Shown: positions 1 through 64,000 of the stretch, piece by piece
Numbering within the stretch: position 1 is the stretch's first letter
Layout of the letters: each line of letters begins with the position of its first letter
Origin: a virus
DNA: 64,000 nucleotides
IMG/VR virus record: IMGVR_UViG_3300028800_002449
Direction: 5' to 3' (one strand)
Made by a program: the position numbers and the translations under genes
The notes under the pieces: model-generated
Database searches by the model: none
Seen by the model: the letters and a program-made list of their open reading frames with translations, nothing else
Told to the model about the DNA's origin: nothing

Positions 1-9572: not shown

Positions 9573-10275
9573 CGGGTTCTTCCTCGTCGACCGCGACAAA
9601 AGGATTCGAGTCGAGATCGGACGCCCCGTCAAAGCCCTCGTCGGGCAACACATGCTTGCAGAGCTTACCGACAAGGCGCGTCTCGAAGATGAGATCTGGA
9701 CCGCCAGCCTCAAGCAAGACCCCATCATCAGGCTCATGTGGACCCGTAAGGAATGGCTCTCCGGGCTCGGCATCAGCGAAGCGCCTCCTCTGCAACAAAC
9801 AGTCGCTCCACCCTCTCCTCAGCTCAGGAACACCAAGGACTCCGTCCTCTGGGGCAAGATCTCCGCGGACGTCGATGCGATCGTCGCCGAGAAGGTTGGC
9901 GACCCGCTCCTCCTCGAAGAGATCTCGACATGGTTCAGGATCGAATTCGACGGGCTCGTCAGATCTCTTTCTCACAGGCTCGGTCGGATCTCGCAGGAGA
10001 AGGCCCACGCCGAGGTCAACAGGATCCAATACGTCGCAGCCTGCCGGATCCTCCACGTCGATCCTGTCGGCGTGGGAAAGCCCATCGACATCGCCATTGC
10101 AAAGGCCGCCAAGAAGAAGCTAATGCGCGCCTACCACCCTGACCTCAACGACGGCGACGTCACGATGCAGAGCCTCTGCGACTCGATCATGGATGCCTTC
10201 GACACCATCGAGTCCTACGCAGATCAGATGAAGAAGCTCGGGAAGAACGACAAAAACAACGTGGAGGTCACATGA
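9554..10275 (+). CDS. J-domain-like protein, paralog 3 (probable GTG start)
   Basis: EVNRIQYVAACRILHV ... AKKKLMRAYHPD ... IMDAFDTIESY; GTG start after an AAGAGAG Shine-Dalgarno-like sequence, overlapping the end of paralog 2. Confidence 0.5.
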
Positions 10276-10622
10276 TCGAACAATCAGAAGAGCCCTGGTT
10301 CTCTCCGGTCCTCCACGAGGGCCACGAAGTCGTCGGCACAGTCGTCGGCCACGGCTTCATCCACTTCTCCGAGGGGGCAGCACGTACCCGCTACTATCGA
10401 CTCAAATGCGAAGACGAATGCATCGCCCACACCTACTCGGACGTCGTCGCCGTCAGCGCGGGCGACATCATCAGGGTGCCCTATCCCCCTCACGAGCACA
10501 CGGTGCTCGCCGTCGGCACGCGCGTGAAGATCAGCGTGCAGAAGAAGGTCCGGAACAGACCTCTCATGGGCAGTACCGCGATGTACTGCGTGGCGAACTT
10601 CGCCGTCACGGGGAACGCCTGA
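10272..10622 (+). CDS. hypothetical protein (116 aa)
   Basis: ATGA start/stop overlap with the upstream gene. Confidence 0.45.
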   Translation: MIEQSEEPWFSPVLHEGHEVVGTVVGHGFIHFSEGAARTRYYRLKCEDECIAHTYSDVVAVSAGDIIRVPYPPHEHTVLAVGTRVKISVQKKVRNRPLMGSTAMYCVANFAVTGNA

Positions 10623-10627
10623 AATAG

Positions 10628-10701
10628 TACCGGCTAGGAGACTCGAACTCCTAACATGCTGGTTCTGAACCAACCGCCTCTTCCAATTGGGCTAAGCCGG
10701 C
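10628..10701 (-). tRNA. tRNA with anticodon CAG (reads CUG) but a class-I structure with a short variable loop; atypical
   Basis: Hand fold: acceptor GCCGGCT/AGCCGGT, T-arm AGGAG-TTCGAGT-CTCCT, anticodon loop TTCAGAA, 5-nt variable loop, 3-bp D-stem. Confidence 0.5.
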
Positions 10702-10706
10702 GTTTG

Positions 10707-10789
10707 TGCGAACGGGGGGACTCGAACCCCCACGGTCTTTCGACCACCAGCACCTCAAGCTGGCGCGGCTACCACTACGCCACGTTCGC
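10707..10789 (-). tRNA. tRNA-Leu(GAG), class II
   Basis: Anticodon arm CCAGC-TTGAGGT-GCTGG, long variable arm, T-arm GGGGG-TTCGAGT-CCCCC; close to E. coli tRNA-Leu. Confidence 0.75.
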
Positions 10790-10795
10790 AGAACT

Positions 10796-10942
10796 TCAAT
10801 CGATCGGATCTCCGCAGCTGCCACACCACATGTGGATGCCCTTCATCTTCGGCACCGACATCTTCCTGCAACTGGGGCAGAAGGCCTTCGCCTTCTTCGT
10901 TTCGTGCTTCAGCTTGATCGCGATCGTCTTCTTCTTCGGCAT
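10796..10942 (-). CDS. mini Zn-ribbon protein (48 aa, MPKKKTIAIKLKHETKKAKAFCPSCRK...CGSCGDPID)
   Basis: C-terminal part of track ORF 10796..11287; sits between tRNA-Leu and tRNA-Asp; CxxC...CxxC. Confidence 0.3.
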   Translation of the reverse strand: MPKKKTIAIKLKHETKKAKAFCPSCRKMSVPKMKGIHMWCGSCGDPID

Positions 10943-10959
10943 CAAGCTGAAGCTACAGC

Positions 10960-11033
10960 GGAACCAGGGGGATTTGAACCCCCGATCTCCTGCGTGACAG
11001 GCAGGCGAGAACTCCAGGCTTCTCCATGGCTCC
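10960..11033 (-). tRNA. tRNA-Asp(GTC)
   Basis: Anticodon loop CTGTCAC, anticodon stem CCTGC/GCAGG, T-arm GGGGG-TTCAAAT-CCCCC. Confidence 0.75.
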
Positions 11034-11037
11034 AAAA

Positions 11038-11586
11038 TCAGAAATGTGACCTCAAGAATCTTCTCAGATGCGTGCCCACGAGGACGGCATCTGCCTTGGG
11101 ATGAACGTCGAGGCGGCTCCTGATGTTGCTCGCCTGACAGAGCCATCCCGCGCCGTGGATCTTCCGCGCATCTTCGAAAGACTCCTTCTTCAGTCCTCCC
11201 GTCGACAAGTCGCGACTGTTCCACACTACCCTTTGACGACTCGGCATGAGGTTCATCTGTCGGAGGGAAGTCGGTTCGAGGATGCACTTCGGCATCAGCT
11301 CATAGTGTGGAACTCGTCCCACGACCAAGACGTAGTCGGCCCCGCAACCGAGAGCCGCTCGAACCTCTTCGTCGCTGTCGTGGATTCCCTTCGCGAGGAT
11401 GGGCTTGTTCGTCTGCTTCCTCGCCCTGTAGAGATGGTGGAAGGAACCACCCCACCGCGGGTCCGTATGGATCGACAGCCAGTCACCGGCTTCGCTCGCG
11501 AGGTGGAAGAGGGCTTCCCAGCTCTCCTTGCTCTCCCAGCCGAAGGGCGAGCACGTCTTCACCTCGGCGATAAGAATATGACTCAT
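11038..11586 (-). CDS. indole-3-glycerol-phosphate synthase (TrpC)-like (beta/alpha)8 barrel protein
   Basis: IAEVKTCSPFGW (the TrpC IAExK.aSPSkG motif), LSIHTDPRWGGSF, ILAKGIHDSDEEVRAALGCGADYVLVVGR; trimmed from track ORF 11038..11856, whose 5' part runs into tRNAs. Confidence 0.55.
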   Translation of the reverse strand: MSHILIAEVKTCSPFGWESKESWEALFHLASEAGDWLSIHTDPRWGGSFHHLYRARKQTNKPILAKGIHDSDEEVRAALGCGADYVLVVGRVPHYELMPKCILEPTSLRQMNLMPSRQRVVWNSRDLSTGGLKKESFEDARKIHGAGWLCQASNIRSRLDVHPKADAVLVGTHLRRFLRSHF

Positions 11587-11590
11587 CTCG

Positions 11591-11663
11591 TACGCACGGA
11601 GGGACTCGAACCCTCGATGTCCCGGATGTGAGCCGGGTGCCTTAGCCGCTAGACGACGTGCGC
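11591..11663 (-). tRNA. tRNA-Val(CAC)
   Basis: Anticodon arm CCCGG-CTCACAT-CCGGG; T-arm GAGGG-TTCGAGT-CCCTC. Confidence 0.7.
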
Positions 11664-11675
11664 ATAACAGTTTCG

Positions 11676-11747
11676 TGCGAGCGGCAGGGATCGAACCTGC
11701 GACCCCTTCGATGTCACCGAAGTGCTCTTCCGCTGAGCTACGCTCGC
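11676..11747 (-). tRNA. tRNA-Val(GAC)
   Basis: Anticodon arm CTTCG-GTGACAT-CGAAG; T-arm GCAGG-TTCGATC-CCTGC. Confidence 0.7.
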
Positions 11748-11795
11748 AATATCTGACCTCGACATCATAGTGGATGACGTCGTAATCACGAAGCT

Positions 11796-11871
11796 TGGTC
11801 AGACCGGCGGGACTCGAACCCGCGACCTCATCTTCCCCAAAGATGCGCGCTACCAACTGCGCTACGGCCTG
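11796..11871 (-). tRNA. tRNA-Pro(GGG), genomically encoded CCA
   Basis: Anticodon arm CATCT-TTGGGGA-AGATG; 3' end CGGTCTG-A-CCA. Confidence 0.75.
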
Positions 11872-11873
11872 AG

Positions 11874-11949
11874 TGGTACCAGCGGCGGGACTCGAACCCG
11901 CTACCTCACCGTTATGAGCGGTGCGCTCTTCCAGTTGAGCTACGCTGGC
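11874..11949 (-). tRNA. tRNA-Met (or Ile2) (CAT), encoded CCA
   Basis: Anticodon arm CACCG-CTCATAA-CGGTG; 3' end CGCTGGT-A-CCA. Confidence 0.7.
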
Positions 11950-11952
11950 GTG

Positions 11953-12210
11953 CTACTTCATCGCGAGGAGCATCTTGTAGGCCATCGCCATAGGCGCGCC
12001 GATCTTGCCTGTGTTTTCCAGGCGACCGATCAGAGCTTCAACGGCTTTCCAGGCCTCCGTCTCTGCCCCGTACTGCCTCGCTATTTCAATCATCGTCCTG
12101 ACCTCGTTGTTGTTCACGGTCACGAAGACCGACTTCGTCACCGTCACCTTCTCCTCCAAGATCTTAACCTTCTCGTCGAAGTAGATGTGCTGCCTGTCAG
12201 GGTGTCCCAT
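11953..12210 (-). CDS. small hypothetical protein (85 aa) inside the tRNA array
   Basis: ORF track; fits exactly between two tRNA genes. Confidence 0.4.
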   Translation of the reverse strand: MGHPDRQHIYFDEKVKILEEKVTVTKSVFVTVNNNEVRTMIEIARQYGAETEAWKAVEALIGRLENTGKIGAPMAMAYKMLLAMK

Positions 12211-12261
12211 TGAAGTTGCGTATCTTAGCCAAGATGACGTTCGACCGTCAAAGAGATGCTG

Positions 12262-12336
12262 TGCCCGCGGAGGGACTCGAACCCCCGACCTTTTCGTTCG
12301 TAGCGAAACGCTCTATCCAAGCTGAGCTACGCGGGC
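12262..12336 (-). tRNA. tRNA-Arg(ACG)
   Basis: Anticodon arm TTTCG-CTACGAA-CGAAA; T-arm GGGGG-TTCGAGT-CCCTC. Confidence 0.75.
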
Positions 12337-12342
12337 ATGAAA

Positions 12343-12378
12343 AACTTGACACTATTTTGTATTTTGCTTAAGATACTC
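12343..12378 (+). promoter_or_regulatory. sigma70-like promoter: -35 TTGACA, 17-nt spacer, -10 TAAGAT; carries the conserved TATTTTGTATTTTGCTTAAGATA element
   Basis: Read directly at 12343-12372; a GGAGA Shine-Dalgarno-like sequence follows, then ATG at 12405. Confidence 0.6.
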
Positions 12379-12404
12379 CTAGAACCCACCGAGGAGACAA
12401 CCAC

Positions 12405-12731
12405 ATGAAGCGCATCGTCAGGATCTGCATCGGAGTCGCCATCGCGCTGTTCGGCAGCGCCCTCGCCTCAGGAGCCATCAAAGCTGGTCCCGGCCTCATG
12501 CTCGGAGGCGTCATCTTCGGGGCCGGCTTCGGGGCCGTCGGAGCGCTCGCCTACCTCGGCGGCCGGCAGGACTACGCCGGCCGCATCGGCACCGTCTTCA
12601 TCCTCTTCGTCGGAGGCATCGCCGTCTTCACCCAGAGACAGACGGCTCTCGCCCTCGTCCCCTCCGCGACGGCAGGCCTTCTGGTAGGATTCGCGGTCTG
12701 CCTCACCTTCTTGAACATCTCGGAAGGATGA
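12405..12731 (+). CDS. small Gly/Ala-rich integral membrane protein (108 aa)
   Basis: Four hydrophobic G/A-rich segments; promoter and ribosome-binding site upstream. Confidence 0.6.
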   Translation: MKRIVRICIGVAIALFGSALASGAIKAGPGLMLGGVIFGAGFGAVGALAYLGGRQDYAGRIGTVFILFVGGIAVFTQRQTALALVPSATAGLLVGFAVCLTFLNISEG

Positions 12732-13267
12732 CCATGTTGACGCTCGTCCTCACGCCCCGCCTTCAGTTGTCGTTGTCCTGCAAGATCTGCCGGCAGAACC
12801 GCAACGAAGAGAAGGCTCGGCAAGCGACGATGGACGTCACCCTCTACGGACAAGAGCCGTTCGCCACTTGTCCCTGCTGCCATCAGAAGGTTGAAAGTTT
12901 CACAGATCCTCGGTACCAAGAGAGAGCACGCACCTACTTCGAAAAAGGAGAGACTCAGATGACCATCGCTTCCGCAGCCCCCATCGTGATGAAGGACGAC
13001 GTTTGGATGGACCTCGACCCGCGTGCCAAGGGACGCGAGATCCGCGTCCTCTCGGTCGACGACGACTTCGCTCGATGCAAGCGCGTCTCCGGCACTGGGC
13101 CCGTCACCAAGATCCGCCTCGATCGCTTCAAGCCGAGCCGCGGCGGCGACGGCAAGAAGGGCTTCAAGTTCGTGTCGCGCCCTCCGATCCAGCCCATCAT
13201 CCAGCCGGGCTCGTCCGTCGCGCAGATGCAAAGCATCCACGGTCCTCACGACCTTCAGGCTGACTGA
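12728..13267 (+). CDS. hypothetical protein with N-terminal Cys cluster (179 aa)
   Basis: ATGA overlap with the upstream gene; CKIC...CPCC motif. Confidence 0.5.
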   Translation: MTMLTLVLTPRLQLSLSCKICRQNRNEEKARQATMDVTLYGQEPFATCPCCHQKVESFTDPRYQERARTYFEKGETQMTIASAAPIVMKDDVWMDLDPRAKGREIRVLSVDDDFARCKRVSGTGPVTKIRLDRFKPSRGGDGKKGFKFVSRPPIQPIIQPGSSVAQMQSIHGPHDLQAD

Positions 13268-13276
13268 TCCTATCTG

Positions 13277-13349
13277 TGCGCTCGGAGGGACTCGAACCCC
13301 CGACCCTCGGCTTCGGAGGCCGACGCTCTATCCGCTGAGCTACGAGCGC
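13277..13349 (-). tRNA. tRNA-Arg(CCG)
   Basis: Anticodon arm TCGGC-CTCCGAA-GCCGA. Confidence 0.7.
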
Positions 13350-13355
13350 ATCTCG

Positions 13356-13428
13356 TGCGTCTGGAGGGACTCGAACCCCCGACCCTCAGTTTAGAAAACC
13401 GTCGCTCTATCCACTGAGCTACAGACGC
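13356..13428 (-). tRNA. tRNA-Arg(TCT)
   Basis: Anticodon loop TTTCTAA with a 4-bp stem; an alternative register would give CTA. Confidence 0.6.
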
Positions 13429-13443
13429 AGTACGATCTTCTGC

Positions 13444-14079
13444 ATGAAAAATCTCGCGTTCCCGATCATCGCCGTCGGATGCCTGCTCACAGCCGGCATC
13501 CTCACTCGATGTCCGGCGCCCGTCCCAGCCGTGCAACATCAGCTGACCTTCGCGAACGAGACGTCGTCACCCGCGACAGTCTACGTAGCCTTCGGCTCGA
13601 ACTCAGTCGTCCTGCCTACCAACTGGTCATCCTTCTGCACCGGCAGCGGCCTCAACTGCACCTTCCCGATCGCCGCCAACTCCACGCAGGTGGCACCACT
13701 TGGGGGTCAGTACCTGAACGCCACCATAGCCTTCAACGCGCCCGTGAACTGCGGCTCGACGAAGGCCGAGATGAACATCAACACGTCGAACAACACCGAC
13801 AACTACGACGTCAGCCTCGTCGACGGCTACAGCAACAACGTTAAGATCAACGTCGGCGGGACCATCCTTGGACCACCGAACGACAAGGGCGACAACCAGA
13901 AGGTCTTCGGCCTGTTCCCCTTCGGCTGCGACATCTGCGTCGCTCGCCAGAACCCTCAGTGCGGCATCCCTCGTGGGACTGGCGGCTGCAAGGGCGGAAC
14001 CCAGTACAAGCCGGACGTCCTGTGCCAGTACCAATCGCCCACGCAGGCCGTCCCCGTGAAGATCTCCCTCGTCCCGTAA
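13444..14079 (+). CDS. secreted Asn/Ser/Thr-rich protein with thaumatin-like similarity
   Basis: N-terminal signal peptide (MKNLAFPIIAVGCLLTAGIL); NYDVSLVDGYSNNVKIN resembles the thaumatin DISLVDGFN block; 16 Cys; at least 8 N-x-S/T sequons. Confidence 0.45.
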   Translation: MKNLAFPIIAVGCLLTAGILTRCPAPVPAVQHQLTFANETSSPATVYVAFGSNSVVLPTNWSSFCTGSGLNCTFPIAANSTQVAPLGGQYLNATIAFNAPVNCGSTKAEMNINTSNNTDNYDVSLVDGYSNNVKINVGGTILGPPNDKGDNQKVFGLFPFGCDICVARQNPQCGIPRGTGGCKGGTQYKPDVLCQYQSPTQAVPVKISLVP

Positions 14080-14087
14080 GCTCGAAC

Positions 14088-14120
14088 GGCGACCTCCTCC
14101 TTGGAATCGAGGAGGTCGCC
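14088..14120. terminator. bidirectional factor-independent terminator hairpin (12-bp stem GGCGACCTCCTC / GAGGAGGTCGCC) between convergent genes
   Basis: Perfect inverted repeat with a 9-nt loop between 13444..14079(+) and 14127..14579(-). Confidence 0.55.
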
Positions 14121-14126
14121 CTTCGG

Positions 14127-14579
14127 TCAGTACCGCCGCTTGTGATTGTGGTGAAGGATGCCCTCGTAGTCGACCCAGAACTTCGGGCCGCCGTCGAGGA
14201 ACCAGCCCCTCAGGTACCTCACGCTATCCGGCTTCTCGACACGGTTCACCAGGTGCTCGTAGACGATGTGTCTGCCGGGGAGGGTGTTCGTGTCGAAGCG
14301 CCTGACGATCTCAGAGACGACATCGTCCCAGTGACGGCCCGCGCGAGACGCCAGGAAGCGCTCGCAGGGTCTCGTCTTGTCGGCGTGGATGTCTTCGCGG
14401 TAGTGGGAGTACCTCTCGGGCTCCATCTCCTCGTCGAAGTCGATCGTGCCGACACGCACCGCTCGACAGTAGCGGTGATTCTTGATGCGGAACTCGCGCA
14501 GCGAGATCCTCCTGTCGTACTTGTCGTGGTTGCTCCGACCGCCCTCGATGACGGTCCGAGCCAGATTCTTGGTGGACAT
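14127..14579 (-). CDS. hypothetical protein (150 aa)
   Basis: ORF track. Confidence 0.5.
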   Translation of the reverse strand: MSTKNLARTVIEGGRSNHDKYDRRISLREFRIKNHRYCRAVRVGTIDFDEEMEPERYSHYREDIHADKTRPCERFLASRAGRHWDDVVSEIVRRFDTNTLPGRHIVYEHLVNRVEKPDSVRYLRGWFLDGGPKFWVDYEGILHHNHKRRY

Positions 14580-14638
14580 GTGAACCTCCTAATGAGCTGT
14601 TCGCATGACGCACCTCCTTTCGTGTTCGTTGTTCAGAG

Positions 14639-14713
14639 CGACCCTGGGGGGAGTTGAACCCCACATTTGCTGATTGAGAATCAGCTGTCCTAGCCAAGTT
14701 AGACGACAGGGTC
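14639..14713 (-). tRNA. tRNA-Glu(CTC)
   Basis: Anticodon arm GCTGA-TTCTCAA-TCAGC; discriminator G. Confidence 0.7.
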
Positions 14714-14719
14714 ATGTCG

Positions 14720-14792
14720 TGACGTCGACGGGAGTCGGACCCGCACATGGCAGATTGAAAATCTGCTGGCCTACCAATTAGCCTACGACGCC
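14720..14792 (-). tRNA. tRNA-Glu(TTC)
   Basis: Anticodon arm GCAGA-TTTTCAA-TCTGC; T-loop TCCGACT. Confidence 0.65.
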
Positions 14793-14803
14793 ATACTGAT
14801 TCT

Positions 14804-15250
14804 GTGGAGATGCCGGGAGTCGAACCCGGGTCCAATCAAGCTTGGGTTCAGAGCACTACGAGCGTGTTCAAGATTTCGGGGGCCAGCGTTCTCGACGGAC
14901 GCCGCTGCGGGTTTTCAGCCCACAGAGATTTCTGCCCTCCACCACTCATGATCCCGAGTTCAGTCCTTCCCACTCGGTCGGATAAAGTCCTCGGCGCAGT
15001 CGACATGAGAAAACGTTCGCGCCTCGGAACCCCATTGCTTAGCGTCAGTCCCACTAGGGGTGTGAGCTGGTACTGACGTCCTCTATGCTCTCGCGGGGAT
15101 TAGGCCGCGGCGGCGAGAGGAGCTGCGTATGCGTCGTTGAGGACGCCGTTGTCGTTCGCAGTTGTTTTTGGTCCGCTTTTTACAAGGCCTGCTGACCAAC
15201 CTTGGCTCGCGCTCTGATCTTGTTCTCGACTGTCGAAACCGTTTCATCCC
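14804..15250 (-). ncRNA. ssrA: tmRNA (ssrA), standard one-piece; predicted tag (A)ANDNGVLNDAYAAPLAAAA-stop
   Basis: 5' GGGGATGAAACGGTTTCGAC matches the tmRNA consensus GGGGcUGauUcuGGaUUCGAC. 3' tRNA-like end GGACCCGGGTTCGACTCCCGGCATCTCCA. The 5' GGGGATG pairs with the 3' CATCTCC. Resume codon GCG lies after an A-rich stretch and is followed by a 19-codon frame ending in TAA (plus 15099..15158). Confidence 0.85.
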
Positions 15251-15254
15251 CTTA

Positions 15255-15337
15255 GCTGTGAGGGTGGGACTCGAACCCACAGTTGTCTTTCGACGCGCGG
15301 TTAACAGCCGCGTGCTTTGCCATTCAGCGCACCTCAC
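15255..15337 (-). tRNA. atypical tRNA with anticodon GTT (Asn) and a long variable arm closed by a GAAA tetraloop, with a degenerate D-arm; lies 4 nt upstream of ssrA
   Basis: Acceptor TGTGAGG/CCTCACA, anticodon arm CGCGG-CTGTTAA-CCGCG, 15-nt variable arm (GTC-GAAA-GAC), T-arm GTGGG-TTCGAGT-CCCAC. Confidence 0.45.
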
Positions 15338-15347
15338 AAAAGAATCA

Positions 15348-15542
15348 TCAGAATTTCCACTTCACGTTCTCCACACACGAACAGGGTTTCACCGGAGTGC
15401 CGACTGCACCTCCGATGATGGTCTCGTCGGGCTCTCCCGTCGGCACGAGACGCATCCCCTGACACCTGCGACAGCGACCGACCCGCATCTTACGCCGCTG
15501 CGCGCCCCTCTTCTCGCCCTCTTTCGTTTTTTCTTCGCTCAC
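15348..15542 (-). CDS. small basic Cys-containing protein (64 aa)
   Basis: ORF track; sits between the tRNA-like gene and tRNA-Thr. Confidence 0.3.
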   Translation of the reverse strand: MSEEKTKEGEKRGAQRRKMRVGRCRRCQGMRLVPTGEPDETIIGGAVGTPVKPCSCVENVKWKF

Positions 15543-15579
15543 GCTTCACCCAAACCCATGTCTTGAGTCGTATACATAT

Positions 15580-15655
15580 TGGAGCCGGCGAAGAGACTCG
15601 GACTCTCAACCTGCTGATTACAAATCAGCTGCTCTACCAATTGAGCTACACCGGC
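15580..15655 (-). tRNA. tRNA-Thr(TGT), encoded CCA
   Basis: Anticodon arm GCTGA-TTTGTAA-TCAGC; T-loop TCCGAGT. Confidence 0.7.
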
Positions 15656-15808
15656 AAGACGATATCGGTCGGAGCGCCCCCTCCACCTCGGCAGCATCCT
15701 GAGCTGGGAGGCGAAAGGAAGCTGACTCATACGACGGCCTACCAGTGCCGTCGCCCCAACGGGAGGGGACGCTCACGACCTTCCTTGAAATCTAGTAAGA
15801 TTGTGGGC

Positions 15809-16528
15809 ATGGCCAAGGTCACACCCGAGCTTGCCAGCCGGATAGAGCGTCTCACCAAGAAGTACAGCGAGATGCTCTGCACCTCGTGTCCGACGCCCGA
15901 GTACCAGATCCAGGACAACATCACCTCGAACTGGCTCGGCCTCGCATCCTGGTGGATCACCAGACCGCAGCACACAGTCATCAAGTTCCAGAAGCGCATC
16001 ATCGACGATCCGACGACCTTCGAGCGCATCTCCGCTCACGAATGGATCCACCACGTCAACTACATGACGATCACGGCCAAGGACATCGCCTACCTCCGCG
16101 CCGGCCTCAAACAAGACGGCCACGGCGCCGAGTTCATGAAGTACGCGACCATCATCAACTCCCACATGGGAGCCGACTTCGTGACCCCCGTGTCCGACAA
16201 GTCCTACGTGAAGAGCGAGTCGGGGAAGACGATCAACCTCCTCATCGTGAAGGTACCAAGGAAGAACGCCCTCGCCTGGTCGTGGAACGTCAGGATGACT
16301 CCGAAGGTGAGGAACTGGATCGACAGACGGCTCGCGCTTGGAGACGCCAGGTTCTTGCAGGTCAAGGACGATCACTGGATCATCGGCGCCAAGCTCGACG
16401 GGTACGGCAAGCAGTCCATCGCGCGTGAAGGGGAGGAGACCGAAAAGCTTCTGAAGCTCTATGAGGCCGCCCCTGATCCCAAGGCCGCTGTGACACCGTT
16501 CGGTACCTTGCCGCCGGCCTCTGCCTGA
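15809..16528 (+). CDS. putative zinc metallopeptidase (HExxH), about 240 aa
   Basis: SAHEWIHH motif; ATG after a TAAGAT -10-like element; track ORF 15563..16528 trimmed to the first ATG past the tRNA. Confidence 0.5.
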   Translation: MAKVTPELASRIERLTKKYSEMLCTSCPTPEYQIQDNITSNWLGLASWWITRPQHTVIKFQKRIIDDPTTFERISAHEWIHHVNYMTITAKDIAYLRAGLKQDGHGAEFMKYATIINSHMGADFVTPVSDKSYVKSESGKTINLLIVKVPRKNALAWSWNVRMTPKVRNWIDRRLALGDARFLQVKDDHWIIGAKLDGYGKQSIAREGEETEKLLKLYEAAPDPKAAVTPFGTLPPASA

Positions 16529-16731
16529 GCCGAGGCCTCCATCGACTCCTTCGTGATCCGCTTGCAGTCGGGACACGTCGTCAGCTTCCTCGCCGGATGG
16601 ATCGAGAAGCCGTCGATCTTCCTCACCCCGCATGCGCCCAGCTCGTTCCCGAGGCTGTAGCTCCGCTTGTTGTGGGCCATCGAGGAGCGATGGACGAACC
16701 CGCCCTTGTGCTCCGTGCCGTCTCTCTTCAT
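16459..16731 (-). CDS. hypothetical small protein (antisense overlap with the upstream gene; doubtful)
   Basis: ORF track; CPDC motif; a 70-nt antisense overlap lowers confidence. Confidence 0.2.
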   Translation of the reverse strand: MKRDGTEHKGGFVHRSSMAHNKRSYSLGNELGACGVRKIDGFSIHPARKLTTCPDCKRITKESMEASAQAEAGGKVPNGVTAALGSGAAS

Positions 16732-16774
16732 CTCCGAAGTGTAGATGAATCTTAGGCAAAAGTCAAAATAGTAA

Positions 16775-16878
16775 TGGTAGCGGGGACCGGATTCGAACCG
16801 GTGAAACCGAGGTTATGAGCCTCGTGGGTTTCGAGCCTACCTTTTTAGGGGCAGACCCTCCAGACTTCCCTACCCCGC
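16775..16878 (-). tRNA. atypical CAT-anticodon tRNA-like gene with a roughly 30-nt insertion in the 5' half (pseudo-tRNA or intron-bearing), encoded CCA
   Basis: 3' half is canonical: anticodon arm CGAGG-CTCATAA-CCTCG, T-arm ACCGG-TTCGAAT-CCGGT, CCCCGCT-A-CCA. The 5' acceptor GCGGGG is separated from the anticodon arm by about 48 nt instead of 19. Confidence 0.4.
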
Positions 16879-16880
16879 AG

Positions 16881-16953
16881 AGCCCGCGAGAAGAATCGAA
16901 CTTCCTACCTACCGCTTACGAAACGGTTGCTCTTCCAAATGAGCTACGCGGGC
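16881..16953 (-). tRNA. tRNA-Thr(CGT)
   Basis: Anticodon arm ACCGT-TTCGTAA-GCGGT; T-arm GGAAG-TTCGATT-CTTCT. Confidence 0.7.
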
Positions 16954-17749
16954 TAACATGTTTACGAGACCTACATGCCTTCACCTCTAAGACGGTTTTC
17001 TTAACATGCTCTTCATGCCATAGGGGTTGAAGGTTCCTGAAGTGACAAGCTTTCAAAAGCTGAACACCATCAGAAAGATTAAACCCTGACAGCGGCTCTT
17101 TGTGATCGATTTGCCACTTACCAGGACCCCGGCCCCAGTTCTCCCAGCTCATTCCGATCTGCCATAAAGATTCAATGTACTTTCTAAGTTCGCTAGCACT
17201 GCATCCAAGATTTTTAATTGCTGAGCCGGCACGTCTCTTTCCTTGTAAGCGAACAATGTCAGCCAGTCGTGTGCGGAGCTGCCTACACATTCGATACTGC
17301 ACGTCAGAACGTGATTTATCCCTGACATAACGACTCAGTTTTTCCCTATTCAGATGAATGTATCGCTTGGAATAGCTAATGACGTGGTCGAGGTTGTTTT
17401 TCCTCCATGTCGCCATCCAAGTTTTTCTCTTCTTGCCGTTTTTAAGCCTGTAACTTCTGTCAAGCTCCTTGACATGCTCTGGATTTCTTTTCCTCCATGC
17501 CCTTACTTGTTCCCTGGATCGTTCCGGGTTTAGCCTACGGAATTTTGTACAGGCCTTTGCAGAGCACTCACGACAAGATGAATAGAGTCCGCTTGGTCTT
17601 CTACGATCGGGAGTGAACTTGGTGATGAGTCTTCGTTTCTTGCACGAAGCACATTTCTTTCTTTTAGTAGTTCGTAAGAAATTCAATGACTCAGGATTCA
17701 CCGGGGCGATCTTTCCTGCGTTCTTTGTTTTCCAGTCGCTTGGCAGCAT
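16916..17749 (-). CDS. HNH homing endonuclease
   Basis: C-terminal WQIDHKEPLS...GFNL...NLQPLWHEEH (HNH motif); the gene is markedly AT-richer than its flanks and its 3' end overlaps the 5' half of tRNA-Thr(CGT). Confidence 0.6.
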   Translation of the reverse strand: MLPSDWKTKNAGKIAPVNPESLNFLRTTKRKKCASCKKRRLITKFTPDRRRPSGLYSSCRECSAKACTKFRRLNPERSREQVRAWRKRNPEHVKELDRSYRLKNGKKRKTWMATWRKNNLDHVISYSKRYIHLNREKLSRYVRDKSRSDVQYRMCRQLRTRLADIVRLQGKRRAGSAIKNLGCSASELRKYIESLWQIGMSWENWGRGPGKWQIDHKEPLSGFNLSDGVQLLKACHFRNLQPLWHEEHVKKTVLEVKACRSRKHVSPRSSFGRATVS

Positions 17750-17750
17750 T
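16955..17750 (-). mobile_element. AT-rich HNH-endonuclease insertion within the tRNA array (freestanding homing-endonuclease-like cassette)
   Basis: Sharp GC drop relative to flanking tRNA DNA; HNH ORF; abuts tRNA genes on both sides. Confidence 0.4.
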
Positions 17751-18365
17751 GTGGGCTCTGTCGTAGCTCCACCCCTTGCGCATCAGTTCAGTTTCATGAC
17801 ATTCATGCAGCAGGACGTAGGGCCATTCGGCCTCAGGCACGTGCCAGTCGACCCACAGCTCACCCTTCGGCACGAAGCCATACCGGAACTCGTTGCCGCC
17901 CTGGATGAAAGCGCAGTCGATCGCCCGAACATGCAGGCCGTCGACCAGGTAGACCTTCAAGCCGTGCTTGCAGGTCATGTCGGCGTCCTTCTTCCAAGGC
18001 GCCTTCTTGCTCGACTTCATCCTCGCAAGACGCGCTTCTTTTTTCCGGTCCGCGTCCTCGACCTTCTTGGCCTTGTCGTAGGCGCCGACGAAGGTGCCAT
18101 TGCCCTTCCGGAGTGACTCGGCCTGTCGGCATTCGTTGTCGATCAGATGGTGGACCTCCTTCGGCAGCACCGCCCAGTCGATCCAGATCTCACCCTTCGG
18201 GATGTACGTCGCGTTCCAGCCCGAGCCCTGCACGAAGTCGCTGTCGATGTTGTTCCTCACGTAGGTCCCGTCCACGAGGTGGACCTTCAGACCATGCACG
18301 CATGACACCTGCGCGCCGCGCAGCGTCAGTGGCCGTTTCGCAAGGCCGCGCATGTGCTTGTTCAT
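17691..18365 (-). CDS. hypothetical protein built from two tandem copies of a roughly 95-aa domain
   Basis: Repeats CVHGLKVHLVDGTYVRN...PKGEIWIDW and CKHGLKVYLVDGLHVRA...PKGELWVDW; start re-called at MNKHMRG. Confidence 0.5.
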   Translation of the reverse strand: MNKHMRGLAKRPLTLRGAQVSCVHGLKVHLVDGTYVRNNIDSDFVQGSGWNATYIPKGEIWIDWAVLPKEVHHLIDNECRQAESLRKGNGTFVGAYDKAKKVEDADRKKEARLARMKSSKKAPWKKDADMTCKHGLKVYLVDGLHVRAIDCAFIQGGNEFRYGFVPKGELWVDWHVPEAEWPYVLLHECHETELMRKGWSYDRAHNAAKRLENKERRKDRPGES

Positions 18366-18384
18366 GCTTCGAGAGAATATCACT

Positions 18385-18460
18385 TGGAGCCGACGGCGTG
18401 AATCGAACACGCGACCTCTCCCTTACCAAGGGAGCACTCTTCCACCTGAGCTACGCCGGC
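18385..18460 (-). tRNA. tRNA-Thr(GGT), encoded CCA
   Basis: Anticodon arm CTCCC-TTGGTAA-GGGAG. Confidence 0.7.
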
Positions 18461-18469
18461 AAGAAATTG

Positions 18470-18540
18470 AGCACCGTGCGAGATTCGAACTCGCATCTCT
18501 GACTTGGAAGGCCAGGTCCTAACCACTCGGACAACGGTGC
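18470..18540 (-). tRNA. tRNA-Gly(TCC)
   Basis: Anticodon arm CTGGC-CTTCCAA-GTCAG; 71 nt. Confidence 0.65.
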
Positions 18541-18548
18541 AAAAACTG

Positions 18549-18622
18549 AGCGGATGACGAGACTCGAACTCGCGAACCTCCTCGATGGCAACGAGGCGCT
18601 CTACCAACTGAGCTACATCCGC
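18549..18622 (-). tRNA. tRNA-Gly(GCC)
   Basis: Anticodon arm CCTCG-TTGCCAT-CGAGG. Confidence 0.7.
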
Positions 18623-18965
18623 AAAAATAGGCGCCCAGTTTCGGAAGGGACGACCGGGCGGCGTCGCGACGAGGCCTAATCCTCGCCTTGCAGTGACTTC
18701 CTTGAGGTCGGCCGTACGAGGTTCGAAAAACCTTGTGACGCTTGGGTCCTCCAACGTGAAGTCGTCCTGGTCCTGTCAGAACGAAAGACACGTTTTCCAA
18801 GCTCGCCGTCAGGATCATGTGACGGACTGGGCCTTCCGCGGCGCCGCGTGAGCTTTCGAAGGACAGGTTCTGCTTTCCCACTCGGGGACAGCCCCGTCCA
18901 GGAAGGTAGATGACACCTTCCACCCACGCAGGATTCAAGGAGACATCACTCCTCGCCCGCAGCAT

Positions 18966-19039
18966 TGGAGACGACGGCGAGAATCGGACTCGCGATGGGG
19001 GTTTTGCAGACCCCTGCCTTGCCGCTTGGCTACGTCGTC
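18966..19039 (-). tRNA. tRNA-Cys(GCA), encoded CCA
   Basis: Anticodon arm GGGGT-CTGCAAA-ACCCC; acceptor GACGACG. Confidence 0.7.
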
Positions 19040-19048
19040 ATGAACCAG

Positions 19049-19137
19049 AGGAAGCGGAGAGAATCGAACTCTCGGAGCCCGTGAAGGCCCGTCCGGATAG
19101 CAACCGGGTGCAGCGAACCAACATCTACCTCGCTTCC
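19049..19137 (-). tRNA. tRNA-Ser(GCT), class II
   Basis: 89 nt; anticodon loop TTGCTAT; long variable arm; acceptor GGAAGCG. Confidence 0.65.
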
Positions 19138-19139
19138 AG

Positions 19140-19226
19140 AAGAGAGAGTGAGATTCGAACTCACGGACGTTTTCCAACGCCTCCAGTTTTCAAGACTGGC
19201 GCCTTAAGCCGCTCGGCCATCTCTCC
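19140..19226 (-). tRNA. tRNA-Ser(TGA), class II
   Basis: Near-identical to E. coli tRNA-Ser: GGAGAGATGGCCGAGCGG...CCAG-TCTTGAAA-ACTGG... Confidence 0.8.
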
Positions 19227-19418
19227 AAAATTAGACTCGGCCGGAGGCCCCGTCCCTCCGTGCTTCATCGGGCCGCGATCGGACGACATCACTGTTCATC
19301 TACACTGCCAGCTGGCCGAGAAGCAGAAATAACTCTCGGCCTGCGGATCCTCCCCTACTCCCCAGCGTATCGATGAGAGCGACACGCCACCATTCCGCAG
19401 GCCGAGAAAACAGACGAG

Positions 19419-19491
19419 TGGAGCTGACCGGACTCGAACCGGCCACCTCTCCCTTGCGAAGGGAGCGCTCTTCCAGATGAGCTACAGCCCC
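19419..19491 (-). tRNA. tRNA-Ala(CGC) with the G3:U70 identity pair
   Basis: Acceptor GGGGCTG/CAGCTCC (G3-U70); anticodon arm CTCCC-TTCGCAA-GGGAG. Confidence 0.75.
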
Positions 19492-19706
19492 GAGAGCTTG
19501 ACGAACGAATGGTGCCGGAGCGCCCTCACGAGCGTCGAGTTCATCGACTTCGTCTTCTTCGTGTGAGGAGGGAGCTTCAACGGCATCACGTCTTCGAAGA
19601 GCGCCGCGCAGTAGATGCATCGCTTGACCCCTGGCTCCCAGGGATCGTCATCGAACGCGTGAACGCATGGTGCGAACAGGACGCCTTTTCTCATCATGTT
19701 TGGCAT
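19482..19706 (-). CDS. small Cys-containing protein (74 aa) driven by the conserved promoter element
   Basis: ORF track; upstream (reverse complement of 19742-19775) lies CTATCTTGTATTTTG...AAGAT, close to the 12343 promoter. Confidence 0.4.
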   Translation of the reverse strand: MPNMMRKGVLFAPCVHAFDDDPWEPGVKRCIYCAALFEDVMPLKLPPHTKKTKSMNSTLVRALRHHSFVKLSGL

Positions 19707-19741
19707 TGGGTAGCCTGAACTTAAAGTCGATCTCTCTTATG

Positions 19742-19775
19742 GCAAGTAAGATAATTTGGATCTTTTTCAAAATAC
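19742..19775 (-). promoter_or_regulatory. conserved promoter-like element (reverse complement reads TATCTTGTATTTTGAAAAAGATC)
   Basis: Shares the TATyTTGTATTTTG block with the 12343 promoter. Confidence 0.35.
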
Positions 19776-19828
19776 AAGATAGCCACGATCCCTACAGGTA
19801 ACACGGGAAAAACCCCCTGTTTTTAGTG

Positions 19829-19902
19829 TGGCGGGCACCCCAGGATTCGAACCCGGTCGGGCGGATTTGGAATCCACCTGGTCGCCGATGACGCTGGTGC
19901 CC
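19829..19902 (-). tRNA. tRNA-Trp(CCA), compact (71 nt), encoded CCA
   Basis: Anticodon arm GTGGA-TTCCAAA-TCCGC; short D-arm. Confidence 0.6.
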
Positions 19903-19929
19903 TCGTATCGAGTAAGCCGAAACACCTCG

Positions 19930-20002
19930 TGGAGTCGACCGGACTCGAACCGGCCACCTTCCGCATGCCATGCGGACGCTCTTCCAGATGAGCTACGACC
20001 CC
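19930..20002 (-). tRNA. tRNA-Ala(GGC) with G3:U70
   Basis: Acceptor GGGGTCG/CGACTCC; anticodon arm TCCGC-ATGGCAT-GCGGA. Confidence 0.7.
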
Positions 20003-20060
20003 GTCCTGCTGAAACACCTTCTCAGGTCGAGAGGGTTTTCCCTCACGCTGAAAAACCCGG

Positions 20061-20133
20061 TCGGGGCGAGAGGGATCGAACCTCCTGCCTCATGCTCCCA
20101 AAGCACGCGCTCTACCAAATGAGCTACGCCCCG
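20061..20133 (-). tRNA. tRNA-Pro(TGG)
   Basis: Anticodon arm CGTGC-TTTGGGA-GCATG. Confidence 0.7.
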
Positions 20134-20140
20134 AAGAAAT

Positions 20141-20218
20141 TGGGGTGGACGACGAGACTTGAACTCGCTTGACACTGGTTCACAGCCAGTGGGCTCGACC
20201 GCTTCGCCCTCGTCCACC
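20141..20218 (-). tRNA. tRNA-His(GTG) with an encoded G-1 and CCA
   Basis: Anticodon arm ACTGG-CTGTGAA-CCAGT; extra 5' G opposite discriminator C73. Confidence 0.75.
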
Positions 20219-20233
20219 AGAAGATTCATAAGC

Positions 20234-20282
20234 CCCTTCGGCCTTCAGCGCACCTCGTGGGGGAGCTTCAGGCCGAAGAGGT
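20234..20282. repeat. 8-bp-stem hairpin CTTCGGCC...GGCCGAAG in a tRNA spacer
   Basis: Inverted repeat read directly; no U-tract follows. Confidence 0.3.
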
Positions 20283-20283
20283 T

Positions 20284-20356
20284 AGTAGGACCGGGCAGAT
20301 TCGAACTGCCGACCTTTCGCTTATCAAGCGAACGCTCTGCCAACTGAGCTACGGTC
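20284..20356 (-). tRNA. tRNA-Ile(GAT)
   Basis: Anticodon arm TTCGC-TTGATAA-GCGAA. Confidence 0.75.
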
Positions 20357-20364
20357 CCGTGCTG

Positions 20365-20514
20365 CTACTTCAAGCTGATGAGGAAAGCGGCCAAGCCGGC
20401 TATGAAAGCCCCCTTGCCGAGTTCAGCCAGCTTCCCGCTGCTGACGCCATAAACGACCGCGCCGACGACGGCCACAATTCCTGATATTCCGAGTGTGATG
20501 TGCATGAAGTCCAT
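20365..20514 (-). CDS. 49-aa single-pass membrane peptide (MDFMHITLGISGIVAVVGAVV...)
   Basis: C-terminal segment of track ORF 20365..20757, which upstream runs through tRNA genes. Confidence 0.3.
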   Translation of the reverse strand: MDFMHITLGISGIVAVVGAVVYGVSSGKLAELGKGAFIAGLAAFLISLK

Positions 20515-20531
20515 CCTATCATCTCGTGGAA

Positions 20532-20604
20532 TAGAGGGAGTGGGACACGATCCCACGACGTGCCGCTTATAAAGTGGCTGCTCTTCCGGCTGAGCTATCC
20601 CTCC
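20532..20604 (-). tRNA. tRNA-Ile-like with anticodon TAT and a non-canonical T-loop (ATCGTGT)
   Basis: Anticodon loop TTTATAA, A:C mismatch in the anticodon stem, T-loop lacks A58. Confidence 0.45.
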
Positions 20605-20609
20605 ACTTG

Positions 20610-20681
20610 TCGGGGTGAGAGGAATCGAACCTCCGACCTTCTGTTCCCGAAACAGACGCGCTACCCCTGCGCTACACCCCG
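20610..20681 (-). tRNA. tRNA-Pro(CGG)
   Basis: Anticodon arm TCTGT-TTCGGGA-ACAGA. Confidence 0.7.
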
Positions 20682-20767
20682 TTGGTCGGAGAGCTGATTG
20701 GTTTATTCTCCAGCGCCGTAGTTTTCCGTCTACGGACTTATGACTCAGAAGAGCCACTATTCTCCGA

Positions 20768-20844
20768 TGGTGCCCGGGGAGGGAATCGAACCCTCTACCT
20801 TTCCCTCTTCAGGGGAACGCTCTACCAAGTGAGCTACACCGGGC
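20768..20844 (-). tRNA. tRNA-Phe(GAA), encoded CCA
   Basis: Anticodon arm TTCCC-CTGAAGA-GGGAA; T-arm GAGGG-TTCGATT-CCCTC. Confidence 0.7.
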
Positions 20845-20849
20845 GTAAT

Positions 20850-20895
20850 CGCGGTGGTGGCTTCCACCGCGCCCATGATTTTCTATTTGATTTTC
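20850..20895 (+). terminator. GC hairpin (CGCGGTGG...CCACCGCG) followed by a T-rich tract; putative terminator
   Basis: 8-bp GC stem followed by CCCATGATTTTCTATTTGATTTT. Confidence 0.3.
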
Positions 20896-20924
20896 ACAGA
20901 ACCAGCCACCTGCCGATGGCGGAG

Positions 20925-20997
20925 TACCGAGGGAAGGGCTCGAACCTTCAATCTGCTGGGCCAGAACCAGCCGTCCTGCCAATTAGACCACCTCGGT
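20925..20997 (-). tRNA. tRNA-Gln(CTG)
   Basis: Anticodon arm GCTGG-TTCTGGC-CCAGC. Confidence 0.7.
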
Positions 20998-21006
20998 ATG
21001 TACTGT

Positions 21007-21077
21007 CCTCAGGGAACGATTCGAACGTTCATAGGCGGGTCCAAAGTCCGCCGTCCTGCCGTTAGACGACCTGAGGA
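21007..21077 (-). tRNA. tRNA-Gln(TTG)
   Basis: Anticodon loop CTTTGGA; paralog of the adjacent Gln(CTG). Confidence 0.6.
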
Positions 21078-21148
21078 TGTCGATGTGGATGCATCGACCC
21101 TCGTTGTCGCTCACGTCGCATGTTGATCTCCTCGTTCATTTTCATCCG

Positions 21149-21223
21149 TGGGCTGAGAGGGACTCGAACCCTCGACCGTTCGCTTAAGAGGCGACTGCTC
21201 TAATCCAACTGAGCTACCAGCCC
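21149..21223 (-). tRNA. tRNA-Lys(CTT)
   Basis: Anticodon loop CTCTTAA; T-arm GAGGG-TTCGAGT-CCCTC. Confidence 0.65.
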
Positions 21224-21365
21224 GTTCCGCTGCTTCCTCTGCTTCCTCGCGTCGATACTCCTCCGTGTACTCGTCGTAGATCTTCCTGTTGCTCGGGTCA
21301 GCCAAGAACTCTTCGATGTAGCTCGTCGCTCGGGATTTCCTCAGCTTCGTCAGCTCATCCATATC

Positions 21366-21479
21366 TCAATGCTTCTTGTCGCAGTCCTTGTCGTCGCTCG
21401 TCCACGTGCATGTCGCCGTCGTGCAGATCCTGCGCACGTAGACGACGATCGTTTCTCCATTGCAGCAGGGACATTTCAT
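21366..21479 (-). CDS. 37-aa Zn-ribbon mini-protein (MKCPCCNGETIVVYVRRICTTATC...)
   Basis: Hand-called ORF between tRNA-Lys genes; CPCC...C..C. Confidence 0.25.
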   Translation of the reverse strand: MKCPCCNGETIVVYVRRICTTATCTWTSDDKDCDKKH

Positions 21480-21484
21480 CTCGG

Positions 21485-21557
21485 TGCCCTCGGTCGGATT
21501 CGAACCGACGATTCAGCGCTTAAAAGGCGCGGGTGATGGCCGCTTCACTACGAGGGC
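21485..21557 (-). tRNA. tRNA-Lys(TTT)
   Basis: Anticodon loop CTTTTAA; D-stem GTGA/TCAC. Confidence 0.65.
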
Positions 21558-21629
21558 GAACGGATTCGCTCGCCCTGCGTTTGCTTTCTGCCAACCTCTG
21601 CTTCGTCATACTCATGTCGTTTCTTTTCG

Positions 21630-21714
21630 TGGGAGCTGAAGGACTCGAACCTTCGAAGGTCGCGATGACCGCCTGGTTTACAGCCAAGTTCTTTTGCCGC
21701 TTAGAAAAGCTCCC
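21630..21714 (-). tRNA. tRNA-Tyr(GTA), class II
   Basis: 85 nt; anticodon arm CTTGG-CTGTAAA-CCAGG; long variable arm. Confidence 0.7.
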
Positions 21715-21751
21715 ATGTTGATGTCGATGTCTCTGTCGGCTCCCCTGGAAC

Positions 21752-21789
21752 GAAAAAAGCCGCCTCGGATTTTATCCCGGGCGGCTTCG
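21752..21789 (-). terminator. factor-independent terminator (minus sense GAAGCCGCC...GGCGGCTTTTTTCG) upstream of the tRNA array
   Basis: 8-bp GC stem followed by a T6 run when read on the minus strand. Confidence 0.55.
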
Positions 21790-21818
21790 ACAGATCCTGG
21801 AGAGTCCCCAGTTTCTGT

Positions 21819-22010
21819 CTAGCCGCCTCCTCCTTCGTTCTGGATCTCGGGGCGGAGGATGTGCCCTGAGATCCACTGGCTGTCCATGGCCGCGGTCGGA
21901 CCGAAGGCATAGACGCGCTTCGTGCTGAGGACGCACGACAGGACCACATGCGAGGACGATGTTCTCGTCACGCCTTGATGGGCCTGCGCTATGTGCTTTT
22001 TGGAAAACAT
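21819..22010 (-). CDS. small hypothetical protein (63 aa)
   Basis: ORF track; divergent from the plus-strand operon. Confidence 0.35.
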   Translation of the reverse strand: MFSKKHIAQAHQGVTRTSSSHVVLSCVLSTKRVYAFGPTAAMDSQWISGHILRPEIQNEGGGG

Positions 22011-22173
22011 GACTGCGATGCTCCAACAGACTGAACTATCAGTCGCCTACCGGTCAAGAGAAAAAATAAAACTTTCTCTCGGACGAACAGGGTGCGACCA
22101 CTGACAGGCAATACGCTGCACTACATGCGGTCACATCTTCGGTCTCGGTCGTTGCCACTTCGACAAAATAAAA

Positions 22174-22203
22174 GTTGACAGCTAGTCCGAATGACAAGAT
22201 AGT
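22174..22203 (+). promoter_or_regulatory. sigma70-like promoter: -35 TTGACA, 17-nt spacer, -10 GATAGT
   Basis: Read directly; direct repeat CACTTCGACAAAA at 22158 and 22219. Confidence 0.5.
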
Positions 22204-22214
22204 CACTTGGACAA

Positions 22215-22643
22215 ATGGTCACTTCGACAAAAATGGTGGACAAGAACGGCGTCGTCAAGCGCTGGTCCTACAAGCAGCTCAACGGCACCAGCCTTCAGCC
22301 GTTCCTCGCTGGCGGCTTCGCCCGACACGTCCACGTCCTCCTGTTTCGTGGAGACATGAAGGAGGTCGCCAGGCTCACCTCCGACATGACCCCGCTCGAT
22401 AGAACAGCGGTCAAAGTGGCGATCCAAGAAGATTACGCCCTCTACGAGTTCTATACGGTCTCCTTCGCTCCGGGACGAGAATTCGTCACTCTGGAAGACT
22501 GTGCAACAGCATGGGAAGCAGCCGGTGCGCCCGGCGACGTGGTCGTCATGAAAAACGTCTATGACCACAAGGAGAACGAGTACCGAGGTGTCGACTCCCT
22601 CAACCTCGACGGCTCCGTCTATGGCGTTGTCCCTACCCTCTGA
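22215..22643 (+). CDS. hypothetical protein (142 aa)
   Basis: ORF track; first gene after the promoter. Confidence 0.5.
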   Translation: MVTSTKMVDKNGVVKRWSYKQLNGTSLQPFLAGGFARHVHVLLFRGDMKEVARLTSDMTPLDRTAVKVAIQEDYALYEFYTVSFAPGREFVTLEDCATAWEAAGAPGDVVVMKNVYDHKENEYRGVDSLNLDGSVYGVVPTL

Positions 22644-22657
22644 CGCTTTAGGAACCC

Positions 22658-23386
22658 ATGCCCCACTACAAGTACCCAAGGCCGGCAGTCACCGTCGACG
22701 TCGTCGTGTTCGGAGTGCAGCTGACAGGCGAAGAGCGAGGACTCCGCGTTTTGCTCATCCGACGGAAGAACCCGCCCTTCAAGGGCAAGCTCGCCATCCC
22801 CGGCGGGTTCCTCAACCTTGCCGAGTCGCTCGACGCCGCAGCCTTCAGAGAACTTCTGGAGGAGACTGGCATCAAGCCAGCGTACATCGAGCAGTTGTAC
22901 ACCTTCGGAGCACCCAAGCGCGACCCTCGCGAGCGCGTCGTCACCGTCTCGTACCTCACGCTCGTGAAGAGCGAGGAGCACGTGCTCAAGGCAGGCTCCG
23001 ACGCGAAGGAAGCCAAGTGGCTTCGCATCGTCCCCTCAGGTAACAGCTACTTCTTCCCGGGCGCCGAAGTCGCCCCGCAGGGCCTCGCCTTCGACCATGC
23101 CGAGATCCTAGCCAAGGGCGTCGAGCGCCTGCGAAACAAGATCACGTACACAGGCGTCGCGTTCGACCTGCTCCCCGCGGAGTTCACGATGCCACAGCTT
23201 CAGGGCCTCTACGAGATAGTCCTCGGCCGCCAGATCGACAAGGGCAACTTCCGCCGGAAGATGCGCTCGACCGGCGTCCTCAAGGCCCTCGGCAAGAAGA
23301 GCAAGGGCTCGCGAGGGCTCGACCTCTACGCCTTCGACCGCAGCAGGTACGAGAGCACCAAGAACCGCGTCGACTTCAACGTCTAG
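22658..23386 (+). CDS. NUDIX hydrolase (ADP-ribose pyrophosphatase family) with a C-terminal NrtR-like winged-helix region
   Basis: Nudix box GGFLNLAESLDAAAFRELLEETGI (Gx5Ex7REuxEExGu). Confidence 0.7.
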   Translation: MPHYKYPRPAVTVDVVVFGVQLTGEERGLRVLLIRRKNPPFKGKLAIPGGFLNLAESLDAAAFRELLEETGIKPAYIEQLYTFGAPKRDPRERVVTVSYLTLVKSEEHVLKAGSDAKEAKWLRIVPSGNSYFFPGAEVAPQGLAFDHAEILAKGVERLRNKITYTGVAFDLLPAEFTMPQLQGLYEIVLGRQIDKGNFRRKMRSTGVLKALGKKSKGSRGLDLYAFDRSRYESTKNRVDFNV

Positions 23387-23395
23387 GAGGCCCCC

Positions 23396-24124
23396 ATGGC
23401 GATGGCACACAAAGCTCCTACGGCTCACTACAAGCGGACCAACTACATCTCGTTGCACGCCGTCGAGCAGCTGCGACAGCGGATCGGAAAGAAACACGAT
23501 CTTTTCAGCCGAGACAACAGCGACCTGTCCAACGCCATCGACGAGGCCGTATGCATCGGACTCAAGAAGCCCAACGTCGAGAAGTTCGAGTACGAGGGGA
23601 AGCCCAACCTCGGCGTCGACATCTCCGACTTCTTCGGCTTCCCTCTCAAAGCCGTCGTCGCGAAGAACGAGAAGGAAAACTCGCCGTATCGAGCAGCCGT
23701 CGTCACAATCCTCACCGCCAACATGTCCATGAAGAACGACAAGAGCGGTGCATCCTTCGCGGACGCGATCAGCCCCGAGGTCAAAGCCGCTCTCCGCGCA
23801 GCCATCGAGCAAAAGGACGTGCCTGCCCCCGAGCCCCGTGAAGCTGTCGGTGCTGCTGCACCGCCGAAAGCCATCCCGGCTCGCGCGATCGTCGAATCCA
23901 AGCCTTCGAAGATCTCAACACGCGACGTCTCGCCCGATCGCCGCCTCATCACCTACGTCAAGCCCGGCTCGACAGATCTCGTCATCGAAGAGTTCGCTGC
24001 CCCGGGCGACCTGCGCAACCGCATCTTCGATCTCCATCAGAAGGGAACGCCCCTCGCTGAGATCTCCGTCTGGAAGCCTTCCAAGGCCTCCATCGCCATC
24101 GCGCTCGATTTCGAAGAAGGCTGA
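23396..24124 (+). CDS. hypothetical protein (242 aa) between the NUDIX and NadV genes
   Basis: ORF track; co-oriented and tightly spaced. Confidence 0.5.
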   Translation: MAMAHKAPTAHYKRTNYISLHAVEQLRQRIGKKHDLFSRDNSDLSNAIDEAVCIGLKKPNVEKFEYEGKPNLGVDISDFFGFPLKAVVAKNEKENSPYRAAVVTILTANMSMKNDKSGASFADAISPEVKAALRAAIEQKDVPAPEPREAVGAAAPPKAIPARAIVESKPSKISTRDVSPDRRLITYVKPGSTDLVIEEFAAPGDLRNRIFDLHQKGTPLAEISVWKPSKASIAIALDFEEG

Positions 24125-24149
24125 TCGCTCTAGGAAAGGAAGATCCTCC

Positions 24150-25586
24150 ATGAACAACAACTACGATCCCATGGCGAACCTCATCGCCGACTCCGACAGC
24201 TACAAGTTCGGCCACTGGCTCATGCTGCCCGACGGCACCACGCAGACGCACGCGCACATGCTCTCCCGCGGCGGGCGCTACGGCCGCACCACTCAGTGGG
24301 GCATGCGCCCCATCACCATCCGCATGGCCCAGTGGGCGGAACTCACCACGAAGGAGCGCATGCTCCACGTCGAGGAGTGCGCCGACTTCGCCCCCGACCA
24401 CGGGCTGCCCTTCAACATCGACGACTGGACGTACATCGCCACCGACCTCGGCGGTCGCATCCCCATGCGCATCCGCGCCGCCAAGGAGGGCGCCTCCATC
24501 CCCGTCCGCAACGTGCTTTCCACCTACGACTCGACGGACAAGCGCGTGCCGTGGATCACCGGCTGGTTCGAGACGCAGTTCGTCCGCGCCTGGGCCGGCA
24601 CCACCGTCGCCACCAAGTCGTTCAACGGCGTCAAGGTCTTCTGGGACTTCCTCAAGGAGACCTCCGACGACCCGGCGGGCGAGATCGACTTCAAGCTGCA
24701 CGACTTCGGCTCGCGCGGCGTCACCTGCCCGCAGCAGGCCGCCTTCAACGGCGCCGCCCACCTCGTCAACAGCAAGGGCAGCGACACCGTCATCGCCATG
24801 CTCTACGCCAAGAACGTCTACGGCACCAAGGAGAAGGTCGCCGGCTACAGCATCCCCGCGCTGGAGCACTCGTCGGTCATCCCCTTCAAGGACCAAGAGG
24901 AGTCCTTCATCCGCTTCATCGAGAAGTTCAAGGACCCGAAGTTCAAGTACCTCTCGGCGATCTCCGACACGATCGACATCTACGACTGCGTCGAGAACAT
25001 CTGGTGCGGCACGATGCTCGACCTCGTGAAGGCCAGCGGCAAGACGATCGTCATCCGCCCCGACTCGGGCAAGGCCCCCGTCATCATGCCCGACCTCCTG
25101 CACATCATGGACAGGAAGATCGGCTGCACCACCAACGGGAAGGGCTTCAAGGTCCTGCCGCCCTACTACCGCTTCATCTGGGGCGACGGCAACAAGACGG
25201 AGGACGACATCAGGGACATGCTCATGTCGATCAAGCAGCACGGCTTCTCGGCGTCGAACATGGTCTCGGGCATGGGCGGCGGCTTGCTCCAGCTCGTCGA
25301 TCGCGACATGCAGATGTTCAAGTTCATGGTCTCCGCCATGAACATCAACGGCTCCTGGAGGGAGGTCAAGAAGACGCCGAAGACCGACGTCCACAAGGTC
25401 TCCCGAGCCGGACGGCTCGACCTCATCAAGCGCGAGGGCCAGTACGAGACCGTCAACCTGACGGCAGACCAGGCGTTCCACCCGCTCACCGAGCTTCACA
25501 CCATCTTCGAGGACGGCAAGATCGGCAAGACCTGGGACCTGGACGAGAGCCGCGCCGAGTCCCGTCGCGCCCTCCTCGAAACGTAG
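24150..25586 (+). CDS. nadV: nicotinamide phosphoribosyltransferase (NadV/NAMPT family)
   Basis: About 478 aa; NAMPT-type N-terminus DSYKFGHW and family-typical length; ribosome-binding site AGGAAAGGAAG; start re-called inside track ORF 23748..25586. Confidence 0.8.
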   Translation: MNNNYDPMANLIADSDSYKFGHWLMLPDGTTQTHAHMLSRGGRYGRTTQWGMRPITIRMAQWAELTTKERMLHVEECADFAPDHGLPFNIDDWTYIATDLGGRIPMRIRAAKEGASIPVRNVLSTYDSTDKRVPWITGWFETQFVRAWAGTTVATKSFNGVKVFWDFLKETSDDPAGEIDFKLHDFGSRGVTCPQQAAFNGAAHLVNSKGSDTVIAMLYAKNVYGTKEKVAGYSIPALEHSSVIPFKDQEESFIRFIEKFKDPKFKYLSAISDTIDIYDCVENIWCGTMLDLVKASGKTIVIRPDSGKAPVIMPDLLHIMDRKIGCTTNGKGFKVLPPYYRFIWGDGNKTEDDIRDMLMSIKQHGFSASNMVSGMGGGLLQLVDRDMQMFKFMVSAMNINGSWREVKKTPKTDVHKVSRAGRLDLIKREGQYETVNLTADQAFHPLTELHTIFEDGKIGKTWDLDESRAESRRALLET

Positions 25587-25589
25587 GCG

Positions 25590-25934
25590 ATGGAAGAAGG
25601 TGAGAATAGTTCGAAAGCCTCCGTCGCATCCGCGGCGGCGGCTTCCGATCCCAACGACCTCAAGGGCTGCATCACGTTCTTGGTGCTCCCCGTGGTCATG
25701 CTCGTCGACGGCGTCTGCCTGTCCTCGCTGTGGGGATGGTTCCTGACGCCGCTCGGGCTGCCCAAGATCGGCGTCGCACACGGCGTGGGGCTCATGCTCC
25801 TGCGGAAGTTCTTCACCGTCGGCAGCACGAGACAGGGAAGCCTCAAGAAGGACTACGTCCTCTCGATGCTCCAAGTCAAAATCCTCGCCATGCTCCTTGG
25901 CTACGTCATGTACAGGATCATGATCCGACCATGA
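25590..25934 (+). CDS. small membrane protein
   Basis: Two hydrophobic helices. Confidence 0.45.
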   Translation: MEEGENSSKASVASAAAASDPNDLKGCITFLVLPVVMLVDGVCLSSLWGWFLTPLGLPKIGVAHGVGLMLLRKFFTVGSTRQGSLKKDYVLSMLQVKILAMLLGYVMYRIMIRP

Positions 25935-26362
25935 TCAAGCGTCTCGACGTCGCGCATCGGATGCTGCCGGCAGCTCTCAGCATCCTCACTCTCTTGGCGA
26001 CAGCTCTGCTCTTCATCTGCGACGTGAAACCTTCCCTCTTTCCGCCCCGCTCACATGACGTGTTGGCCGCCACACCCCTCGCGCTCATCGCCGTCGCGTA
26101 CCTCGTCTATCAAGCCATCCGAGTCGTAGGGCTTCTAGAGCTTGTGAAAGCGATCCTCCTCGCCGTCGCCTTCCTCCTGTGGGCTGCGAACCAGCTGTGG
26201 TCGGAACTGCCAGGAGCGCAGCTCTTGAACGATCTGGCCATCGCGCTGTTCGTGCTCGACATGTTCCTCGTCATCATCGGATGGCCATCGTCCTCGCCCG
26301 ACGAGGCCTTCGGTGAGACTTATGCCGAACCGCGCTCGCGATCTGGAGGAAAAGACACATGA
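25931..26362 (+). CDS. integral membrane protein (about 143 aa)
   Basis: ATGA overlap with the upstream gene; four hydrophobic segments. Confidence 0.5.
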   Translation: MIKRLDVAHRMLPAALSILTLLATALLFICDVKPSLFPPRSHDVLAATPLALIAVAYLVYQAIRVVGLLELVKAILLAVAFLLWAANQLWSELPGAQLLNDLAIALFVLDMFLVIIGWPSSSPDEAFGETYAEPRSRSGGKDT

Positions 26363-26784
26363 AGAACGAGATGAGCAACTTCAACCTGCACGTCACCGCC
26401 AACACGACCCATCAGTTCAAGCTCGCGATGGAGATCGCGTTCTTCATCGAGCAAGAGCTGTTCGTCTCGAAGAAGCACTACGAGGTCGCTCGATCCTGGA
26501 AGGTCGAAGACGGATGCCTCGTCCTGTCGAAGTTAGGCGAGGGAGACTCGCTCGCTGAAAATAGGCTCACCCTCTTGCCGATGCCCCTCGACCATGATCA
26601 AGTCATCAACTTCGCATGCGGCTGGCTCCTTTCGGACGAGGCCAAGGCTCTCAAAGGCCCCGATCCAGCCATCGACGATGAAACGAAGGGAGCCTTCCTC
26701 GTCATGGCAACCAACGCCATAGTCAACAGGCGACACGAAATCGTCAGGATCATGCCGATCTGGACATCGCCCGTGACAGCATGA
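26359..26784 (+). CDS. hypothetical protein (141 aa)
   Basis: ATGA overlap with the upstream gene. Confidence 0.5.
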   Translation: MKNEMSNFNLHVTANTTHQFKLAMEIAFFIEQELFVSKKHYEVARSWKVEDGCLVLSKLGEGDSLAENRLTLLPMPLDHDQVINFACGWLLSDEAKALKGPDPAIDDETKGAFLVMATNAIVNRRHEIVRIMPIWTSPVTA

Positions 26785-27032
26785 GCACTGTCGAGATCCA
26801 GCCTCAAGACGTCCAGGACGGCGTCGTGATCGCCTCAGAAGGTCATCCGGAATGTCCAGAGCCCTGCGGCTGCGACGAATCGAACGCGATGCGCGATCTC
26901 CTCGAATGCATCATCCAGTACGACTCCGACGTCAACCCCTGCGACCCTGAACACTGTCAAGGAAAGTGCGCCTTCTGCCAGGCGCGCGTCCTGCTCGAAC
27001 GTCTCGAAGAGAAAAGGAAGCTGCGAAGATGA
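26781..27032 (+). CDS. small Cys-rich protein (83 aa)
   Basis: CPEPCGC ... CDPEHCQGKCAFC. Confidence 0.45.
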   Translation: MSTVEIQPQDVQDGVVIASEGHPECPEPCGCDESNAMRDLLECIIQYDSDVNPCDPEHCQGKCAFCQARVLLERLEEKRKLRR

Positions 27033-27553
27033 GCGAGAAGACGCTCCTGGAGGCTCGCAAGGAGACGTTCGAGGCTGCACTCTTCGGCAAGGGGAAGAAG
27101 TGTCCGTGCTGCGACCGTTTCGTGAAGGTCTACAAGCGCAAGTTCAACAGCGCGATGGGAAGAGCGCTCATCATTCTCTACCGCCACTACAACAGCCCGA
27201 TGGGGATGAAGCTGGGACCCGAGGAGTGGGTTCATTTCCCGACGCTGCTCATGGGAAAGGGTGCTCAGAGGTCGGACGAGGGCAAGCTCGCGATCTGGGG
27301 GCTCGTCGAAAAGCTCTCAGGCCTCCGTGATGACGGCTCGAAACGGAACGGCTTCTACAGGATCACAGATCTCGGACGGAAGTTCGCTCGAAGCGAGATC
27401 GACCTTCCTGCACACGCCTTCCTCTACTACGGCGGCCAAGTGCTCGGGTTCTCCGACGGCGACAAGTACCCGAAGGCGCTCGTGAGGATCGGCGACGTCT
27501 TCGGGAAGTCGTTCAACTATCGCGAGATGATGGAGGCTCCCTATGGCGAGTAA
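27029..27553 (+). CDS. hypothetical protein with a CPCC zinc-ribbon motif (about 174 aa)
   Basis: Start MSEKTLLEAR overlaps the upstream stop. Confidence 0.5.
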   Translation: MSEKTLLEARKETFEAALFGKGKKCPCCDRFVKVYKRKFNSAMGRALIILYRHYNSPMGMKLGPEEWVHFPTLLMGKGAQRSDEGKLAIWGLVEKLSGLRDDGSKRNGFYRITDLGRKFARSEIDLPAHAFLYYGGQVLGFSDGDKYPKALVRIGDVFGKSFNYREMMEAPYGE

Positions 27554-27830
27554 CAGCACGAAGCATTTGGTCATCGTCCTTTCCATCATCAGCGTATTCG
27601 GCGTCATCATAGCGTCGGCAGCCTTCTACGCTACCGACAGAAACAAGGTCGTCGCCGTCGGAGAAAAGCATCCCGACGGATGCACTGACTCCATCGTTCT
27701 CATCGTCGTCGACACCTCAAACGAACACTACTCGTGTCTAGATCCTCTTCAAAAAATAGAGGTCTACCCAGCAGGCATGAACAAATATTCAAGCCCCATG
27801 GCACTCGTCAAGTGTGTCTGCCCTAAGTAG
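27543..27830 (+). CDS. small membrane-anchored protein
   Basis: N-terminal transmembrane segment IVLSIISVFGVIIASAAFY. Confidence 0.4.
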   Translation: MASNSTKHLVIVLSIISVFGVIIASAAFYATDRNKVVAVGEKHPDGCTDSIVLIVVDTSNEHYSCLDPLQKIEVYPAGMNKYSSPMALVKCVCPK

Positions 27831-27852
27831 TTTTTATCTTGCTTAAGATAAA
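27826..27852 (+). promoter_or_regulatory. conserved promoter element TTTTTATCTTGCTTAAGATAAAC
   Basis: Matches TTGCTTAAGATA from the 12343 promoter; inverted repeat TTATCTT/AAGATAA. Confidence 0.4.
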
Positions 27853-27874
27853 CCTGAGAAGTTAGGATACATCC

Positions 27875-28060
27875 ATGGCCTTCACCTGCGCCGAGTGCCA
27901 CGACAAGACGAAGTGCAAGTACCACGTCCCTCCGACCTACCCGATGGGTGAGCACCCGTCGTGGCCGGGCGTGAAGGTCTACCTGCCTGCCATCTTCACG
28001 AACATCTCCGTCGGTCGATGCGAGGACTGCAAGAAGTCGAGGCCGTGTGTTGACTGCTAA
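27875..28060 (+). CDS. small Cys-rich protein (61 aa)
   Basis: CAECHDKTKC ... CEDCKKSRPCVDC. Confidence 0.4.
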   Translation: MAFTCAECHDKTKCKYHVPPTYPMGEHPSWPGVKVYLPAIFTNISVGRCEDCKKSRPCVDC

Positions 28061-28253
28061 GACAAGAAACCAGATCTACTCCATGCTCATCGGAGCTACG
28101 GTCTCCGGCTTTACGTCATACGAAGGTGGCAGTTTCTTAGTCGCTGTCATCGTCGGAGGCGGCGCAGGCTTCCTCGTGGGTCTGGTGTGGTTCAAAGATG
28201 AGCCCATCAAGAATAAAGGCCGTCGTGCCTCGCAAAGAGAAGACGGAGCTTGA
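28047..28253 (+). CDS. small membrane protein (68 aa)
   Basis: Gly-zipper transmembrane segment VIVGGGAGFLVGLVW. Confidence 0.35.
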   Translation: MLTAKTRNQIYSMLIGATVSGFTSYEGGSFLVAVIVGGGAGFLVGLVWFKDEPIKNKGRRASQREDGA

Positions 28254-28457
28254 GCAGGTTGAGCAGCTCGAAGCGTTGATGGACGAACAGGTCCCGAGCG
28301 CTCTTCAACGTGCTGCGTCCGACTCCAGGAAGACGTCAGCCACATGGGTCGGCTCGGGCGACTTCCTCGTGCTCCTCGTCTGCGACGCCACGTCGGCCAT
28401 CAAGCCCACCCAGAAGCGCTACACCTGCCGGATCCTCGACCTCAAGGAGAAGTGAAA

Positions 28458-29675
28458 GTGGCAACTAGATCTGAAAGTGGCAACTCAACTCTTCAAGAGA
28501 TCCTCCTCACCGGCAAGACCGACCTATACGTCGTCGCCACCGGAGCGGGGACGAACCTGCTCACGAGCCTCTGGGCCACCCCCGGTGCCAGCGCCTACCT
28601 CAAGGGATTCCACTTCCCCTACGACACGGCCGAGACCGACTCGTTCCTCGGCTTTCAACCGGCGGCCTACTGCACCGAGAAGACTGCGATCTTGATGGCC
28701 ACCGAGGCCTACGTCAGGGCTCGTCGCCTCCACTACCTCCGCGGGGAAGATCGCAACGCCGCCACCGTCGGGCGGAAAGCCATCGGGCTCGCCGTGACGG
28801 CCTCCGTCGCTTCCATGACGGAGCATCGTGGAGAGCACCGTGCCTTCATCGCCACCGTCAGCAACCACACGCCTCCGACCTTCACCTCAAAGAAGATCGG
28901 TCTTCAGAAGGGCGTCGGTCTCTTCACGCGCATGAGTGACGACGCAATCGTCTCACATGCAGCCATGGAAGAGTTGTCCCAGACCCTGCGCGACGAGGCC
29001 TACTCGGTGCCCAACTACACTGAAGATCAGGTCATAGAGATGCTTTTCGAGCATCCATATCCTCTCGGGCACGAAGGCTACAGCCTCCGGAACGACAAAG
29101 TCGTCTTCATCCCTGGCAACTTCAATCCTCTGCATCAATGTCACCAGTCGATGGGACAGACGTTGAGGTCGCTCTACGGCTACAAGCCCGTCTACACGAT
29201 CTGCGTGGACCCCCCGCACAAGCCCGCCCTCGCCCTCGTCGACATGCTCGACAGGGTCGCGATGTTTCGCGCGCTCGCGCCACATGCCGCTCTCCTCTTC
29301 ACCAGGAAGGATCCTCTCTTCATCGACAAAATGAAGGCCCGCCCCAGCTCGACGTGGGCCGTCGGCGGCGACACGCTCGATCGCCTCCTCGATCCGAAGT
29401 GGGGCCCGTCTACGGACGAGGTCTGCGACGTCATCAAGGAGACCGATTCGACCATCTACTTGTTCCCTTCGAAGCACGGTGAAGCTTCCATCGATGCGCA
29501 CTCCATCTTCAGGAAATACACGTCCGACAAGCTTGCCCAACTCATGCACAAGAAGATCCTTGGCGTCGACGTGGATCTTCCTGAGATCCGCTCCTCCGCC
29601 ATCAGGGCAGCCGCGATGAACCCGCCACCCTTCGACATCCACGAGCTGGACGCCGGCTCCGAACCCCGGAGATGA
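28458..29675 (+). CDS. fusion protein: CinA-C/PncC-like (NMN amidohydrolase fold) N-domain plus NMN/NaMN adenylyltransferase-like C-domain
   Basis: N-terminal ATGAGTNLLTSLWATPGASAYLKGFHFPYDTAE resembles the PncC AESCTGGLLA..LT..PGSSAYFLGGVVAYSNEAK block. C-terminal FIPGNFNPLHQCH carries the HxGH nucleotidyltransferase motif. GTG start after GAAGTGAAA. Confidence 0.6.
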   Translation: MATRSESGNSTLQEILLTGKTDLYVVATGAGTNLLTSLWATPGASAYLKGFHFPYDTAETDSFLGFQPAAYCTEKTAILMATEAYVRARRLHYLRGEDRNAATVGRKAIGLAVTASVASMTEHRGEHRAFIATVSNHTPPTFTSKKIGLQKGVGLFTRMSDDAIVSHAAMEELSQTLRDEAYSVPNYTEDQVIEMLFEHPYPLGHEGYSLRNDKVVFIPGNFNPLHQCHQSMGQTLRSLYGYKPVYTICVDPPHKPALALVDMLDRVAMFRALAPHAALLFTRKDPLFIDKMKARPSSTWAVGGDTLDRLLDPKWGPSTDEVCDVIKETDSTIYLFPSKHGEASIDAHSIFRKYTSDKLAQLMHKKILGVDVDLPEIRSSAIRAAAMNPPPFDIHELDAGSEPRR

Positions 29676-31957
29676 CGACCACCCCCGATCGCGCTCAGAT
29701 CATCGTCGCCGAGCGCGACCAGAAGACGAGACAGAACACGTCGGACTCGCCGGTCCGCGGTCGGTGGTACCTCGTCAAGAACGGCGACAAGGACGACGAC
29801 CTCGACGTCGACAAGATCGAGAAGGATGTCGACGACTTCTCATACCGCACGTCGGTCACCGAGGAAGACGTAGTTGCAGCTGAGAAAGCCGGCGGTTGGA
29901 TCGGATGCGTCACCCACGTCGGCAGCAACTACGTGGAGGTCAAGGGTCCCTCAGATAGCACCGGGATGTTCGTCACGCGCATCCACTACGAGAACTTCTG
30001 GCGCCGATGCTCTCCCATAGACGACTCCGACCTCATCATCGACGGGAAGATCTCCCGCTACCAAGACCAGACACGCAAGCTCATGGCCGAGGTCAAGGCC
30101 CTCACGGCCAAACTCGGCGTAGCCCCTCGGCAGGAGATCGCAGACGGGTCAGAATCGGAGGTCAAGGCGATCTCGATCCGAAGCTCCGAGCCCGTCGAGG
30201 AGTACAAGAAGGCCCTCATCAAGGCCGAGGAGAAGACACTCCCCGACCTCTTCGAGAAGATCGAGGAGTCGAACGCGATGATGAGCACGTGGATGAAGGC
30301 CAAGATCATCCCGCTCGAAGCCGAATCGGAAGCGCTCAAGGACACCGTCGGGCTCGTCAAAGATCGCATCTTCAGCGTCGAGCTTTACGCAGGCCTCGTC
30401 GAGAAGGTCGTGCGCGTGCGCGACGGCAAGCCGGCCGAAAACGACGCGCAGGTTCACCTCATGCAGCGCCGCGCCTACATGGACGAGGAGTGCCTCGTCG
30501 GCTACGAGACGGGCGGCATGGACTACCAGAACATCGAAGACTTCGACAAGTGGCTCTGCAAGCCGGCCAACTTCCAGCGTCTGCTTCCCTACCCCAAAAC
30601 CTTCATCGCCTTCCAAGTCCGCCGTGAGAAGAAAGAGCGCGAGGCCTCCTCGTGGGGCGAGTACGTCCAGGTCATGGCTCAGGAGAAGGCTGACGAGTCG
30701 ACATACCTCTACGTCCGGAACGGTGAGCAGCTCTATCGCATCAAGACGAAGATCGAGTTCGAGGAGCAGCTCTTCCCCGACACCAACAACAAGATCTTCT
30801 CCAGCAGCAAGCTGTGGGCGAACATCTTCATGAACACCGTCAAGGACATCATCAGCGACGAGGAATTCCAGGGGAAGCTCGAAGACTACCTGGAAGACCA
30901 GAAGCGTCTGAAGAAGATCCCCAAGAAAGATCGGTGGCATTCAAGTCAACACGACGACCCTCGCGAGCGCTACCACCCGCTCACGCAGGACAACGTCTAC
31001 TACGACGACATCATGGCCGTGCTCAACGCCGAGAAGAAGAAGCACAACCGCCTCGTGCTCGTCATGCAGGGCCTCCTCGACCGATCGCCTGTCCTCCATC
31101 CACACCCACCCTGGCAGCTGTGGACGCACGAGGGGTTCAACGCAGCCTTCAAGCTCGTCTACGACGGCACGAGGGCTCTGTCGGCCGGAGACAAGCCCGA
31201 CTTCGAAGCGTATCGCGCGAAGCTCAACGCTCATCTCACGACAGGATCCGTGACCGTCGGTCAGGAGATCTCGTGGCTCCGTCGCGAGGCCGAGCGAGTC
31301 AACCGCGAGAGAGAAAACAGCCCTCACCGTCACCCGTCCGACCGCGAGTACAATCTCTATCGACCATCACACGATCCTGGTCCCGGCAAGCTCGCCATCG
31401 TCGACAGGTACTCGGAGAGCAAGCGAGCTTGCACCTACCGATGGGTGCGCAAGAACCGTCACTACCCCTACGAAAAGGACGTGAACACGTCTCTCACGAC
31501 CGGCGAAGAGAACCTCCTGAACGTCGACGCATACAAGCCCGGCGACTTTCACGTCTTCTTCGACGACCCCCGTACTCGACTCGAATACCTGAGGTGGGCT
31601 CCGATCCTCCTTGAGGCCGAGGAGTGTCATGCGGGCAACCGCAAGATCAAGCCTTGCAAGAGGCTGCCACCCGTCCAGCGTCATCCCAAGCCCGTCGACC
31701 CTCAGATCGATCCGCGACCCGCCGATCTCGACTTCAAGGAGAAGCCGCCGAAGCCCCCCATCGAGGACAAGTACCTCGGCAAGCGCGCCACCATCAACTT
31801 CGACTTCGAGACGAGGGCGAACGACAAGTTCAAGAAGGGCGAACTCGTCATCATCACCAGCTACCACAGGCGAAAAGTCGACGTCACTTCCGCCAAGGAC
31901 AAGGACAAGCGCTGCCATCACCTCGAACTCAACTGGATCACCCTCACCGGAGAATGA
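29672..31957 (+). CDS. large hypothetical protein (761 aa), translationally coupled to the PncC-NMNAT fusion
   Basis: ATGA overlap at 29672; no recognisable catalytic motif; coiled-coil and Lys/Pro-rich C-terminal region. Confidence 0.55.
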   Translation: MTTTPDRAQIIVAERDQKTRQNTSDSPVRGRWYLVKNGDKDDDLDVDKIEKDVDDFSYRTSVTEEDVVAAEKAGGWIGCVTHVGSNYVEVKGPSDSTGMFVTRIHYENFWRRCSPIDDSDLIIDGKISRYQDQTRKLMAEVKALTAKLGVAPRQEIADGSESEVKAISIRSSEPVEEYKKALIKAEEKTLPDLFEKIEESNAMMSTWMKAKIIPLEAESEALKDTVGLVKDRIFSVELYAGLVEKVVRVRDGKPAENDAQVHLMQRRAYMDEECLVGYETGGMDYQNIEDFDKWLCKPANFQRLLPYPKTFIAFQVRREKKEREASSWGEYVQVMAQEKADESTYLYVRNGEQLYRIKTKIEFEEQLFPDTNNKIFSSSKLWANIFMNTVKDIISDEEFQGKLEDYLEDQKRLKKIPKKDRWHSSQHDDPRERYHPLTQDNVYYDDIMAVLNAEKKKHNRLVLVMQGLLDRSPVLHPHPPWQLWTHEGFNAAFKLVYDGTRALSAGDKPDFEAYRAKLNAHLTTGSVTVGQEISWLRREAERVNRERENSPHRHPSDREYNLYRPSHDPGPGKLAIVDRYSESKRACTYRWVRKNRHYPYEKDVNTSLTTGEENLLNVDAYKPGDFHVFFDDPRTRLEYLRWAPILLEAEECHAGNRKIKPCKRLPPVQRHPKPVDPQIDPRPADLDFKEKPPKPPIEDKYLGKRATINFDFETRANDKFKKGELVIITSYHRRKVDVTSAKDKDKRCHHLELNWITLTGE

Positions 31958-32226
31958 ACATGGGCACCATCGCGAGTCAGCGGTTCGAAGGCGTCGTCTC
32001 GGAGGTCCTCGACGGACAGGTCATGAAGGACGGAGAGACCATCGGCATCCTGTGGCCCGACCAATTCAAGGAGAACCACAAGGTCATGATCGTCTCCGAG
32101 ATCGTGCCCAACGGGACGCGCGAGAGAGCCTACGTCAAGATCAACATCCACGGCATCTACGTGCCCGTCTTGATCATGCACCTCATCTCTCTCGGCGCCG
32201 AAGTCTCACGCAAATCAGTCTGGTAG
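31954..32226 (+). CDS. hypothetical protein (90 aa)
   Basis: ATGA overlap with the upstream gene; start re-called within track ORF 31624..32226. Confidence 0.4.
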   Translation: MNMGTIASQRFEGVVSEVLDGQVMKDGETIGILWPDQFKENHKVMIVSEIVPNGTRERAYVKINIHGIYVPVLIMHLISLGAEVSRKSVW

Positions 32227-32236
32227 GAGGAACGAC

Positions 32237-32632
32237 ATGTCGATCATCGAGAAATACAAGCTCCGTGAAGGTCAGATGCGCGTCAACGAGCACGTCCACA
32301 ACGGCCGATGGTACGGACGCGACGGCGTCGGGATCGGCTGGGGCGACCTAACCAAAGAGGACCTCTTCCGCATCGCCGACACCATCTCCGACGACGACGT
32401 CTTCTACGTCGTCGGCGAGACCGACTCCTACTTCAACTCTTCATCGACCAACGGCCTCACGCTTCAACAAGTCAAGGATCTCGCACGATTCACCATCACC
32501 GCCAAGAAGGTGACCGTCCACCAGAAGTGGCTCTCGCGACTCGAAATGAAACAGAAGTCCTTCTCCACCCTCGAAGAGTATGAGCGAGAGCTTCAGCCTC
32601 AGATCCGTCCGCGCGACGTCGTCGAGATCTGA
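32237..32632 (+). CDS. hypothetical protein (131 aa)
   Basis: ORF track. Confidence 0.5.
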   Translation: MSIIEKYKLREGQMRVNEHVHNGRWYGRDGVGIGWGDLTKEDLFRIADTISDDDVFYVVGETDSYFNSSSTNGLTLQQVKDLARFTITAKKVTVHQKWLSRLEMKQKSFSTLEEYERELQPQIRPRDVVEI

Positions 32633-32745
32633 CCAGTTTTATCTTGTCCAAAAGACAAAAGCATTCTACCGTCTGAGCACATGATCCGTCTCGTCGCCAT
32701 CAACTGGCTCATGTGGACCTACCTTGAGCAGAAGCGGCCTTGGAA

Positions 32746-33522
32746 ATGAACATCACCCGCGTATCCATCAGCGGTGCCGACGACGCCATCGATCCGATCG
32801 ACCTCCTGCGGCTCTCGGTCGAGTTCCCCTTCGTCGAGTGGGGGATCCTCTACTCAGAGAAGCGTCAAGGGACGCCTCGATACCCGTCGGCAGAGTGGCG
32901 CGAGAACCTCATCGGCCTGCTGCTCAACACGGTCAAGGGGAAGAACCTTCACCTGGCGCTCCACCTCTGCGGCAAGGCCTCTCGCGACGTCTTCGAGGGC
33001 AGGGACAGCAAGTGGTTCGCGAGGAAGGACTTCCACGCACCCTACGAGCGCGTCCAGCTGAACGGCTTTTCACCCTACAAGGACAAGCTGAAGTACCTGC
33101 CACTCAACAGCGACCCGTACGACAAGGATCAGCTCGCCAACCTCTTCAAATTCTGCCCGTGCGAGTTCATCGTCCAGTGTGCCGACGAGGAAGAACTCAA
33201 GATCGTCGACGACTTCGCCGTCAAGAACAACCTCCAGTTCCTGAACGCGCTCTACGATCCTTCCGGCGGCAGGGGCCTCAGGAACGTCGAATGGCCGCAC
33301 CTGCCGACCAGGCAGGTCAACGTCGGCTATGCGGGCGGCATCGGTCCCGACAACGTCTCCCAGATCGTCTCCGACATCATGGGCAAGCCGAAGACGGACA
33401 AGATGGAGGCCACCTGGATCGACATGGAGAGCCGCATCCGGTCCAACGAAGACAAATTCGACCTCGCGCTCGTCAGAGAAGTCCTCGTCGCCTGCATGAA
33501 GCTCGTCGGAGGTGAGAAGTGA
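32746..33522 (+). CDS. phosphoribosylanthranilate isomerase (TrpF)-like (beta/alpha)8 barrel protein
   Basis: ITRVSISGADDAI...FVEWGIL, VQLNG, NVGYAGGIGPDNVSQIV align with the TrpF blocks ICGIT..DA..A...GAD..GF, VQLHG and ILAGGLNPENV. Confidence 0.55.
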   Translation: MNITRVSISGADDAIDPIDLLRLSVEFPFVEWGILYSEKRQGTPRYPSAEWRENLIGLLLNTVKGKNLHLALHLCGKASRDVFEGRDSKWFARKDFHAPYERVQLNGFSPYKDKLKYLPLNSDPYDKDQLANLFKFCPCEFIVQCADEEELKIVDDFAVKNNLQFLNALYDPSGGRGLRNVEWPHLPTRQVNVGYAGGIGPDNVSQIVSDIMGKPKTDKMEATWIDMESRIRSNEDKFDLALVREVLVACMKLVGGEK

Positions 33523-34070
33523 AGGACCGCATCTGCATGTACCCCGGCACGTTCGGTCCGATCACGCTCGGCCACGAGTGGATCATCGCGGAGTCTCTCA
33601 AGATCTTCGACTACGTCCACGTCCTCATCGCCGAGAACAAGGCCAAGAAGCCGATCTTCAGCATGAACGAACGCCTCTCCATGATCGAGAGCGTCACCAA
33701 CAAGTACGGCGGCAAGGTCGAGGTCGTGAAGAGCCACGACGTCTACACTGTGCAAGCAGCCAAGATCCTGAAGGCCACACACATCGTCCGAGGTATCCGC
33801 AGCGGCATCGACTTCGACTACGAGCGCAGCGTCGATCTGCTCAACAGGGACATCCACAACGCCCTTCGTGAAGACGAGTCAGCCAGCCATGGCGTGTCCA
33901 CCATCTACATGACTCCTCCACGACACCTGGCCGAGGTCAGCTCTTCCATGGCCATGAGCCTCGTAGGGTTCAAAGGGTGGGAGACCGTCATCAAGAACTA
34001 CGTCTCTCAGCCTGTTTTCGAAGCCATCAAGAAGGCCTATGATGGCGGCCACCTCGCCAACCGACCATGA
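33519..34070 (+). CDS. CoaD-like (phosphopantetheine adenylyltransferase family) nucleotidyltransferase
   Basis: MYPGTFGPITLGH (PPAT signature YPGSFDPIT.GH) and VRGIRSGIDFDYERSVDLLNR (PPAT IRGLR...DFEYE...MN). Confidence 0.6.
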   Translation: MKDRICMYPGTFGPITLGHEWIIAESLKIFDYVHVLIAENKAKKPIFSMNERLSMIESVTNKYGGKVEVVKSHDVYTVQAAKILKATHIVRGIRSGIDFDYERSVDLLNRDIHNALREDESASHGVSTIYMTPPRHLAEVSSSMAMSLVGFKGWETVIKNYVSQPVFEAIKKAYDGGHLANRP

Positions 34071-34705
34071 ACAACCAAGCGACCATCGAGACCCTCAGGA
34101 GGTCCTGGAACAAGATCTCCTGGAACCGACCCGATCACGGATGTCTCATCGGCTTCGACGCAATCCTCGGCCGATATCAACGGCCAGGTCGGCACTATCA
34201 CGACCTTCGACACCTCGTGGAGTGTCTCGAACATTCTGAGATCGACAAGGCACGGAACCCGACGGCAGTGCGCCTAGCGCTATTCTTCCACGACTACATC
34301 TACGACACCGAAGTCCATCACGGCAACGAGGAGGCCAGCGCCGACTTCGTCTCGCTCTACGTCGCGACCTGGCTCCAGGATCCTTCCGACGCCTACACCG
34401 CCTGCCATCACATCCTCGCGACAGAGAAGCACAAGGTCGGAACCGTGCCCGAGACCATCCAGGACAGCAAGCTCGTCATCGACTGCGACTTGTCGATCCT
34501 CGGACGCCCCATGGATCGCTACGCGCAGTACGAGAGCGACATCCAGCTCGAATACAGCCACGTCCCGAGCCAGATCTTCAAAGAGGCCAGACGCACCATC
34601 ATGCTCGGCTTCCTCAACCGCAAGGACATCTACTTCAACGAGAGCTTCCGCGAGCGCTACGACAAACAGGCTCGCAAGAACATCTCCGTCTACTGGTCGC
34701 GATGA
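34067..34705 (+). CDS. HD-domain phosphohydrolase
   Basis: GRHYHDLRH ... LALFFHDYIYD (H..HD...D metal-binding pattern). Confidence 0.5.
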   Translation: MNNQATIETLRRSWNKISWNRPDHGCLIGFDAILGRYQRPGRHYHDLRHLVECLEHSEIDKARNPTAVRLALFFHDYIYDTEVHHGNEEASADFVSLYVATWLQDPSDAYTACHHILATEKHKVGTVPETIQDSKLVIDCDLSILGRPMDRYAQYESDIQLEYSHVPSQIFKEARRTIMLGFLNRKDIYFNESFRERYDKQARKNISVYWSR

Positions 34706-34995
34706 TGCCTGGCAACAACGAGGCATTCCACAGCTACATGGGTAAAGAAGAAACCTCCAAGCGACCCGGCGACCTCTGGATCACTTCTGGCGGCAACACC
34801 CGCAAGTTCAAGAAGCTGCTGGAGAAGCACGGCTTCATCCCCAAGCCGGAGTCACATTCGATCATCGACTACCAGTGGTCCATCACCGGCAGGTCGCTGA
34901 AAATGACTTTCGCCTCGGGCGACCAGATCTTCCTCCGTGTCACTCGCGTCACAAGCGTCGCGAAGAAGGTCATCAAGAAGGCTGCCAAGAGATGA
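34702..34995 (+). CDS. hypothetical protein (97 aa)
   Basis: ATGA overlap with the upstream gene. Confidence 0.45.
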   Translation: MMPGNNEAFHSYMGKEETSKRPGDLWITSGGNTRKFKKLLEKHGFIPKPESHSIIDYQWSITGRSLKMTFASGDQIFLRVTRVTSVAKKVIKKAAKR

Positions 34996-35258
34996 TCCAG
35001 GAGAACAGCTCCCCCGAGGCCGGCGAAGAACAAAAGTACGAGGTCGGCAGCCTCCTCAAGTTCGTCGCGTACAACCCGGAAGAGATACCTGATTGGGACG
35101 ATGAAGAACTGAAGCTGCCTGCCGACTATCAGCTCAAAGCCGGCGACCTTCTTCGCGTCGCTCCAAAGAACGGCTGCGGACTCGGCATCGACGTGATCAG
35201 CGAGAACGACGGCCATCCCGACATGGTCTGGCCGGAAGAGGTCGAACTCGTCACCTGA
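34992..35258 (+). CDS. hypothetical acidic protein (88 aa)
   Basis: Start re-called at the ATGA overlap. Confidence 0.4.
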   Translation: MIQENSSPEAGEEQKYEVGSLLKFVAYNPEEIPDWDDEELKLPADYQLKAGDLLRVAPKNGCGLGIDVISENDGHPDMVWPEEVELVT

Positions 35259-35529
35259 TCCGGGCGAGCTGGTTCATCGTGTTCCCGAGCCGCGAGACCT
35301 CCTCGCTGTAGAGCTTGTAGAAGCGCCGCTGGTCAGCTGCAAGGACCTCCTCCACGCGAGGCTTCCTCTTGCGCTTCTTCTTGACAACGTCCTTGGCTGC
35401 ATCCCTCGAAGCCACGACCTTGCCCAACTCTTTCACGACGGCCTTGGGGGGCTCGCTCGACGGCGCTGGGGGCGCGCTCGGCACTGACACGCCCTTCGAT
35501 TTAAGCACCGGCTTGGGCACGTCAATCAC
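35251..35529 (-). CDS. small basic protein (92 aa)
   Basis: ORF track; convergent with the plus-strand operon. Confidence 0.4.
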   Translation of the reverse strand: MIDVPKPVLKSKGVSVPSAPPAPSSEPPKAVVKELGKVVASRDAAKDVVKKKRKRKPRVEEVLAADQRRFYKLYSEEVSRLGNTMNQLARIR

Positions 35530-36319
35530 TCACGTTCATGTTGCGACGCGGCATGTACATCTTCAGGGCCGGCACCGAGCATAGCTCGGGAAGATGTCCC
35601 TCGGCGAACACAGCCGCCGTCAGGGAGCCTCCGAAGCAGCAGCCGGTGTCGATGCCCATAGTCGTCACGAAATCGACCGGCTTCAGGATAAGCGGCTTCA
35701 TCTCGTCGTGTACGATGTGACCGTACACGACGGATTCGGGCCCCTTCCACGTCTCGACCCAGTAGACGGCGTTCGGCGGCGTCTCCATCGGGTCGCCCGT
35801 CGAGGCGTACTCGCCCGTATCCTTGTCGGTCGTCCTGCACCTGACGAGCATCCGCGGGTCGATCTCATCGATCGGCTTGTCGGTTGGGATCCCAGCGTGC
35901 GTGACGAGCCAGGGAACCCCATCGTGCTCGAACCGCAGGTAGTACGGCAGCGCGGCCAAGAAGCTCCGATCTTCATCCGAGAGCTGATCGTGCTCAGCTT
36001 TCCTCGCGTCGGTGAACCTCATCGGGTTCTTGTACCCGAGCTGACTCTTCTTCTTCGCCTCGTGTCGAGCCCACCTCACGTGCTTCTCGTCGTGGTTGCC
36101 CATGACCGCCTCATAGCCGTTCTTCCGCACGTGCTCGACGACGCCGGCCGAATACGGGCCGCGGTCGACCAGATCGCCTGCGCAGATCAGACGATCTGAA
36201 GGCTTGGGCTGGAGCTTCTCCAGGAGCTGCTTGAACTCTTCCAAGCACCCGTGGATATCTCCCACGACGATGGTTCGCATGAAGCTCGCGATCGTCACAT
36301 CATCTTGGATGAAAGTCAA
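35522..36319 (-). CDS. PPP-family metallophosphatase (lambda phosphatase/ApaH-like Ser/Thr phosphatase)
   Basis: VVGDIHG ... GDLVDRG ... GNHD motifs. Confidence 0.7.
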   Translation of the reverse strand: MTFIQDDVTIASFMRTIVVGDIHGCLEEFKQLLEKLQPKPSDRLICAGDLVDRGPYSAGVVEHVRKNGYEAVMGNHDEKHVRWARHEAKKKSQLGYKNPMRFTDARKAEHDQLSDEDRSFLAALPYYLRFEHDGVPWLVTHAGIPTDKPIDEIDPRMLVRCRTTDKDTGEYASTGDPMETPPNAVYWVETWKGPESVVYGHIVHDEMKPLILKPVDFVTTMGIDTGCCFGGSLTAAVFAEGHLPELCSVPALKMYMPRRNMNVSD

Positions 36320-36322
36320 AAC

Positions 36323-36448
36323 TCAGGCGAGGAAGGACTCGTGGCAGCTCAAGCACATGAACGAGCCCGGATGATCAGACAGCTCCTCCGCGCTCCGGTA
36401 CTTCCCGCCGCCACACTTCGGACACTCCAAGCCACTCGGCTTCTCCAC
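36323..36448 (-). CDS. 41-aa zinc-finger mini-protein (VEKPSGLECPKCGGGKYRSAEELSDHPGSFMCLSCHESFLA)
   Basis: Hand-called; GAGGAGG ribosome-binding site 7 nt before a GTG start. Confidence 0.25.
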   Translation of the reverse strand: MEKPSGLECPKCGGGKYRSAEELSDHPGSFMCLSCHESFLA

Positions 36449-36482
36449 AGTCGAAACCTCCTCGGTCGTCGACTGTTCGAGG

Positions 36483-36869
36483 TCAGTCAAGATCAAGGTC
36501 GGTCCCGGGGGGACGACACGATAGATCGTCCATCTGCTTCTCCGCCAACGCCATCACGCGACCCACGTCGACGGGCCTGTTGGCCAACTGCCATCCCGTG
36601 AGAGTCGAGGGCTCACAATCTGGGTAGCATCTAACCGGTCGTCCTTCCTTGTTCATGGCCAACAGACCGAAGCCATGGTTGCACCAGATGCAGAAATCGA
36701 GCGGCCTGTCGGGAACAGCGAGGTTGTCCTTCTGCTTCGCCAGCATCAGGTCGATCCCCTCCCGGATGATCTCGGCTACAGGCCTCCCCGTCACTCCCGA
36801 GATCTTGTCCAGCAGATCGACCTGTTCCTCTTCAAGATAGACCGTGGTCGAGATCTTCCTCCTTCCCAA
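36483..36869 (-). CDS. ribbon-helix-helix (CopG/Arc-like) DNA-binding protein with a Cys-containing C-domain
   Basis: N-terminal KISTTVYLEEEQVDLLDKISGVTGRPVAEIIREGIDLMLAK. Confidence 0.45.
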   Translation of the reverse strand: MGRRKISTTVYLEEEQVDLLDKISGVTGRPVAEIIREGIDLMLAKQKDNLAVPDRPLDFCIWCNHGFGLLAMNKEGRPVRCYPDCEPSTLTGWQLANRPVDVGRVMALAEKQMDDLSCRPPGTDLDLD

Positions 36870-37290
36870 AATGTCCTCCTTCCTCGATCTTCGAAACCGC
36901 CTTCGACTCGATCTTCTTGACGTGGACCTCCTGCCTGAACGGCTTCCAGCGGATCCAGACGTCGAAGAACGCGCCGCTCATCGCCATCTCGTCGATGAAG
37001 TAGCGCAGGCATGAGAGGTCGTCCGTCTCCGCCAAGCTCACGATCATCCCGACGCTCGCGTCCCTCACCTTCCCGCTGGTCCTCTTCGAGAGGATCTTGC
37101 ACGCGTCCTTCAGCTGAACCCGATAGTAAGGGCGCTGGTCATCTGGGACGTGCAGCCCCAGCAGACGACCATGCGTCACGTTGCCCGACGACGCGTCGAC
37201 CCACGTCATCTTCGGATCTGAACGCGTCCCTTCTGCCGCGACCTCCTTCTTCAGATCGCGAACACGCTTCTTGAGAGACTTGCCCGCCAT
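36832..37290 (-). CDS. hypothetical protein (152 aa)
   Basis: ORF track. Confidence 0.45.
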   Translation of the reverse strand: MAGKSLKKRVRDLKKEVAAEGTRSDPKMTWVDASSGNVTHGRLLGLHVPDDQRPYYRVQLKDACKILSKRTSGKVRDASVGMIVSLAETDDLSCLRYFIDEMAMSGAFFDVWIRWKPFRQEVHVKKIESKAVSKIEEGGHFGKEEDLDHGLS

Positions 37291-37568
37291 CAGGGCTTGG
37301 CCGCCGGCTCGTAAAGCGCGACGAAGGTCTCGTTCGTCATGACCTTGTGCTCCGGCAGCCCGTTCTTCTCAGTCGTCACGAGCCAGTCGCCCGCGTTGAT
37401 CTCCACCAGCCCACGCATGGTCCTCACGAGACCATAGCGACGACCCGTCTTCTTGTGCAGCTCGCACCTGCGACCGTCCTGTGCAAGCGCCGAGCAGTAG
37501 CACGGCTGCGCAATCACTCCCGACGGCCACGTCTTGGCCGACGGAGAGAATTGTTCGGCTTCGACCAT
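37290..37568 (-). CDS. hypothetical protein (92 aa, MVEAEQF...)
   Basis: C-terminal part of track ORF 37290..37901, whose upstream portion is out of frame with the better-supported PhaR-like gene. Confidence 0.4.
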   Translation of the reverse strand: MVEAEQFSPSAKTWPSGVIAQPCYCSALAQDGRRCELHKKTGRRYGLVRTMRGLVEINAGDWLVTTEKNGLPEHKVMTNETFVALYEPAAKP

Positions 37569-37588
37569 GCTCGGTCGCAGACGGAACT

Positions 37589-37885
37589 TCACTCGTCCAC
37601 CGCCTCTGGGAAGATCCACTTCGAGTACATGCCCTGGTTGAGCTTCTTCAAGATGACCCTCAGGTGTGGAAGCACCATCAGGCCAGGCTCCTTGTCGATC
37701 CGCTTCGCCATCGCCTGGACCAACACGGACACGGTCACGTCCTTGCCGTTCTTCACGTCGATCACGCTGACCTCTCCACCGGACATCGCATGATCGAGGA
37801 CATCCGCGAGCGGCATGTAGATGCTCGTGTCGAGGTTGTATAGCTTGCGATTGCGGTACTTCTTGATCCGCAGAACTTCTTTCAT
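37589..37885 (-). CDS. PhaR-like (PHA synthesis repressor N-domain family) DNA-binding protein
   Basis: IKKYRNRKLYNLDTSIYMPLADV matches the PhaR DNA-binding domain signature IKKYpNRrLYdt.ts.YitL.dv. Confidence 0.5.
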   Translation of the reverse strand: MKEVLRIKKYRNRKLYNLDTSIYMPLADVLDHAMSGGEVSVIDVKNGKDVTVSVLVQAMAKRIDKEPGLMVLPHLRVILKKLNQGMYSKWIFPEAVDE

Positions 37886-37930
37886 GGGGGCTGCCTCTCA
37901 AGAAAATAAGAATGCGGGCCTGACTGAGTC

Positions 37931-38524
37931 CTATGGTGTCTCTGGCTTCTGCTCCCCCACGACCGGCGTCTTGATCTCGATCGACTCAGGAGGCGCCTGA
38001 ACCTCGGCCCCCAGGATAGCCTCCAGGTCGAAGTCCTCCTCGTCGCCCTCTTCAGCACCTGACACGTCACCGCCTGACGACAGAGCGTCTTCACCTTCCA
38101 TCGTCTCGACACCCGTGCTCGACTTCATGATGATCGCCACGTGCGCCGCCAGCGCGCCGACGTTGATGCCCACGTTCGTCGCGAAGCCCAGGATGTCGAA
38201 GACGATGTCGATGAGGTCAGTCGCGAGACCCTGCGGCAGGCCCTTGCCCGGCTCAGCCTCTTGGCCGGTCGCAGGATCGATCCAGGTGATGTGCGTCGGA
38301 TCGCGCTCTTCCTTGTACGTCTCGTAGGCGCTCGCCACCTTCGAGTGAAGCTCGGCGAAGAAGATCCTGTAGTCGATCGGGCGACCGTCATCCTCGGGCC
38401 AGTAGCCCATCTCCGACTGACGTGCATGGACGACGTTCGAGATCATGTTCAGACCTCTCCTTATCGTCTCTCGCGTCTCGGCGGTGACCTTGTCCTGCGC
38501 GACCTCTGTCTCTTTCTCAGGCAT
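37931..38524 (-). CDS. hypothetical protein (197 aa), acidic C-terminus
   Basis: ORF track. Confidence 0.5.
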   Translation of the reverse strand: MPEKETEVAQDKVTAETRETIRRGLNMISNVVHARQSEMGYWPEDDGRPIDYRIFFAELHSKVASAYETYKEERDPTHITWIDPATGQEAEPGKGLPQGLATDLIDIVFDILGFATNVGINVGALAAHVAIIMKSSTGVETMEGEDALSSGGDVSGAEEGDEEDFDLEAILGAEVQAPPESIEIKTPVVGEQKPETP

Positions 38525-38759
38525 TCTTCGACTCCGTTCCGTCTTTTTTCTGAGGTTGCTCCAGCCCTTCGGGCATGGGGATCGGCTGCGTGTATCGCTT
38601 CTTGACCAGATGGTGACGCTCCAGGATCTTGTCGAGCGCCCTGCTCGTGATGCCGAGAACCTTCGCGGTCATATCGCGATCACCCTCGTACCTCGTGAGG
38701 GTGGTCATGACGACCGTGCGCTCGAAGTCGCGCTTCAGATCTCGGAGCGTCTTGCTCAT
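38517..38759 (-). CDS. Fis-family HTH DNA-binding protein
   Basis: TLTRYEGDRDMTAKVLGITSRALDKILERHHL. Confidence 0.45.
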   Translation of the reverse strand: MSKTLRDLKRDFERTVVMTTLTRYEGDRDMTAKVLGITSRALDKILERHHLVKKRYTQPIPMPEGLEQPQKKDGTESKNA

Positions 38760-38763
38760 CGAA

Positions 38764-39561
38764 CTATCGAGTCTGAATCCCCATGATGCTGCCGAGCCCG
38801 ACGTCAACTGTCCCGTCGTCCATCTCGTCGCCCTCACCGAACAAGTCACTCTGGCGGAGGTACGCCTCGTGACGCGGGAACTGCAACATCAGGTGCAGCG
38901 TCAACATCTCCTCCGCCGCCGGAACGAAGCCGTCATGGTGGATGCAGAAGCTCCTACGTTCGACGAGATCGTAGAGCTGACGCCCTTCGTACTTCGACAG
39001 CTTCGACGGCGCGTTCCTCGAAGTCACCATGTACTTGTGGCCAGTCGCGGCACCCGTCGAGACGAACTGCTGATGGTCCTCGAAGTCGTCCATCTGGTCG
39101 TCCGTGAGGAACTCGAAGAGCACCTTGCGCGCCTTCAGATCGGCCTGGCCGAGCCTCGGCAAGGGACACCCACGCGTCGGCTTCGTCACCGTCACGCCCG
39201 TAGCCTTCTTCTTGTCCTCGGGCTTGACGTCCTTCAGATCTGCCGAGAAGACCTCCTCCAGCTTGCCGTTCGCGAACTTCACGGCGCTGACGAACTTGCG
39301 CCCTGGACGCAGCGCCTTCGCGAGGACCTTCTCGACGTCTCCGAGCTTGGCCGAGAGGACAAGCTCTCCAGCGTCCGCGGAGAACTCAGGCTCCGTCTGA
39401 AGGACCCAACGCTTCTTCACCGCCGTGTCGTGAAGATCCCCGAGGGCCTTCTTCTCCGACGGGCTGAGATGCTCCCACGACAGGGACGTCTTCAGATCCT
39501 TGTCCGTCGAGCTGTCCGTCAGCTTGATGTCCCCGTAGAAGCTTGGCAGGTACCACTCCAT
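38764..39561 (-). CDS. hypothetical protein (265 aa)
   Basis: GGAGGA ribosome-binding site before the ATG. Confidence 0.55.
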   Translation of the reverse strand: MEWYLPSFYGDIKLTDSSTDKDLKTSLSWEHLSPSEKKALGDLHDTAVKKRWVLQTEPEFSADAGELVLSAKLGDVEKVLAKALRPGRKFVSAVKFANGKLEEVFSADLKDVKPEDKKKATGVTVTKPTRGCPLPRLGQADLKARKVLFEFLTDDQMDDFEDHQQFVSTGAATGHKYMVTSRNAPSKLSKYEGRQLYDLVERRSFCIHHDGFVPAAEEMLTLHLMLQFPRHEAYLRQSDLFGEGDEMDDGTVDVGLGSIMGIQTR

Positions 39562-40138
39562 CGTCGTCCTCCTTCGAGATCTTGGCCAAGACCGTGCTGA
39601 TCCTGCCGTCCAACTTCTTCAACATCTCATCTTTGTCAGCGAGCGTCGAAGTCGCGATCTTCTCACGGCTGCCCATGAGGTAGTCCAGCTCGATCGTGAG
39701 ATCCTTTCGAGCATCCAACTTCCCTCGACCGGAGATCAACTCCATCGCGGGACCGATCGCGTCGACCAGCTGCCTCATCACGTCGTCCTGCCCTACACGC
39801 CCACCTTGAAGGACTGCACCATAGACGTTGCCCCCGACACCCTCCACATCATCACCGTCGTCATAGGTGTAGTTGTCTCCGAGACCACCGTTGACGATCA
39901 GGCCCATGCCCGGCACCTGCGCGGGAGGATGGTCAGCCACCCTGTCGCCCGTCATCGAGATCAACGTCTCGGCCTGCCCAGCTATCTGCTTGATCGTGCG
40001 GAAGCGACTGCGTCCTCCGACTTCAAGCGCCGACTTGATCAAGTCCTCGAAGCACTTGATCGTCTGATCGACCACGGCCTTGTCGAGGTTCTTGGCACGC
40101 TCCGGTCTCGACTTCATATACATCAGGTCCTCCTCCAT
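39386..40138 (-). CDS. hypothetical protein (250 aa; its 3' end overlaps the downstream gene by about 175 nt)
   Basis: ORF track; the unusually long overlap lowers confidence. Confidence 0.35.
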   Translation of the reverse strand: MEEDLMYMKSRPERAKNLDKAVVDQTIKCFEDLIKSALEVGGRSRFRTIKQIAGQAETLISMTGDRVADHPPAQVPGMGLIVNGGLGDNYTYDDGDDVEGVGGNVYGAVLQGGRVGQDDVMRQLVDAIGPAMELISGRGKLDARKDLTIELDYLMGSREKIATSTLADKDEMLKKLDGRISTVLAKISKEDDDGVVPAKLLRGHQADGQLDGQGSEDVPVVGASQPVGEEGPRGSSRHGGEEALGPSDGA

Positions 40139-40422
40139 GCCGGAGACTCGAAGAACTTCCGTGCCTGCTTTCGCAGACTCAATTCAACAGTCTCTTTCGG
40201 ATCATGTGCTTTGCCGATAGACCAAAAGGTGGGCCAGCCCGTCTCCTCCCAAAGCACGTAGTCGGCGACAGCATCGTTGATCTCGAAGCCTTGAAGTCGC
40301 GCCTCATCCTTCACGATTTCAATCGGCGACGGAAGCTCGATCACGCTCCCATCCTCGACGTCCTTCACCTGCAAGGACGACGACATCAATTGACGCCCCG
40401 TTTTCCAAAAGTCTTCTCCCAC
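40123..40422 (-). CDS. hypothetical protein (99 aa)
   Basis: ORF track. Confidence 0.4.
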   Translation of the reverse strand: MGEDFWKTGRQLMSSSLQVKDVEDGSVIELPSPIEIVKDEARLQGFEINDAVADYVLWEETGWPTFWSIGKAHDPKETVELSLRKQARKFFESPAWRRT

Positions 40423-40709
40423 CCGCTCCGAAACCCCTCCGTCGAGACTTGGATCGGACCGCGCGTGGTCCTCTTGCCCGACGTCGCCGTCACGTTGTAC
40501 TCCAGGTCGTCCTCGTTCGGACCCTTCCTGAAGTCGCCGATCTTCGCGCCGAACGGAATAGGCAGGCCGGGTTCCGCCGGGACAGCGATGCTCACGCTGT
40601 CATCGTCAGGATCGTCGACGTCTTTGAAGACGATCGCCGGACCGCTGCCGATCGGGTTCACCGTCTGCCCGACGATCTTCGCCCGCGTCCATGACTTCTT
40701 CTTCGCCAC
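40386..40709 (-). CDS. hypothetical protein (107 aa)
   Basis: ORF track. Confidence 0.4.
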   Translation of the reverse strand: MAKKKSWTRAKIVGQTVNPIGSGPAIVFKDVDDPDDDSVSIAVPAEPGLPIPFGAKIGDFRKGPNEDDLEYNVTATSGKRTTRGPIQVSTEGFRSGWEKTFGKRGVN

Positions 40710-40712
40710 GAC

Positions 40713-41003
40713 TCAAGCCACGGCCTGACGATCGTGGTTGAGGGACCCGACAGCCTTCGGCTGATCGAGTATCCAGACGATCGCCCTGCGACCCATGCGC
40801 GTCACTCTTTCTCGACCGGAGTCACGCAGGTAGGACTTCTTGAACAGCTCGCGCACGCGTGGGCTGACAGTCTTGTGTCCGATGCCCAAGCCCGCCTCAA
40901 TCTCGTCGCTCGTCGCTCCCTTGAGGCCCTGGTCCGCCACGTAGCGCAAGACCTTCCGCTGGAGCGCATCGACGTTCGAGATCGCCTCGATCTTGAGCTT
41001 CAT
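40713..41003 (-). CDS. winged-helix transcriptional regulator
   Basis: LQRKVLRYVADQGLKGATSDEIEAGLGIGHKTVSPRVRELFKKSYL. Confidence 0.45.
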   Translation of the reverse strand: MKLKIEAISNVDALQRKVLRYVADQGLKGATSDEIEAGLGIGHKTVSPRVRELFKKSYLRDSGRERVTRMGRRAIVWILDQPKAVGSLNHDRQAVA

Positions 41004-41764
41004 GCTGCTCCCGAGACGTCGATCACGACGTCTTCGATCATCTTTTGACAGATGATCTGAGACCTCACCTGCCTGACGTCATCCCTCACGCCCTTCAAAC
41101 CTTCGATATAGATCCTAGCGTCGTCGATGGACTTGAAGCCACCCTCCTGGATCGTATGCGTCTCGCCGTCGAAGAGCTTTTGCTGAACCACAGTCCTGTA
41201 CGTCGTCGTCAACAACCCCGGGTCCATCGGTTGAAGAACATGCATGACGTCCTGACGCCAATCCCAGACGTTCATCTTGCCAGTCATCCCCGGCCACCAG
41301 TGCGTGAGCATCAGGTCGCGCATGAACGGCTCTTCGTCGAAGGTCAGACGGCCGTTCAAGATGCACGTGTCGGCCACGCCGAAGACGTTCTTCAGGTACC
41401 AGTCGGAGCCGACGGCAGCCGAGGAGAGAAGGACGATGTTCGCTCCGCGCTGCGCCTCCAGGGCACACTTCAAGATCCAACGCAGGATCTTCTTGAAGGG
41501 CGGGTTCAACCAGAGGATGCCGCCGTACTTCTTCGTCAAGGCCGCCCAGTCCTGCTCGAACGAGTCGTGTGCGACAGCGTTGCAGATCTTGCTCGCGCAC
41601 TTCCCCTTGAGAGGCTTCGCGAAGTAGCGTTTGTGCTTCGTGTTCCTCGCCTCCGCGGCGAGGTCGAAGACGACCTTGCCGAAGCGCGTGCTCATCGGCT
41701 TCATGAAGTCCCACGGCGTGCCGTAGTTCTGCTTGCTGCCGGCACCTGATGAGATCCGCGCCAC
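41000..41764 (-). CDS. DNA N6-adenine methyltransferase (phage Dam family)
   Basis: LWLNPPF catalytic motif (NPPF variant of the DPPY motif); N-terminal YGTPWDF. Confidence 0.6.
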   Translation of the reverse strand: MARISSGAGSKQNYGTPWDFMKPMSTRFGKVVFDLAAEARNTKHKRYFAKPLKGKCASKICNAVAHDSFEQDWAALTKKYGGILWLNPPFKKILRWILKCALEAQRGANIVLLSSAAVGSDWYLKNVFGVADTCILNGRLTFDEEPFMRDLMLTHWWPGMTGKMNVWDWRQDVMHVLQPMDPGLLTTTYRTVVQQKLFDGETHTIQEGGFKSIDDARIYIEGLKGVRDDVRQVRSQIICQKMIEDVVIDVSGAA

Positions 41765-41766
41765 GC

Positions 41767-42219
41767 CTACTCCTGCCTCAGGCTTCCGACGATCGCCGGA
41801 CCCAGCGCTGCAACGATCTCAGCAGCCTTCTCGACGTACTCACACGAGATCGTCAGACCTTCAGCGGTCTGCGGCGTCATCTGCACGTAGAACGTCATGA
41901 TGGCGTTCACGAGCTGCTGACAGGCAGCATCCGGAATCCCCTTTTCAGCAGCCCACTTGGCCAGGCCCAACATCATCGCCATCGAGTCCTTGAGCACGAT
42001 GAAGCAAGCCTTCGCCACGTACTCCTTGCCGATCTCGGACGAGGGGCACTTCGTGTAGAACGTGGAGATCTCGTTGACGATCGTGGTCCGGTCCTCAGAC
42101 TTCAGACCCTTGCCGTGACCCCACGTGTCCAGCTCTATCAGTCGTGTCGCGGCAGGATGCGAGAGAACCCGACGCACGATCTCGATGGCCTCCTCAGGCG
42201 TAGGTTCAATCGGCATCAC
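41767..42219 (-). CDS. hypothetical protein (150 aa)
   Basis: ORF track. Confidence 0.5.
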   Translation of the reverse strand: MMPIEPTPEEAIEIVRRVLSHPAATRLIELDTWGHGKGLKSEDRTTIVNEISTFYTKCPSSEIGKEYVAKACFIVLKDSMAMMLGLAKWAAEKGIPDAACQQLVNAIMTFYVQMTPQTAEGLTISCEYVEKAAEIVAALGPAIVGSLRQE

Positions 42220-42967
42220 TCACCTCCGGCAGATCAATGAAGATCTCCTTCGCGTACTCGCTCACGTCGTCCGGATAGCCCATCGGATTGCATACGACGC
42301 GCGTCTGACCCACCTCGTAGTCGAACTTGCTGTGAGTGTGACCATGCAGCCAGAGCGCGGGCTTGCAGCTTTCGATGATGTCGTCGCACGGGAAGACGAA
42401 GAAACGGTTCAAGGGAGACGACCTGTACTTCGGTCCCACGCTCTTCTGCGAAGGCAGATGATGGGTCAAGACGACGTCACCCTCCCTCACGTTCTTGAGG
42501 AGGAAATCATGCGTCCGTCGATTTTCCTCGTAGACCCACGGCTTGAACTTCTTGATATGGCTGAAGTCACCCAGGTACCTCTCGTACTCGACGTTCGTCG
42601 GGTCGTCGGCGAACCAAAGAGTGCCTCCGAGGAACCTCCGCCCCTTGTAGACCTGGACGTGCTCAACGTCGGGCTGGATCATCTTCACGTTCGCAGGGAA
42701 GGAAGCCTCCATCTTGAGCAGATCTACCAGCGCTAGATCGACGTTGCTCCCGTAGAACTCGTGGTTCCCTGGCAAGTAGAGGACCAACTCAGCCTTCTTC
42801 GAAAAGGCCTTCCAGATCTCTCCCCTCTCCTCCGCACTGAACATCTTCAACGTGAGGATGTCACCGACGAGCGCCAACACGTCGCAGTCCGGCACCTTCA
42901 CCACTGGCCGCATGTGCCATGGATGCCAGAACTCAAGGTGCATGTCTGACGCCGGGTGGATCTTCAT
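42206..42967 (-). CDS. calcineurin-like metallophosphoesterase
   Basis: ASDMHLE ... GDIL ... PGNHEF ... LTHHLP ... HGHTH. Confidence 0.6.
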   Translation of the reverse strand: MKIHPASDMHLEFWHPWHMRPVVKVPDCDVLALVGDILTLKMFSAEERGEIWKAFSKKAELVLYLPGNHEFYGSNVDLALVDLLKMEASFPANVKMIQPDVEHVQVYKGRRFLGGTLWFADDPTNVEYERYLGDFSHIKKFKPWVYEENRRTHDFLLKNVREGDVVLTHHLPSQKSVGPKYRSSPLNRFFVFPCDDIIESCKPALWLHGHTHSKFDYEVGQTRVVCNPMGYPDDVSEYAKEIFIDLPEVSDAD

Positions 42968-42974
42968 CGACCCC

Positions 42975-43178
42975 TCACTTGCGTCTGCGCTTGATGACAG
43001 CGTCGGGCACGTAGATCTGGGTGTCCCCTGACTTGAAGACGTAGCCATCCCAGGGCGCGGGCTTGGTCACCCATCCCCCCATGACGTTCACGGAGATCTT
43101 ATCTCCCGCGAGAACGCGCTCGCATTTGCGTGCGATGTTCTTCCACTCAGCTGTCGTGACATCGTCGATGGTCGGCAC
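42975..43178 (-). CDS. hypothetical protein (67 aa)
   Basis: ORF track. Confidence 0.4.
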   Translation of the reverse strand: MPTIDDVTTAEWKNIARKCERVLAGDKISVNVMGGWVTKPAPWDGYVFKSGDTQIYVPDAVIKRRRK

Positions 43179-43208
43179 TTTATCTTTTCTCTCTCGTAAG
43201 AGTCAAAA

Positions 43209-43628
43209 TTATCGAACGTCTTTTTTAGATTTTCTTTCACGCTTCGGTCTACTGCTGCTACCACCGACGGTGATCGCTCTGCTCGCCGCTCGCCCGACCC
43301 GTTTGTTGATCGGATAGAGCGCCTTCGTGTCGACCCCGACGATGTTAACGGCTGACGGTTCGATCACCGGCTTCGCTGTGATCGCATCACCTTCGAGCAT
43401 CCGACCCAACAACCCACCCACGAACGCTCCCAGGGGGCTGCCACCCGTCACCTTCGCGCCGACGAACTTGCCGACGTCCTGCCAGTTGATCGGATCTGGA
43501 GCCTTCGATGCGACCGGCTGCTGACCCTTCGGGTAATAGTCGACGACCTTCAACCTGCCGCCGCAGCGACAGTGCACCCGCGGCGCCGGCACGATGGCCT
43601 GGCATCGCTCGCAGATGCGAACCCGCAC
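43209..43628 (-). CDS. Zn-ribbon plus Gly-zipper protein (139 aa)
   Basis: CERCQ...CRCGG, then GGSPLGAFVGGLLG. Confidence 0.45.
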   Translation of the reverse strand: MRVRICERCQAIVPAPRVHCRCGGRLKVVDYYPKGQQPVASKAPDPINWQDVGKFVGAKVTGGSPLGAFVGGLLGRMLEGDAITAKPVIEPSAVNIVGVDTKALYPINKRVGRAASRAITVGGSSSRPKRERKSKKDVR

Positions 43629-43642
43629 GTGACCCGTATCCC

Positions 43643-43891
43643 TTAGACGGTCGCCTGACCCTTGGACACGTTCTGTGAAGACGCCTCAGCCCACTGCCCC
43701 GGCTTGCCCTTCGCGTTCTTCACGAGGAACTCGAAGATGTCAGCCATCTTCCTATCCATGGAGGCGAGGAGCGTGGGGATCTCAGCTTCCGGGATCTCCA
43801 AGGCGTCCATCTTCTCATCCGGCTTGTACTCGAAGAGCTTCTTGCCAGGAACGTAGCGCATCAGGCTCAGGACGACTTGCGGCTGGGGCAT
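43643..43891 (-). CDS. hypothetical protein (82 aa)
   Basis: ORF track. Confidence 0.45.
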   Translation of the reverse strand: MPQPQVVLSLMRYVPGKKLFEYKPDEKMDALEIPEAEIPTLLASMDRKMADIFEFLVKNAKGKPGQWAEASSQNVSKGQATV

Positions 43892-43932
43892 GGGGTTACC
43901 TCCAAGCGAACGACATTACTACAAAACGAAGT

Positions 43933-43972
43933 AGGGGCGCCGAACATCTCTGCTCGACGCCCCCTTTCTTTA
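43933..43972 (-). terminator. factor-independent terminator (minus sense GGGGGCG...CGCCCC followed by a U-rich tract) after 44015..44533
   Basis: GC stem followed by TACTTCGTTTTG in minus sense; also T-rich in plus sense. Confidence 0.45.
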
Positions 43973-44014
43973 GTCGCCGCGGGCGACTACGTGATGACCG
44001 CTAGGTCCTGAAGC

Positions 44015-44533
44015 CTAGAACGGGTTCGCGTCGCTGCCCTCGGAGTCGGTCTCCGGCGGCAGGGCGATGACGGCGCGGCTCGGGCCGCGGAGCGACTTCG
44101 AGAGGACCTCGATGTTCCACATCGTGCGCCCGCCCGAGATCTTGATCTTGTTCTTGAACTTGATCCAGACCTGGTACTCGGCGCCCGCGTTGATCTCGGG
44201 GACGACGACGTCCTTGAGAGACGCGATCTGCTTGTTCTCGCCCAGGTTGACGATGTCGCCGACGGCGGCCTCCACGACCTCGGCGTCGTCGCCCTTGCCC
44301 TTGGTGACCGCGCAGGCCTCCAAAAGCTCGATCTGGTAGTAGTGGTTGCTGCTGCCCGGCAGGGCCTGACCCTGCATGCCGTAGCGGTTGATGAGCTTGC
44401 CGAAGACGACGTTGCCTTCCTGGCCCTTGACCCAGGGGGCATCCGTCACCGAGTTGACCCGGCGGAAGCCCGAGGGGGCGTTCTTCTCCGAAGCGGACTC
44501 GTCACCACCAGCGCTGCGCGTTGCTCGTGCCAT
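44015..44533 (-). CDS. hypothetical protein (172 aa)
   Basis: ORF track; last gene of the minus-strand block. Confidence 0.5.
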   Translation of the reverse strand: MARATRSAGGDESASEKNAPSGFRRVNSVTDAPWVKGQEGNVVFGKLINRYGMQGQALPGSSNHYYQIELLEACAVTKGKGDDAEVVEAAVGDIVNLGENKQIASLKDVVVPEINAGAEYQVWIKFKNKIKISGGRTMWNIEVLSKSLRGPSRAVIALPPETDSEGSDANPF

Positions 44534-44805
44534 GTTGCGTCACTCCTTGGAACCTGACGCATCCCCTCTAGGAAAGGAACCACTCCTTCCCCCGTGAGCC
44601 CGGTACTGGCCTCTTTCATCGGGAACCTTGGACGTCTTGGGCGCCGTCCAGAGCTTGTTGGGAACCGTCAGTCTCGAAGCGGAACCCTACGAAAGGGGTC
44701 AAAATGTCGTCAAAGATCTTTTTTTCTTTCTTTTTTCGACGTGCCAAATCACAAGACTTCCAATGAGTTGGGAGGTGATTTCTATTTTATTTTAGAAGTG
44801 TCATT

Positions 44806-44850
44806 TATTCTCTTGCCTAAGATACGTCTATCGTGGTTAAGATAGTCATC
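44806..44850 (+). promoter_or_regulatory. two copies of the conserved promoter element (TCTCTTGCCTAAGATACG; GTGGTTAAGATAGTC) in an AT-rich divergent region
   Basis: Motif match to TTGCTTAAGATA; lies between minus-strand and plus-strand gene blocks. Confidence 0.45.
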
Positions 44851-44877
44851 GGATCGGACGAGGGAGAGACCACTGAA

Positions 44878-45132
44878 ATGACGAAAATCGTGCTCAATCT
44901 GAAGAAGGACGTCAGCGTCGAGCAGGCCGAGATCCTCAAGCTCGTCATCAAGAGCGCCCTCGCCGACTATTTCGATTCTCACGTCCCCGTCGAGAGGAAC
45001 GTCTCGTCGGACCTCAAGCACCACGATCCAGAGACGTGGCACCTTCTCATGGAGGCCGCCCAGAAACACGTCGACGCCTGCCTGATGCTGCACAGGATCA
45101 AGGCCGCCGAGATCGAGGTCGTCACGTCATGA
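44878..45132 (+). CDS. hypothetical protein (84 aa)
   Basis: First ATG after the promoter; GGAGAGA ribosome-binding site. Confidence 0.5.
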   Translation: MTKIVLNLKKDVSVEQAEILKLVIKSALADYFDSHVPVERNVSSDLKHHDPETWHLLMEAAQKHVDACLMLHRIKAAEIEVVTS

Positions 45133-45455
45133 TCAACCTGGACAAGCTCATCGAGAAGGCCCGACTCACCATGCGCGAAGCCGAGGTCGACGCCTACCGC
45201 GCCATCATCAAGCGACGCGAAGGCAACACCTGGCTCGCAGACATGCTGGAGATGGACGCGAAATACGCCGCCGAAGAGACGGCAGTCCTTCTCGGCAAGA
45301 TCCTCCTCATCGCGCTCCGCACGGTCGAGATCGCAGAGTTCGAACGTTCGACGGGCGTGCAGTTCGACGCCATCGCCATGGACGTCCCACACAAGAAGCA
45401 CGTCGCGACCTGGATCAACCGCCATGGCGACGTCACATTCAGCCCGGAGAACTAG
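45129..45455 (+). CDS. hypothetical protein (108 aa)
   Basis: ATGA overlap with the upstream gene. Confidence 0.5.
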   Translation: MINLDKLIEKARLTMREAEVDAYRAIIKRREGNTWLADMLEMDAKYAAEETAVLLGKILLIALRTVEIAEFERSTGVQFDAIAMDVPHKKHVATWINRHGDVTFSPEN

Positions 45456-45456
45456 G

Positions 45457-45870
45457 ATGGCCACGAACAAGAAGCGCTTCGTCGAGATCGACTCGAAGCT
45501 CCTGGAGGACTTCCTCTCCGGCTGCGGCTTTCGTCGCATCGTCCAAGGCAGCGAGATCGTCTACGTCCTGTCCAACAAGTTCCACGACAGCGTGCGCGTG
45601 AAGGTCTACACCTCCATCCGCGTCGGCGAGAACCATGCCCGTCCCTGCGGCGCCGACGCCATCCGCGTCGTGACCGCCTACGAGGGTCAGCGCCCCGTCG
45701 CACGCGTCGGGAACAAGTCCTCCACCAACTTCGGCATCTTCAAGGCCAAGAAGATCCTGCGCACGGGGTCGCAGGAAGCCGTCACCGAGCGCCTGCACTC
45801 TCGCATGCGCGAAGCTTACTCTTTCGGGAACGAGTGGCTGCGCAACCACTGGCGGGAGGTCAACGGCTGA
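45457..45870 (+). CDS. hypothetical protein (137 aa)
   Basis: Ribosome-binding site CTAGGATG; trimmed from track ORF 45424..45870. Confidence 0.5.
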   Translation: MATNKKRFVEIDSKLLEDFLSGCGFRRIVQGSEIVYVLSNKFHDSVRVKVYTSIRVGENHARPCGADAIRVVTAYEGQRPVARVGNKSSTNFGIFKAKKILRTGSQEAVTERLHSRMREAYSFGNEWLRNHWREVNG

Positions 45871-45871
45871 C

Positions 45872-46090
45872 ATGGAAAAAACGTTCACACTGACCGTCGA
45901 CCTCGCCTTCGACATCGTCTGCGCAGAGAACGTCTGCAACGACGAGGGCATCGGTCCCTACACTGACGGCTGGAGCAAGCTCGTCACCGACTCTTGTGAC
46001 CTCGTTCTCAGCCTGTCCGATGAAGACATGATGAGTCGCGGCAGGAGCCGCTTCGAAATCGAGCGCATCAAGCGCGAAGTCGTCAAGTAA
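45872..46090 (+). CDS. small protein, paralog A (MEKTFTLTVDLAFDIVCAE...)
   Basis: Tandem paralog of the next gene. Confidence 0.45.
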   Translation: MEKTFTLTVDLAFDIVCAENVCNDEGIGPYTDGWSKLVTDSCDLVLSLSDEDMMSRGRSRFEIERIKREVVK

Positions 46091-46092
46091 CC

Positions 46093-46335
46093 ATGAAGAC
46101 CTTCACCCTCACGGTCGGACTAGCACTCGACGTCATCAGCGCCGAGATGGACTCGGAGCATCTCGGCTCCAGGAATACCTCTGAAGGTTGGCGAGAGCTT
46201 CTGATGTCTTCCTGCCATCTCGTCTCCATCCTCAACTCTCACCCCAACACTCTTGCCGCCACATTCGCTCGTAAGCACATCAAGGCTAATGGGCCACATC
46301 ACGCCAAACAAGCCTCAGGAGACGCCTCGCCATGA
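46093..46335 (+). CDS. small protein, paralog B (MKTFTLTVGLALDVISAE...)
   Basis: N-terminal 20 aa near-identical to paralog A. Confidence 0.4.
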   Translation: MKTFTLTVGLALDVISAEMDSEHLGSRNTSEGWRELLMSSCHLVSILNSHPNTLAATFARKHIKANGPHHAKQASGDASP

Positions 46336-46757
46336 AGCGCTGGATCATCAGGAAAGACATGCTCGCCTGCGAAAACTATTCCTGCGACAGCTACGGTGAG
46401 CACAACGCCTGCAAGCTCCTCAAGGTCGAAGAAGACGGCTGCTTCGAGAAGGTCTGCCGTGCCTGCAAGAAGAAGACGCGCCGAGAAGGTCATGCCCGAG
46501 CGTACGAGTTCAAGGACAGGCGCGCCTGCAAGAACACCAAGTGCAAGCACGTGCGCGACGTGACCGTCTCCATCTTCGGTCAGGTCCACGGGAACGACAA
46601 AGGCGAGCGCTGGGAGCCCCGTTGCGACGCCTGTCGGCTCGAACAGTCGGCTGCCCGCCACTACGAGCAAGCCAAGATCTTCTTCAGGCGCGCCGAGGCC
46701 ATCAGAGCCAAGCGCACGAAGATCGTCGACACCGAGTCGCCGCGAGCGAGCACCTGA
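46332..46757 (+). CDS. Cys-rich protein (141 aa)
   Basis: Multiple CxxC and CK..C pairs. Confidence 0.45.
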   Translation: MKRWIIRKDMLACENYSCDSYGEHNACKLLKVEEDGCFEKVCRACKKKTRREGHARAYEFKDRRACKNTKCKHVRDVTVSIFGQVHGNDKGERWEPRCDACRLEQSAARHYEQAKIFFRRAEAIRAKRTKIVDTESPRAST

Positions 46758-46759
46758 CC

Positions 46760-47173
46760 ATGGCCTTCAACATCGACAACATCAGGATCATCAAGAACAT
46801 CGGCACCGGTCCTAACGGCCGCGCGACCATGGACGTCATCGACCTCGTCCGCCTCAAGCAAGACGTCGAAGAAACCGCTCCTGAGATCTGCTTCCTCAAC
46901 AGCCTCACTCCGAGAGACTCCGTCGACCCGAAGGTCGAGATCAAGGGCCTCCAATGGTCCGGCGAATGCTCCTCTCGCACCTTCGACTTCTTCGAAGGAC
47001 AAGTCGTCCCCGCCATCGACGGCGAGATCGTCGCTCTCGCCACCTGGGAAGGCGGCGAGAAGACGGAGATCTGGCACGTCCACTACGGACATCTGGAGCG
47101 GATCGACCTCATGAACATCCTCAAGAACCCTCAGATCCTGAACGCATGCCTCAACTACGACGGGAAGGTCTAG
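46760..47173 (+). CDS. hypothetical protein (137 aa)
   Basis: Start re-called (MAFNIDNIRI). Confidence 0.5.
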   Translation: MAFNIDNIRIIKNIGTGPNGRATMDVIDLVRLKQDVEETAPEICFLNSLTPRDSVDPKVEIKGLQWSGECSSRTFDFFEGQVVPAIDGEIVALATWEGGEKTEIWHVHYGHLERIDLMNILKNPQILNACLNYDGKV

Positions 47174-47176
47174 AAA

Positions 47177-47503
47177 ATGAGCACCGAAGACAGCACCACC
47201 ATCAACCTGACCGAGTCGCAAGCTGACTGGGCCGAGTGGGCGGCGCTTCGCGTGACCATCCACTACCTCGCGCTCAAGAGCAACGAGGAGATCGACTCGC
47301 TCCCGCCGCTGCCGGACGTCGAGGGGCTCATCATGCACCTCACCCTCGACGAGGCCGTGCTCACCACGCTCCTCGACTTCTTGGAGCACCAGGCTGCCGA
47401 GAGGGCGAAGGAGGGCGGCCTGCCCGAGTCCGCCGCGAACTCGGCGCTGTCGCTCGCGAAGAAGATCCGCGTCGTCACCGGGTATCAGGGGATGGTCGCC
47501 TAA
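47177..47503 (+). CDS. hypothetical protein (108 aa)
   Basis: ORF track. Confidence 0.5.
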   Translation: MSTEDSTTINLTESQADWAEWAALRVTIHYLALKSNEEIDSLPPLPDVEGLIMHLTLDEAVLTTLLDFLEHQAAERAKEGGLPESAANSALSLAKKIRVVTGYQGMVA

Positions 47504-47524
47504 GACCTCCAAAGGAGATCGAAG

Positions 47525-48316
47525 ATGGACAAGCTCGAAGAGATCACGATGCTCGCTCTCGGCGCTGACGGCGTCGAGGTCTACAACCGCGTCAAGCAGC
47601 GCCACCTCGCCGCCGACGCTGACGCACACGACGTCACGCTTCCCACGCCGGGCAGCAACGACCCCGTCTGGACCAAGATGGGAGTCATCTACGGAGATCC
47701 TGTCAAGGACGACGAGAAGTTCTTCCGCCACGCGACAATCCCCGCCGGCTGGAAGATCGTCCCTACCGACCACTACATGTACTCGAACCTCGTCGACGAC
47801 AAGGGTCGCCCGAGGGCTCAGATCGGCTTCAAAGCGGCCTTCTACGATCGATGGACCTCGATCTCGACGATCCGTCGCTTCAGGGTCGAACGGCTCTACC
47901 ACGAGCGCAAGCCGGCCCCTCCCCCGAAGGAGATCAAGAAGGGCAAGCGCCACGTGAAGTACACGCCCGCCCAGATGAAGAAGCAACGCGAGCGCATGGA
48001 AGACGACATGTACCGCACCCCCTACGGATGCGGCTACGGCCTCATGACCGACGGCTACTGGGAGGACGTCATCGAGTACGAGCACTTCCCAGCTCCACCC
48101 TGCGCGGACGACACCAGCGTCACCTACCGAGTGCTCGACTGCGGCAAGGAGGTCTTCCGCTCACAGACGCTTCCTCTCGCCGATCGCGCCGTAGACACGG
48201 GCGCTCACTACCAAGATCTCGAACGCCGCGAAGCCACTTGCAGCACCGAGTGCATCGAGTGGCTCATCAAGCAAGGATTCACCAGCTGGGAGGACCCCAG
48301 CGCCCACTGGGACTGA
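47525..48316 (+). CDS. hypothetical protein (263 aa)
   Basis: Ribosome-binding site AAAGGAGA. Confidence 0.55.
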   Translation: MDKLEEITMLALGADGVEVYNRVKQRHLAADADAHDVTLPTPGSNDPVWTKMGVIYGDPVKDDEKFFRHATIPAGWKIVPTDHYMYSNLVDDKGRPRAQIGFKAAFYDRWTSISTIRRFRVERLYHERKPAPPPKEIKKGKRHVKYTPAQMKKQRERMEDDMYRTPYGCGYGLMTDGYWEDVIEYEHFPAPPCADDTSVTYRVLDCGKEVFRSQTLPLADRAVDTGAHYQDLERREATCSTECIEWLIKQGFTSWEDPSAHWD

Positions 48317-48367
48317 GATCATCCAGTCCTCGAACCCCAGACCTCACCCACGCTCAAAGGAGATCAC

Positions 48368-48724
48368 ATGGCAACCACCCTTAACCTCAACCTCAAGTAC
48401 ATCGTCTCCGCCAGCTTCCAGTGCAGCGAGAAGACCAACTACGAACGGCTCTGCGAGAAGAAGCAGGTCACGCTCGGCGACAGCGACGTCGTCGTCTTCG
48501 TCTCGTCCAGCGCCAACCAGATCATCTTCCTCAACCGGCCCCGCAAGGGCAGTCAGAAGGGGCTGGTGTACGACTCGCGGCGCCTGCGACTCACCAAGGG
48601 CGGCTGGGACCCCCTCTTCATCAAGGAGTACGCCAAGCAGGTCGGCATCAACCTCGTCGGCCTGGACAAGCTCCAGAAGCTCTTCGATCGCAAGCTGCGC
48701 AAGACCGGTCAGGTCGTCGCGTAA
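48368..48724 (+). CDS. hypothetical protein (118 aa)
   Basis: Ribosome-binding site AAAGGAGA. Confidence 0.5.
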   Translation: MATTLNLNLKYIVSASFQCSEKTNYERLCEKKQVTLGDSDVVVFVSSSANQIIFLNRPRKGSQKGLVYDSRRLRLTKGGWDPLFIKEYAKQVGINLVGLDKLQKLFDRKLRKTGQVVA

Positions 48725-48755
48725 GAAGGATCGTCGAGAAAGAGAGCCGGCAGCG

Positions 48756-49391
48756 ATGAAGCTCACCAACACATCCGTCTACCCGACCCCGGCTCTAGAA
48801 GTCCTCCTGCACTTCGTGCTCCGGACGGAGAAGCACGAGGCCCGGTACCTCAAGATCATCAAGGTCACGAACTGTAAGACGGCCGCCTACAGGGGGAGGT
48901 GCAACGGCCAGAGGATCCTCCTGCGCATCGGGGCTCCCGACAAGTTCTCGGTCCCCATCCACAACCAGTACCGGAAGCGCTCTCCCCCCTACGACGTCAA
49001 CGGCTGGAAGGAGGGGTTCGTCGCGCTCTTCGCACACGAGGCAGAGCACGCACGCCACTTCGCCCACCGGATGGGAGTCGACGAGATCGGCTGCGAGCAC
49101 GCAGCAGTACGCGCCCTCAAGGCACTCCGCGAGCAGCGTGAGTTCATCGACGCGCGAATCAAAATGGCCGTCGAGAACGACAGACGCGCCCAGCAAGAGC
49201 GTGAAGTGAGGCTCGTCCAAGCCAAGTCTCCCGAGGCCAAGCTCGCCAAGCTCAACGCCAAGATCGCCACTTGGAAGAAGAAGCTCAAGACGGCAGAAAC
49301 CTACTTGAAGAAGTACCAGAAGCAGCTGCGACGGCTCGAAAAGAAGAAGGAACCCGTCGCCCAGTTCATGCAGGCTGCGAAGACCCCATGA
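48756..49391 (+). CDS. putative HExxH metallopeptidase-like protein with a Lys-rich coiled-coil C-terminus
   Basis: FAHEAEHARHFAH. Confidence 0.45.
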   Translation: MKLTNTSVYPTPALEVLLHFVLRTEKHEARYLKIIKVTNCKTAAYRGRCNGQRILLRIGAPDKFSVPIHNQYRKRSPPYDVNGWKEGFVALFAHEAEHARHFAHRMGVDEIGCEHAAVRALKALREQREFIDARIKMAVENDRRAQQEREVRLVQAKSPEAKLAKLNAKIATWKKKLKTAETYLKKYQKQLRRLEKKKEPVAQFMQAAKTP

Positions 49392-49654
49392 TGTTCAAAG
49401 ACGGACCCTTCAACCATACGACCCCAACCTGTCTCGGCGCTGGCCTTGCGCGCAAGCCCAACGATCAAGCTTCCATCTTCTTCATCTACAGATACAAGAA
49501 CGACTTCTTCGCCGGCACGGCCGAACGTCATAACCAATGGTTGAGGGTTTTCGTGTCCTTCGAGCTTCACCAGGTCGAATTCTTCCCGTGGGCCGCGCCC
49601 ATCCTCCTCGACATCATCGACTACGCCCTAGGACGTCTGCCTAAAGAAGGTTGA
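49388..49654 (+). CDS. hypothetical protein (88 aa)
   Basis: ATGA overlap with the upstream gene. Confidence 0.4.
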   Translation: MMFKDGPFNHTTPTCLGAGLARKPNDQASIFFIYRYKNDFFAGTAERHNQWLRVFVSFELHQVEFFPWAAPILLDIIDYALGRLPKEG

Positions 49655-49681
49655 CGAAGCGTCGAGGATACTTTCATCGCC

Positions 49682-49909
49682 ATGCTTGACGCCTCCGCTT
49701 CCGTAGAAGAAGAGTCTCCCTGCAACTCCGATCCGCGCCACGAGGAGCCGAAGATCAGCTTCGACACCTTCAAGGCCAGCACCCGATTCCTCTACGTCGA
49801 TCGAGATCCCAAGCATGGTCAGGTCGTCTACGCGCTCTGCAACCGCTGCTGCTCCACGATCGGCTTCGAGATGCCAGAACCGCTCCCTTCCTCGTCGCTG
49901 ATCTGGTGA
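49682..49909 (+). CDS. hypothetical protein (75 aa)
   Basis: ORF track. Confidence 0.4.
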   Translation: MLDASASVEEESPCNSDPRHEEPKISFDTFKASTRFLYVDRDPKHGQVVYALCNRCCSTIGFEMPEPLPSSSLIW

Positions 49910-49954
49910 TCTGAAATCCAAGCTCTGCGCGGTCGGTCGACGAATCTCTTTGCT

Positions 49955-49990
49955 TAAGAGAGACCGGGTCTCTTATCTTCTGGCGAAGAT
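49955..49990 (+). promoter_or_regulatory. conserved promoter element CTTTGCTTAAGAGAGA plus inverted repeat TCTTATCTTC/GAAGATAAAG, ahead of the replication module
   Basis: Motif match; ATG at 49999. Confidence 0.4.
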
Positions 49991-49998
49991 AAAGACCC

Positions 49999-52269
49999 AT
50001 GAGGATCACCTACAGAGACGGCATCTACATCGCCATCTCGAAATACGAGGAGCGCGCCGCCCTCTTGCAGGCCGGCTTCTCGTTCCACCCCGGCTCGCTC
50101 GAATGCAAGGCCGGGCCCAGCGCGTGCCCTGCCTGCAAGACCGGCCTGGGCAAGGGCTGGTGGACGCGCAGAGCCGAGGCCGCCGTCCGCCTGTCGAGGT
50201 TCGTCGACGAGAAGGCCAAGAACAAGCTCTCGCAACACGTCGAGGCCGTCCAGCTGTCGTGGGCCACCGACGCCAGCATCGAGATCCCCCATCCCGAGGG
50301 TCGCGAATTTCGCCCCTATCAGAAGGCCGGCATCGCCTTCATGATCCGCAGGGAAGCCTCCATCCTTGGTGATGAACCAGGGCTCGGCAAGACGGCTCAG
50401 GTCATCGGAGTCATCAACCTAGACCTCTCCATCAAGAACGTCTTCGTCGTCTGTCCTGCCAACCTCCGCATCAACTGGCAGCGCGAAGCCAACATGTGGC
50501 TCGCCAAGGACGAACGGAGCTGGCGCTTCCACATCGTCGATGAAGATCTCCCGATCCCCGACCACGCCAACTTCGTGATCTCGAACTACAACCGGATCAC
50601 GATCATCCGCAAGCCCTGCCACGTCTGCGGCGGCGAAGCACGGAAAGAGTTCGTCTGCCCGACCTGCAACGGAACAGGAAACGGCGAACGACACCCGATC
50701 CTGTGCGCGACTTGCAGCGGCAAGAAGCACGTCTACTGCGCAGAATGCAAAGGTCGCGGAAAGCTCCCCGGCAGCAACATCAAGATCGTCGACTCCGTCA
50801 TGGCTCGCCAGTGGGACCTCCTCGCCGTCGATGAAGCCCACGCCATCAAGAACGAAGACGCTGCACGCACTCAGGCCATCCTCGGGAACGCATTCAGAAA
50901 GAAGCCCGGGATCGCCCACAGATCATCTCGACGCATCTTCATGACGGGCACGCCCATGCCCAACCGTCCCGTCGAGATGTGGCCCATCCTCGCCAACTGC
51001 AACCCGAAGGAGTTCGGAAACAGGCGCTTCTTCGTCAAGAGGTACTGCGCCGCCCACGAGGAGTTCGTCAGCGCCAAGAAGAAGGTCCTCAAGGTCGACG
51101 GAGCCTCCAACCTCGAAGAGCTTCAGGAACGACTTCGAAGCACGGTCATGGTCAGACGCCTCAAGAGGGACGTGCTCAAGGAGCTGCCCCCGAAAGTACG
51201 TCAGGTCGTCCCGCTCGTGCCCACGGCCGCCGCCAAGAAGCTCATCGCCGAGGAGATCGAGATCTGGGAGACCAAGTTCGGCGGCGACTTGAACGTCGCT
51301 CAAGAGCAGCTCGCCATCGCCGAAGAGACGCAGGACAAGACCGAGTATCAGAACGTCGTCGAGAAGCTCAAGTACATCCAGAAGGTCGCCTTCATGGAAA
51401 TGGCGCAGGTCAGGCACAACGTCGCCGTCGCCAAGATCCCGTCCGTCATCGAACACCTCAAGGAGAAGTTCGACGGCGGCGTCGACAAGATCATCTGCTT
51501 CGCCCACCACAAGGACGTCATCAACGCCATCGCCGACAAGTTCGGCGACAAGGCCGTCAGCCTCTTCGGTGACACCAAGAAGGAAGATCGACAGAGCGCG
51601 ATCGATCGCTTCCAGACAGACAAGAAGGTGAAACTATTCATCGGCGGCATCATGGCCGCCGGCACAGGCCTCACGCTCACGGCAGCCTCACACGTCGTCT
51701 TCGCCGAGCTTGACTGGACGCCTTCCAACGTCACCCAGGCCGAGGATCGCGCCCACCGACTCGGACAAGCCAACAGCGTCCTCGTCGAACACCTCGTCCT
51801 CGACGGGTCGCTAGACGCACGCATGGCGCAGATGCTCGTCGAGAAACAGGAGATCGCCGACAAGGCGCTCGACAACCCCACCGAGATCGGCACCGTCAAG
51901 CTCCTGTTCGAGTCGCGTCCAGACGTGCCAGTCGAGCCCGTACCGCTCTGGAAGAAGATGCTCCTCAAGACGGCGATGGTCACCCTCGCGCAACGCAGAG
52001 ACCCTGCCGTCGAGGGCAGCCATGGATTTTCTTCCTTCGACGCCACCATCGGTCAGAAGCTCGCCACCTGGCGCGGCGACTTCTCGGACAAGCAAGCAGC
52101 CCTCGCGCTCACCTTCAGCAAGAAGTACCGCAAGCAGCTCTCAGAAGAACTCCAGAAACAGATCGGAGTCTACGAGCCGCCGAAAGCAGCCGATCTCAGG
52201 AAAGCCAACTTCGGCAAGAAGCCCGAAGAGTCCGTGCTCGACATGATGACGCGGAGAAAAGCATCGTGA
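49999..52269 (+). CDS. Snf2-family DNA-dependent ATPase/helicase with an N-terminal zinc-finger region
   Basis: GDEPGLGKTAQ (Walker A), LAVDEAHAIKN (DEAH box), helicase C-terminal motifs AGTGLTLTAASHVVFAELDW...QAEDRAHRLGQ. Confidence 0.8.
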   Translation: MRITYRDGIYIAISKYEERAALLQAGFSFHPGSLECKAGPSACPACKTGLGKGWWTRRAEAAVRLSRFVDEKAKNKLSQHVEAVQLSWATDASIEIPHPEGREFRPYQKAGIAFMIRREASILGDEPGLGKTAQVIGVINLDLSIKNVFVVCPANLRINWQREANMWLAKDERSWRFHIVDEDLPIPDHANFVISNYNRITIIRKPCHVCGGEARKEFVCPTCNGTGNGERHPILCATCSGKKHVYCAECKGRGKLPGSNIKIVDSVMARQWDLLAVDEAHAIKNEDAARTQAILGNAFRKKPGIAHRSSRRIFMTGTPMPNRPVEMWPILANCNPKEFGNRRFFVKRYCAAHEEFVSAKKKVLKVDGASNLEELQERLRSTVMVRRLKRDVLKELPPKVRQVVPLVPTAAAKKLIAEEIEIWETKFGGDLNVAQEQLAIAEETQDKTEYQNVVEKLKYIQKVAFMEMAQVRHNVAVAKIPSVIEHLKEKFDGGVDKIICFAHHKDVINAIADKFGDKAVSLFGDTKKEDRQSAIDRFQTDKKVKLFIGGIMAAGTGLTLTAASHVVFAELDWTPSNVTQAEDRAHRLGQANSVLVEHLVLDGSLDARMAQMLVEKQEIADKALDNPTEIGTVKLLFESRPDVPVEPVPLWKKMLLKTAMVTLAQRRDPAVEGSHGFSSFDATIGQKLATWRGDFSDKQAALALTFSKKYRKQLSEELQKQIGVYEPPKAADLRKANFGKKPEESVLDMMTRRKAS

Positions 52270-52291
52270 CCCCCAACGCGAAAGAGATCGA

Positions 52292-53266
52292 ATGAGCTAC
52301 CTCGTCATGGACATCGAGACCGTGCCCGACAGGACCATGTGGGCGCCAGCCGCGGAGCCGGTTGAGGTCCCCAAGATCCGCCTCAAGGACGGAAAGCCGC
52401 CCACGAAAGGTGAGGTCGAATTCCTCAAGATCGTCATGGATCGCGCCAAGACGCAGGCAACCGTCCATCCCGCAGACATCGACAAGGCCATCGACATCGC
52501 ATCCCGCGGCGACGTCGAGAAGGACGGCGAGGACGGACCCTCCATCAAGCTCCTCAAGCAAATCGCAGAGGACAACCTTCCCGAGAAGAAGGACCAGATC
52601 GCGCCACCCCAGGCGCAGCGTCCCATCGTCATCGGGTGCCTCTGGCTCGGCGACGACCTGGCCGTCAAGCACCTGGGCGCCATCACAGCGCTCAAGCACG
52701 GCTACGACAAGGAGACGAAGACCTTCGACGAGCGAAGCCTGCTCGTGGCGTGGTCAGAGTTCATCGCCAAGGAACGCCTCACCATCGTCGACTGGAACGG
52801 TCGCACCTTCGACATGCCGGTCCTGGCGCTTCGATCCTTCAGGCATGCAGTACCCCTGCGCTGGTACTACGCCGACAAGGACTACAGGTACCGCTACTCA
52901 GACGACAAGCACCTCGACCTCATGGATGCCCTCACCGACTACGGCGCCGTCAGGAACCTCGGATTCAAGCTCGACGTCTTCGCCAAGGCGGTCGGTCTCC
53001 CCGGCAAGTACGGAGTCGACGGCTCCATGGTCGAAGGCATGTTTCTCGAAGGCAAGATACAAGATATCGAGACCTACTGCCTGACCGACGTCATCCAGAC
53101 GGGCTTCCTCTTCCTCCGTCACCTGCTGCTCAAAGGCAGGATCCCCATCGCCGAGTACAAGAAAGCGGCCGAGAACCTGCTCGTACACATACAGAGCGAC
53201 CGCAGGTTCAACGAATTCTGCAAGCTCATCGAAACCGACGCCCTCCTCCTCTCCAACATCGGATAA
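52292..53266 (+). CDS. DnaQ-like 3'-5' exonuclease (PolB-exonuclease-related family)
   Basis: Exo I LVMDIETVP, Exo III YCLTDVIQT. Confidence 0.6.
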   Translation: MSYLVMDIETVPDRTMWAPAAEPVEVPKIRLKDGKPPTKGEVEFLKIVMDRAKTQATVHPADIDKAIDIASRGDVEKDGEDGPSIKLLKQIAEDNLPEKKDQIAPPQAQRPIVIGCLWLGDDLAVKHLGAITALKHGYDKETKTFDERSLLVAWSEFIAKERLTIVDWNGRTFDMPVLALRSFRHAVPLRWYYADKDYRYRYSDDKHLDLMDALTDYGAVRNLGFKLDVFAKAVGLPGKYGVDGSMVEGMFLEGKIQDIETYCLTDVIQTGFLFLRHLLLKGRIPIAEYKKAAENLLVHIQSDRRFNEFCKLIETDALLLSNIG

Positions 53267-53272
53267 AACAAC

Positions 53273-53584
53273 ATGGGAAACCCACACGTCATCATCCGCC
53301 GCGACGACGAGATCCACTTCCACGAGCCGCAGAAGGTCCGCCGCGACCAGTTCAACGGGCTCGGGCCGGCGCCCGAGACGAAGACGGGCGTCATCGCCTG
53401 CTACAAGTGCAGCGTCACCGACGGCAAGTCCTACGACGAGAAGATCGCCTTCACCATGCACGAGTACGCCGGACGCAAGACCGTCTCGTCGAACAAGGAC
53501 GTGCCGCTCTACCACGAGATGCACTACAAGTGCTGCAAGTGCGGCGCCGACAGGGTCTGGGGCACGGAGATCATCGGGAACTAG
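53273..53584 (+). CDS. small zinc-finger protein (103 aa)
   Basis: CYKC ... CCKC. Confidence 0.45.
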   Translation: MGNPHVIIRRDDEIHFHEPQKVRRDQFNGLGPAPETKTGVIACYKCSVTDGKSYDEKIAFTMHEYAGRKTVSSNKDVPLYHEMHYKCCKCGADRVWGTEIIGN

Positions 53585-53639
53585 AAGATCTTCTCCACAC
53601 CAGACCTCGGCGACAAAGGCTTAGAAGAGAGAAAGAAAA

Positions 53640-54545
53640 ATGAAGAGACCACGAAGCGAAGTCCCCGCGCAAATCATCGAGATCGACGACATCGGCGTCG
53701 AGGAGTCAGGCGGCGTCAAGAAGGAGATCTCCAAGGAGGAGATCTCCGAGCTTGCCAAGGACATGACGGAAAAGAAGGGGCTCCTCTACCCCATCATCGT
53801 CTGCGTCGACCCCGACGCGAACTCTCGCGAGCCCACGTACAAGATCAAGAACGGATGGGGTCGCAAGCGCCTCGAAGCTGCTCACCAGCTCGGCTGGAAG
53901 TCCATCGCAGCCGTCGTCATCCCACCCGTGGCTGGCGTGCTCGAACCCGACATCCTCGTGCAGAAGCTCGCCACGCTCATCGAGCAGATACAGACGGACG
54001 CCGTCTCCGACTACGACATCGGCAAGATCGTCAGCGACATCGAGAAGAAGCACGGTTTCAAACGCTCTGAGGTCGCGCGCGTCGTCGGGCTCTCTCTCGG
54101 CTACATGTACAACCTCGTCAGGTGGTACAGAAACGTCCCGCCGGAGATCAAGGACGCGTGGAAGGAGGATCACGCGTACATGAACCAGTCGGTCCTCGAT
54201 GCCATGAGCCACATGAAGCCGAACGAGGCCATCCTCCACTGGAAGAAGGTCGTCGCCATGCGCTCCTCTCCCACGCCATACTCGCCCACCGGCAAGAAGG
54301 CCAACGGCGATGCCAACGGCGTCAACCGCAAGCCGCACAAGGCCACCGAGACGCAGATGATCAACGTCTTGAAGGCCTTCGCAGAGTCTCCCCTTCGCGA
54401 CCCCGTCCGCAAGCTGTGCTCCGACGCGGTCAAGTTCTGCCTCGGAACCCTCAAGGACATCCCCGGGATCACGGACTACCGCAAGCTCGACCCGTACCTC
54501 CTCGACAAGGGCCGCGTCGACAAGCAGCAGCAGAAGACAGTCTGA
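53640..54545 (+). CDS. ParB-like nuclease-domain protein with an HTH
   Basis: YKIKNGWGRKRLEAAHQLG (ParB GxxRxxA box); HTH SEVARVVGLSLGYMYNLVRW. Confidence 0.6.
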   Translation: MKRPRSEVPAQIIEIDDIGVEESGGVKKEISKEEISELAKDMTEKKGLLYPIIVCVDPDANSREPTYKIKNGWGRKRLEAAHQLGWKSIAAVVIPPVAGVLEPDILVQKLATLIEQIQTDAVSDYDIGKIVSDIEKKHGFKRSEVARVVGLSLGYMYNLVRWYRNVPPEIKDAWKEDHAYMNQSVLDAMSHMKPNEAILHWKKVVAMRSSPTPYSPTGKKANGDANGVNRKPHKATETQMINVLKAFAESPLRDPVRKLCSDAVKFCLGTLKDIPGITDYRKLDPYLLDKGRVDKQQQKTV

Positions 54546-54559
54546 AAGGAAAAACCCCA

Positions 54560-55216
54560 ATGACGCTCGACCTCAAAGACATCAGCAGGCTGGAGAAGAT
54601 CGCGCACGACGTCCATCAGAACGCCGTCGACAAAGGATGGTGGCCCCTCACCTCCGACGGCAAGGCCGACTGGGGCGCGAGGAACGTCGGCGAGATCCTC
54701 ATCCTCGCCACGTCGGAGCTTGCCGAAGCACTCGAAGTCTGGCGCGACGGCAAGAACGTCATGGAGTCGTGGTCGGGAGAGAAGGGAAAGCCCGAAGGCT
54801 TCCCCATCGAGATGGCCGACTTCGTCATCCGCGTCATCGAGACGATGGTGGCCTGCAAGTCGCCTTTCGCGGCTGCCTTCAAGCTCACGATCGCGCACGG
54901 CGCCGCACAGGAAGGACTCAACGAGGTCCTCAAGATCATCGAAAAGAAAAAACCAAACATCGGAAACGAGCTGATGAAAATCAGCAGCAGCGTCGCGGCG
55001 GCATACGACTACAGCACGCTCGACGGGGTCGCCGCCGACTACATTGCCGTCGGCAACGACAACAGGGTCGAAGGCTTCCCCATCTGTCTCGCACAGGCCG
55101 TGCTCAATGCCTTCAAGCAGGCCGATCGCCTCGGCTTCGACATGTGGAAGGCCATCGAAGAGAAGCACGCCTACAACAAGACCCGCCCGATTCGACACGG
55201 CGGGAAGCTCGCCTAG
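54560..55216 (+). CDS. mazG: MazG-like nucleoside triphosphate pyrophosphohydrolase
   Basis: ILILATSELAEALEVWRDG ... EMADFVIRVIE ... FDMWKAIEEKHAYNKTRP. Confidence 0.65.
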   Translation: MTLDLKDISRLEKIAHDVHQNAVDKGWWPLTSDGKADWGARNVGEILILATSELAEALEVWRDGKNVMESWSGEKGKPEGFPIEMADFVIRVIETMVACKSPFAAAFKLTIAHGAAQEGLNEVLKIIEKKKPNIGNELMKISSSVAAAYDYSTLDGVAADYIAVGNDNRVEGFPICLAQAVLNAFKQADRLGFDMWKAIEEKHAYNKTRPIRHGGKLA

Positions 55217-55263
55217 GCTCGACCCAAAAAGACTGAACGAAGAAAGACGGAAGGATAGAGAAG

Positions 55264-55947
55264 ATGCCCATCACCGTGGAAAGAAAGCAGCTGCTCATCG
55301 AGATCCTCAAGGACCTCAGCAGCGTCGAACTCGTCAGGATCGCCGGGGCCGTCTACGACAGCTTCGTCGCCGCCGACCTGCCCTGGGAGAAGATGTTCAC
55401 CATCTCCAACCACATGTTCGCCAAGGTCCCCTGGAGCCGCCTGCCTCCGACGCTCGGCAACACACAGGTCCTTCTCATCAGGGCCGTCGACGAGAAGCTG
55501 CTCAAGGTCATGCCGGAGCTGCTCGACGTCTACATCGACGAGCCCGCCGCCGAGGTCGCCCAGCCCGCATCTTCCCCCACTCCGATGGAGACCATCGCCG
55601 TCAACGACGTCGCCGTCGGCACGCAGTCGACAATCTCGTTCTCAACCACGCCGCCGATCACGCCCACGACGAGGAGCCAGATCGACGAGCTGGACGAGGA
55701 GGCCTCCATGCACGGCATGGACACCGAGTCAGCCCCCGAAGGTGGTCAAGCTGCCGAAGCCGAGGTCAGGACGGACTCTGCTGACGAGGAGTCTTCCGGC
55801 GTCGAAGAGGACGAGCCCGTCGTCACGGACGAAGAGGAAGAGGACGAGGTTTCAGTCTCGGCGTCTGAAGCCAACGGCCACAACGGCGACGCCGTCGTCC
55901 ATCACGACGACAAGCCATCTGTCGACTCCACCACCACCACGCCATGA
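55264..55947 (+). CDS. hypothetical protein with a highly acidic Thr/Pro-rich C-terminus
   Basis: ORF track. Confidence 0.5.
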   Translation: MPITVERKQLLIEILKDLSSVELVRIAGAVYDSFVAADLPWEKMFTISNHMFAKVPWSRLPPTLGNTQVLLIRAVDEKLLKVMPELLDVYIDEPAAEVAQPASSPTPMETIAVNDVAVGTQSTISFSTTPPITPTTRSQIDELDEEASMHGMDTESAPEGGQAAEAEVRTDSADEESSGVEEDEPVVTDEEEEDEVSVSASEANGHNGDAVVHHDDKPSVDSTTTTP

Positions 55948-56240
55948 GCGAAAACATCGTGCTCGAAGTGGGCGGCGCAGACGCGGTCCGCCAGCCGACC
56001 GCCAACGACATCGCTCGACGCGGGCCGCGTCGGATGGTCAAGTTGGTGCCTCTCCCCGGCAACTACGCCGCGCCGGCCATCTGGAGCGGGCCAGTCGTCG
56101 AGGACGAAATCGACGGCAAGATCGTGCCCGTCAGGCACTGCATCGTCCTCATGAGCAAGGAACCGAAGCCAGAGACGATGCGCATCACTGTCCCGCTCGA
56201 CTACTACGACAAGATGGTCGACGTGCCCGTGGAGTGGTAG
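55944..56240 (+). CDS. hypothetical protein (98 aa)
   Basis: ATGA overlap with the upstream gene. Confidence 0.45.
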   Translation: MSENIVLEVGGADAVRQPTANDIARRGPRRMVKLVPLPGNYAAPAIWSGPVVEDEIDGKIVPVRHCIVLMSKEPKPETMRITVPLDYYDKMVDVPVEW

Positions 56241-56834
56241 ATGCCCATCTCGCCTCCCAGGGCCGCCTCGCTCTTCTCCATCCTCGCCAAGCACGGCGCA
56301 TCCCTCGTCGCGAAGAGAATATGCGAGGAGGTAGCGCCCAAGCTCTCGTACAGAATCATTCGGAAGAGCGACGGCAGCCCATACCTCCAACGGTCTTACT
56401 TCGATTCTCACTTCAGGTCGCAGCCTGACGTCGGGGTGTTCCTTCACAAGTTCCTCGGCGACGACGATGTTGGCGTCGTACACAACCATCCCTGGATCTG
56501 GTGTGTCTCCATCATCCTCGCAGGATCCTACTCGGAGACTCGTTACAGGTGGAGCACGCAGACTCTACGCCTGTCTTCGCCGCCGATGTCGTCTCCTCCT
56601 GAAATCGACAGCGTGAGGCTCTACGCAAAAGAGACGAGAGTGCTCTCACCCTTCGACATCAACGTCATCAACCACGACGACATGCATCGCGTCTCGCTCA
56701 TTGACAAAGAGTGTTGGACGCTCTTCATCCATGGGCCACGCGTCTCTACCTGGGGATTCGCCGACATGGAAACCGGAAAGTTCACAAGCATCGCAGAGAA
56801 AATACAAGCAGAAGAAAGGCCCACCCAGAAATGA
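56241..56834 (+). CDS. hypothetical protein (197 aa)
   Basis: ORF track. Confidence 0.5.
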   Translation: MPISPPRAASLFSILAKHGASLVAKRICEEVAPKLSYRIIRKSDGSPYLQRSYFDSHFRSQPDVGVFLHKFLGDDDVGVVHNHPWIWCVSIILAGSYSETRYRWSTQTLRLSSPPMSSPPEIDSVRLYAKETRVLSPFDINVINHDDMHRVSLIDKECWTLFIHGPRVSTWGFADMETGKFTSIAEKIQAEERPTQK

Positions 56835-57115
56835 CCGACCTCGACCGACTCGAAGAAGAAGCAACTGACGCCATCGATCCCGTCCACATGCAGCGATGCA
56901 TCGCCAAGATCTGGATCGCCATCGGCAGACGCCTCGACTACATCATCGTCAACGGCGTCACCACCCGACAGTTCCGACCGGAACCGACCGACGTCAAGAC
57001 TGACGGAGCAGACCCATTCGCTCCGCCCGCGGCCGAGGGCCCGAGCTTCACCCACGTCGATGCAGCCCCGACGAGTGAGGGCGAGCCCGAGCACCTGGAG
57101 TTCACGAAGTCGTGA
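56831..57115 (+). CDS. hypothetical protein (94 aa)
   Basis: ATGA overlap with the upstream gene; start re-called. Confidence 0.4.
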   Translation: MTDLDRLEEEATDAIDPVHMQRCIAKIWIAIGRRLDYIIVNGVTTRQFRPEPTDVKTDGADPFAPPAAEGPSFTHVDAAPTSEGEPEHLEFTKS

Positions 57116-57723
57116 ACGACGTGTACGTCGACGGCATCCTCGTCCCCAAGCAAGACGGGCAGTGCGCTCACCCGTCCTGCGAGGATGTCGTCGACTTCCA
57201 CAAGTGGGACAAGCCGCCCGCAGGCTGGGCGACGCTCACCCTCAACAGGTACGTGAAGACGGGAGGATACTCGGGGAAGACCTTCTTGCTCTGTCCCAAG
57301 CACACCATCAACTTCCTCGACCGACAGCCGACGCTAACGCAGAAGGCCAAGAAATGGGTCAAGACCATCGTCGAGTCACCCTTCGCTGGGAACGTCGAGA
57401 AGAACCTCGCCTTCCTCAGGGCCATCATGCGGAGCTGCCTCCTCAACGGAGAAGCGCCCTACGCCAGTCATGGTCTCTACACGCAGCCTGGGGTGCTCGA
57501 CGACACCAAGCCGGAGGAACGACGCCTCGGAATGGAGGCCGGCTTCGCTTGGTCTGAAGTCGCTCAGAAGATCAACGTGTACTCGAACTACGGCCTCTCC
57601 GACGGGATGCTCAAGGGCATCGAGCGCCACAAGAGCAACGGCAAGATCGTCGAGGTGAAGCTTCTCGAAGGGTGGGAAGTCACGGAGACGAGGGGGATCG
57701 AGCACGACGACGAAAGGAAGTAG
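57112..57723 (+). CDS. hypothetical protein (203 aa)
   Basis: ORF track. Confidence 0.5.
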   Translation: MNDVYVDGILVPKQDGQCAHPSCEDVVDFHKWDKPPAGWATLTLNRYVKTGGYSGKTFLLCPKHTINFLDRQPTLTQKAKKWVKTIVESPFAGNVEKNLAFLRAIMRSCLLNGEAPYASHGLYTQPGVLDDTKPEERRLGMEAGFAWSEVAQKINVYSNYGLSDGMLKGIERHKSNGKIVEVKLLEGWEVTETRGIEHDDERK

Positions 57724-57930
57724 ATGCTGCTCAAATGCACTGATTTGAAAGGTGACTATCTGGGCATTCAGAGCCATGACCAAATCATCAGCCTCACAAA
57801 GATCGACTTAAACTCAACGACAAGGATCTCCCTCAAGTTTTGGGCGCGCGATCACATGTCGACTTGGGAGTTCGATCAGAACGAAATCGATGCTCTGGCT
57901 ATCTTTTTTGAAAGACACAAGACAAAGTGA
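57724..57930 (+). CDS. small protein in an AT-rich islet (68 aa)
   Basis: Local GC drop; ORF track. Confidence 0.35.
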   Translation: MLLKCTDLKGDYLGIQSHDQIISLTKIDLNSTTRISLKFWARDHMSTWEFDQNEIDALAIFFERHKTK

Positions 57931-59648
57931 AAACCTTCAAGCTCTCGCCAGAGATCACGCTTCCCGCGAGCGCGCCGACGTCGACCTTCGCCTTCCTCGG
58001 GACCAGGCGCTACGGAAAGACCTACTCGGCCGGCGTCATGGTCGAGGAGTTCCTCGACGCAGGTGTCCAGTGCGTCATCATCGACCCTGTCGGCAGCTGG
58101 TGGGCCCTTCGCCTCGCAGCCGACGGGAAGAAGAAGGGGATCTCCATCCCCGTCTTCGGCGGTGAGCACGGCGACATCCCCCTAGAACACACGGCCGGCC
58201 GCCTCGTCGCCAAGCTCGTCGTCGAGAAGAGGATCTCCGTCGTCCTCGACCTCTCCGACCTCACCGACTCGCAGCAACGCCGCTTCGTCACCGACTTCGC
58301 CAAGGAGCTTTTCCAGCTCAAGAAGCGCAACAAGTCGCCCCTGCACCTCGTCTTCGAGGAGTGCCACGAGTTCTTCCCGCAGGTCTTCGACGCCTCCCAC
58401 ATGGAGATGGTCGGCGCCACGAAGCGCCTGTGGAAGATCGGCGGGAACCTCGGGCTCGGAGGGACCCTCATCTCTCAGAGGGCAGCCGAAGTGAACAAGG
58501 GCGCGCTCAACCTCTCCGACACGATCGTGACGACGAGGCTCAAGGCGCCCGAGGACGTCAAGAGGATCAGGGACTGGGCCAACTCCAACGGCGTCAGCGA
58601 CGAGGCAATCGCCAAGCTCCCGACGCTACCCAAGCAGCAGGTCATCGTCTGGAACGAGGAAGGCACGGCCGTCGAGACGAAGTTCCGCAAGAAGCGCACC
58701 TTCGACAGCAGCCGCACGCCCGAGGAGGGAGATCTCAAGCCGGTCTCGGTCCTCCCGAAGATCGACCTCGACGAGATCAAGAAGGATATGGCCGCAACCG
58801 TCGAGCTGGACGACGTCAAGAAGAAGTCGTCGAAGGCCGAGGTCGACCAGCTCCTCAGGATCAACGTCGCGCTGCAAGCCGAACTCAAAGACCTCAAGAA
58901 CAGGCGCGCGGCAACCGCCGAGCCCCAAGTCGTCTACAAGACCCCCGAGCACGTCGAAGCCGCACTTAGAAAAGTCGCCACGTCGCTCACGATGCTCAGA
59001 AATCTAGACCTTGAGCACTCGAAAACCATCGACAGCTTGTACAAGACGACTCTTGTCGATCTCTCAAAGATTCTCCTCGATCGAAAGAAATCCAAAGTCG
59101 TCGAGAACCGACAAGCCCCCGTCGCCCCCCAAAAACCCTTCAAAGACCACATCCAAAACCCAAAGGTAAACACAAACTCTCCCGATCAGAAGCTTCCTCC
59201 CGGCGCTCAACGCATGCTCGCCGCCCTCAAGAACTCCCTCTCGCCGAGCCTCCACCAGAGGAACGTCGCGATGCTCTCCGGCATGAAGCTCACGGGGACC
59301 TTCTCGACCTACAAGTCCATCCTCAAGAAGAGCGGCTACGTCGAGACCAACGGCGGCATGATGACGATCACCGACGAGGGTCGCGCCTATGAGATCGACG
59401 TCTCGGCACCCTCGACGCCGGAAGAGATCCTCGCCTACTGGAAGCCACAGCTTCCCGACAAGTGCTCCGCCATGCTCGACTTCATCATCCAGAACGGACG
59501 CGCAACTCAGTCCCAGCTGGCCGAAGCAGCCGGCATGTCGGACAGCGGGACCTTCTCCACCTACAAGTCGAAGATAGTCTCCGCCGGGCTCATCGTGAAG
59601 GTCGGTCAAGGAGAGTACGAGCCCGCGCCCATCTTGAAGCAGTCGTGA
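57927..59648 (+). CDS. P-loop NTPase with C-terminal duplicated winged-helix domains
   Basis: Walker A FLGTRRYGKTYSAG; hydrophobic strand VQCVIIDPVG; C-terminal repeats ...GTFSTYKSILKKSGYVE... and ...GTFSTYKSKIVSAGLIV... Confidence 0.55.
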   Translation: MKTFKLSPEITLPASAPTSTFAFLGTRRYGKTYSAGVMVEEFLDAGVQCVIIDPVGSWWALRLAADGKKKGISIPVFGGEHGDIPLEHTAGRLVAKLVVEKRISVVLDLSDLTDSQQRRFVTDFAKELFQLKKRNKSPLHLVFEECHEFFPQVFDASHMEMVGATKRLWKIGGNLGLGGTLISQRAAEVNKGALNLSDTIVTTRLKAPEDVKRIRDWANSNGVSDEAIAKLPTLPKQQVIVWNEEGTAVETKFRKKRTFDSSRTPEEGDLKPVSVLPKIDLDEIKKDMAATVELDDVKKKSSKAEVDQLLRINVALQAELKDLKNRRAATAEPQVVYKTPEHVEAALRKVATSLTMLRNLDLEHSKTIDSLYKTTLVDLSKILLDRKKSKVVENRQAPVAPQKPFKDHIQNPKVNTNSPDQKLPPGAQRMLAALKNSLSPSLHQRNVAMLSGMKLTGTFSTYKSILKKSGYVETNGGMMTITDEGRAYEIDVSAPSTPEEILAYWKPQLPDKCSAMLDFIIQNGRATQSQLAEAAGMSDSGTFSTYKSKIVSAGLIVKVGQGEYEPAPILKQS

Positions 59649-59950
59649 AGGACCTCGATCCGAAAGACGTCGAAGAAACTCGACCTCTATCCGAACCGCA
59701 ACATCCAGGGGTCATCAAAACCGTGATGACCTTCCAAGAGATGGTCGACGCCCACTCCATCTGGGACCAGACCATCGGCTGTGACAACTGCAACATGGCC
59801 TGGTGGGCAGAAAACGCCACGCCAGATCCCACCATGTTCCATCGTGACGGATGCCCTGCAAAAGGCCGACGTGATGTCGCCCTGGAAGTCATGAACGTAT
59901 TCGTCATCGAGGAAGAACTCGGACGTCGGATCGGCTACCCCGAATCTTAA
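59645..59950 (+). CDS. hypothetical Cys-containing protein (about 100 aa, GTG start)
   Basis: Start re-called at the stop overlap. Confidence 0.35.
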   Translation: MKDLDPKDVEETRPLSEPQHPGVIKTVMTFQEMVDAHSIWDQTIGCDNCNMAWWAENATPDPTMFHRDGCPAKGRRDVALEVMNVFVIEEELGRRIGYPES

Positions 59951-59962
59951 ATCTCTGACAAG

Positions 59963-60187
59963 ATGACCCCAGTGATGACGAAGAACAGCAAGCACATCGA
60001 AGGCACGAAGATCTACCTCTTCCGGCTCGTATCGGAGATCTCGGAAGGTCGTTCCATCTTCGACCTCGCAACCGAGCATGACGTCGACCCGAACGTCTTC
60101 AAGAAGGCCCTCGAAGGGCTCTCCGAGGAGCTTCGCGGTGCTGTTCCTGCTTCTGAAGTCACCCTCGACGAGTCCGCTTCGGCCTAG
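59963..60187 (+). CDS. hypothetical protein (74 aa)
   Basis: ORF track. Confidence 0.4.
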   Translation: MTPVMTKNSKHIEGTKIYLFRLVSEISEGRSIFDLATEHDVDPNVFKKALEGLSEELRGAVPASEVTLDESASA

Positions 60188-60195
60188 GACTCTCG

Positions 60196-60573
60196 ATGTC
60201 TAAGCACCAGCTCGACGTTCTCTGGAACGTGTTCGGCTGGGTCGCCGCGATGCTCAACGTCGTCGGCAACCTTACGCTCGTCACCAAGAGCAAGATCGGA
60301 TGGGTCATCCGAATCATCGTCAACCTGTTGTGGATGCCCTACGGCATCTACACGTCTGCGTGGGCCCTCTGCGCCAACCACATGATGTTCGTCGGCATCA
60401 ACGCCTACGGGTGGTTGAAATGGACCCGCGACGAGAGACGCGAGGCGAGCATCGTCACGCCCGGCGAGACGCCGAAGACCAGCGCCCATGAGAAGTCTCG
60501 ACGGCTCGCCTACGTAGACGGGTTCAAAGCCGGACGCATCGCCGAGCGGAAGACTGAAAGAAAAAGGCGATGA
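60196..60573 (+). CDS. small 3-4 transmembrane membrane protein, possibly a PnuC-like (nicotinamide riboside transporter) half-unit
   Basis: W/N-rich transmembrane pattern VFGWVAAMLNVVGNLTLVTKSKIGWVIRIIVNLLW; weak resemblance only. Confidence 0.35.
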   Translation: MSKHQLDVLWNVFGWVAAMLNVVGNLTLVTKSKIGWVIRIIVNLLWMPYGIYTSAWALCANHMMFVGINAYGWLKWTRDERREASIVTPGETPKTSAHEKSRRLAYVDGFKAGRIAERKTERKRR

Positions 60574-62726
60574 AGACCGAGCAGGGTCGCGTCACCACCA
60601 TCAAGTGGACCGACAACGAGGGGAACATGATCGCCATCATGGAGCCCAACATCACCTTCAAGGGTTACCTACCAGGCGTCTCGGTCGGTCATGAGATCAA
60701 GATCATCGGGAAGGAAGTCACACACCCGAAGTTCGGCAAGCAGATCGAAGTCGAACAATACGACTTCCTCAGCCCCACTGAAGAGCAGATGGCCATCAAG
60801 GAGACGCTCGACTTCCTCCATGGCGAGCTGGGACTAAAGAAACGCGGCCAGAACATCTTCAAGCTCTACGGCACAGCTGCTAAGGAGATCATCAAGGCCA
60901 ACCCGTACCAGGTCGCCAGCGACGTCTCTCGCATCGGCTTCAAGATCGCCGACGAGATCGCGGAGAAGCTCGGCATCGTCGACGACCATCCACAGCGCAT
61001 CGAGGAGTGCGTCCTGCACTGCTTGCGTCAGGCCGCAGAAGTCGACGGACATGTGTTCGTCTCACGTGGCGGCCTCGTCCAACGGGTCATCAACTTCACA
61101 GCCTCCGAAGAGCACACGATCGATCTCGCAATCACGAAGCTCTGCGAGCCCTGGCTCGATCCGTGGAAGCAGGAGAAGCCGGGCAAGATCGTCATCGAAG
61201 AAGGCGACGGCGGCATGCAACGCTGCTACCTGCGCGACATGCATGAGGCCGAGAACGGCATCGTCACCGCAATCCAAGACCTGAAGCACACCGAGCCGTA
61301 CCATCGCTTCGAAGATCCTGACGCCGAGATATCGTGGTTCGAACACCTCGACCCTCAAGACGATCCGCTCAGCTTCGCCTCGGGCGGCATCAAGCTCTCA
61401 GACGAGCAGCGACAAGCGGTCAGGATGTCCCTCACCGAGAAGGTGCTCATCATCACCGGAGGCCCCGGCGTCGGCAAGACGACCATCATCAAGGCAATCT
61501 GCAAGATCGCGCGGCACACGAACAGGATCGCAGTTCTCTGTGCTCCTACGGGGCGAGCCGCCAAGCGCATGACCGAGTCGACCGGATATCCCGCAGCGAC
61601 CATCCACCGGACGCTCGAATACGATCCTCACATCAGTAAGTTCAAGATCGACGGCGACGACTCTTTCATCGAAAGCGACATCGTCATATGCGACGAAACA
61701 TCGATGGTCGACGTTCCGATCGCCTATGCCCTCACAAGGGCCGTCTCTCATGGAGCACGACTCGTCTTCGTCGGCGACGTCGATCAGCTGCCGCCCGTCG
61801 GCCCCGGGTGCTTCTTTCGCGACCTCATCGGGTCGGGCGTCGTCCCCGTCATGAGGCTGACGAAGATCTACCGTCAGAAGGAAGGCAGCCTCATCATCGA
61901 CGCGTCGAGGAGCATCCTCGCCAAGGAGATCCCGGCCTTCGCTCAGAAACCCGACGGCATGAGCGACCTCTTCTGCTTTCAGTACGGACGCGAAGATCGT
62001 GCAGCAGACCGCATCGTCGAGCTGGTCATGACCAAGATTCCTGAGATGTTCGGCATCGAGGGCAAAGACATCCAGATCATCGCGCCCATGCACAAAGGGC
62101 CGCTCGGCACCGACAACCTCAACCTGCTCATCCAGCGCGCTCTCCACGGTCGCAACCCCGACAAGGACGAGCCCCCCTTCTTCCTCGAAGACAGGGTCAT
62201 GCAGAACAAGAACAACTACGACGTCGGCGGGATGGGCCAGTCCGTCATGAACGGCGACATCGGTCGCGTCACTGGCGTCCGTCGCGGCAAGAAGGGACCG
62301 AACCTCGTCATCGAATATCCGGCACCCGGCGGCGTCATGAGCTGCCAGTACACGCCCCAAGAGCTTTCGGACCTCAGCTTGGGGTACGCCATCACAATCC
62401 ACAAGGCCCAGGGCTCACAGCAGAAGGCCATCATCCTGATCGCGTCGAACGGGATGGCTCCTCCCCGGTTCTACAACCGCAACATGCTCTACACCGCTCT
62501 CACGCGCGGTGAGAAGCTCGTCATCGCGATGACGCCGACGGGTCTCGCGGAGTTCCAGAAGATCATCGACACCGACGAACAGAGACGGAACACGCTCCTC
62601 GCTCAGAAGCTCGTCGCATGCGAGGGCCAACCTGTCGTCATGATGCCAGCGCCTCCCAAGAAGACTTCATACGATCCTGAGATCGACTTCGATCCGAATA
62701 CTCTCGACGATTCCTACGAGTTCTGA
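60570..62726 (+). CDS. RecD-like SF1 DNA helicase
   Basis: LIITGGPGVGKTT (Walker A), ICDETSMVD (Walker B), ITIHKAQGSQ (motif VI). Confidence 0.8.
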   Translation: MKTEQGRVTTIKWTDNEGNMIAIMEPNITFKGYLPGVSVGHEIKIIGKEVTHPKFGKQIEVEQYDFLSPTEEQMAIKETLDFLHGELGLKKRGQNIFKLYGTAAKEIIKANPYQVASDVSRIGFKIADEIAEKLGIVDDHPQRIEECVLHCLRQAAEVDGHVFVSRGGLVQRVINFTASEEHTIDLAITKLCEPWLDPWKQEKPGKIVIEEGDGGMQRCYLRDMHEAENGIVTAIQDLKHTEPYHRFEDPDAEISWFEHLDPQDDPLSFASGGIKLSDEQRQAVRMSLTEKVLIITGGPGVGKTTIIKAICKIARHTNRIAVLCAPTGRAAKRMTESTGYPAATIHRTLEYDPHISKFKIDGDDSFIESDIVICDETSMVDVPIAYALTRAVSHGARLVFVGDVDQLPPVGPGCFFRDLIGSGVVPVMRLTKIYRQKEGSLIIDASRSILAKEIPAFAQKPDGMSDLFCFQYGREDRAADRIVELVMTKIPEMFGIEGKDIQIIAPMHKGPLGTDNLNLLIQRALHGRNPDKDEPPFFLEDRVMQNKNNYDVGGMGQSVMNGDIGRVTGVRRGKKGPNLVIEYPAPGGVMSCQYTPQELSDLSLGYAITIHKAQGSQQKAIILIASNGMAPPRFYNRNMLYTALTRGEKLVIAMTPTGLAEFQKIIDTDEQRRNTLLAQKLVACEGQPVVMMPAPPKKTSYDPEIDFDPNTLDDSYEF

Positions 62727-62741
62727 ACCTGAGGAGAAGAC

Positions 62742-62966
62742 ATGACCGACACCATGCAGTTTTCGGCAGATTCAAACTTCGAAGCCATTGGCGCTAGCGC
62801 CTTCACCTTTCAAGCAAAGGGGAAGGTCATCGTCACTATCGACTACGACGGTAAAGTCACACTTGGAGAAAATCTCACGCTCGATGAAGCCTCGAAAGCC
62901 TTCTACGAAATCATCATCGAACTCTTCAAGCAGAACCCGCCCTCGACGAAGATTTCTCAGACATGA
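62742..62966 (+). CDS. hypothetical protein (74 aa)
   Basis: ORF track. Confidence 0.4.
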   Translation: MTDTMQFSADSNFEAIGASAFTFQAKGKVIVTIDYDGKVTLGENLTLDEASKAFYEIIIELFKQNPPSTKISQT

Positions 62967-63319
62967 GCATCGACCTCGGCAAGCGACTGATGGACTGCAC
63001 CCTCGGCGAGTACATCGCCGCCGAGCGCACGATCGGCATCCTCTCGGGGTGGGCCATCGCGCTCTTCACGGTGCTGTTGGCCGGTATCGGGCGGTACTTC
63101 TACAAGAAGTGGAAGAAGACCCAACCAGAAGAAAGCTTGTACAAGGCCAACCTCGATCACGCTCGCCGCATGAACAGCGGAGAGCGCGTTTGCAAGCGCT
63201 ACTCGCCTCAAGGAGAGTATCTCTGCACGCTTCTCTTCAGACATCCAGGAGTACACGCTGCACATGATCACACCGGCGATGTCGTTCTTACTTGGGACCG
63301 GTCACCAGAAGAGCCATAG
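62963..63319 (+). CDS. membrane protein (118 aa)
   Basis: Transmembrane segment ILSGWAIALFTVLLAGIGRYFY. Confidence 0.45.
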   Translation: MSIDLGKRLMDCTLGEYIAAERTIGILSGWAIALFTVLLAGIGRYFYKKWKKTQPEESLYKANLDHARRMNSGERVCKRYSPQGEYLCTLLFRHPGVHAAHDHTGDVVLTWDRSPEEP

Positions 63320-63328
63320 TTCTCCTCC

Positions 63329-64000
63329 ATGGCTGAGGTCAACCCCGACGGCCTGATCAAGCAGATCAAGCAGCGCCGCGACTTCCTCGAACCCCTCACC
63401 AGCGAGGTCAAGAGGAAACCCTTCGTCGTCTTCGACATCGAGTCGAAGAGGAACGACACGCAGGAACCGGGCTTCACCCGACCCTTCATGGTCGGCTTCT
63501 ACGACGGCAAGAAATTCACGTCGTTCTACAACGACGACAACGTTCAGAGCCTCCCCTGGTACGAACGGGCCTACGCTCGCGGCGGATGCATCGACAAGCT
63601 GATGCGCCATCTCCTGGGACAACAGGAGGACAACCGATACAACTTCCAGTATCGCGACCACGACGTCTACGCACACAACCTCGGCGCGTTCGACGGTCTC
63701 TTCCTCCCCGCCTGGCTGGAGAAGAACAACAAGTGGACCTCCTACAAGGTCATGCCTGTCCAGAGCCGCATCCAGACGATCGAGACCTGGCGATACACGC
63801 CTTCCCGCCCTCGACGGAACAAGGAGGAACGCAAGAAGGCTGATCAACGCGACAGGAAGATGGGCGTGCTCCGCTTCCTCGACTCCTTCAGGGTCATGCC
63901 CATCTCGCTCGACAAGGTCATCAAGATGTTCAAGCTCCGCGAAGGCGGACAGGGAAAGCTTGAGATCGACATGAACATCCCCGAGTGGGATCGAGAGAAG
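63329..64000 (+). CDS. DNA polymerase, N-terminal 3'-5' exonuclease domain (partial; continues beyond the window)
   Basis: VVFDIESK (Exo I), YAHNLGAFDGLFL (Exo II); no stop before the window end. Confidence 0.55.
   Translation, partial: MAEVNPDGLIKQIKQRRDFLEPLTSEVKRKPFVVFDIESKRNDTQEPGFTRPFMVGFYDGKKFTSFYNDDNVQSLPWYERAYARGGCIDKLMRHLLGQQEDNRYNFQYRDHDVYAHNLGAFDGLFLPAWLEKNNKWTSYKVMPVQSRIQTIETWRYTPSRPRRNKEERKKADQRDRKMGVLRFLDSFRVMPISLDKVIKMFKLREGGQGKLEIDMNIPEWDREK

Follow-up and report, generated by a model that had tools for sequence, protein, structure and literature searches.

A jumbo-phage gene joining a PncC-like to a NadD-like domain probably encodes the final enzyme in the rebuilding of NAD+ by a phage

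The window, that is, the whole stretch of 64,000 nt of viral DNA that was analyzed, contains a gene whose translation predicts a product of 405 aa, starting with a GTG codon at position 28458 and ending with a TGA stop codon at 29673–29675. The product consists of a PncC-like domain of about 170 aa, a linker of about 35 aa, and an adenylyltransferase-like domain (Table 1). The stop of the preceding gene, at 28455, falls just before the GTG codon, and an AAGGAG Shine-Dalgarno motif is located about 9 nt 5′ of it. A longer open reading frame starting at ATG 28344 was rejected: it overlaps the preceding gene, and the GTG start is favored by its strong Shine-Dalgarno motif and by its agreement with the N-termini of the homologs. 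The identical product is also called on an ENA contig of 260 kb. A search of PHROGs with the 405-aa protein gave no match, and a single-sequence search against PDB sequences gave nothing significant; structural matches were obtained with profiles.

Table 1. Features of the two-domain gene and of its neighborhood (window positions in nt; counts refer to 171 family representatives).
Feature	Position	Strand	Basis
Two-domain gene: PncC-fold domain, linker, NadD/NMNAT-like adenylyltransferase (405 aa)	28458..29675	+	
CinA_C/PncC-fold domain, N-terminal, aa ~12–178	28491..28991	+	
Inter-domain linker, aa 179–213, helix 189–196	28992..29096	+	secondary structure; pLDDT dip 201–210
NadD/NMNAT-type nucleotidyltransferase domain, C-terminal, aa ~214–390	29097..29627	+	
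T28-G29-A30-G31, counterpart of PncC block ESCTGG	28539..28550	+	residue-by-residue alignments
P42-G43-A44-S45 ... Y55, counterparts of PncC phosphate-binding G46, S48, Y58	28581..28622	+	alignments
T60 at the catalytic-lysine position (K63 AtCinA, K301 TtCinA), Lys absent	28635..28637	+	alignments
T114-A-S-V-A-S (counterpart of PncC TGIAGP), then E-H123-R124-G125-E-H127-R128, family-specific motif	28797..28841	+	
K151 ... R158 ... D161	28908..28940	+	K151 159/171, R158 170/171, D161 151/171
H226-Q-C-H229, (H/T)xGH ATP-binding signature	29133..29144	+	sequence; H226 168/171, H229 171/171
P-P-H254-K255, mononucleotide phosphate-binding motif	29211..29222	+	sequence; K255 169/171
G303-G-D305 ... 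W315-G316, GAD...W pyridine-ring stacking motif	29364..29405	+	sequence; G303 170/171, D305 168/171, W315 168/171
I-R-S379-S-A-I-R383, ISSTxxR-type second ATP-binding signature	29586..29606	+	sequence; S379 170/171, R383 169/171
NAMPT/NadV-family nicotinamide phosphoribosyltransferase, presumed upstream enzyme	24150..25586	+	Pfam NAMPT_N + NAPRTase
NrtR-like Nudix + winged-helix protein, intact Nudix box	22658..23386	+	Pfam NUDIX, WHD_NrtR

The HxGH nucleotidyltransferase motif that the initial annotation had placed in the C-terminal half is present, within the block FIPGNFNPLHQCH (aa 217–229, nt 29106–29144). The Pfam model PF01467 (CTP_transf_like) matches residues 218–384 above its gathering score (E = 1.2e-6; 29.2 bits, cutoff 21), and it also matches 41 of 45 relatives. 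The catalytic motifs of the transferase are essentially invariant across the 171 family representatives that were used for all column counts, a second set being formed by 119 bacterial relatives. One of these motifs, PPH254K255, we take to be of the NadD type. The closest structures are NMN/NaMN adenylyltransferases, which rank ahead of other members of the family; PPAT structures are also matched by the profile. The canonical NadD equivalog cutoffs are missed (TIGR00482, 22.9 versus 112.45 bits; NF000841, 22 versus 197), with matches limited to the ~60 residues at the start of the domain, and no NadM model matches the 405-aa protein. Compared with bacterial NadD (1KAM, 1K4K, 4RPI) and the eukaryotic NMNAT1–3, the C-terminal domain has an identity of only 13–18%, and the window protein has an additional N-terminal domain.

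This additional domain has the CinA_C alpha/beta fold, and the AF2 model reaches a pLDDT of 90.2 and a pTM of 0.89. The Pfam CinA model (PF02464) matches 18 of 45 relatives, with a best E of 6e-6, and gives no match at E ≤ 1 with the window protein itself. A profile of the domain matches the structure 2A9S with E = 7e-5, and in the hhalign comparison with a PncC profile (88% probability, E = 2.8e-6) the credible alignment is confined to the first ~110 columns. Thus, the resemblance to PncC/CinA-C that had been noted before is far beyond chance, although it extends over about 170 aa rather than the 230 aa originally proposed. We conclude that the N-terminal domain has evolved from PncC, an NMN deamidase.

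The residues of the former active site are conserved to very different degrees. The stretch TGAGTNLLTSLWATPGASAYLKGF (aa 28–51, nt 28539–28610) starts with T28, which is aligned with the nucleophile Ser31; this column contains 138 Thr, 18 Ser, 10 Ala, 3 Cys, 1 Val, and 1 Asn (n = 171), and the following G29 is invariant. The block now reads A-T-G-A-G, so that the hydroxyl is mostly kept, but not the Glu, Cys, and Thr of ESCTGG. In PncC, the phosphate of NMN is bound by the backbone of G46 and S48, by Y58, and by R145 (PMC5384747, PMC4246079). The counterparts of the first three are nearly invariant (G43 171/171, S45 169/171, Y55 170/171), and R158 is, from the order of the motifs, the likely counterpart of R145/R377. 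The phosphoribosyl-binding half of the PncC pocket, that is, the PGxS loop, Tyr55, and Arg158, therefore appears to be retained, as is T114, the counterpart of T105/T340, in 144 of the 171 representatives. The situation is different at position 60 (101 Thr, 21 Leu, 17 Ser, 10 Met, 8 Gln, and 5 Val), which is buried and the most variable of the PncC-block equivalents, in contrast to the near-invariant residues on the phosphate side. Lysine occurs there in none of the 171 representatives and in none of the 119 bacterial relatives, all of which have leucine. Hence, of the catalytic Ser/Lys pair, whose conservation the initial annotation had suggested checking, a hydroxyl remains at the nucleophile site in 156 of the 171 representatives, whereas the lysine is gone altogether. 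In the PncC/CinA proteins (AtCinA 2A9S, TtCinA 4CT8/4UOC, E. coli PncC), this general-base lysine was described as “absolutely conserved” (PMC4246079), and the K63A variant of AtCinA had no detectable activity (PMC5384747). Because the lysine is replaced in all members, and because its exchange abolishes the activity of AtCinA, the N-terminal domain does not appear to be a canonical deamidase, as had already been suspected.

In addition to this loss, several features distinguish the family from PncC/CinA. The GP-loop, which bears the HRGxHR motif, is shortened by about four residues, and the conserved K151 and D161 are new and specific to the family; the bacterial subfamily carries K, R, and E at positions 151, 158, and 161. 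This H-R-G-x-H-R/K/R/D set is strongly conserved. The domain thus seems to have gained a basic/His cluster (H123, R124, H127, R128, K151, D161) in loops that match the active-site blocks of PncC, the spatial placement of these residues being deduced from the topology of strands and loops only.

The initial annotation had described the fusion as unusual. This turned out not to be the case: more than 6,218 clusters at 90% identity match one bacterial member (P0045) at E ≤ 1e-10 in a protein search, and the profile of the N-terminal domain matches 2,160 representatives at 50% identity at the same threshold. The bacterial homologs are located on chromosomal contigs of up to 1.1 Mb and are named “CinA family protein” or “PncC/NaMN adenylyltransferase” by annotation pipelines; a scan of genome contigs yielded only three MAG contigs, through a pattern too narrow to be informative on the distribution among bacteria. 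No NAD-related genes were found in the neighborhood of the bacterial chromosomal homologs. In IMG/VR, both domains are present in 58 viral loci, in eight of which they are encoded by two adjacent genes. The split falls at the linker, where the genes of the split loci end and start, and the adjacency of the separate ORFs suggests that the two domains work together. Among 50,697 GenBank phage records, only one contains a homolog, and therefore the family would have been invisible to earlier surveys of sequenced phages. Our literature search found no paper on a PncC-like/NadD-like fusion. This protein family is common but seems to be unstudied.

In the window, the fusion gene is preceded, at a distance of 2.9 kb, by a gene of the NAMPT family with the same orientation; nine small ORFs separate the two. 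Its product scores 404.8 bits with the NCBIfam model NF006629 (E = 4e-121; cutoff 405), and the family label as used here spans Nampt and Namat alike, which the sequence does not tell apart. The NAMPT gene is in turn preceded by the gene for the NrtR-like protein, which has the Nudix box GFLNLAESLDAAAFRELLEETG and matches NF050029 with E = 1e-48, below the cutoff; such a gene was found in 10 of the 58 viral loci. In 34 of these loci the fusion has a NAMPT homolog no farther than 10 kb away, on the same strand in 32 and directly adjacent in 16; none was found within this distance in the other 24. The cluster is shared by relatives with 33–36% identity on phage contigs of 450–550 kb, and related megaphage clusters also hold NADAR and Nudix/NrtR-like, ADPR-related genes. 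The gene at 33519–34070 was considered as a true NMNAT and rejected, since TIGR01510 identifies it as CoaD (130 bits versus a cutoff of 103). As this is the only other cytidylyltransferase-like gene of the window, the fusion is the sole NMNAT candidate beside NAMPT.

If the C-terminal domain acted outside of NAD metabolism, adenylylating or cytidylylating another phosphorylated substrate, the NAMPT neighbor in the window would be coincidental. Scores far below all NadD/NMNAT equivalog cutoffs, the matches to PPAT structures, and the 24 viral loci lacking a nearby NAMPT gene would be in accord with such a function. We nevertheless consider it very improbable, because NadD/NMNAT proteins, and not PPAT or cytidylyltransferases, consistently rank first in both sequence and structure comparisons, the NadD-type mononucleotide motifs are present, and the partner domain descends from an NMN-binding enzyme. 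Moreover, the 58 loci are independent and divergent, and one gene per genome of 100–500 kb would by chance be linked to NAMPT in far fewer than 34 of them.

Taken together, the fusion of a PncC-shaped with a NadD-type domain and the nearby nicotinamide phosphoribosyltransferase gene indicate that this jumbo-phage gene probably encodes the enzyme with which a phage pathway for rebuilding NAD+ ends. Phage-encoded NAMPT and NMNAT form an established counter-defense, NARP2 (bioRxiv 10.1101/2024.02.11.579819). We propose, with modest confidence, that the fusion acts as the adenylyltransferase in a NARP2-like salvage of nicotinamide and that its PncC-derived part is an obligatory partner that binds the mononucleotide without canonical deamidation. 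The upstream NAMPT/NadV enzyme would convert nicotinamide and PRPP to NMN, the C-terminal domain would then move AMP from ATP to the pyridine mononucleotide, which may be NMN or NaMN, to yield NAD+ (or NaAD), and NAD+ would thus be restored in cells in which it had been cleaved by defense NADases. The N-terminal domain would bind this mononucleotide, or a phosphoribosyl compound related to it, and would serve the adenylyltransferase either in the capture and hand-over of the substrate or as a regulatory partner.

The closest known system is the pair NadV and NatV (a NadM-type Nmnat-Nudix protein) of Vibrio phage KVP40, which likewise combines a phage-encoded nicotinamide phosphoribosyltransferase with an NMN adenylyltransferase-type enzyme, encoded by genes close to each other. 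The expected outcome is also the same, that is, NAD+ rebuilt from nicotinamide (bioRxiv 10.1101/2024.02.11.579819; PMC9503650). However, the adenylyltransferase of the window is NadD-like, whereas that of KVP40 is NadM-like, and its fused or adjacent partner is a lysine-less PncC fold instead of a Nudix domain, which in the window is found on the separate winged-helix NrtR-like protein. With regard to NARP1 (Adps and Namat), a Prs-like Adps gene beside the NAMPT-family gene was not found in the window, and Prs-like matches were present in six of the 58 related loci and in locus L004. NARP3 (PnuC and NadR) was also checked and is inapplicable to the window.

The initial annotation regarded the combination of a deamidase with an NMNAT as contradictory. 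In the pyridine nucleotide cycle, PncC feeds NMN into NadD, and, as Galeazzi reportedly described in 2011, NadD and NadE complete the NadV-PncC route of Shewanella. NadV is combined with PncC in Shewanella oneidensis (PMC3855486), and a PncC-NadD fusion beside NadV would therefore correspond to three steps that follow one another in a route known from bacteria, which removes the contradiction. The NadV, PncC-like, and NadD-like families co-occur here as well, in pathway order. In Shewanella, however, each is a protein of its own and the Ser-Lys dyad is present in PncC, whereas the PncC-like part lacks the lysine here, and the deamidation step is therefore doubtful.

Nevertheless, the fusion could be a sequential two-step enzyme, in which the N-terminal domain is still an NMN deamidase with a relocated base and the C-terminal domain a NadD that prefers NaMN. 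Thr28 or Thr114, together with His127 or Lys151 and assisted by Asp161, would then replace the Ser31-Lys63 dyad, and the route would lead from nicotinamide via NMN (NAMPT), NaMN (N-terminal domain), and NaAD (C-terminal domain) to NAD+ (host NadE). The order of genes and domains, which follows that of the pathway in many loci, the hydroxyls at positions 28 and 114, and the universal presence of H127, K151, and an acidic residue 161 in the phage and bacterial subfamilies would agree with this possibility, and so would the NadD-type PPHK and GAD..W motifs and the Shewanella precedent. Moreover, the oxyanion hole of PncC is built from backbone amides (PMC5384747) and could therefore persist in the N-terminal domain. 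Yet the lysine is missing from every member, and position 60, at the amide end of the pocket, is variable. In 15 of the 171 representatives the hydroxyl at position 28 is lacking while the H-R-H-R-K-R-D set is mostly intact, so that Thr28 does not behave like an essential nucleophile. Of 66 loci, a single one (L068) gave a match to NadE, a weak argument, since the E. coli query was approximate and the hosts have their own NadE, and in a counter-defense setting the additional ATP and amidation step would be a burden. We thus regard a sequential enzyme as unlikely.

The gained basic residues could also be explained by a ligand that arises from NAD+ cleavage. The N-terminal domain might bind or hydrolyze ADP-ribose, cyclic ADPR-type immune signals, ADPR-PP, or PRPP/PPi, as was similarly suggested in the initial annotation, and the sensing or removal of such molecules would be coupled to NAD+ resynthesis. 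The phosphate sits at the pocket entrance of PncC (PMC4246079), and H123, R124, H127, R128, and K151 are found in loops on the phosphate side, at a pocket entrance located by topology, which would suit a ligand carrying several phosphates; the NADAR and Nudix/NrtR-like genes of the megaphage clusters also fit. However, thousands of proteins encoded on bacterial chromosomes have this domain in conserved form and outside of any defense or ADPR context, which argues for a housekeeping role in NAD biosynthesis and not for a function in immune signaling, and the elements of PncC that recognize the ribose phosphate are unchanged. A role in handling cleavage products is therefore quite unlikely. It is decidedly unlikely that the lysine-less fold is a new enzyme or sensor of a poly-phosphorylated NAD-derived molecule with the HRGxHR/K/R/D set as its working site; if it were, detection or destruction of the products of defense NADases would be physically coupled to NAD+ resynthesis, and the thousands of bacterial homologs would use the same undiscovered chemistry.

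The preferred reading, NARP2-like salvage with a PncC-derived partner that does not deamidate, also has to accommodate several observations. Many NadD enzymes favor NaMN over NMN. The C-terminal domain with its PPHK motif is NadD-like, and a preference for NaMN would suit a deamidase followed by an adenylyltransferase better. In addition, the strongly conserved His, Lys, Asp, and Thr of the N-terminal domain would be more typical of a set of catalytic residues than of a site that merely binds. The nine intervening ORFs, the loci without a NAMPT gene within 10 kb, the bacterial homologs without NAD-related neighbors, and the scores of the window protein below the Pfam CinA and NadD equivalog cutoffs also count against it.

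Among the CinA_C-type domains, the catalytically inactive CinA paralogs such as E. coli YfaY, in one- and two-domain classes, lack NMN deamidase activity as well as an assigned function (PMC3855486), but they stand alone or are fused to a MocF/COG1058 domain, whereas the window protein is fused to an adenylyltransferase. HcgF (3WVA), a CinA_C-like protein of FeGP cofactor biosynthesis, differs in being archaeal and single-domain, with a different active site and with neither an adenylyltransferase partner nor an NAD context.

That phages can evade NAD+-depleting immunity by rebuilding NAD+ has been recognized recently (NARP1, NARP2, NARP3). The phage adenylyltransferases in the published catalogs are of the NadM and NadR types only; the catalogs are based on sequenced isolates, in which the present family is virtually absent. 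If our proposal is true, many uncultured jumbo and mega phages use another type of enzyme, a NadD-like one, to finish the salvage of nicotinamide, and this enzyme is always accompanied by a PncC-derived domain. Thousands of environmental bacteria have a gene for the two-domain protein as well, and no characterization was found in the literature. Knowledge of what the lysine-less PncC fold does, whether it hands over the substrate, regulates, deamidates by a rewired mechanism, or performs new chemistry, would close a true gap in our picture of NAD metabolism, and the answer could amend the widespread automatic annotation “NMN deamidase PncC”.

The gene almost certainly starts at GTG 28458, since the preceding gene stops at 28455, an AAGGAG motif lies about 9 nt before this codon, the homologues share the start position in the alignment, and gene calling on two short contigs and on an ENA metagenome contig of 260,244 bp gave the identical 405-aa product. 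A 443-aa ORF running from ATG 28344 to the stop at 29675 was rejected in view of the upstream gene end, the Shine-Dalgarno motif and the starts of the homologues. The two motif blocks quoted in the initial annotation were located at nt 28539-28610 and 29106-29144. The PncC-like identity proposed for the N-terminal part held, but this domain comprises about 170 aa, not 230.

Features of the window and of the fusion protein (window positions of neighbours equal positions in locus L001 plus 18457)
Feature	Position	Strand	Remarks
631-aa protein	3405-5300	-	von Willebrand factor A domain, PF13519, E 8e-8
IGPS/TrpC-like gene	11038-11856	-	weak match, E 1.7e-8, 34.4 bits (cutoff 27)
NrtR-like Nudix and winged-helix protein	22658-23386	+	NF050029, E 1e-48, under its cutoff; Nudix box intact
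242-aa gene	between NrtR-like gene and NAMPT	+	no assigned family
NAMPT/NadV	24150-25586	+	NF006629, E 4e-121, 404.8 bits (cutoff 405)
Nine small ORFs	between NAMPT and fusion gene	+	
Fusion gene	28458-29675	+	405 aa
PncC fold	aa ~12-178		
Linker	aa 179-213		
Adenylyltransferase domain	aa 214-390		
761-aa protein	29672-31957	+	ATGA overlap with fusion gene
PRAI/TrpF-like gene	32746-33522	+	weak match, E 7e-5, 23.1 bits (cutoff 22.7)
CoaD/PPAT	33519-34070	+	second CTP_transf_like gene; TIGR01510, 130 bits (cutoff 103)
PnuC/NMN_transporter-like ORF	60196-60573	+	125 aa; PF04973, E 1.3e-7, first ~70 model positions only

The C-terminal half matched the Pfam model CTP_transf_like (PF01467; E 1.2e-6, 29.2 bits, cutoff 21) and contains the HxGH motif, confirming the predicted nucleotidyltransferase domain. 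Among the 45 members of the family alignment (the window protein and 44 homologues), PF01467 was detected in 41 and the CinA model PF02464 in 18, with a best E-value of 6e-6. The family profile matched B. subtilis NadD (1KAM, 5e-8), human NMNAT1 (2e-4) and A. tumefaciens CinA (2A9S, 3e-4). In structure comparisons, the N-domain scored 17.1 against 2A9S (143 residues, 2.0 Å), 16-17 against three further CinA/PncC structures and 11.0 against HcgF (3WVA); the C-domain scored 12.6-11.4 against NMNAT3, a fungal NMNAT and several NadD structures, and 9.0 against PPAT. No solved structure spanned both domains (top query-normalised TM-score 0.31), and the protein had no match in PHROGs. The single full-length structural match in BFVD is labelled only 'Cytidyltransferase-like domain containing protein'.

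In PncC, the nucleophile is Ser31 within the block ESCTGG, and the general base is the 'absolutely conserved' Lys63 (Lys301 in TtCinA), with no detectable activity in K63A; the phosphate is held at the pocket entrance by the Gly46 and Ser48 backbone, Tyr58 and Arg145, and the buried nicotinamide is ringed by Thr105-Gly106 and backbone amides (PMC5384747, PMC4246079). We aligned the N-domain profile to 2A9S (HMM) and, profile to profile, to five PncC sequences (88% probability). Across the first half, the two alignments concur residue for residue, and E30, S31, C32, T33, G34, G46, S48, Y58 and K63 of AtCinA correspond to A27, T28, G29, A30, G31, G43, S45, Y55 and T60 of the window protein. Column compositions were obtained from 171 full-length representatives from the first search and an exhaustive profile search. 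The initial annotation had suggested checking the catalytic Ser/Lys pair. Lysine never occurs at position 60 (0/171; T101 L21 S17 M10 Q8 V5). At position 28, serine is found in only 18 representatives, but with 138 threonines the hydroxyl is mostly kept (A10 C3 V1 N1 otherwise); the 15 representatives without it mostly retain the H-R-H-R-K-R-D set. This set includes strongly conserved residues absent from PncC, namely H123 (150), R124 (151, plus 17 Lys), H127 (156), R128 (149), K151 (159) and D161 (151). Counts at other positions are G29 and G43 (171 each), Y55 and R158 (170 each), S45 (169), G125 (168) and T114 (144). In 119 sampled bacterial relatives, the corresponding residues are T28, L60, K123, H127, R128, K151, R158 and E161. 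Judging from these alignments and compositions, the half of the PncC pocket that binds the phosphoribosyl group is kept, the residue responsible for activating the amide chemistry is lost, its position being variable, and additional basic and histidine residues have been gained, which, given the strand/loop topology, probably share a face with the PncC active-site blocks. The N-domain is a PncC-fold homologue that lacks the catalytic hallmark of PncC membership.

We favour a putative non-deamidating accessory role for the N-domain, binding a mononucleotide or phosphoribosyl compound, because the lysine is gone from every member, because conservation is lowest at the buried amide-side position and highest among the phosphate-side residues, and because the domain is always paired with the transferase, either within one protein or as a neighbouring ORF. 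The most serious competing reading is a rewired deamidase that feeds a NaMN-preferring NadD-like domain, which fits the pathway order NadV, PncC, NadD and the universal residues T28, T114, H127, K151 and D/E161. The initial view that a deamidase-NMNAT fusion would be contradictory does not stand, since the two reactions follow one another in a known route (PMC3855486). As a third possibility, the extra basic residues hint at a new ligand that carries several phosphates, for example ADPR, ADPR-PP or PRPP.

In the C-domain, the motifs HxGH (H226, H229), GAD...W (D305, W315) and SxxxxR (S379, R383) are nearly invariant, and K255 of the PPHK motif is present in 169/171 representatives. At the sequence level, every signature expected of an active NMN/NaMN adenylyltransferase is present. 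The NCBIfam NadD models match with their N-terminal third, at scores far under the cutoffs, so that by these thresholds the domain is not an orthologue of canonical NadD. The second CTP_transf_like gene was rejected as a competing NMNAT because it is CoaD, leaving the fusion gene as the only NMNAT candidate of the window. The phage CoaD is kept in L006, a syntenic locus, and 6 of the 58 related viral loci have CoaD-like matches.

The window (G+C ~60%) encodes phage-type replication proteins (SNF2 helicase, PolB exonuclease, ParB, Dam and a RecD-like helicase), which, together with the contig size, indicates a jumbo phage. No Prs-like (Adps) gene was found in the window. The NrtR-like protein has a complete Nudix box (GX5EX7REUXEEXG) and therefore may be an active ADP-ribose pyrophosphatase besides or instead of an ADPR-sensing repressor. 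The TGA stop of the fusion gene overlaps the ATG of the 761-aa protein, which is translationally coupled to it; this protein had no match in Pfam or NCBIfam and is conserved only in L006 (65% identity), being missing from the other related loci. Roughly 30 kb away from the NAMPT module, the same phage encodes a nicotinamide-riboside transporter-like protein that is short or truncated; no NadR-like kinase was seen. The TrpF- and TrpC-like matches, one per strand, belong to tryptophan-pathway TIM-barrel families with phosphoribosyl or related substrates and are unexpected in a phage.

A scan of IMG/VR yielded 63 loci, mostly on 50-510 kb contigs, and HMM searches of their ORFs detected both domains in 58. 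Among assembled contigs, a 57%-identical homologue lies in a syntenic region (L006). In 8 of the 58 IMG/VR loci (6 distinct), the domains are separate adjacent ORFs, split at the linker. A NAMPT homologue lies within 10 kb in 34/58 loci, on the same strand in 32 and directly adjacent in 16 of these, a linkage far above chance, given no more than one NAMPT in a genome of 100-500 kb. Homologues with 33-36% identity on 450-550 kb phage contigs follow an NrtR-like or Prs-like gene, NAMPT, and genes for a ~320-aa protein, an adenylosuccinate-synthetase-like and a kinase-like protein, with a NADAR gene shortly downstream. This extended cluster (L004 6590-10004, L005 6325-10004, L010 6795-10004; also L028, L029, L031 and L032; 100-550 kb contigs) has three conserved genes that separate the fusion gene from NAMPT (or NrtR): they encode the ~320-aa protein without a family match, the PF00709 protein and a protein of ~310-370 aa that faintly matches protein kinases. 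In L056 (9839-11227, 498,568-bp IMG/VR contig), the two ORFs are in frame, separated by a single stop codon with Met immediately after it, which could reflect a genuine split, a sequencing error or megaphage stop-codon recoding. A NadE-like match (tblastn 2e-11, with an approximate E. coli NadE sequence as query) was found in only 1 of 66 loci, at 3-581 of L068, a locus on a phage contig of 424 kb, where a split fusion lies ~9 kb away. Two-domain homologues also occur on five giant-virus-MAG-binned IMG/VR contigs (L033, L040, L046, L052 and L057), adjoining a NAMPT homologue in L046 and L057; these may be mis-binned phage contigs. In a 2022 survey, eukaryotic viruses were reported to have no NAD+ salvage (PMC9503650). 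Among 50,697 GenBank phage records, only one, the 485-kb uncultured phage LR745208, has a homologue.

The fusion is real but, contrary to the initial annotation, not unusual, and belongs to a large uncharacterised protein family. The N-domain profile retrieved 3,235 representatives at 50% identity (E<=0.001; 2,160 at E<=1e-10), and nearly all of the best 150 have the fused length of 340-420 aa. The bacterial-type member P0045 retrieved more than 6,218 90%-identity clusters (E<=1e-10), many with precomputed PF01467 and PF02464. Bacterial homologues are located on chromosomal contigs, the longest of 1.13 Mb, where their neighbours are ordinary metabolic genes and no NAD context was seen, and are named 'NMN deamidase PncC' or 'NaMN adenylyltransferase/PncC' by JGI and, in one case, 'CinA family protein [Candidatus Limnocylindrales bacterium]' by NCBI. 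The architecture is therefore common and already auto-annotated. A literature search found no paper that examines it by experiment or comparison, and in the systematic survey of viral NAD+ systems the only entries are NadV, NadM and NadR (PMC9503650).

Taken together, a role of the fusion protein as the predicted adenylyltransferase that partners NAMPT in nicotinamide salvage by the phage is well supported. This pathway would resemble NARP2, but whereas NARP2 was defined with the NadM-type enzyme of KVP40, the module described here employs another enzyme family; it also differs from NARP3, which consists of PnuC and NadR. With this module, the repertoire of NAD+ reconstitution known from phages would come to include uncultured jumbo phages, and its lysine-less PncC fold poses an enzymological question.

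Follow-up and report, generated by a model that had tools for sequence, protein, structure and literature searches.

The gene and its surroundings

We analysed a window of 64,000 nucleotides, the stretch taken from IMG/VR virus record IMGVR_UViG_3300028800_002449. Within it, a co-directional gene block opens with a sigma70-like site at 22175-22203 and continues with an NrtR-like gene (22658-23386), a NAMPT gene (about 24147-25586) and then the gene under study, after which the block ends with a CoaD-like gene (33519-34070) and a phosphohydrolase gene (34067-34705). The features at the locus are the following.

22175..34995, + strand: co-directional gene block, context (ORF list and profile scans)
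28344..29675, + strand: upstream gene, context, whose C-terminal half is a CTP_transf_like nucleotidyltransferase (Pfam E 1.5e-6)
29672..29675, + strand: start/stop overlap ATGA with the upstream nucleotidyltransferase gene (sequence read directly)
29672..31957, + strand: target gene for a 761-aa protein, stop TGA at 31955-31957 (ORF list, translation, homologues)
31950..31962, + strand: downstream junction with GGAG 31950-31953, ATG 31954 and ATG 31960 (sequence read directly)

According to the ORF list and its translation, the target gene runs over 761 codons from ATG to TGA, and its GC3 of 0.84 is comparable to that of the neighbouring genes. Since homologues match it over its full length, the best with E = 0, it is a genuine gene rather than an ORF arisen by chance, with exactly the bounds assigned to it in the sequence-only reading. 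It was also rightly described there as the largest gene of the island, being the longest in the co-directional block at 22215-34995, where NAMPT measures ~480 aa. The start/stop overlap proposed at its upstream end was confirmed: ATG 29672 shares the ATGA with TGA 29673-29675 of ORF 28344..29675. At the downstream end, where the same coupling had been proposed, the tight spacing stood and the overlap itself became uncertain. The downstream gene (88-90 aa, ending at 32226) has two possible in-frame starts, of which ATG 31954 would form an ATGA overlap with the target stop, while ATG 31960 lies 2 nt past that stop with GGAG 6 nt upstream. In addition, a relative with 65% identity (L057) has a 7-nt gap at the equivalent position. 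With two in-frame starts and this gap, the junction is therefore tight, but an overlap is not certain.

The upstream gene had been read as a PncC-NMNAT gene. Its nucleotidyltransferase half was supported by the CTP_transf_like match over residues 256-422, whereas NMNAT models stayed under their cut-offs and PncC/CinA gave no signal. Its true start may lie near 28541, and the L057 orthologue is 377 aa long.

Domain layout and predicted structure

Searches of the target against Pfam, NCBIfam, PHROGs, PADLOC and, by single-sequence and profile search, PDB sequences were all empty, in agreement with the earlier statement that it holds no recognisable motif. Nothing appeared at E <= 0.1 among the PADLOC models of known defence-system proteins, and no Pfam match at E <= 1 recurred consistently among the 48 aligned family members. 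The Pfam and NCBIfam runs do detect NAMPT, CTP_transf_like and CoaD in the target's neighbours. Predicted structure and conservation divided the protein as follows.

29672..29896, + strand: residues 1-75, acidic, largely disordered N-terminus (pLDDT 36-66; conservation 0.25, occupancy 0.59, pI 4.5)
29897..30025, + strand: residues 76-118, small conserved beta domain (WLGCVTHVGSNY...RIHF.EFW)
30026..30391, + strand: residues 119-240, helices 119-148 and 175-240, a hairpin or coiled coil
30377..31657, + strand: residues 236-662, conserved alpha/beta core, unlike any solved fold
30482..30490, + strand: codons of the acidic triad D271-E272-E273, invariant in subfamilies A1, A2 and A3
31652..31954, + strand: residues 661-761, Pro-rich linker (661-700) and basic C-terminal beta domain (701-761) (pLDDT and homologue ends)

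The structural model is confident, yet it has no counterpart among the solved folds of the PDB; a structural relative may exist in AFDB or BFVD. The helices of residues 119-240 are as conserved as the core, which carries the motifs YMDEECL, RNGE, LQGLLDRSPV, GDPGPG, FFDDPRTR and LLEAEE and the invariant residues E244, Q265, D271-E272-E273, N350, Q466, R471, D498, N519 and Y639. The acidic triad is kept in every aligned subfamily (A1, A2, A3), and MDEE aligns with MDEEL of a long form described below. The triad may form a metal or ligand site, with a conceivable catalytic role; no catalytic fold or known motif backing an enzymatic role was detected in the target. The C-terminal part (residues 661-761; pI 9.5, conservation 0.39) is variable or missing in many relatives, and many homologues stop near residue 660; in the target, residues 701-760 reach a pLDDT of about 90. 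The whole protein appears soluble, with Kyte-Doolittle hydropathy peaking at 0.96, and its neutral overall pI of 6.45 gives no hint of nucleic-acid binding from charge.

A five-stranded barrel of about 55-60 residues, of the SH3-like, KOW or Tudor kind, is present in the target, and the beta domain at residues 76-118 is a candidate for one such barrel. Indeed, KOW/L24-type barrels were the best structural matches. However, each match to an SH3-like barrel (Spt5/NusG/L24 KOW, Tudor, Hpy99I N-terminal domain) covers <10% of the target at 4-20% identity, which amounts to no sequence similarity, and the remaining core of roughly 400 residues has no counterpart in these proteins. The barrel likeness thus tells nothing specific about function.

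Several more specific identities were dropped. An HUH-type "HPH" motif and a CHHC zinc site in the N-terminal domain are not kept in divergent members, and the residue spacing of an R-S-E pattern misfits an ADP-ribosyltransferase. YMDEE was not accepted as an RT-like YxDD motif because it is part of a helix and the search turned up no palm fold. The folds of chimallin, protelomerase, large serine recombinase and phage RNA polymerase subunits are all in the PDB, and since none matched the target, these identities were set aside as well.

A very large undescribed superfamily

The target has at least 1,139 homologues, none with a Pfam domain or a name. Counted at 50% identity, the clusters returned by a profile search numbered 2,242 at E <= 1e-3, of which 879 also pass 1e-30. 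Family members match the target over its full length at E = 0 to 1e-174, and a 48-sequence alignment showed a mean column identity of 45% and about 80 invariant columns. No family name was found in public records, nor did the literature on the carrier phages, DUF488 and pQBR57 contain anything on the protein.

The superfamily comprises short forms of about 620-770 aa, MaF61-type forms of about 930 aa and long forms of about 1,100-1,150 aa. The target displays its common features: N-terminal beta domain, helical hairpin, alpha/beta core and invariant MDEE triad, together with the motifs R-N/D-G and G-L-L-D-R. The long form, represented by gp128 of Tunturiibacter phage Tunturi_5 and a 1,131-aa plasmid protein, was linked to the target family by hhalign (probability 99%, E 2.4e-18, 486 columns). 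The about 490 columns aligning with the target take in N-terminal beta domain, helical hairpin and core at about 21% identity, and the motifs MDEE, R-[ND]-G, G-L-(L)-D-x-R and N-A-x-L-x-x-G-S are common to both; in the long form, about 480 extra C-terminal residues replace the target's short Pro-rich linker and small barrel. The long form is likewise wholly unannotated, and the homologues of MaF61 ORF71 and Tunturi_5 gp128, checked for fusions, all lacked Pfam domains and names. The target is thus a member of a very large undescribed superfamily with no recognisable fold; more than 2,000 clusters without a name, a Pfam or PHROG entry or a fold represent a sizeable blind spot in mobile-element biology.

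Carriers and neighbourhoods

Nearly all carriers are big mobile elements: large or jumbo phages, megaplasmids, conjugative plasmids and, occasionally, a prophage. The median length was 120 kb for IMG/VR contigs that carry the family and 30 kb for NAMPT loci in that database (p = 5e-7); the longest carrier contig reached 620 kb. The family was found on 71 plasmids of 190 kb to 1.3 Mb, including pQBR57, with hosts among Pseudomonas, Burkholderia and Providencia, and the 1,131-aa long form adjoins RepB on MOBH plasmids of Providencia, Proteus and Moellerella. The family member is PQBR57_RS01610 on pQBR57, UIS25268.1 in Erythrobacter phage vB_EliS-L02 and gp066 in Mesorhizobium phage Cp1R7A-A1. 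Only 12 of 185,579 species genomes contained a member, mostly on MAG contigs, and the single prophage copy sits between repressor and integrase. Throughout, conservation within the family is strong; the elements concerned come from Alpha-, Beta- and Gammaproteobacteria, Acidobacteria, Bacteroidota and Actinomycetota. Since large phages and megaplasmids are both carriers, the distribution points to a function common to big DNA entering a bacterial cell, one shared by any such molecule on its way to becoming established.

Neither all-vs-all clustering of flank ORFs nor a Pfam scan of 125 immediate neighbours revealed a conserved partner or domain in more than a few loci. The family is hence a self-contained single-gene module whose neighbours vary by element. 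Start/stop overlaps occur in relatives with whichever gene adjoins, so the coupling carries no functional information: the ATGA of the target reflects dense operon packing, and in such a phage operon start/stop coupling is not evidence of a common pathway.

Genes near family members resemble those of phage accessory islands and plasmid leading regions (PMC11541004), and include Acb1, AcrVA2-like, SAM lyase, NADAR, orphan DNA methyltransferase, PcfJ, ParB-fold and NAD salvage genes, as well as TopoIII and Endonuclease_NS. Around the plasmid copies we found Acb1, AcrVA2-like, TopoIII, DotM, TraN, PcfJ and methyltransferase genes, neighbours suggestive of a possible leading-region location. As in such islands, the family gene lies near T4SS genes on two plasmids. 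NADAR occurred near 5 of 76 family loci and 0 of 79 controls (p = 0.026), and small DUF262/GmrSD_N proteins at 6 of 76 and 0 of 79, respectively (p = 0.013), both values being uncorrected and based on one control set. As a counterpoint to a counter-defence role, the context argument is qualitative and both enrichments are small (p about 0.01-0.03).

The NAD+ salvage module

The sequence-only reading had proposed the target as a new component of the NAD pathway, that is, a dedicated enzyme, regulator or scaffold of phage NAD+ salvage acting with NAMPT and NMNAT. The known NARP2 module reconstitutes NAD+ through Nampt and Nmnat, and NARP1, NARP2 and NARP3 have been described as two-gene systems with no protein of the target's kind (bioRxiv 10.1101/2024.02.11.579819, PMC13464706). 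The target does share one co-directional block with NAMPT, its start overlaps the stop of the NMNAT-like gene, and L057 shows the same arrangement. Furthermore, NAMPT was found within <=10 kb of 7 of 76 distinct family loci, which span three protein-tree clades and exceed uniformly random placement, and a PnuC-like gene lies 4 kb from the family gene on Pseudomonas megaplasmids. However, these seven loci have three different arrangements, the other 69 have no NAMPT nearby, and in the reverse direction a family member was present in only 1 of 80 phage NAMPT loci, so that co-occurrence with nadV essentially fails in both directions. NAD genes are missing from the 8 kb around relatives with 58% and 48% identity, the megaplasmid copies adjoin no NAD module, and none of the other flanks contains a homologue of the NMNAT-like neighbour. 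The protein itself resembles Nampt (NAPRTase family) and Nmnat neither in Pfam/NCBIfam searches nor in fold, and structure comparison revealed no NAD-binding or NAD-using fold (ADP-ribosyltransferase, Sir2, macrodomain, Nudix, Rossmann). The co-occurrence tests have already largely refuted a part in NAD+ salvage, which we consider very unlikely; the place of the target in the NAD block is a local arrangement common only to close relatives.

Possible functions

Given the recurrence of the family among accessory and counter-defence-type genes, an early role in establishment or counter-defence is our best guess, held with low confidence. We favour, at a probability of roughly 40%, the view that the target is a soluble multi-domain superfamily protein that aids establishment or counter-defence in big mobile elements. 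Its gene would habitually reside in those accessory regions in which genes for counter-defence and establishment cluster. This location, combined with an unusual conservation across host phyla, suggests that the protein acts early after entry on a universal bacterial target, which could be a nucleic acid, a nucleotide or a core machine. The working site would lie in the novel alpha/beta core, at its invariant residues, with the SH3-like barrels and the long helical hairpin possibly serving as binding or oligomerisation modules, and the outcome would be help with establishment or escape from host defence. The accessory islands with their counter-defence-type genes also lend some backing, again at low confidence, to the earlier suggestion of an anti-defence effector. 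It may be mentioned that typical inhibitor-type anti-defence proteins are far smaller and far less conserved than the target, and that, as a counterpoint to such a role, their genes are rarely so conserved or large. A bolder version of the favoured view, tentative and rather doubtful, is that the target founds an undescribed enzyme superfamily of new fold, a broad-spectrum establishment or counter-defence factor directed at a universal host target.

Conceivably, the protein could instead maintain large replicons, through replication, partition, DNA organisation or repair, outside any defence conflict. The confinement of the family to large elements fits this idea, as do the long-form gene about 1 kb downstream of RepB on Providencia plasmids, the helicases/primase and DNA polymerase flanking the MaF61 homologue, the recurrent small ParB-fold (DUF262) proteins, the Ku, HTH_ParB, TopoIII and Y-family polymerase genes in some neighbourhoods, and the resemblance of the long conserved helical hairpin to SMC- or KfrA-like proteins. 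Against this, the location relative to replication genes varies, the target has a neutral pI and no detectable DNA-binding or NTPase domain, and only four cultured phages carry the family, from which we infer that it is dispensable for large genomes in general. Maintenance thus appears unlikely.

In another view, of RNA repair or a link to translation, the KOW/L24/Tudor-like barrels, the first two types being the top structural matches, would bind RNA or the ribosome, and the protein would cooperate with phage tRNAs and RNA ligases, for instance against tRNA-cleaving defences. At L161, the next gene downstream encodes an RNA ligase and is itself followed by one for a class I tRNA synthetase, and RtcB is 8 kb off; near Tunturi_5 gp128 there are genes for an RNA ligase and for a protein annotated as RNA-binding; a peptidyl-tRNA hydrolase gene overlaps the stop in L001 and is also found in L029 and L035; and tRNA arrays occur near the target and in several other family loci. 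Comparison with NAMPT control loci did not bear out a specific link, for which reason the tie to tRNA arrays and RNA repair was rejected: tRNA/tmRNA genes accompany 16 of 56 family loci and 21 of 44 NAMPT loci, and RNA ligase or RtcB 4 of 76 family loci and 10 of 79 controls. As the plasmid carriers also lack tRNA context, such a role is improbable. Least probable is a virion-associated or injected structural protein: capsid, portal and tail families gave no PHROG, Pfam or fold match, so the homology that would have spoken for a structural protein in the earlier reading was not seen, and the gene has metabolic and early-type genes around it and structural modules only at a great distance, in a family present on many plasmids.

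Should the enzymatic version of the establishment or counter-defence role be true, jumbo phages, megaplasmids and conjugative plasmids would have such an enzyme in common. Tractable carriers are available in pQBR57 in Pseudomonas fluorescens SBW25, Erythrobacter phage vB_EliS-L02 and Mesorhizobium phage Cp1R7A-A1.

The 761-aa gene and its genomic context

The gene under study is an ATG-to-TGA frame of 761 codons, identified in the ORF list and by translation. Since its GC3 (0.84) is similar to that of its neighbours and hundreds of full-length homologues exist, the gene is real, as the sequence-only reading had held. That reading had also described start/stop overlaps on both sides. Upstream this was borne out, the ATG of the gene overlapping the TGA of the preceding ORF as ATGA. 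Downstream, the 88-90-aa gene has two candidate starts, either ATG 31954, which overlaps the stop, or ATG 31960, which lies 2 nt past it with GGAG 6 nt upstream. No segment of the encoded protein is hydrophobic (Kyte-Doolittle hydropathy peaks at 0.96). The gene belongs to a co-directional block (22215-34995) that starts after a sigma70-like site and runs up to minus-strand genes that converge on it near 35.2 kb.

Features of the block and of the rest of the window
3405-5300, minus: VWA-domain protein, 631 aa
10627-21714, minus: array of 35 tRNA genes for nearly all amino acids, upstream of the block and transcribed away from it
22175-22203, plus: promoter-like sigma70-like site ahead of the NrtR-type gene
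22658-23386, plus: NrtR-type regulator (NUDIX and winged-helix NrtR_WHD) at the head of the NAMPT-containing block
~24147-25586, plus: NAMPT, followed by small unknown genes
28344-29675, plus: nucleotidyltransferase (CTP_transf_like) in the C-terminal half
29672-31957, plus: the 761-aa gene
32740-33522, plus: PRAI-like protein, flanking the CoaD-like gene
33519-34070, plus: CoaD (pantetheine-phosphate adenylyltransferase)-like nucleotidyltransferase, 183 aa
34067-34705, plus: phosphohydrolase (phrog_19425)
49999-52269, plus: SNF2 helicase (this and the next three in the replication/repair region 49999-62726)
52292-53266, plus: PolB-type 3'-5' exonuclease
53640-54545, plus: ParB_N protein
60570-62726, plus: RecD2-like helicase

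NrtR proteins are a bacterial repressor family of NAD genes, and the same NrtR-type gene is present in L057, the locus of a 65%-identical relative. The GC3 of NAMPT is 0.97 versus 0.76-0.88 in every other gene of the block, which hints at a separate history or at other demands on its expression. The gene directly upstream had been read as PncC-NMNAT. Its nucleotidyltransferase half is supported by a CTP_transf_like domain (E 1.5e-6, residues 256-422), but NMNAT models scored under their cut-off, neither PncC/CinA nor any other signal was found in the N-terminal half, and there was no PDB sequence match. Because the L057 orthologue is 377 aa long, the true start of this gene may be near 28541. 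Downstream of the 761-aa gene, two small genes are followed by the PRAI-like protein, the CoaD-like protein and the phosphohydrolase. The CoaD-like product passes the NCBIfam cut-off as CoaD (130 versus 103 bits), not as NMNAT, which may mean that the island bears on CoA metabolism in addition to that of NAD.

A large family without a name

The protein had been reported to lack a recognisable motif, and indeed Pfam, PHROGs, PADLOC, NCBIfam and PDB sequences yielded no match in single or profile searches. Nevertheless, it belongs to a so far undescribed family of very great size, carried as a single gene by large mobile elements. A word-indexed search returned at least 1,139 matches, and an exhaustive profile search returned 2,242 clusters (50% identity), of which 879 reached E <= 1e-30; none of the homologues carries a Pfam domain or a name. 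Conservation is strong and even over residues ~76-660 (mean top-residue frequency 0.57-0.65), whereas the flanks (residues 1-75 and 661-761) vary or are missing across relatives. E244, Q265, D271-E272-E273, N350, Q466, R471, D498, N519 and Y639 are invariant up to the divergent MaF61 branch. A long form of 1,100-1,150 aa is related to the family (hhalign probability 99%, E 2.4e-18, 486 columns) and retains the motifs MDEE, R-[ND]-G and G-L-D-x-R. Among its members are Tunturi_5 gp128 (L077 6980-10282) and proteins of Providencia (pLarge, L074 8494-11889, ~1 kb downstream of RepB on plasmids), Proteus and Moellerella plasmids, with further carriers in Burkholderia, Ralstonia, Agrobacterium, Herbaspirillum and Bordetella. 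The long form is 38% identical between the acidobacterial jumbo phage Tunturi_5 and enterobacterial MOBH conjugative plasmids.

AlphaFold, run on the full-length protein (pLDDT 77.6, pTM 0.50), predicts five parts: a disordered acidic N-terminus ahead of residue 76, a small domain of beta structure (76-118), a pair of long helices (119-148, 175-240), an alpha/beta core of ~400 residues, and a Pro-rich linker with a C-terminal beta domain. As modelled, the core is without a relative among solved structures.

The family is not tied to NAD genes

The gene had been proposed as a new component of the NAD pathway, with co-occurrence with nadV across phages as the check. NAMPT lies within 10 kb of a family gene in only 7 of 76 distinct loci (the window, L057, L001, L029, L035, L025 and L046), which are spread over three clades of the neighbour-joining tree, with gene arrangements of three kinds. 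L057 keeps the whole NAD arrangement of the window, the 58%- and 48%-identical relatives lack any NAD gene over 8 kb of flank, and no homologue of the NMNAT-like upstream gene was found in other family flanks. In the reverse direction, among the 80 phage loci with the NAMPT most similar to that of the window, a single one (the L035 contig) carries a family member. Start/stop overlaps are common in relatives whatever the adjacent gene, be it peptidyl-tRNA hydrolase, DUF488-like, Nmad5 or unknown genes, and the published NARP1, NARP2 and NARP3 pathways contain no such protein. Together, these findings indicate that the NAD module does not regularly include the gene; a dependable link of the family to NAD genes is absent, and a role as a component of that module is very improbable.

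Carriers and neighbourhoods

Only four cultured phages carry the family, namely Erythrobacter vB_EliS-L02, Mesorhizobium Cp1R7A-A1, Flavobacterium MaF61 and Tunturiibacter Tunturi_5. Contigs bearing the 49 family loci in IMG/VR have a median length of 120 kb (15 are at least 200 kb long), compared with 30 kb for NAMPT loci in the same database (p = 5e-7); the largest metagenome contigs reach 484-620 kb. Furthermore, 71 plasmids of 190 kb to 1.3 Mb, 39 of them conjugative MOBH plasmids, carry the family, including pQBR57, P. aeruginosa and P. putida megaplasmids, a B. pseudomallei plasmid and actinobacterial plasmids. Just 12 of 185,579 species genomes do so, mostly on MAG contigs. One chromosomal copy, at a prophage end, lies between an S24 repressor and an integrase.

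Features at other family loci
L068 2089-16896: prophage-end copy, 3.68-Mb Rhodospirillaceae contig, chromosomal
L159 363-23459: dense 23-kb gene stretch around the long-form gene, 131.5-kb Agrobacterium leguminum plasmid
L076 7299-7895: DUF262/GmrSD_N gene
L159 8628-9305: DUF262/GmrSD_N gene
L065 5490-6116: DUF262/GmrSD_N gene
L023 7647-8171: DUF262/GmrSD_N gene
L064 15702-16337: DUF262/GmrSD_N gene
L053 7325-7873: DUF262/GmrSD_N gene

The prophage-end order is S24 repressor, DUF2303, Nmad5 (overlapping the start of the family gene), family gene, 157-aa gene, DUF5131 (Gp37/Gp68) and integrase, with host recJ and glpX beyond. DUF5131 is also found near the copy on the B. pseudomallei plasmid (L075).

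No conserved partner gene was found across the family loci; the surroundings consist of small unknown genes and accessory functions. Relative to 79 NAMPT control loci, modest enrichment was seen for NADAR (5/76 versus 0/79, p = 0.026) and for small stand-alone DUF262/GmrSD_N (ParB-fold) genes within 4 kb (6/76 versus 0/79, p = 0.013). The latter span all three subfamilies and are mostly upstream, on the same strand. Single loci have a SAM lyase; DUF4942, Endonuclease_NS and TraN; PcfJ, a DNA methyltransferase and DUF5131; or RepB. Another locus, L159, has Acb1 (anti-CBASS), a ResT/TelK protelomerase, a Y-family polymerase, an AcrVA2-like protein, DotM and a type IA topoisomerase (TopoIII) near the family gene. 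This dense stretch has the appearance of an island for establishment or anti-defence, and its plasmid is probably linear, or a phage-plasmid.

Possible function

Such neighbours are typical of genes for establishment or anti-defence, both in the leading regions of plasmids (PMC11541004) and in phage accessory islands; what they suggest of the function is by association only. Tentatively, at a probability of about 0.4, we read the protein as an early establishment or counter-defence factor that would act on a universal target by way of the conserved site, acidic and Arg-rich, in its core. Replicon maintenance, which would suit a gene of large plasmids and phages alike, is an unlikely but credible alternative. 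A role linked to RNA or translation is improbable, given that neither tRNA/tmRNA genes (16/56 versus 21/44 NAMPT loci) nor RNA ligase/RtcB genes (4/76 versus 10/79) are enriched near the family, and that the protein belongs to the virion is the least likely of all. As a large, conserved and unannotated family within experimental reach, it is a finding of moderate interest.

Several observations were made in passing. Cp1R7A-A1 has a tRNA array comparable to that of the window a few kb from its family homologue; phage-borne tmRNA genes occur in three loci (L010, L012 and L014); and in two others (L032 and L037) the family member is preceded, ~150 bp upstream, by an amber-suppressor-type tRNA (9774-9847; anticodon CTA, "Pyl" per ARAGORN). 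The window element resembles CbK-like siphophages of Alphaproteobacteria, and a 261-kb contig bears a member of the 100%-identity cluster of the 761-aa protein.

Follow-up and report, generated by a model that had tools for sequence, protein, structure and literature searches.

TrpF-like and TrpC-like barrel proteins in a large-phage genome fragment: two uncharacterised families very probably serving chemistry other than tryptophan synthesis

In the tryptophan pathway, TrpF (PRA isomerase, PRAI) and TrpC (indole-3-glycerol phosphate synthase, IGPS) catalyse consecutive reactions. A survey of viral NAD and ADP-ribose systems (PMC9503650) makes no mention of a TrpF-like barrel, and our literature search found nothing relevant on phage PRAI-like genes. 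The phage NAD+ reconstitution pathway NARP2 consists of NAMPT plus NMNAT (bioRxiv 10.1101/2024.02.11.579819, PMC13464706). Here we compare with these systems a 64-kb stretch of viral DNA (hereafter the window), part of a contig of ~260 kb, that encodes one TrpF-like and one TrpC-like protein. Both belong to known superfamilies and represent uncharacterised subfamilies with altered active sites.

By its features, the window is best taken as part of a large phage. The GC content is ~60%, coding periodicity is clear (usual codon-position GC 0.58/0.38/0.85), and ARAGORN finds 35 minus-strand tRNA genes spanning 10627-21714. The window's TrpF-like protein is on record on contigs of ~260 kb, while known phages showed no nucleotide similarity to the window DNA. 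Pfam searches of 40 larger ORFs recovered SNF2 and RecD2-like helicases, a PolB-type exonuclease, Dam, Metallophos phosphoesterases and NAD genes. In an attempt at host assignment, a 761-aa marker gene matched phages of Erythrobacter, Mesorhizobium, Flavobacterium and Tunturiibacter. The features that concern us are as follows.

10958-11033, tRNA-Asp, beside the TrpC-like ORF in the tRNA array
11038..11586, minus strand, TrpC-like 'mini-IGPS' barrel, ATG start, 182 aa
11590..11663, minus strand, tRNA-Val(cac), from ARAGORN and the sequence, its end 3 nt before the TrpC-like ATG
22658..23386, plus strand, NrtR-like Nudix and winged-helix protein, start of the NAD island (Pfam NUDIX and NrtR_WHD; NCBIfam NF050029, E 1.3e-48)
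23748..25586, plus strand, NAMPT, nicotinamide phosphoribosyltransferase (Pfam NAPRTase and NAMPT_N, aligning from residue 144; NF006629, 403.6 bits)
28344..29675, plus strand, 443-aa protein with a C-terminal NMNAT-like nucleotidyltransferase domain (Pfam CTP_transf_like, residues 256-422; weak NMNAT equivalog matches)
32746..33522, plus strand, TrpF-like (beta/alpha)8 barrel, ATG to stop, 258 aa
33519..34070, plus strand, CoaD-type (pantetheine-phosphate) adenylyltransferase (TIGR01510, 130.2 bits against a cut-off of 103.3; Pfam CTP_transf_like)
34067..34705, plus strand, phosphohydrolase, 212 aa (phrog_19425 'phosphohydrolase', E 9e-19)

The true start of NAMPT probably lies downstream of 23748; the orthologue in a related locus (L174) has 479 aa. 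The phosphohydrolase was without a match in Pfam, NCBIfam and PDB.

Both barrel ORFs are real, intact and under purifying selection. The sequence blocks by which a preliminary description of this DNA had recognised them, NVGYAGGIGPDNV and VQLNG for the TrpF-like protein and IAEVKTCSPFGW for the TrpC-like protein, were found in ORFs 32746-33522 and 11038-11586, respectively; the former ORF holds QVNVGYAGGIGPDNV and 'ERVQLNG', and the latter contains ILIAEVKTCSPFGW. Public gene callers agree on the TrpF-like ORF (P0001, identity 100%). Codon-position GC is genome-typical in both genes (0.58/0.36/0.88 for the TrpF-like and 0.57/0.45/0.74 for the TrpC-like gene), and comparison with their closest orthologues, in L175 and L006 respectively, gives a dN/dS of ~0.10 for the TrpF-like and ~0.15 for the TrpC-like gene. 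These values are rough, as dS is close to saturation. The TrpC-like gene does lie inside a tRNA array, where it fills the gap between tRNA-Asp and tRNA-Val in a series of 35 tRNA genes.

That these barrels derive from TrpF and TrpC, as had been suggested, is borne out by Pfam searches in which both exceeded the gathering cut-offs, each over part of its length. The TrpF-like protein scored 23.1 bits against PRAI (PF00697; cut-off 22.7, E 6.9e-5), with a match that spans residues 137-246 only and covers profile positions 91-190 of 193, and the TrpC-like protein scored 32.2 bits against IGPS (PF00218; cut-off 27, E 8.3e-8), with residues 5-99 aligned only. NCBIfam equivalogs gave a different picture, with 15.3 bits for TrpF against a cut-off of 215, and scores far below cut-off for every TrpC model (best 37.3 against 258). 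The TrpF-like protein gave no full-length match to curated TrpF profiles, and a precomputed PF00697 match was present in 36 of the 120 TrpF-like relatives listed. At the family level, the TrpF-like profile matched PDB TrpF at E 0.04 and in the C-terminal half only, and the TrpC-like profile matched T. maritima IGPS over its full length (E 3.6e-16). AlphaFold modelled the TrpF-like protein, from a 51-sequence alignment, with eight strands and a pLDDT of 87.6, and the TrpC-like protein with a pLDDT of 95.7. The former is a (beta/alpha)8 barrel whose nearest structures are TrpF; the latter is an IGPS-type barrel, its IGPS scores lying far above its GlpP-like scores.

The alignable part of the TrpF-like protein runs from beta4 to beta8, and its N-terminal half is without alignment to PRAI profiles. 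By hhalign and HMMER, D171 aligns to Asp379 of E. coli TrpF, the general acid on beta6 (Asp126 in T. maritima), and this position is Asp in 50 of 51 family sequences. The same programs align AGGIGPDNV and WIDMES(G/R) to the TrpF phosphate-binding motifs; G197 and G198 of the loop after beta7 are invariant, and S229 in the beta8 loop, present in 50 of the 51 sequences, is followed by G (40) or R (9). In contrast, the general-base Cys of beta1 (Cys7 in T. maritima, Cys260 in E. coli) is replaced: the strand closes with the motif 'I-(T/S)-G-A-D-D', and all 51 sequences have Thr or Ser where TrpF has its catalytic Cys, the register of this assignment being set by motif and predicted strand and not by profile alignment. 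The sole invariant Cys of the family is C75, on beta3. Invariant across the 51 sequences are D12, E31, W32, R45, P47, W51, H73, C75, R102 and Q104, as well as N106, S173, W224, D226, E228 and R232; the new polar set among them comprises D12, E31, W32, R45, H73, C75, Q104, N106, E228 and R232.

The TrpC-like protein can be mapped onto S. solfataricus and T. maritima IGPS residue by residue. In S. solfataricus numbering, E8 corresponds to Glu51, K10 to Lys53, K66 to Lys110, E104 to Glu159, N123 to Asn180, R125 to Arg182 and S153 to Ser211, and all seven are invariant without exception among 44 sequences. Glu210 has as its counterpart A152, which is Ala in all 44 sequences ('lcqaSNI' aligned to T. 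maritima 'VVAESGI'). The protein begins four residues before beta1, with IGPS aligning from residue 40-48 onward, and is without the ~45-residue N-terminal helical lid of IGPS; the model predicts no helix after beta4 and none after beta7. New invariants are H40, D42, W45, H69, R91, W122, K133, R141, W148 and Q151. Both proteins keep the standard phosphate-binding sites and the acid/base residues of the parent, and each has lost at least one residue or structural element that the parent reaction requires, the beta1 Cys in one case and Glu210 in the other being replaced.

The TrpF-like family is large and mainly phage-borne. When 1.84 billion cluster representatives were searched exhaustively with its profile, 4,734 members were found at E<=1e-3 and 2,557 at E<=1e-30; the family is bounded and distinct from canonical TrpF, not part of a TrpF continuum. 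The viral contigs of IMG/VR with a member number at least 123, and many are 100-500 kb in length. The family is also represented among published huge phages, by a single Microcystis phage, and within a Polyangiaceae MAG in a region resembling a prophage. The family motifs are GADD, VEWG, PRYP, HLCG, R.QLNG, DPSGG.G, GYAGGI.P.NV and WIDMES, and the window protein carries them. In a check for domain fusions, the extra tails of longer members were uninformative. PHROGs returned no match for the TrpF-like protein, the TrpC-like protein or three other TrpF-like members, and no meaningful structural neighbour was found in BFVD.

The TrpC-like family has another distribution. Its closest relatives, 75-86% identical to the window protein, lie on short metagenomic contigs and a sister phage contig. 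The next tier is a tight family of ~180 aa at 55-65% identity in CPR bacteria and DPANN archaea, found in at least 113 CPR/DPANN species genomes and borne by Saccharibacteria, Nomurabacteria, Taylorbacteria, Paceibacterota, Peribacteria, Woesearchaeota, Pacearchaeota and Nanoarchaeota. These mini-IGPS proteins share a set of motifs (AEVKT.SPFG, HTD..W.GS, ILAKGIH, LVVGR.P, EP, WNSRDL, CQASN, LVG) that is present in the window protein. Public records label them 'hypothetical protein' or 'indole-3-glycerol phosphate synthase', and we found no published function for mini-IGPS or short IGPS of CPR/DPANN in the searchable literature. Among phages the family is scarce, with no tblastn match in 50,697 phage records and two IMG/VR contigs only. 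Across 80 CPR/DPANN loci there was no conserved neighbour and, within 6 kb, no match to TrpA, TrpB or TrpE; the sole trp-type matches there were two to E. coli TrpGD, which are probably amidotransferase domains. The arrangement beside tRNA-Val recurs in L006, and tRNAs also lie near the copy in L092. A tRNA-linked role for the TrpC-like protein was considered and rejected, tRNAs being near the gene in two lineages, with none in L091 and none in cellular genomes.

The preliminary description had placed the TrpF-like gene in an NAD island. The island itself is real, with the NrtR-like Nudix, NAMPT and NMNAT-like genes 7-10 kb upstream of the TrpF-like gene, but the gene coupled to the latter proved to be a CoaD equivalog and not an NMNAT. 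The start of the CoaD-like gene overlaps the TrpF-like stop codon, and the start of the phosphohydrolase gene overlaps the CoaD-like stop codon; this overlapping trio is kept in relatives at 82% and 64% identity, the TrpF-like/CoaD-like overlap being seen in L174 and L175. Although it lies downstream of the NAD island, the TrpF-like gene thus has its translational coupling with the CoaD-type adenylyltransferase and phosphohydrolase genes, not with those of the island. Phosphohydrolase homologues lie at most 10 kb from TrpF-like genes in four further loci (L051, L084, L088, L078).

Near TrpF-like genes of other phages, NAD and PRPP genes do recur: NMNAT-like, NAMPT, NrtR and ThyX genes in L015, Prs-like and NAMPT-like genes in L050, and NMNAT-like and Prs-like genes in L043. 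Around the TrpF-like gene of a megaphage locus (L176) are PurE, PyrB, PyrD and PyrC-like genes, and what the four loci have in common are genes for the production or consumption of PRPP or ribose-5-phosphate. Only a few NAD/PRPP cases were found, one of them (L015) in a distant relative of the window phage. The pyrimidine cluster of L176 raised the idea that the TrpF-like protein might be an OMP decarboxylase. This identity was rejected, since the family has no invariant Lys and the Asp-x-Lys-x-x-Asp signature of OMP decarboxylase cannot be present. All-against-all clustering of ORFs within 10 kb found no conserved TrpF-like neighbour, the best cluster reaching 14 of 80 viral loci, and a Pfam census of 132 immediate and 132 further neighbours returned scattered replication, recombination and RNA-repair families only. 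The neighbourhood signal of the family is weak. From example sequences only, the top neighbour clusters were taken as polymerase-like and ribonucleotide-reductase-like.

Might the two proteins nonetheless be a genuine, divergent PRA isomerase and IGPS that boost host tryptophan synthesis in infection? We regard this as very unlikely. The preliminary description was right that the window lacks the remaining tryptophan enzymes: phmmer searches with E. coli TrpA, TrpB, TrpGD and TrpE found no match at E<=10 among six-frame segments of at least 40 aa throughout the 64 kb (other trp genes could be located on the remainder of the ~260-kb contig), the same searches were null in four related phage loci, the Pfam scans of the 40 larger ORFs held no trp family, and no trp genes were found in the loci of TrpF-like relatives. 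Both proteins do pass Pfam gathering cut-offs, but their equivalog scores of 15 and 37 bits compare with cut-offs of 215 and 258. In its retention of the acid Asp and of a phosphate site, the TrpF-like protein suits a PRA isomerase, whereas the catalytic Cys is replaced in 51 of 51 sequences and the family stood separate from canonical TrpF in the exhaustive search. Likewise, almost the whole IGPS catalytic set is retained in the TrpC-like protein, which leaves some likelihood of genuine IGPS activity, yet all 44 sequences have replaced Glu210, there is no lid to form the anthranilate pocket, and the CPR/DPANN family lacks TrpA, TrpB and TrpE within 6 kb, with the two TrpGD matches as the only trp-type signal. 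Also in favour of the tryptophan reading, an N-terminally truncated S. solfataricus IGPS is reportedly still active. A truncated IGPS chain of 222 residues (2c3z) is in the PDB. Since features that define the parent enzyme are altered in each barrel, both are best read as having a role other than in tryptophan synthesis, in line with the recruitment to other chemistry originally proposed. More specifically, the sequences are best read as pointing to chemistry on phosphorylated pentose derivatives.

The parent enzymes' consecutive reactions invite a further reading, in which the TrpF-like protein isomerises a non-anthranilate ribosylamine-5-phosphate and the TrpC-like protein cyclises or decarboxylates the product, for example in NAD or ADP-ribose metabolism. 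We think such a two-step pathway unlikely. The preliminary description's pairing of the proteins as consecutive enzymes fared poorly, with the genes 21 kb apart and never adjacent. The two families hardly overlap in their distributions, which gives no support to a TrpF-to-TrpC pair, and the proteins probably do not form one. Both genes are present in the window lineage, that is, the window contig and JBAIGA010000045.1 (P0006, P0124), and in one distantly related lineage only, represented by IMGVR_UViG_3300042731_004976, where they lie ~21 kb apart as in the window and are accompanied by NrtR, NAMPT and an NMNAT-like gene. That two divergent lineages of phage carry both genes may point to a functional link. 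On the other hand, the lineages share these genes (47% identity for NrtR, 43% for NAMPT and 32% for the NMNAT-like protein) and a similar spacing; common descent therefore explains the co-occurrence, which can be inherited and not selected. Moreover, among the at least 123 viral contigs with a TrpF-like gene, only one is known to carry a TrpC-like gene, the TrpF-like motif scan, which recovered 83 other stretches, did not recover the contig of the other viral TrpC-like carrier (L092), and no TrpF-like gene was present within 6 kb in any of 80 CPR/DPANN loci. Pairwise identities are star-like and do not single out a number of transfers. It is highly improbable, in turn, that one or both barrels are non-enzymatic ligand-binding or regulatory proteins, such as a sponge for a ribose-phosphate immune signal or a GlpP-like RNA-binding regulator acting on the tRNA-array transcript. 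Phage proteins that bind NAD-derived signals exist, and the TrpC-like gene sits within the tRNA array here and in L006 and near tRNAs in L092. Yet the invariant residues coincide precisely with the acid/base residues used in catalysis by IGPS and TrpF and with phosphate-binding loops, the L091 copy has no tRNAs nearby, the CPR/DPANN homologues have neither tRNA nor regulatory context, and GlpP-like scores are far below those for IGPS.

We thus favour the reading in which both genes encode functional enzymes, independently acquired and re-tooled from tryptophan-pathway barrels, neither of which makes tryptophan. That the proteins are functional, serve non-tryptophan ends and form separate families is very probable; taken together with the chemistries proposed below, the explanation is somewhat more probable than its negation, while any specific chemistry, considered alone, is tentative and on balance doubtful. 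For the TrpF-like enzyme, the substrate would be a 5-phosphoribosyl compound with an anionic substituent held by several of the conserved arginines, its ring opened by acid catalysis from D171 with D12, C75 or E31 as a candidate new base, and the conversion might be an isomerisation (aldose-ketose or Amadori-type) or another reaction. The enzyme may feed or drain PRPP-dependent nucleotide and cofactor salvage and, in the window phage, may work with the coupled CoaD-type adenylyltransferase and phosphohydrolase. The mini-IGPS would use Lys/Glu catalysis to condense, dehydrate or decarboxylate a substrate that resembles a 1-substituted 1-deoxyribulose-5-phosphate but is not CdRP, and its gene presumably came to the phage by horizontal transfer.

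A bolder version, to which we give a low probability, is that both barrels mark unrecognised ribose-phosphate chemistry. If it were true, the TrpF-like family (~4,700 clusters) would represent a new isomerase of pentose phosphates or phosphoribosyl compounds that supplies or recycles substrate for PRPP-dependent reconstitution of NAD+ and nucleotides during infection, possibly in counter-defence against NAD-depleting immunity, and the mini-IGPS would be a core salvage step of CPR/DPANN organisms captured by some large phages.

We regard the finding as a well-defined lead, not yet as a discovery. Its unexpected part is the conservation of the mini-IGPS across domains together with its presence in a phage tRNA array. 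With 55-65% identity across domains, the mini-IGPS is among the more conserved proteins that CPR bacteria and DPANN archaea have in common, yet we found no function assigned to it. To our knowledge, tryptophan synthesis is not expected of these organisms, and a substrate for the mini-IGPS would close a gap in metabolic models of ultra-small symbionts. Should the TrpF-like protein be an enzyme of nucleotide or NAD+ salvage, a large phage family absent from PHROGs could be assigned a part in the metabolic arms race. Both proteins would also be natural TrpF and TrpC scaffolds re-tooled for new chemistry, and a 182-residue barrel without two outer helices is of interest for enzyme evolution and design.

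Set against the known systems, the TrpF-like family shares with TrpF (EC 5.3.1.24) the beta4 'QL(H/N)G', beta6 'D..GG.G..W', beta7 'AGG(L/I).P.NV' and beta8 'D..SGV' motifs and the general-acid Asp. It differs in its length (225-260 aa against ~200 aa), in some 10 new invariant polar residues in beta1-beta4, in the Ser/Thr in place of the beta1 Cys, and in being a phage-borne, bounded family of its own without trp context. NARP2 offers a partial likeness, in that the window has NAMPT, NMNAT-like and NrtR-like Nudix genes and similar genes lie by the TrpF-like genes of L015, L050 and L043. However, NARP2 as described needs no barrel isomerase, the window's TrpF-like gene is coupled to a CoaD-type enzyme, and most TrpF-like genes lie away from NAD genes. 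The TrpC-like protein has the equivalents of E51, K53, K110, E159, N180, R182 and S211 of IGPS/TrpC (EC 4.1.1.48) and the beta8 Gly, but has 182 aa against ~250 aa, lacks the N-terminal helices and those after beta4 and beta7, has Ala for Glu210, has no trp neighbours and is found in CPR/DPANN and a few phages. While the window copy, unlike those of CPR/DPANN, resides in the tRNA array of a ~60% GC phage and has phage-like codon usage, it is a full-length member of the CPR/DPANN mini-IGPS family, with the same length and the same invariant residues.

Upstream of the TrpF-like gene, on the same strand of the window, lies what is, judged by sequence, a NARP2-type NAD+ salvage island, and immediately downstream is a putative CoaD gene:

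22658-29675, + strand: NAD island genes, namely an NrtR-like protein that combines Nudix and winged-helix domains, NAMPT, and a protein of 443 aa whose C-terminal domain is NMNAT-like
33519-34070, + strand: CoaD (pantetheine-phosphate adenylyltransferase) equivalog, scoring above the curated NCBIfam cut-off

Translational coupling ties the putative CoaD gene to both its neighbours, the TrpF-like gene and a phosphohydrolase gene (34067-34705), and this trio is kept in the related loci L174 and L175. Several unknown ORFs are interspersed among the island genes. The NAMPT ORF as listed encodes 612 aa, but because some 140 surplus N-terminal residues overlap the preceding ORF, its true start is probably further downstream. 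Between the NMNAT-like and TrpF-like genes, a position that is invariant in this phage lineage, lies a gene (29672-31957, +) for a 761-aa protein that had no family match but is 40-42% identical to counterparts in Erythrobacter phage vB_EliS-L02, Mesorhizobium phage Cp1R7A-A1 and the IMG/VR locus L032.

The TrpC-like gene is tightly packed within the tRNA array. Its ATG (11586, - strand) lies 3 nt past the 3' end of tRNA-Val(cac) (ATG and tRNA together span 11584-11663), and its stop codon is separated by a 4 nt gap from tRNA-Asp on the - strand, so that any Shine-Dalgarno sequence would have to fall within the tRNA. The sister phage retains this layout (L006, 9923-10003). This arrangement suggests an mRNA that would be either leaderless or freed via tRNA processing. 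The exact protein is absent from the public protein collection, where the best match is 86%, and thus gene callers may have overlooked the ORF on this contig. Other ORFs in the array include one (16916-17749, -) that has no Pfam match and a flat codon-position GC (0.45/0.47/0.46), unlike the remaining genome; it may have been inserted recently from a foreign source or belong to a mobile element. Another (13444-14079, +) has a weak thaumatin-family match (E 2.8e-5) under the gathering cut-off.

Two Metallophos phosphoesterases are also encoded in the window:

35522-36319, - strand: first phosphoesterase, similar to the bacterial Pnkp phosphatase module and ApaH/PrpE
42206-43048, - strand: second phosphoesterase

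As genes for Metallophos, RNA ligase, RtcB and Ro60 proteins occur close to TrpF-like genes in other phages too, there are hints of an RNA-repair neighbourhood around these genes. On some other contigs, nucleotide or NAD genes lie nearby. On a megaphage-like contig (L176, 6427-11671), the TrpF-like gene, whose stop codon is overlapped by an unknown 243-aa ORF, is flanked by PurE on one side and by a PyrB, PyrD and dihydroorotase-like run on the other; the phage seems to carry a gene cluster for de novo pyrimidine and purine synthesis. On two further phage contigs, adjoining Prs-like and NAMPT-like genes are found 1.4 kb downstream of the TrpF-like gene (L050, 10001-14393), and NMNAT-like and Prs-like genes occur within 10 kb (L043, 3-5331); these sets may represent modules of the NARP1 (Adps/Namat) or Prs/NAMPT type.
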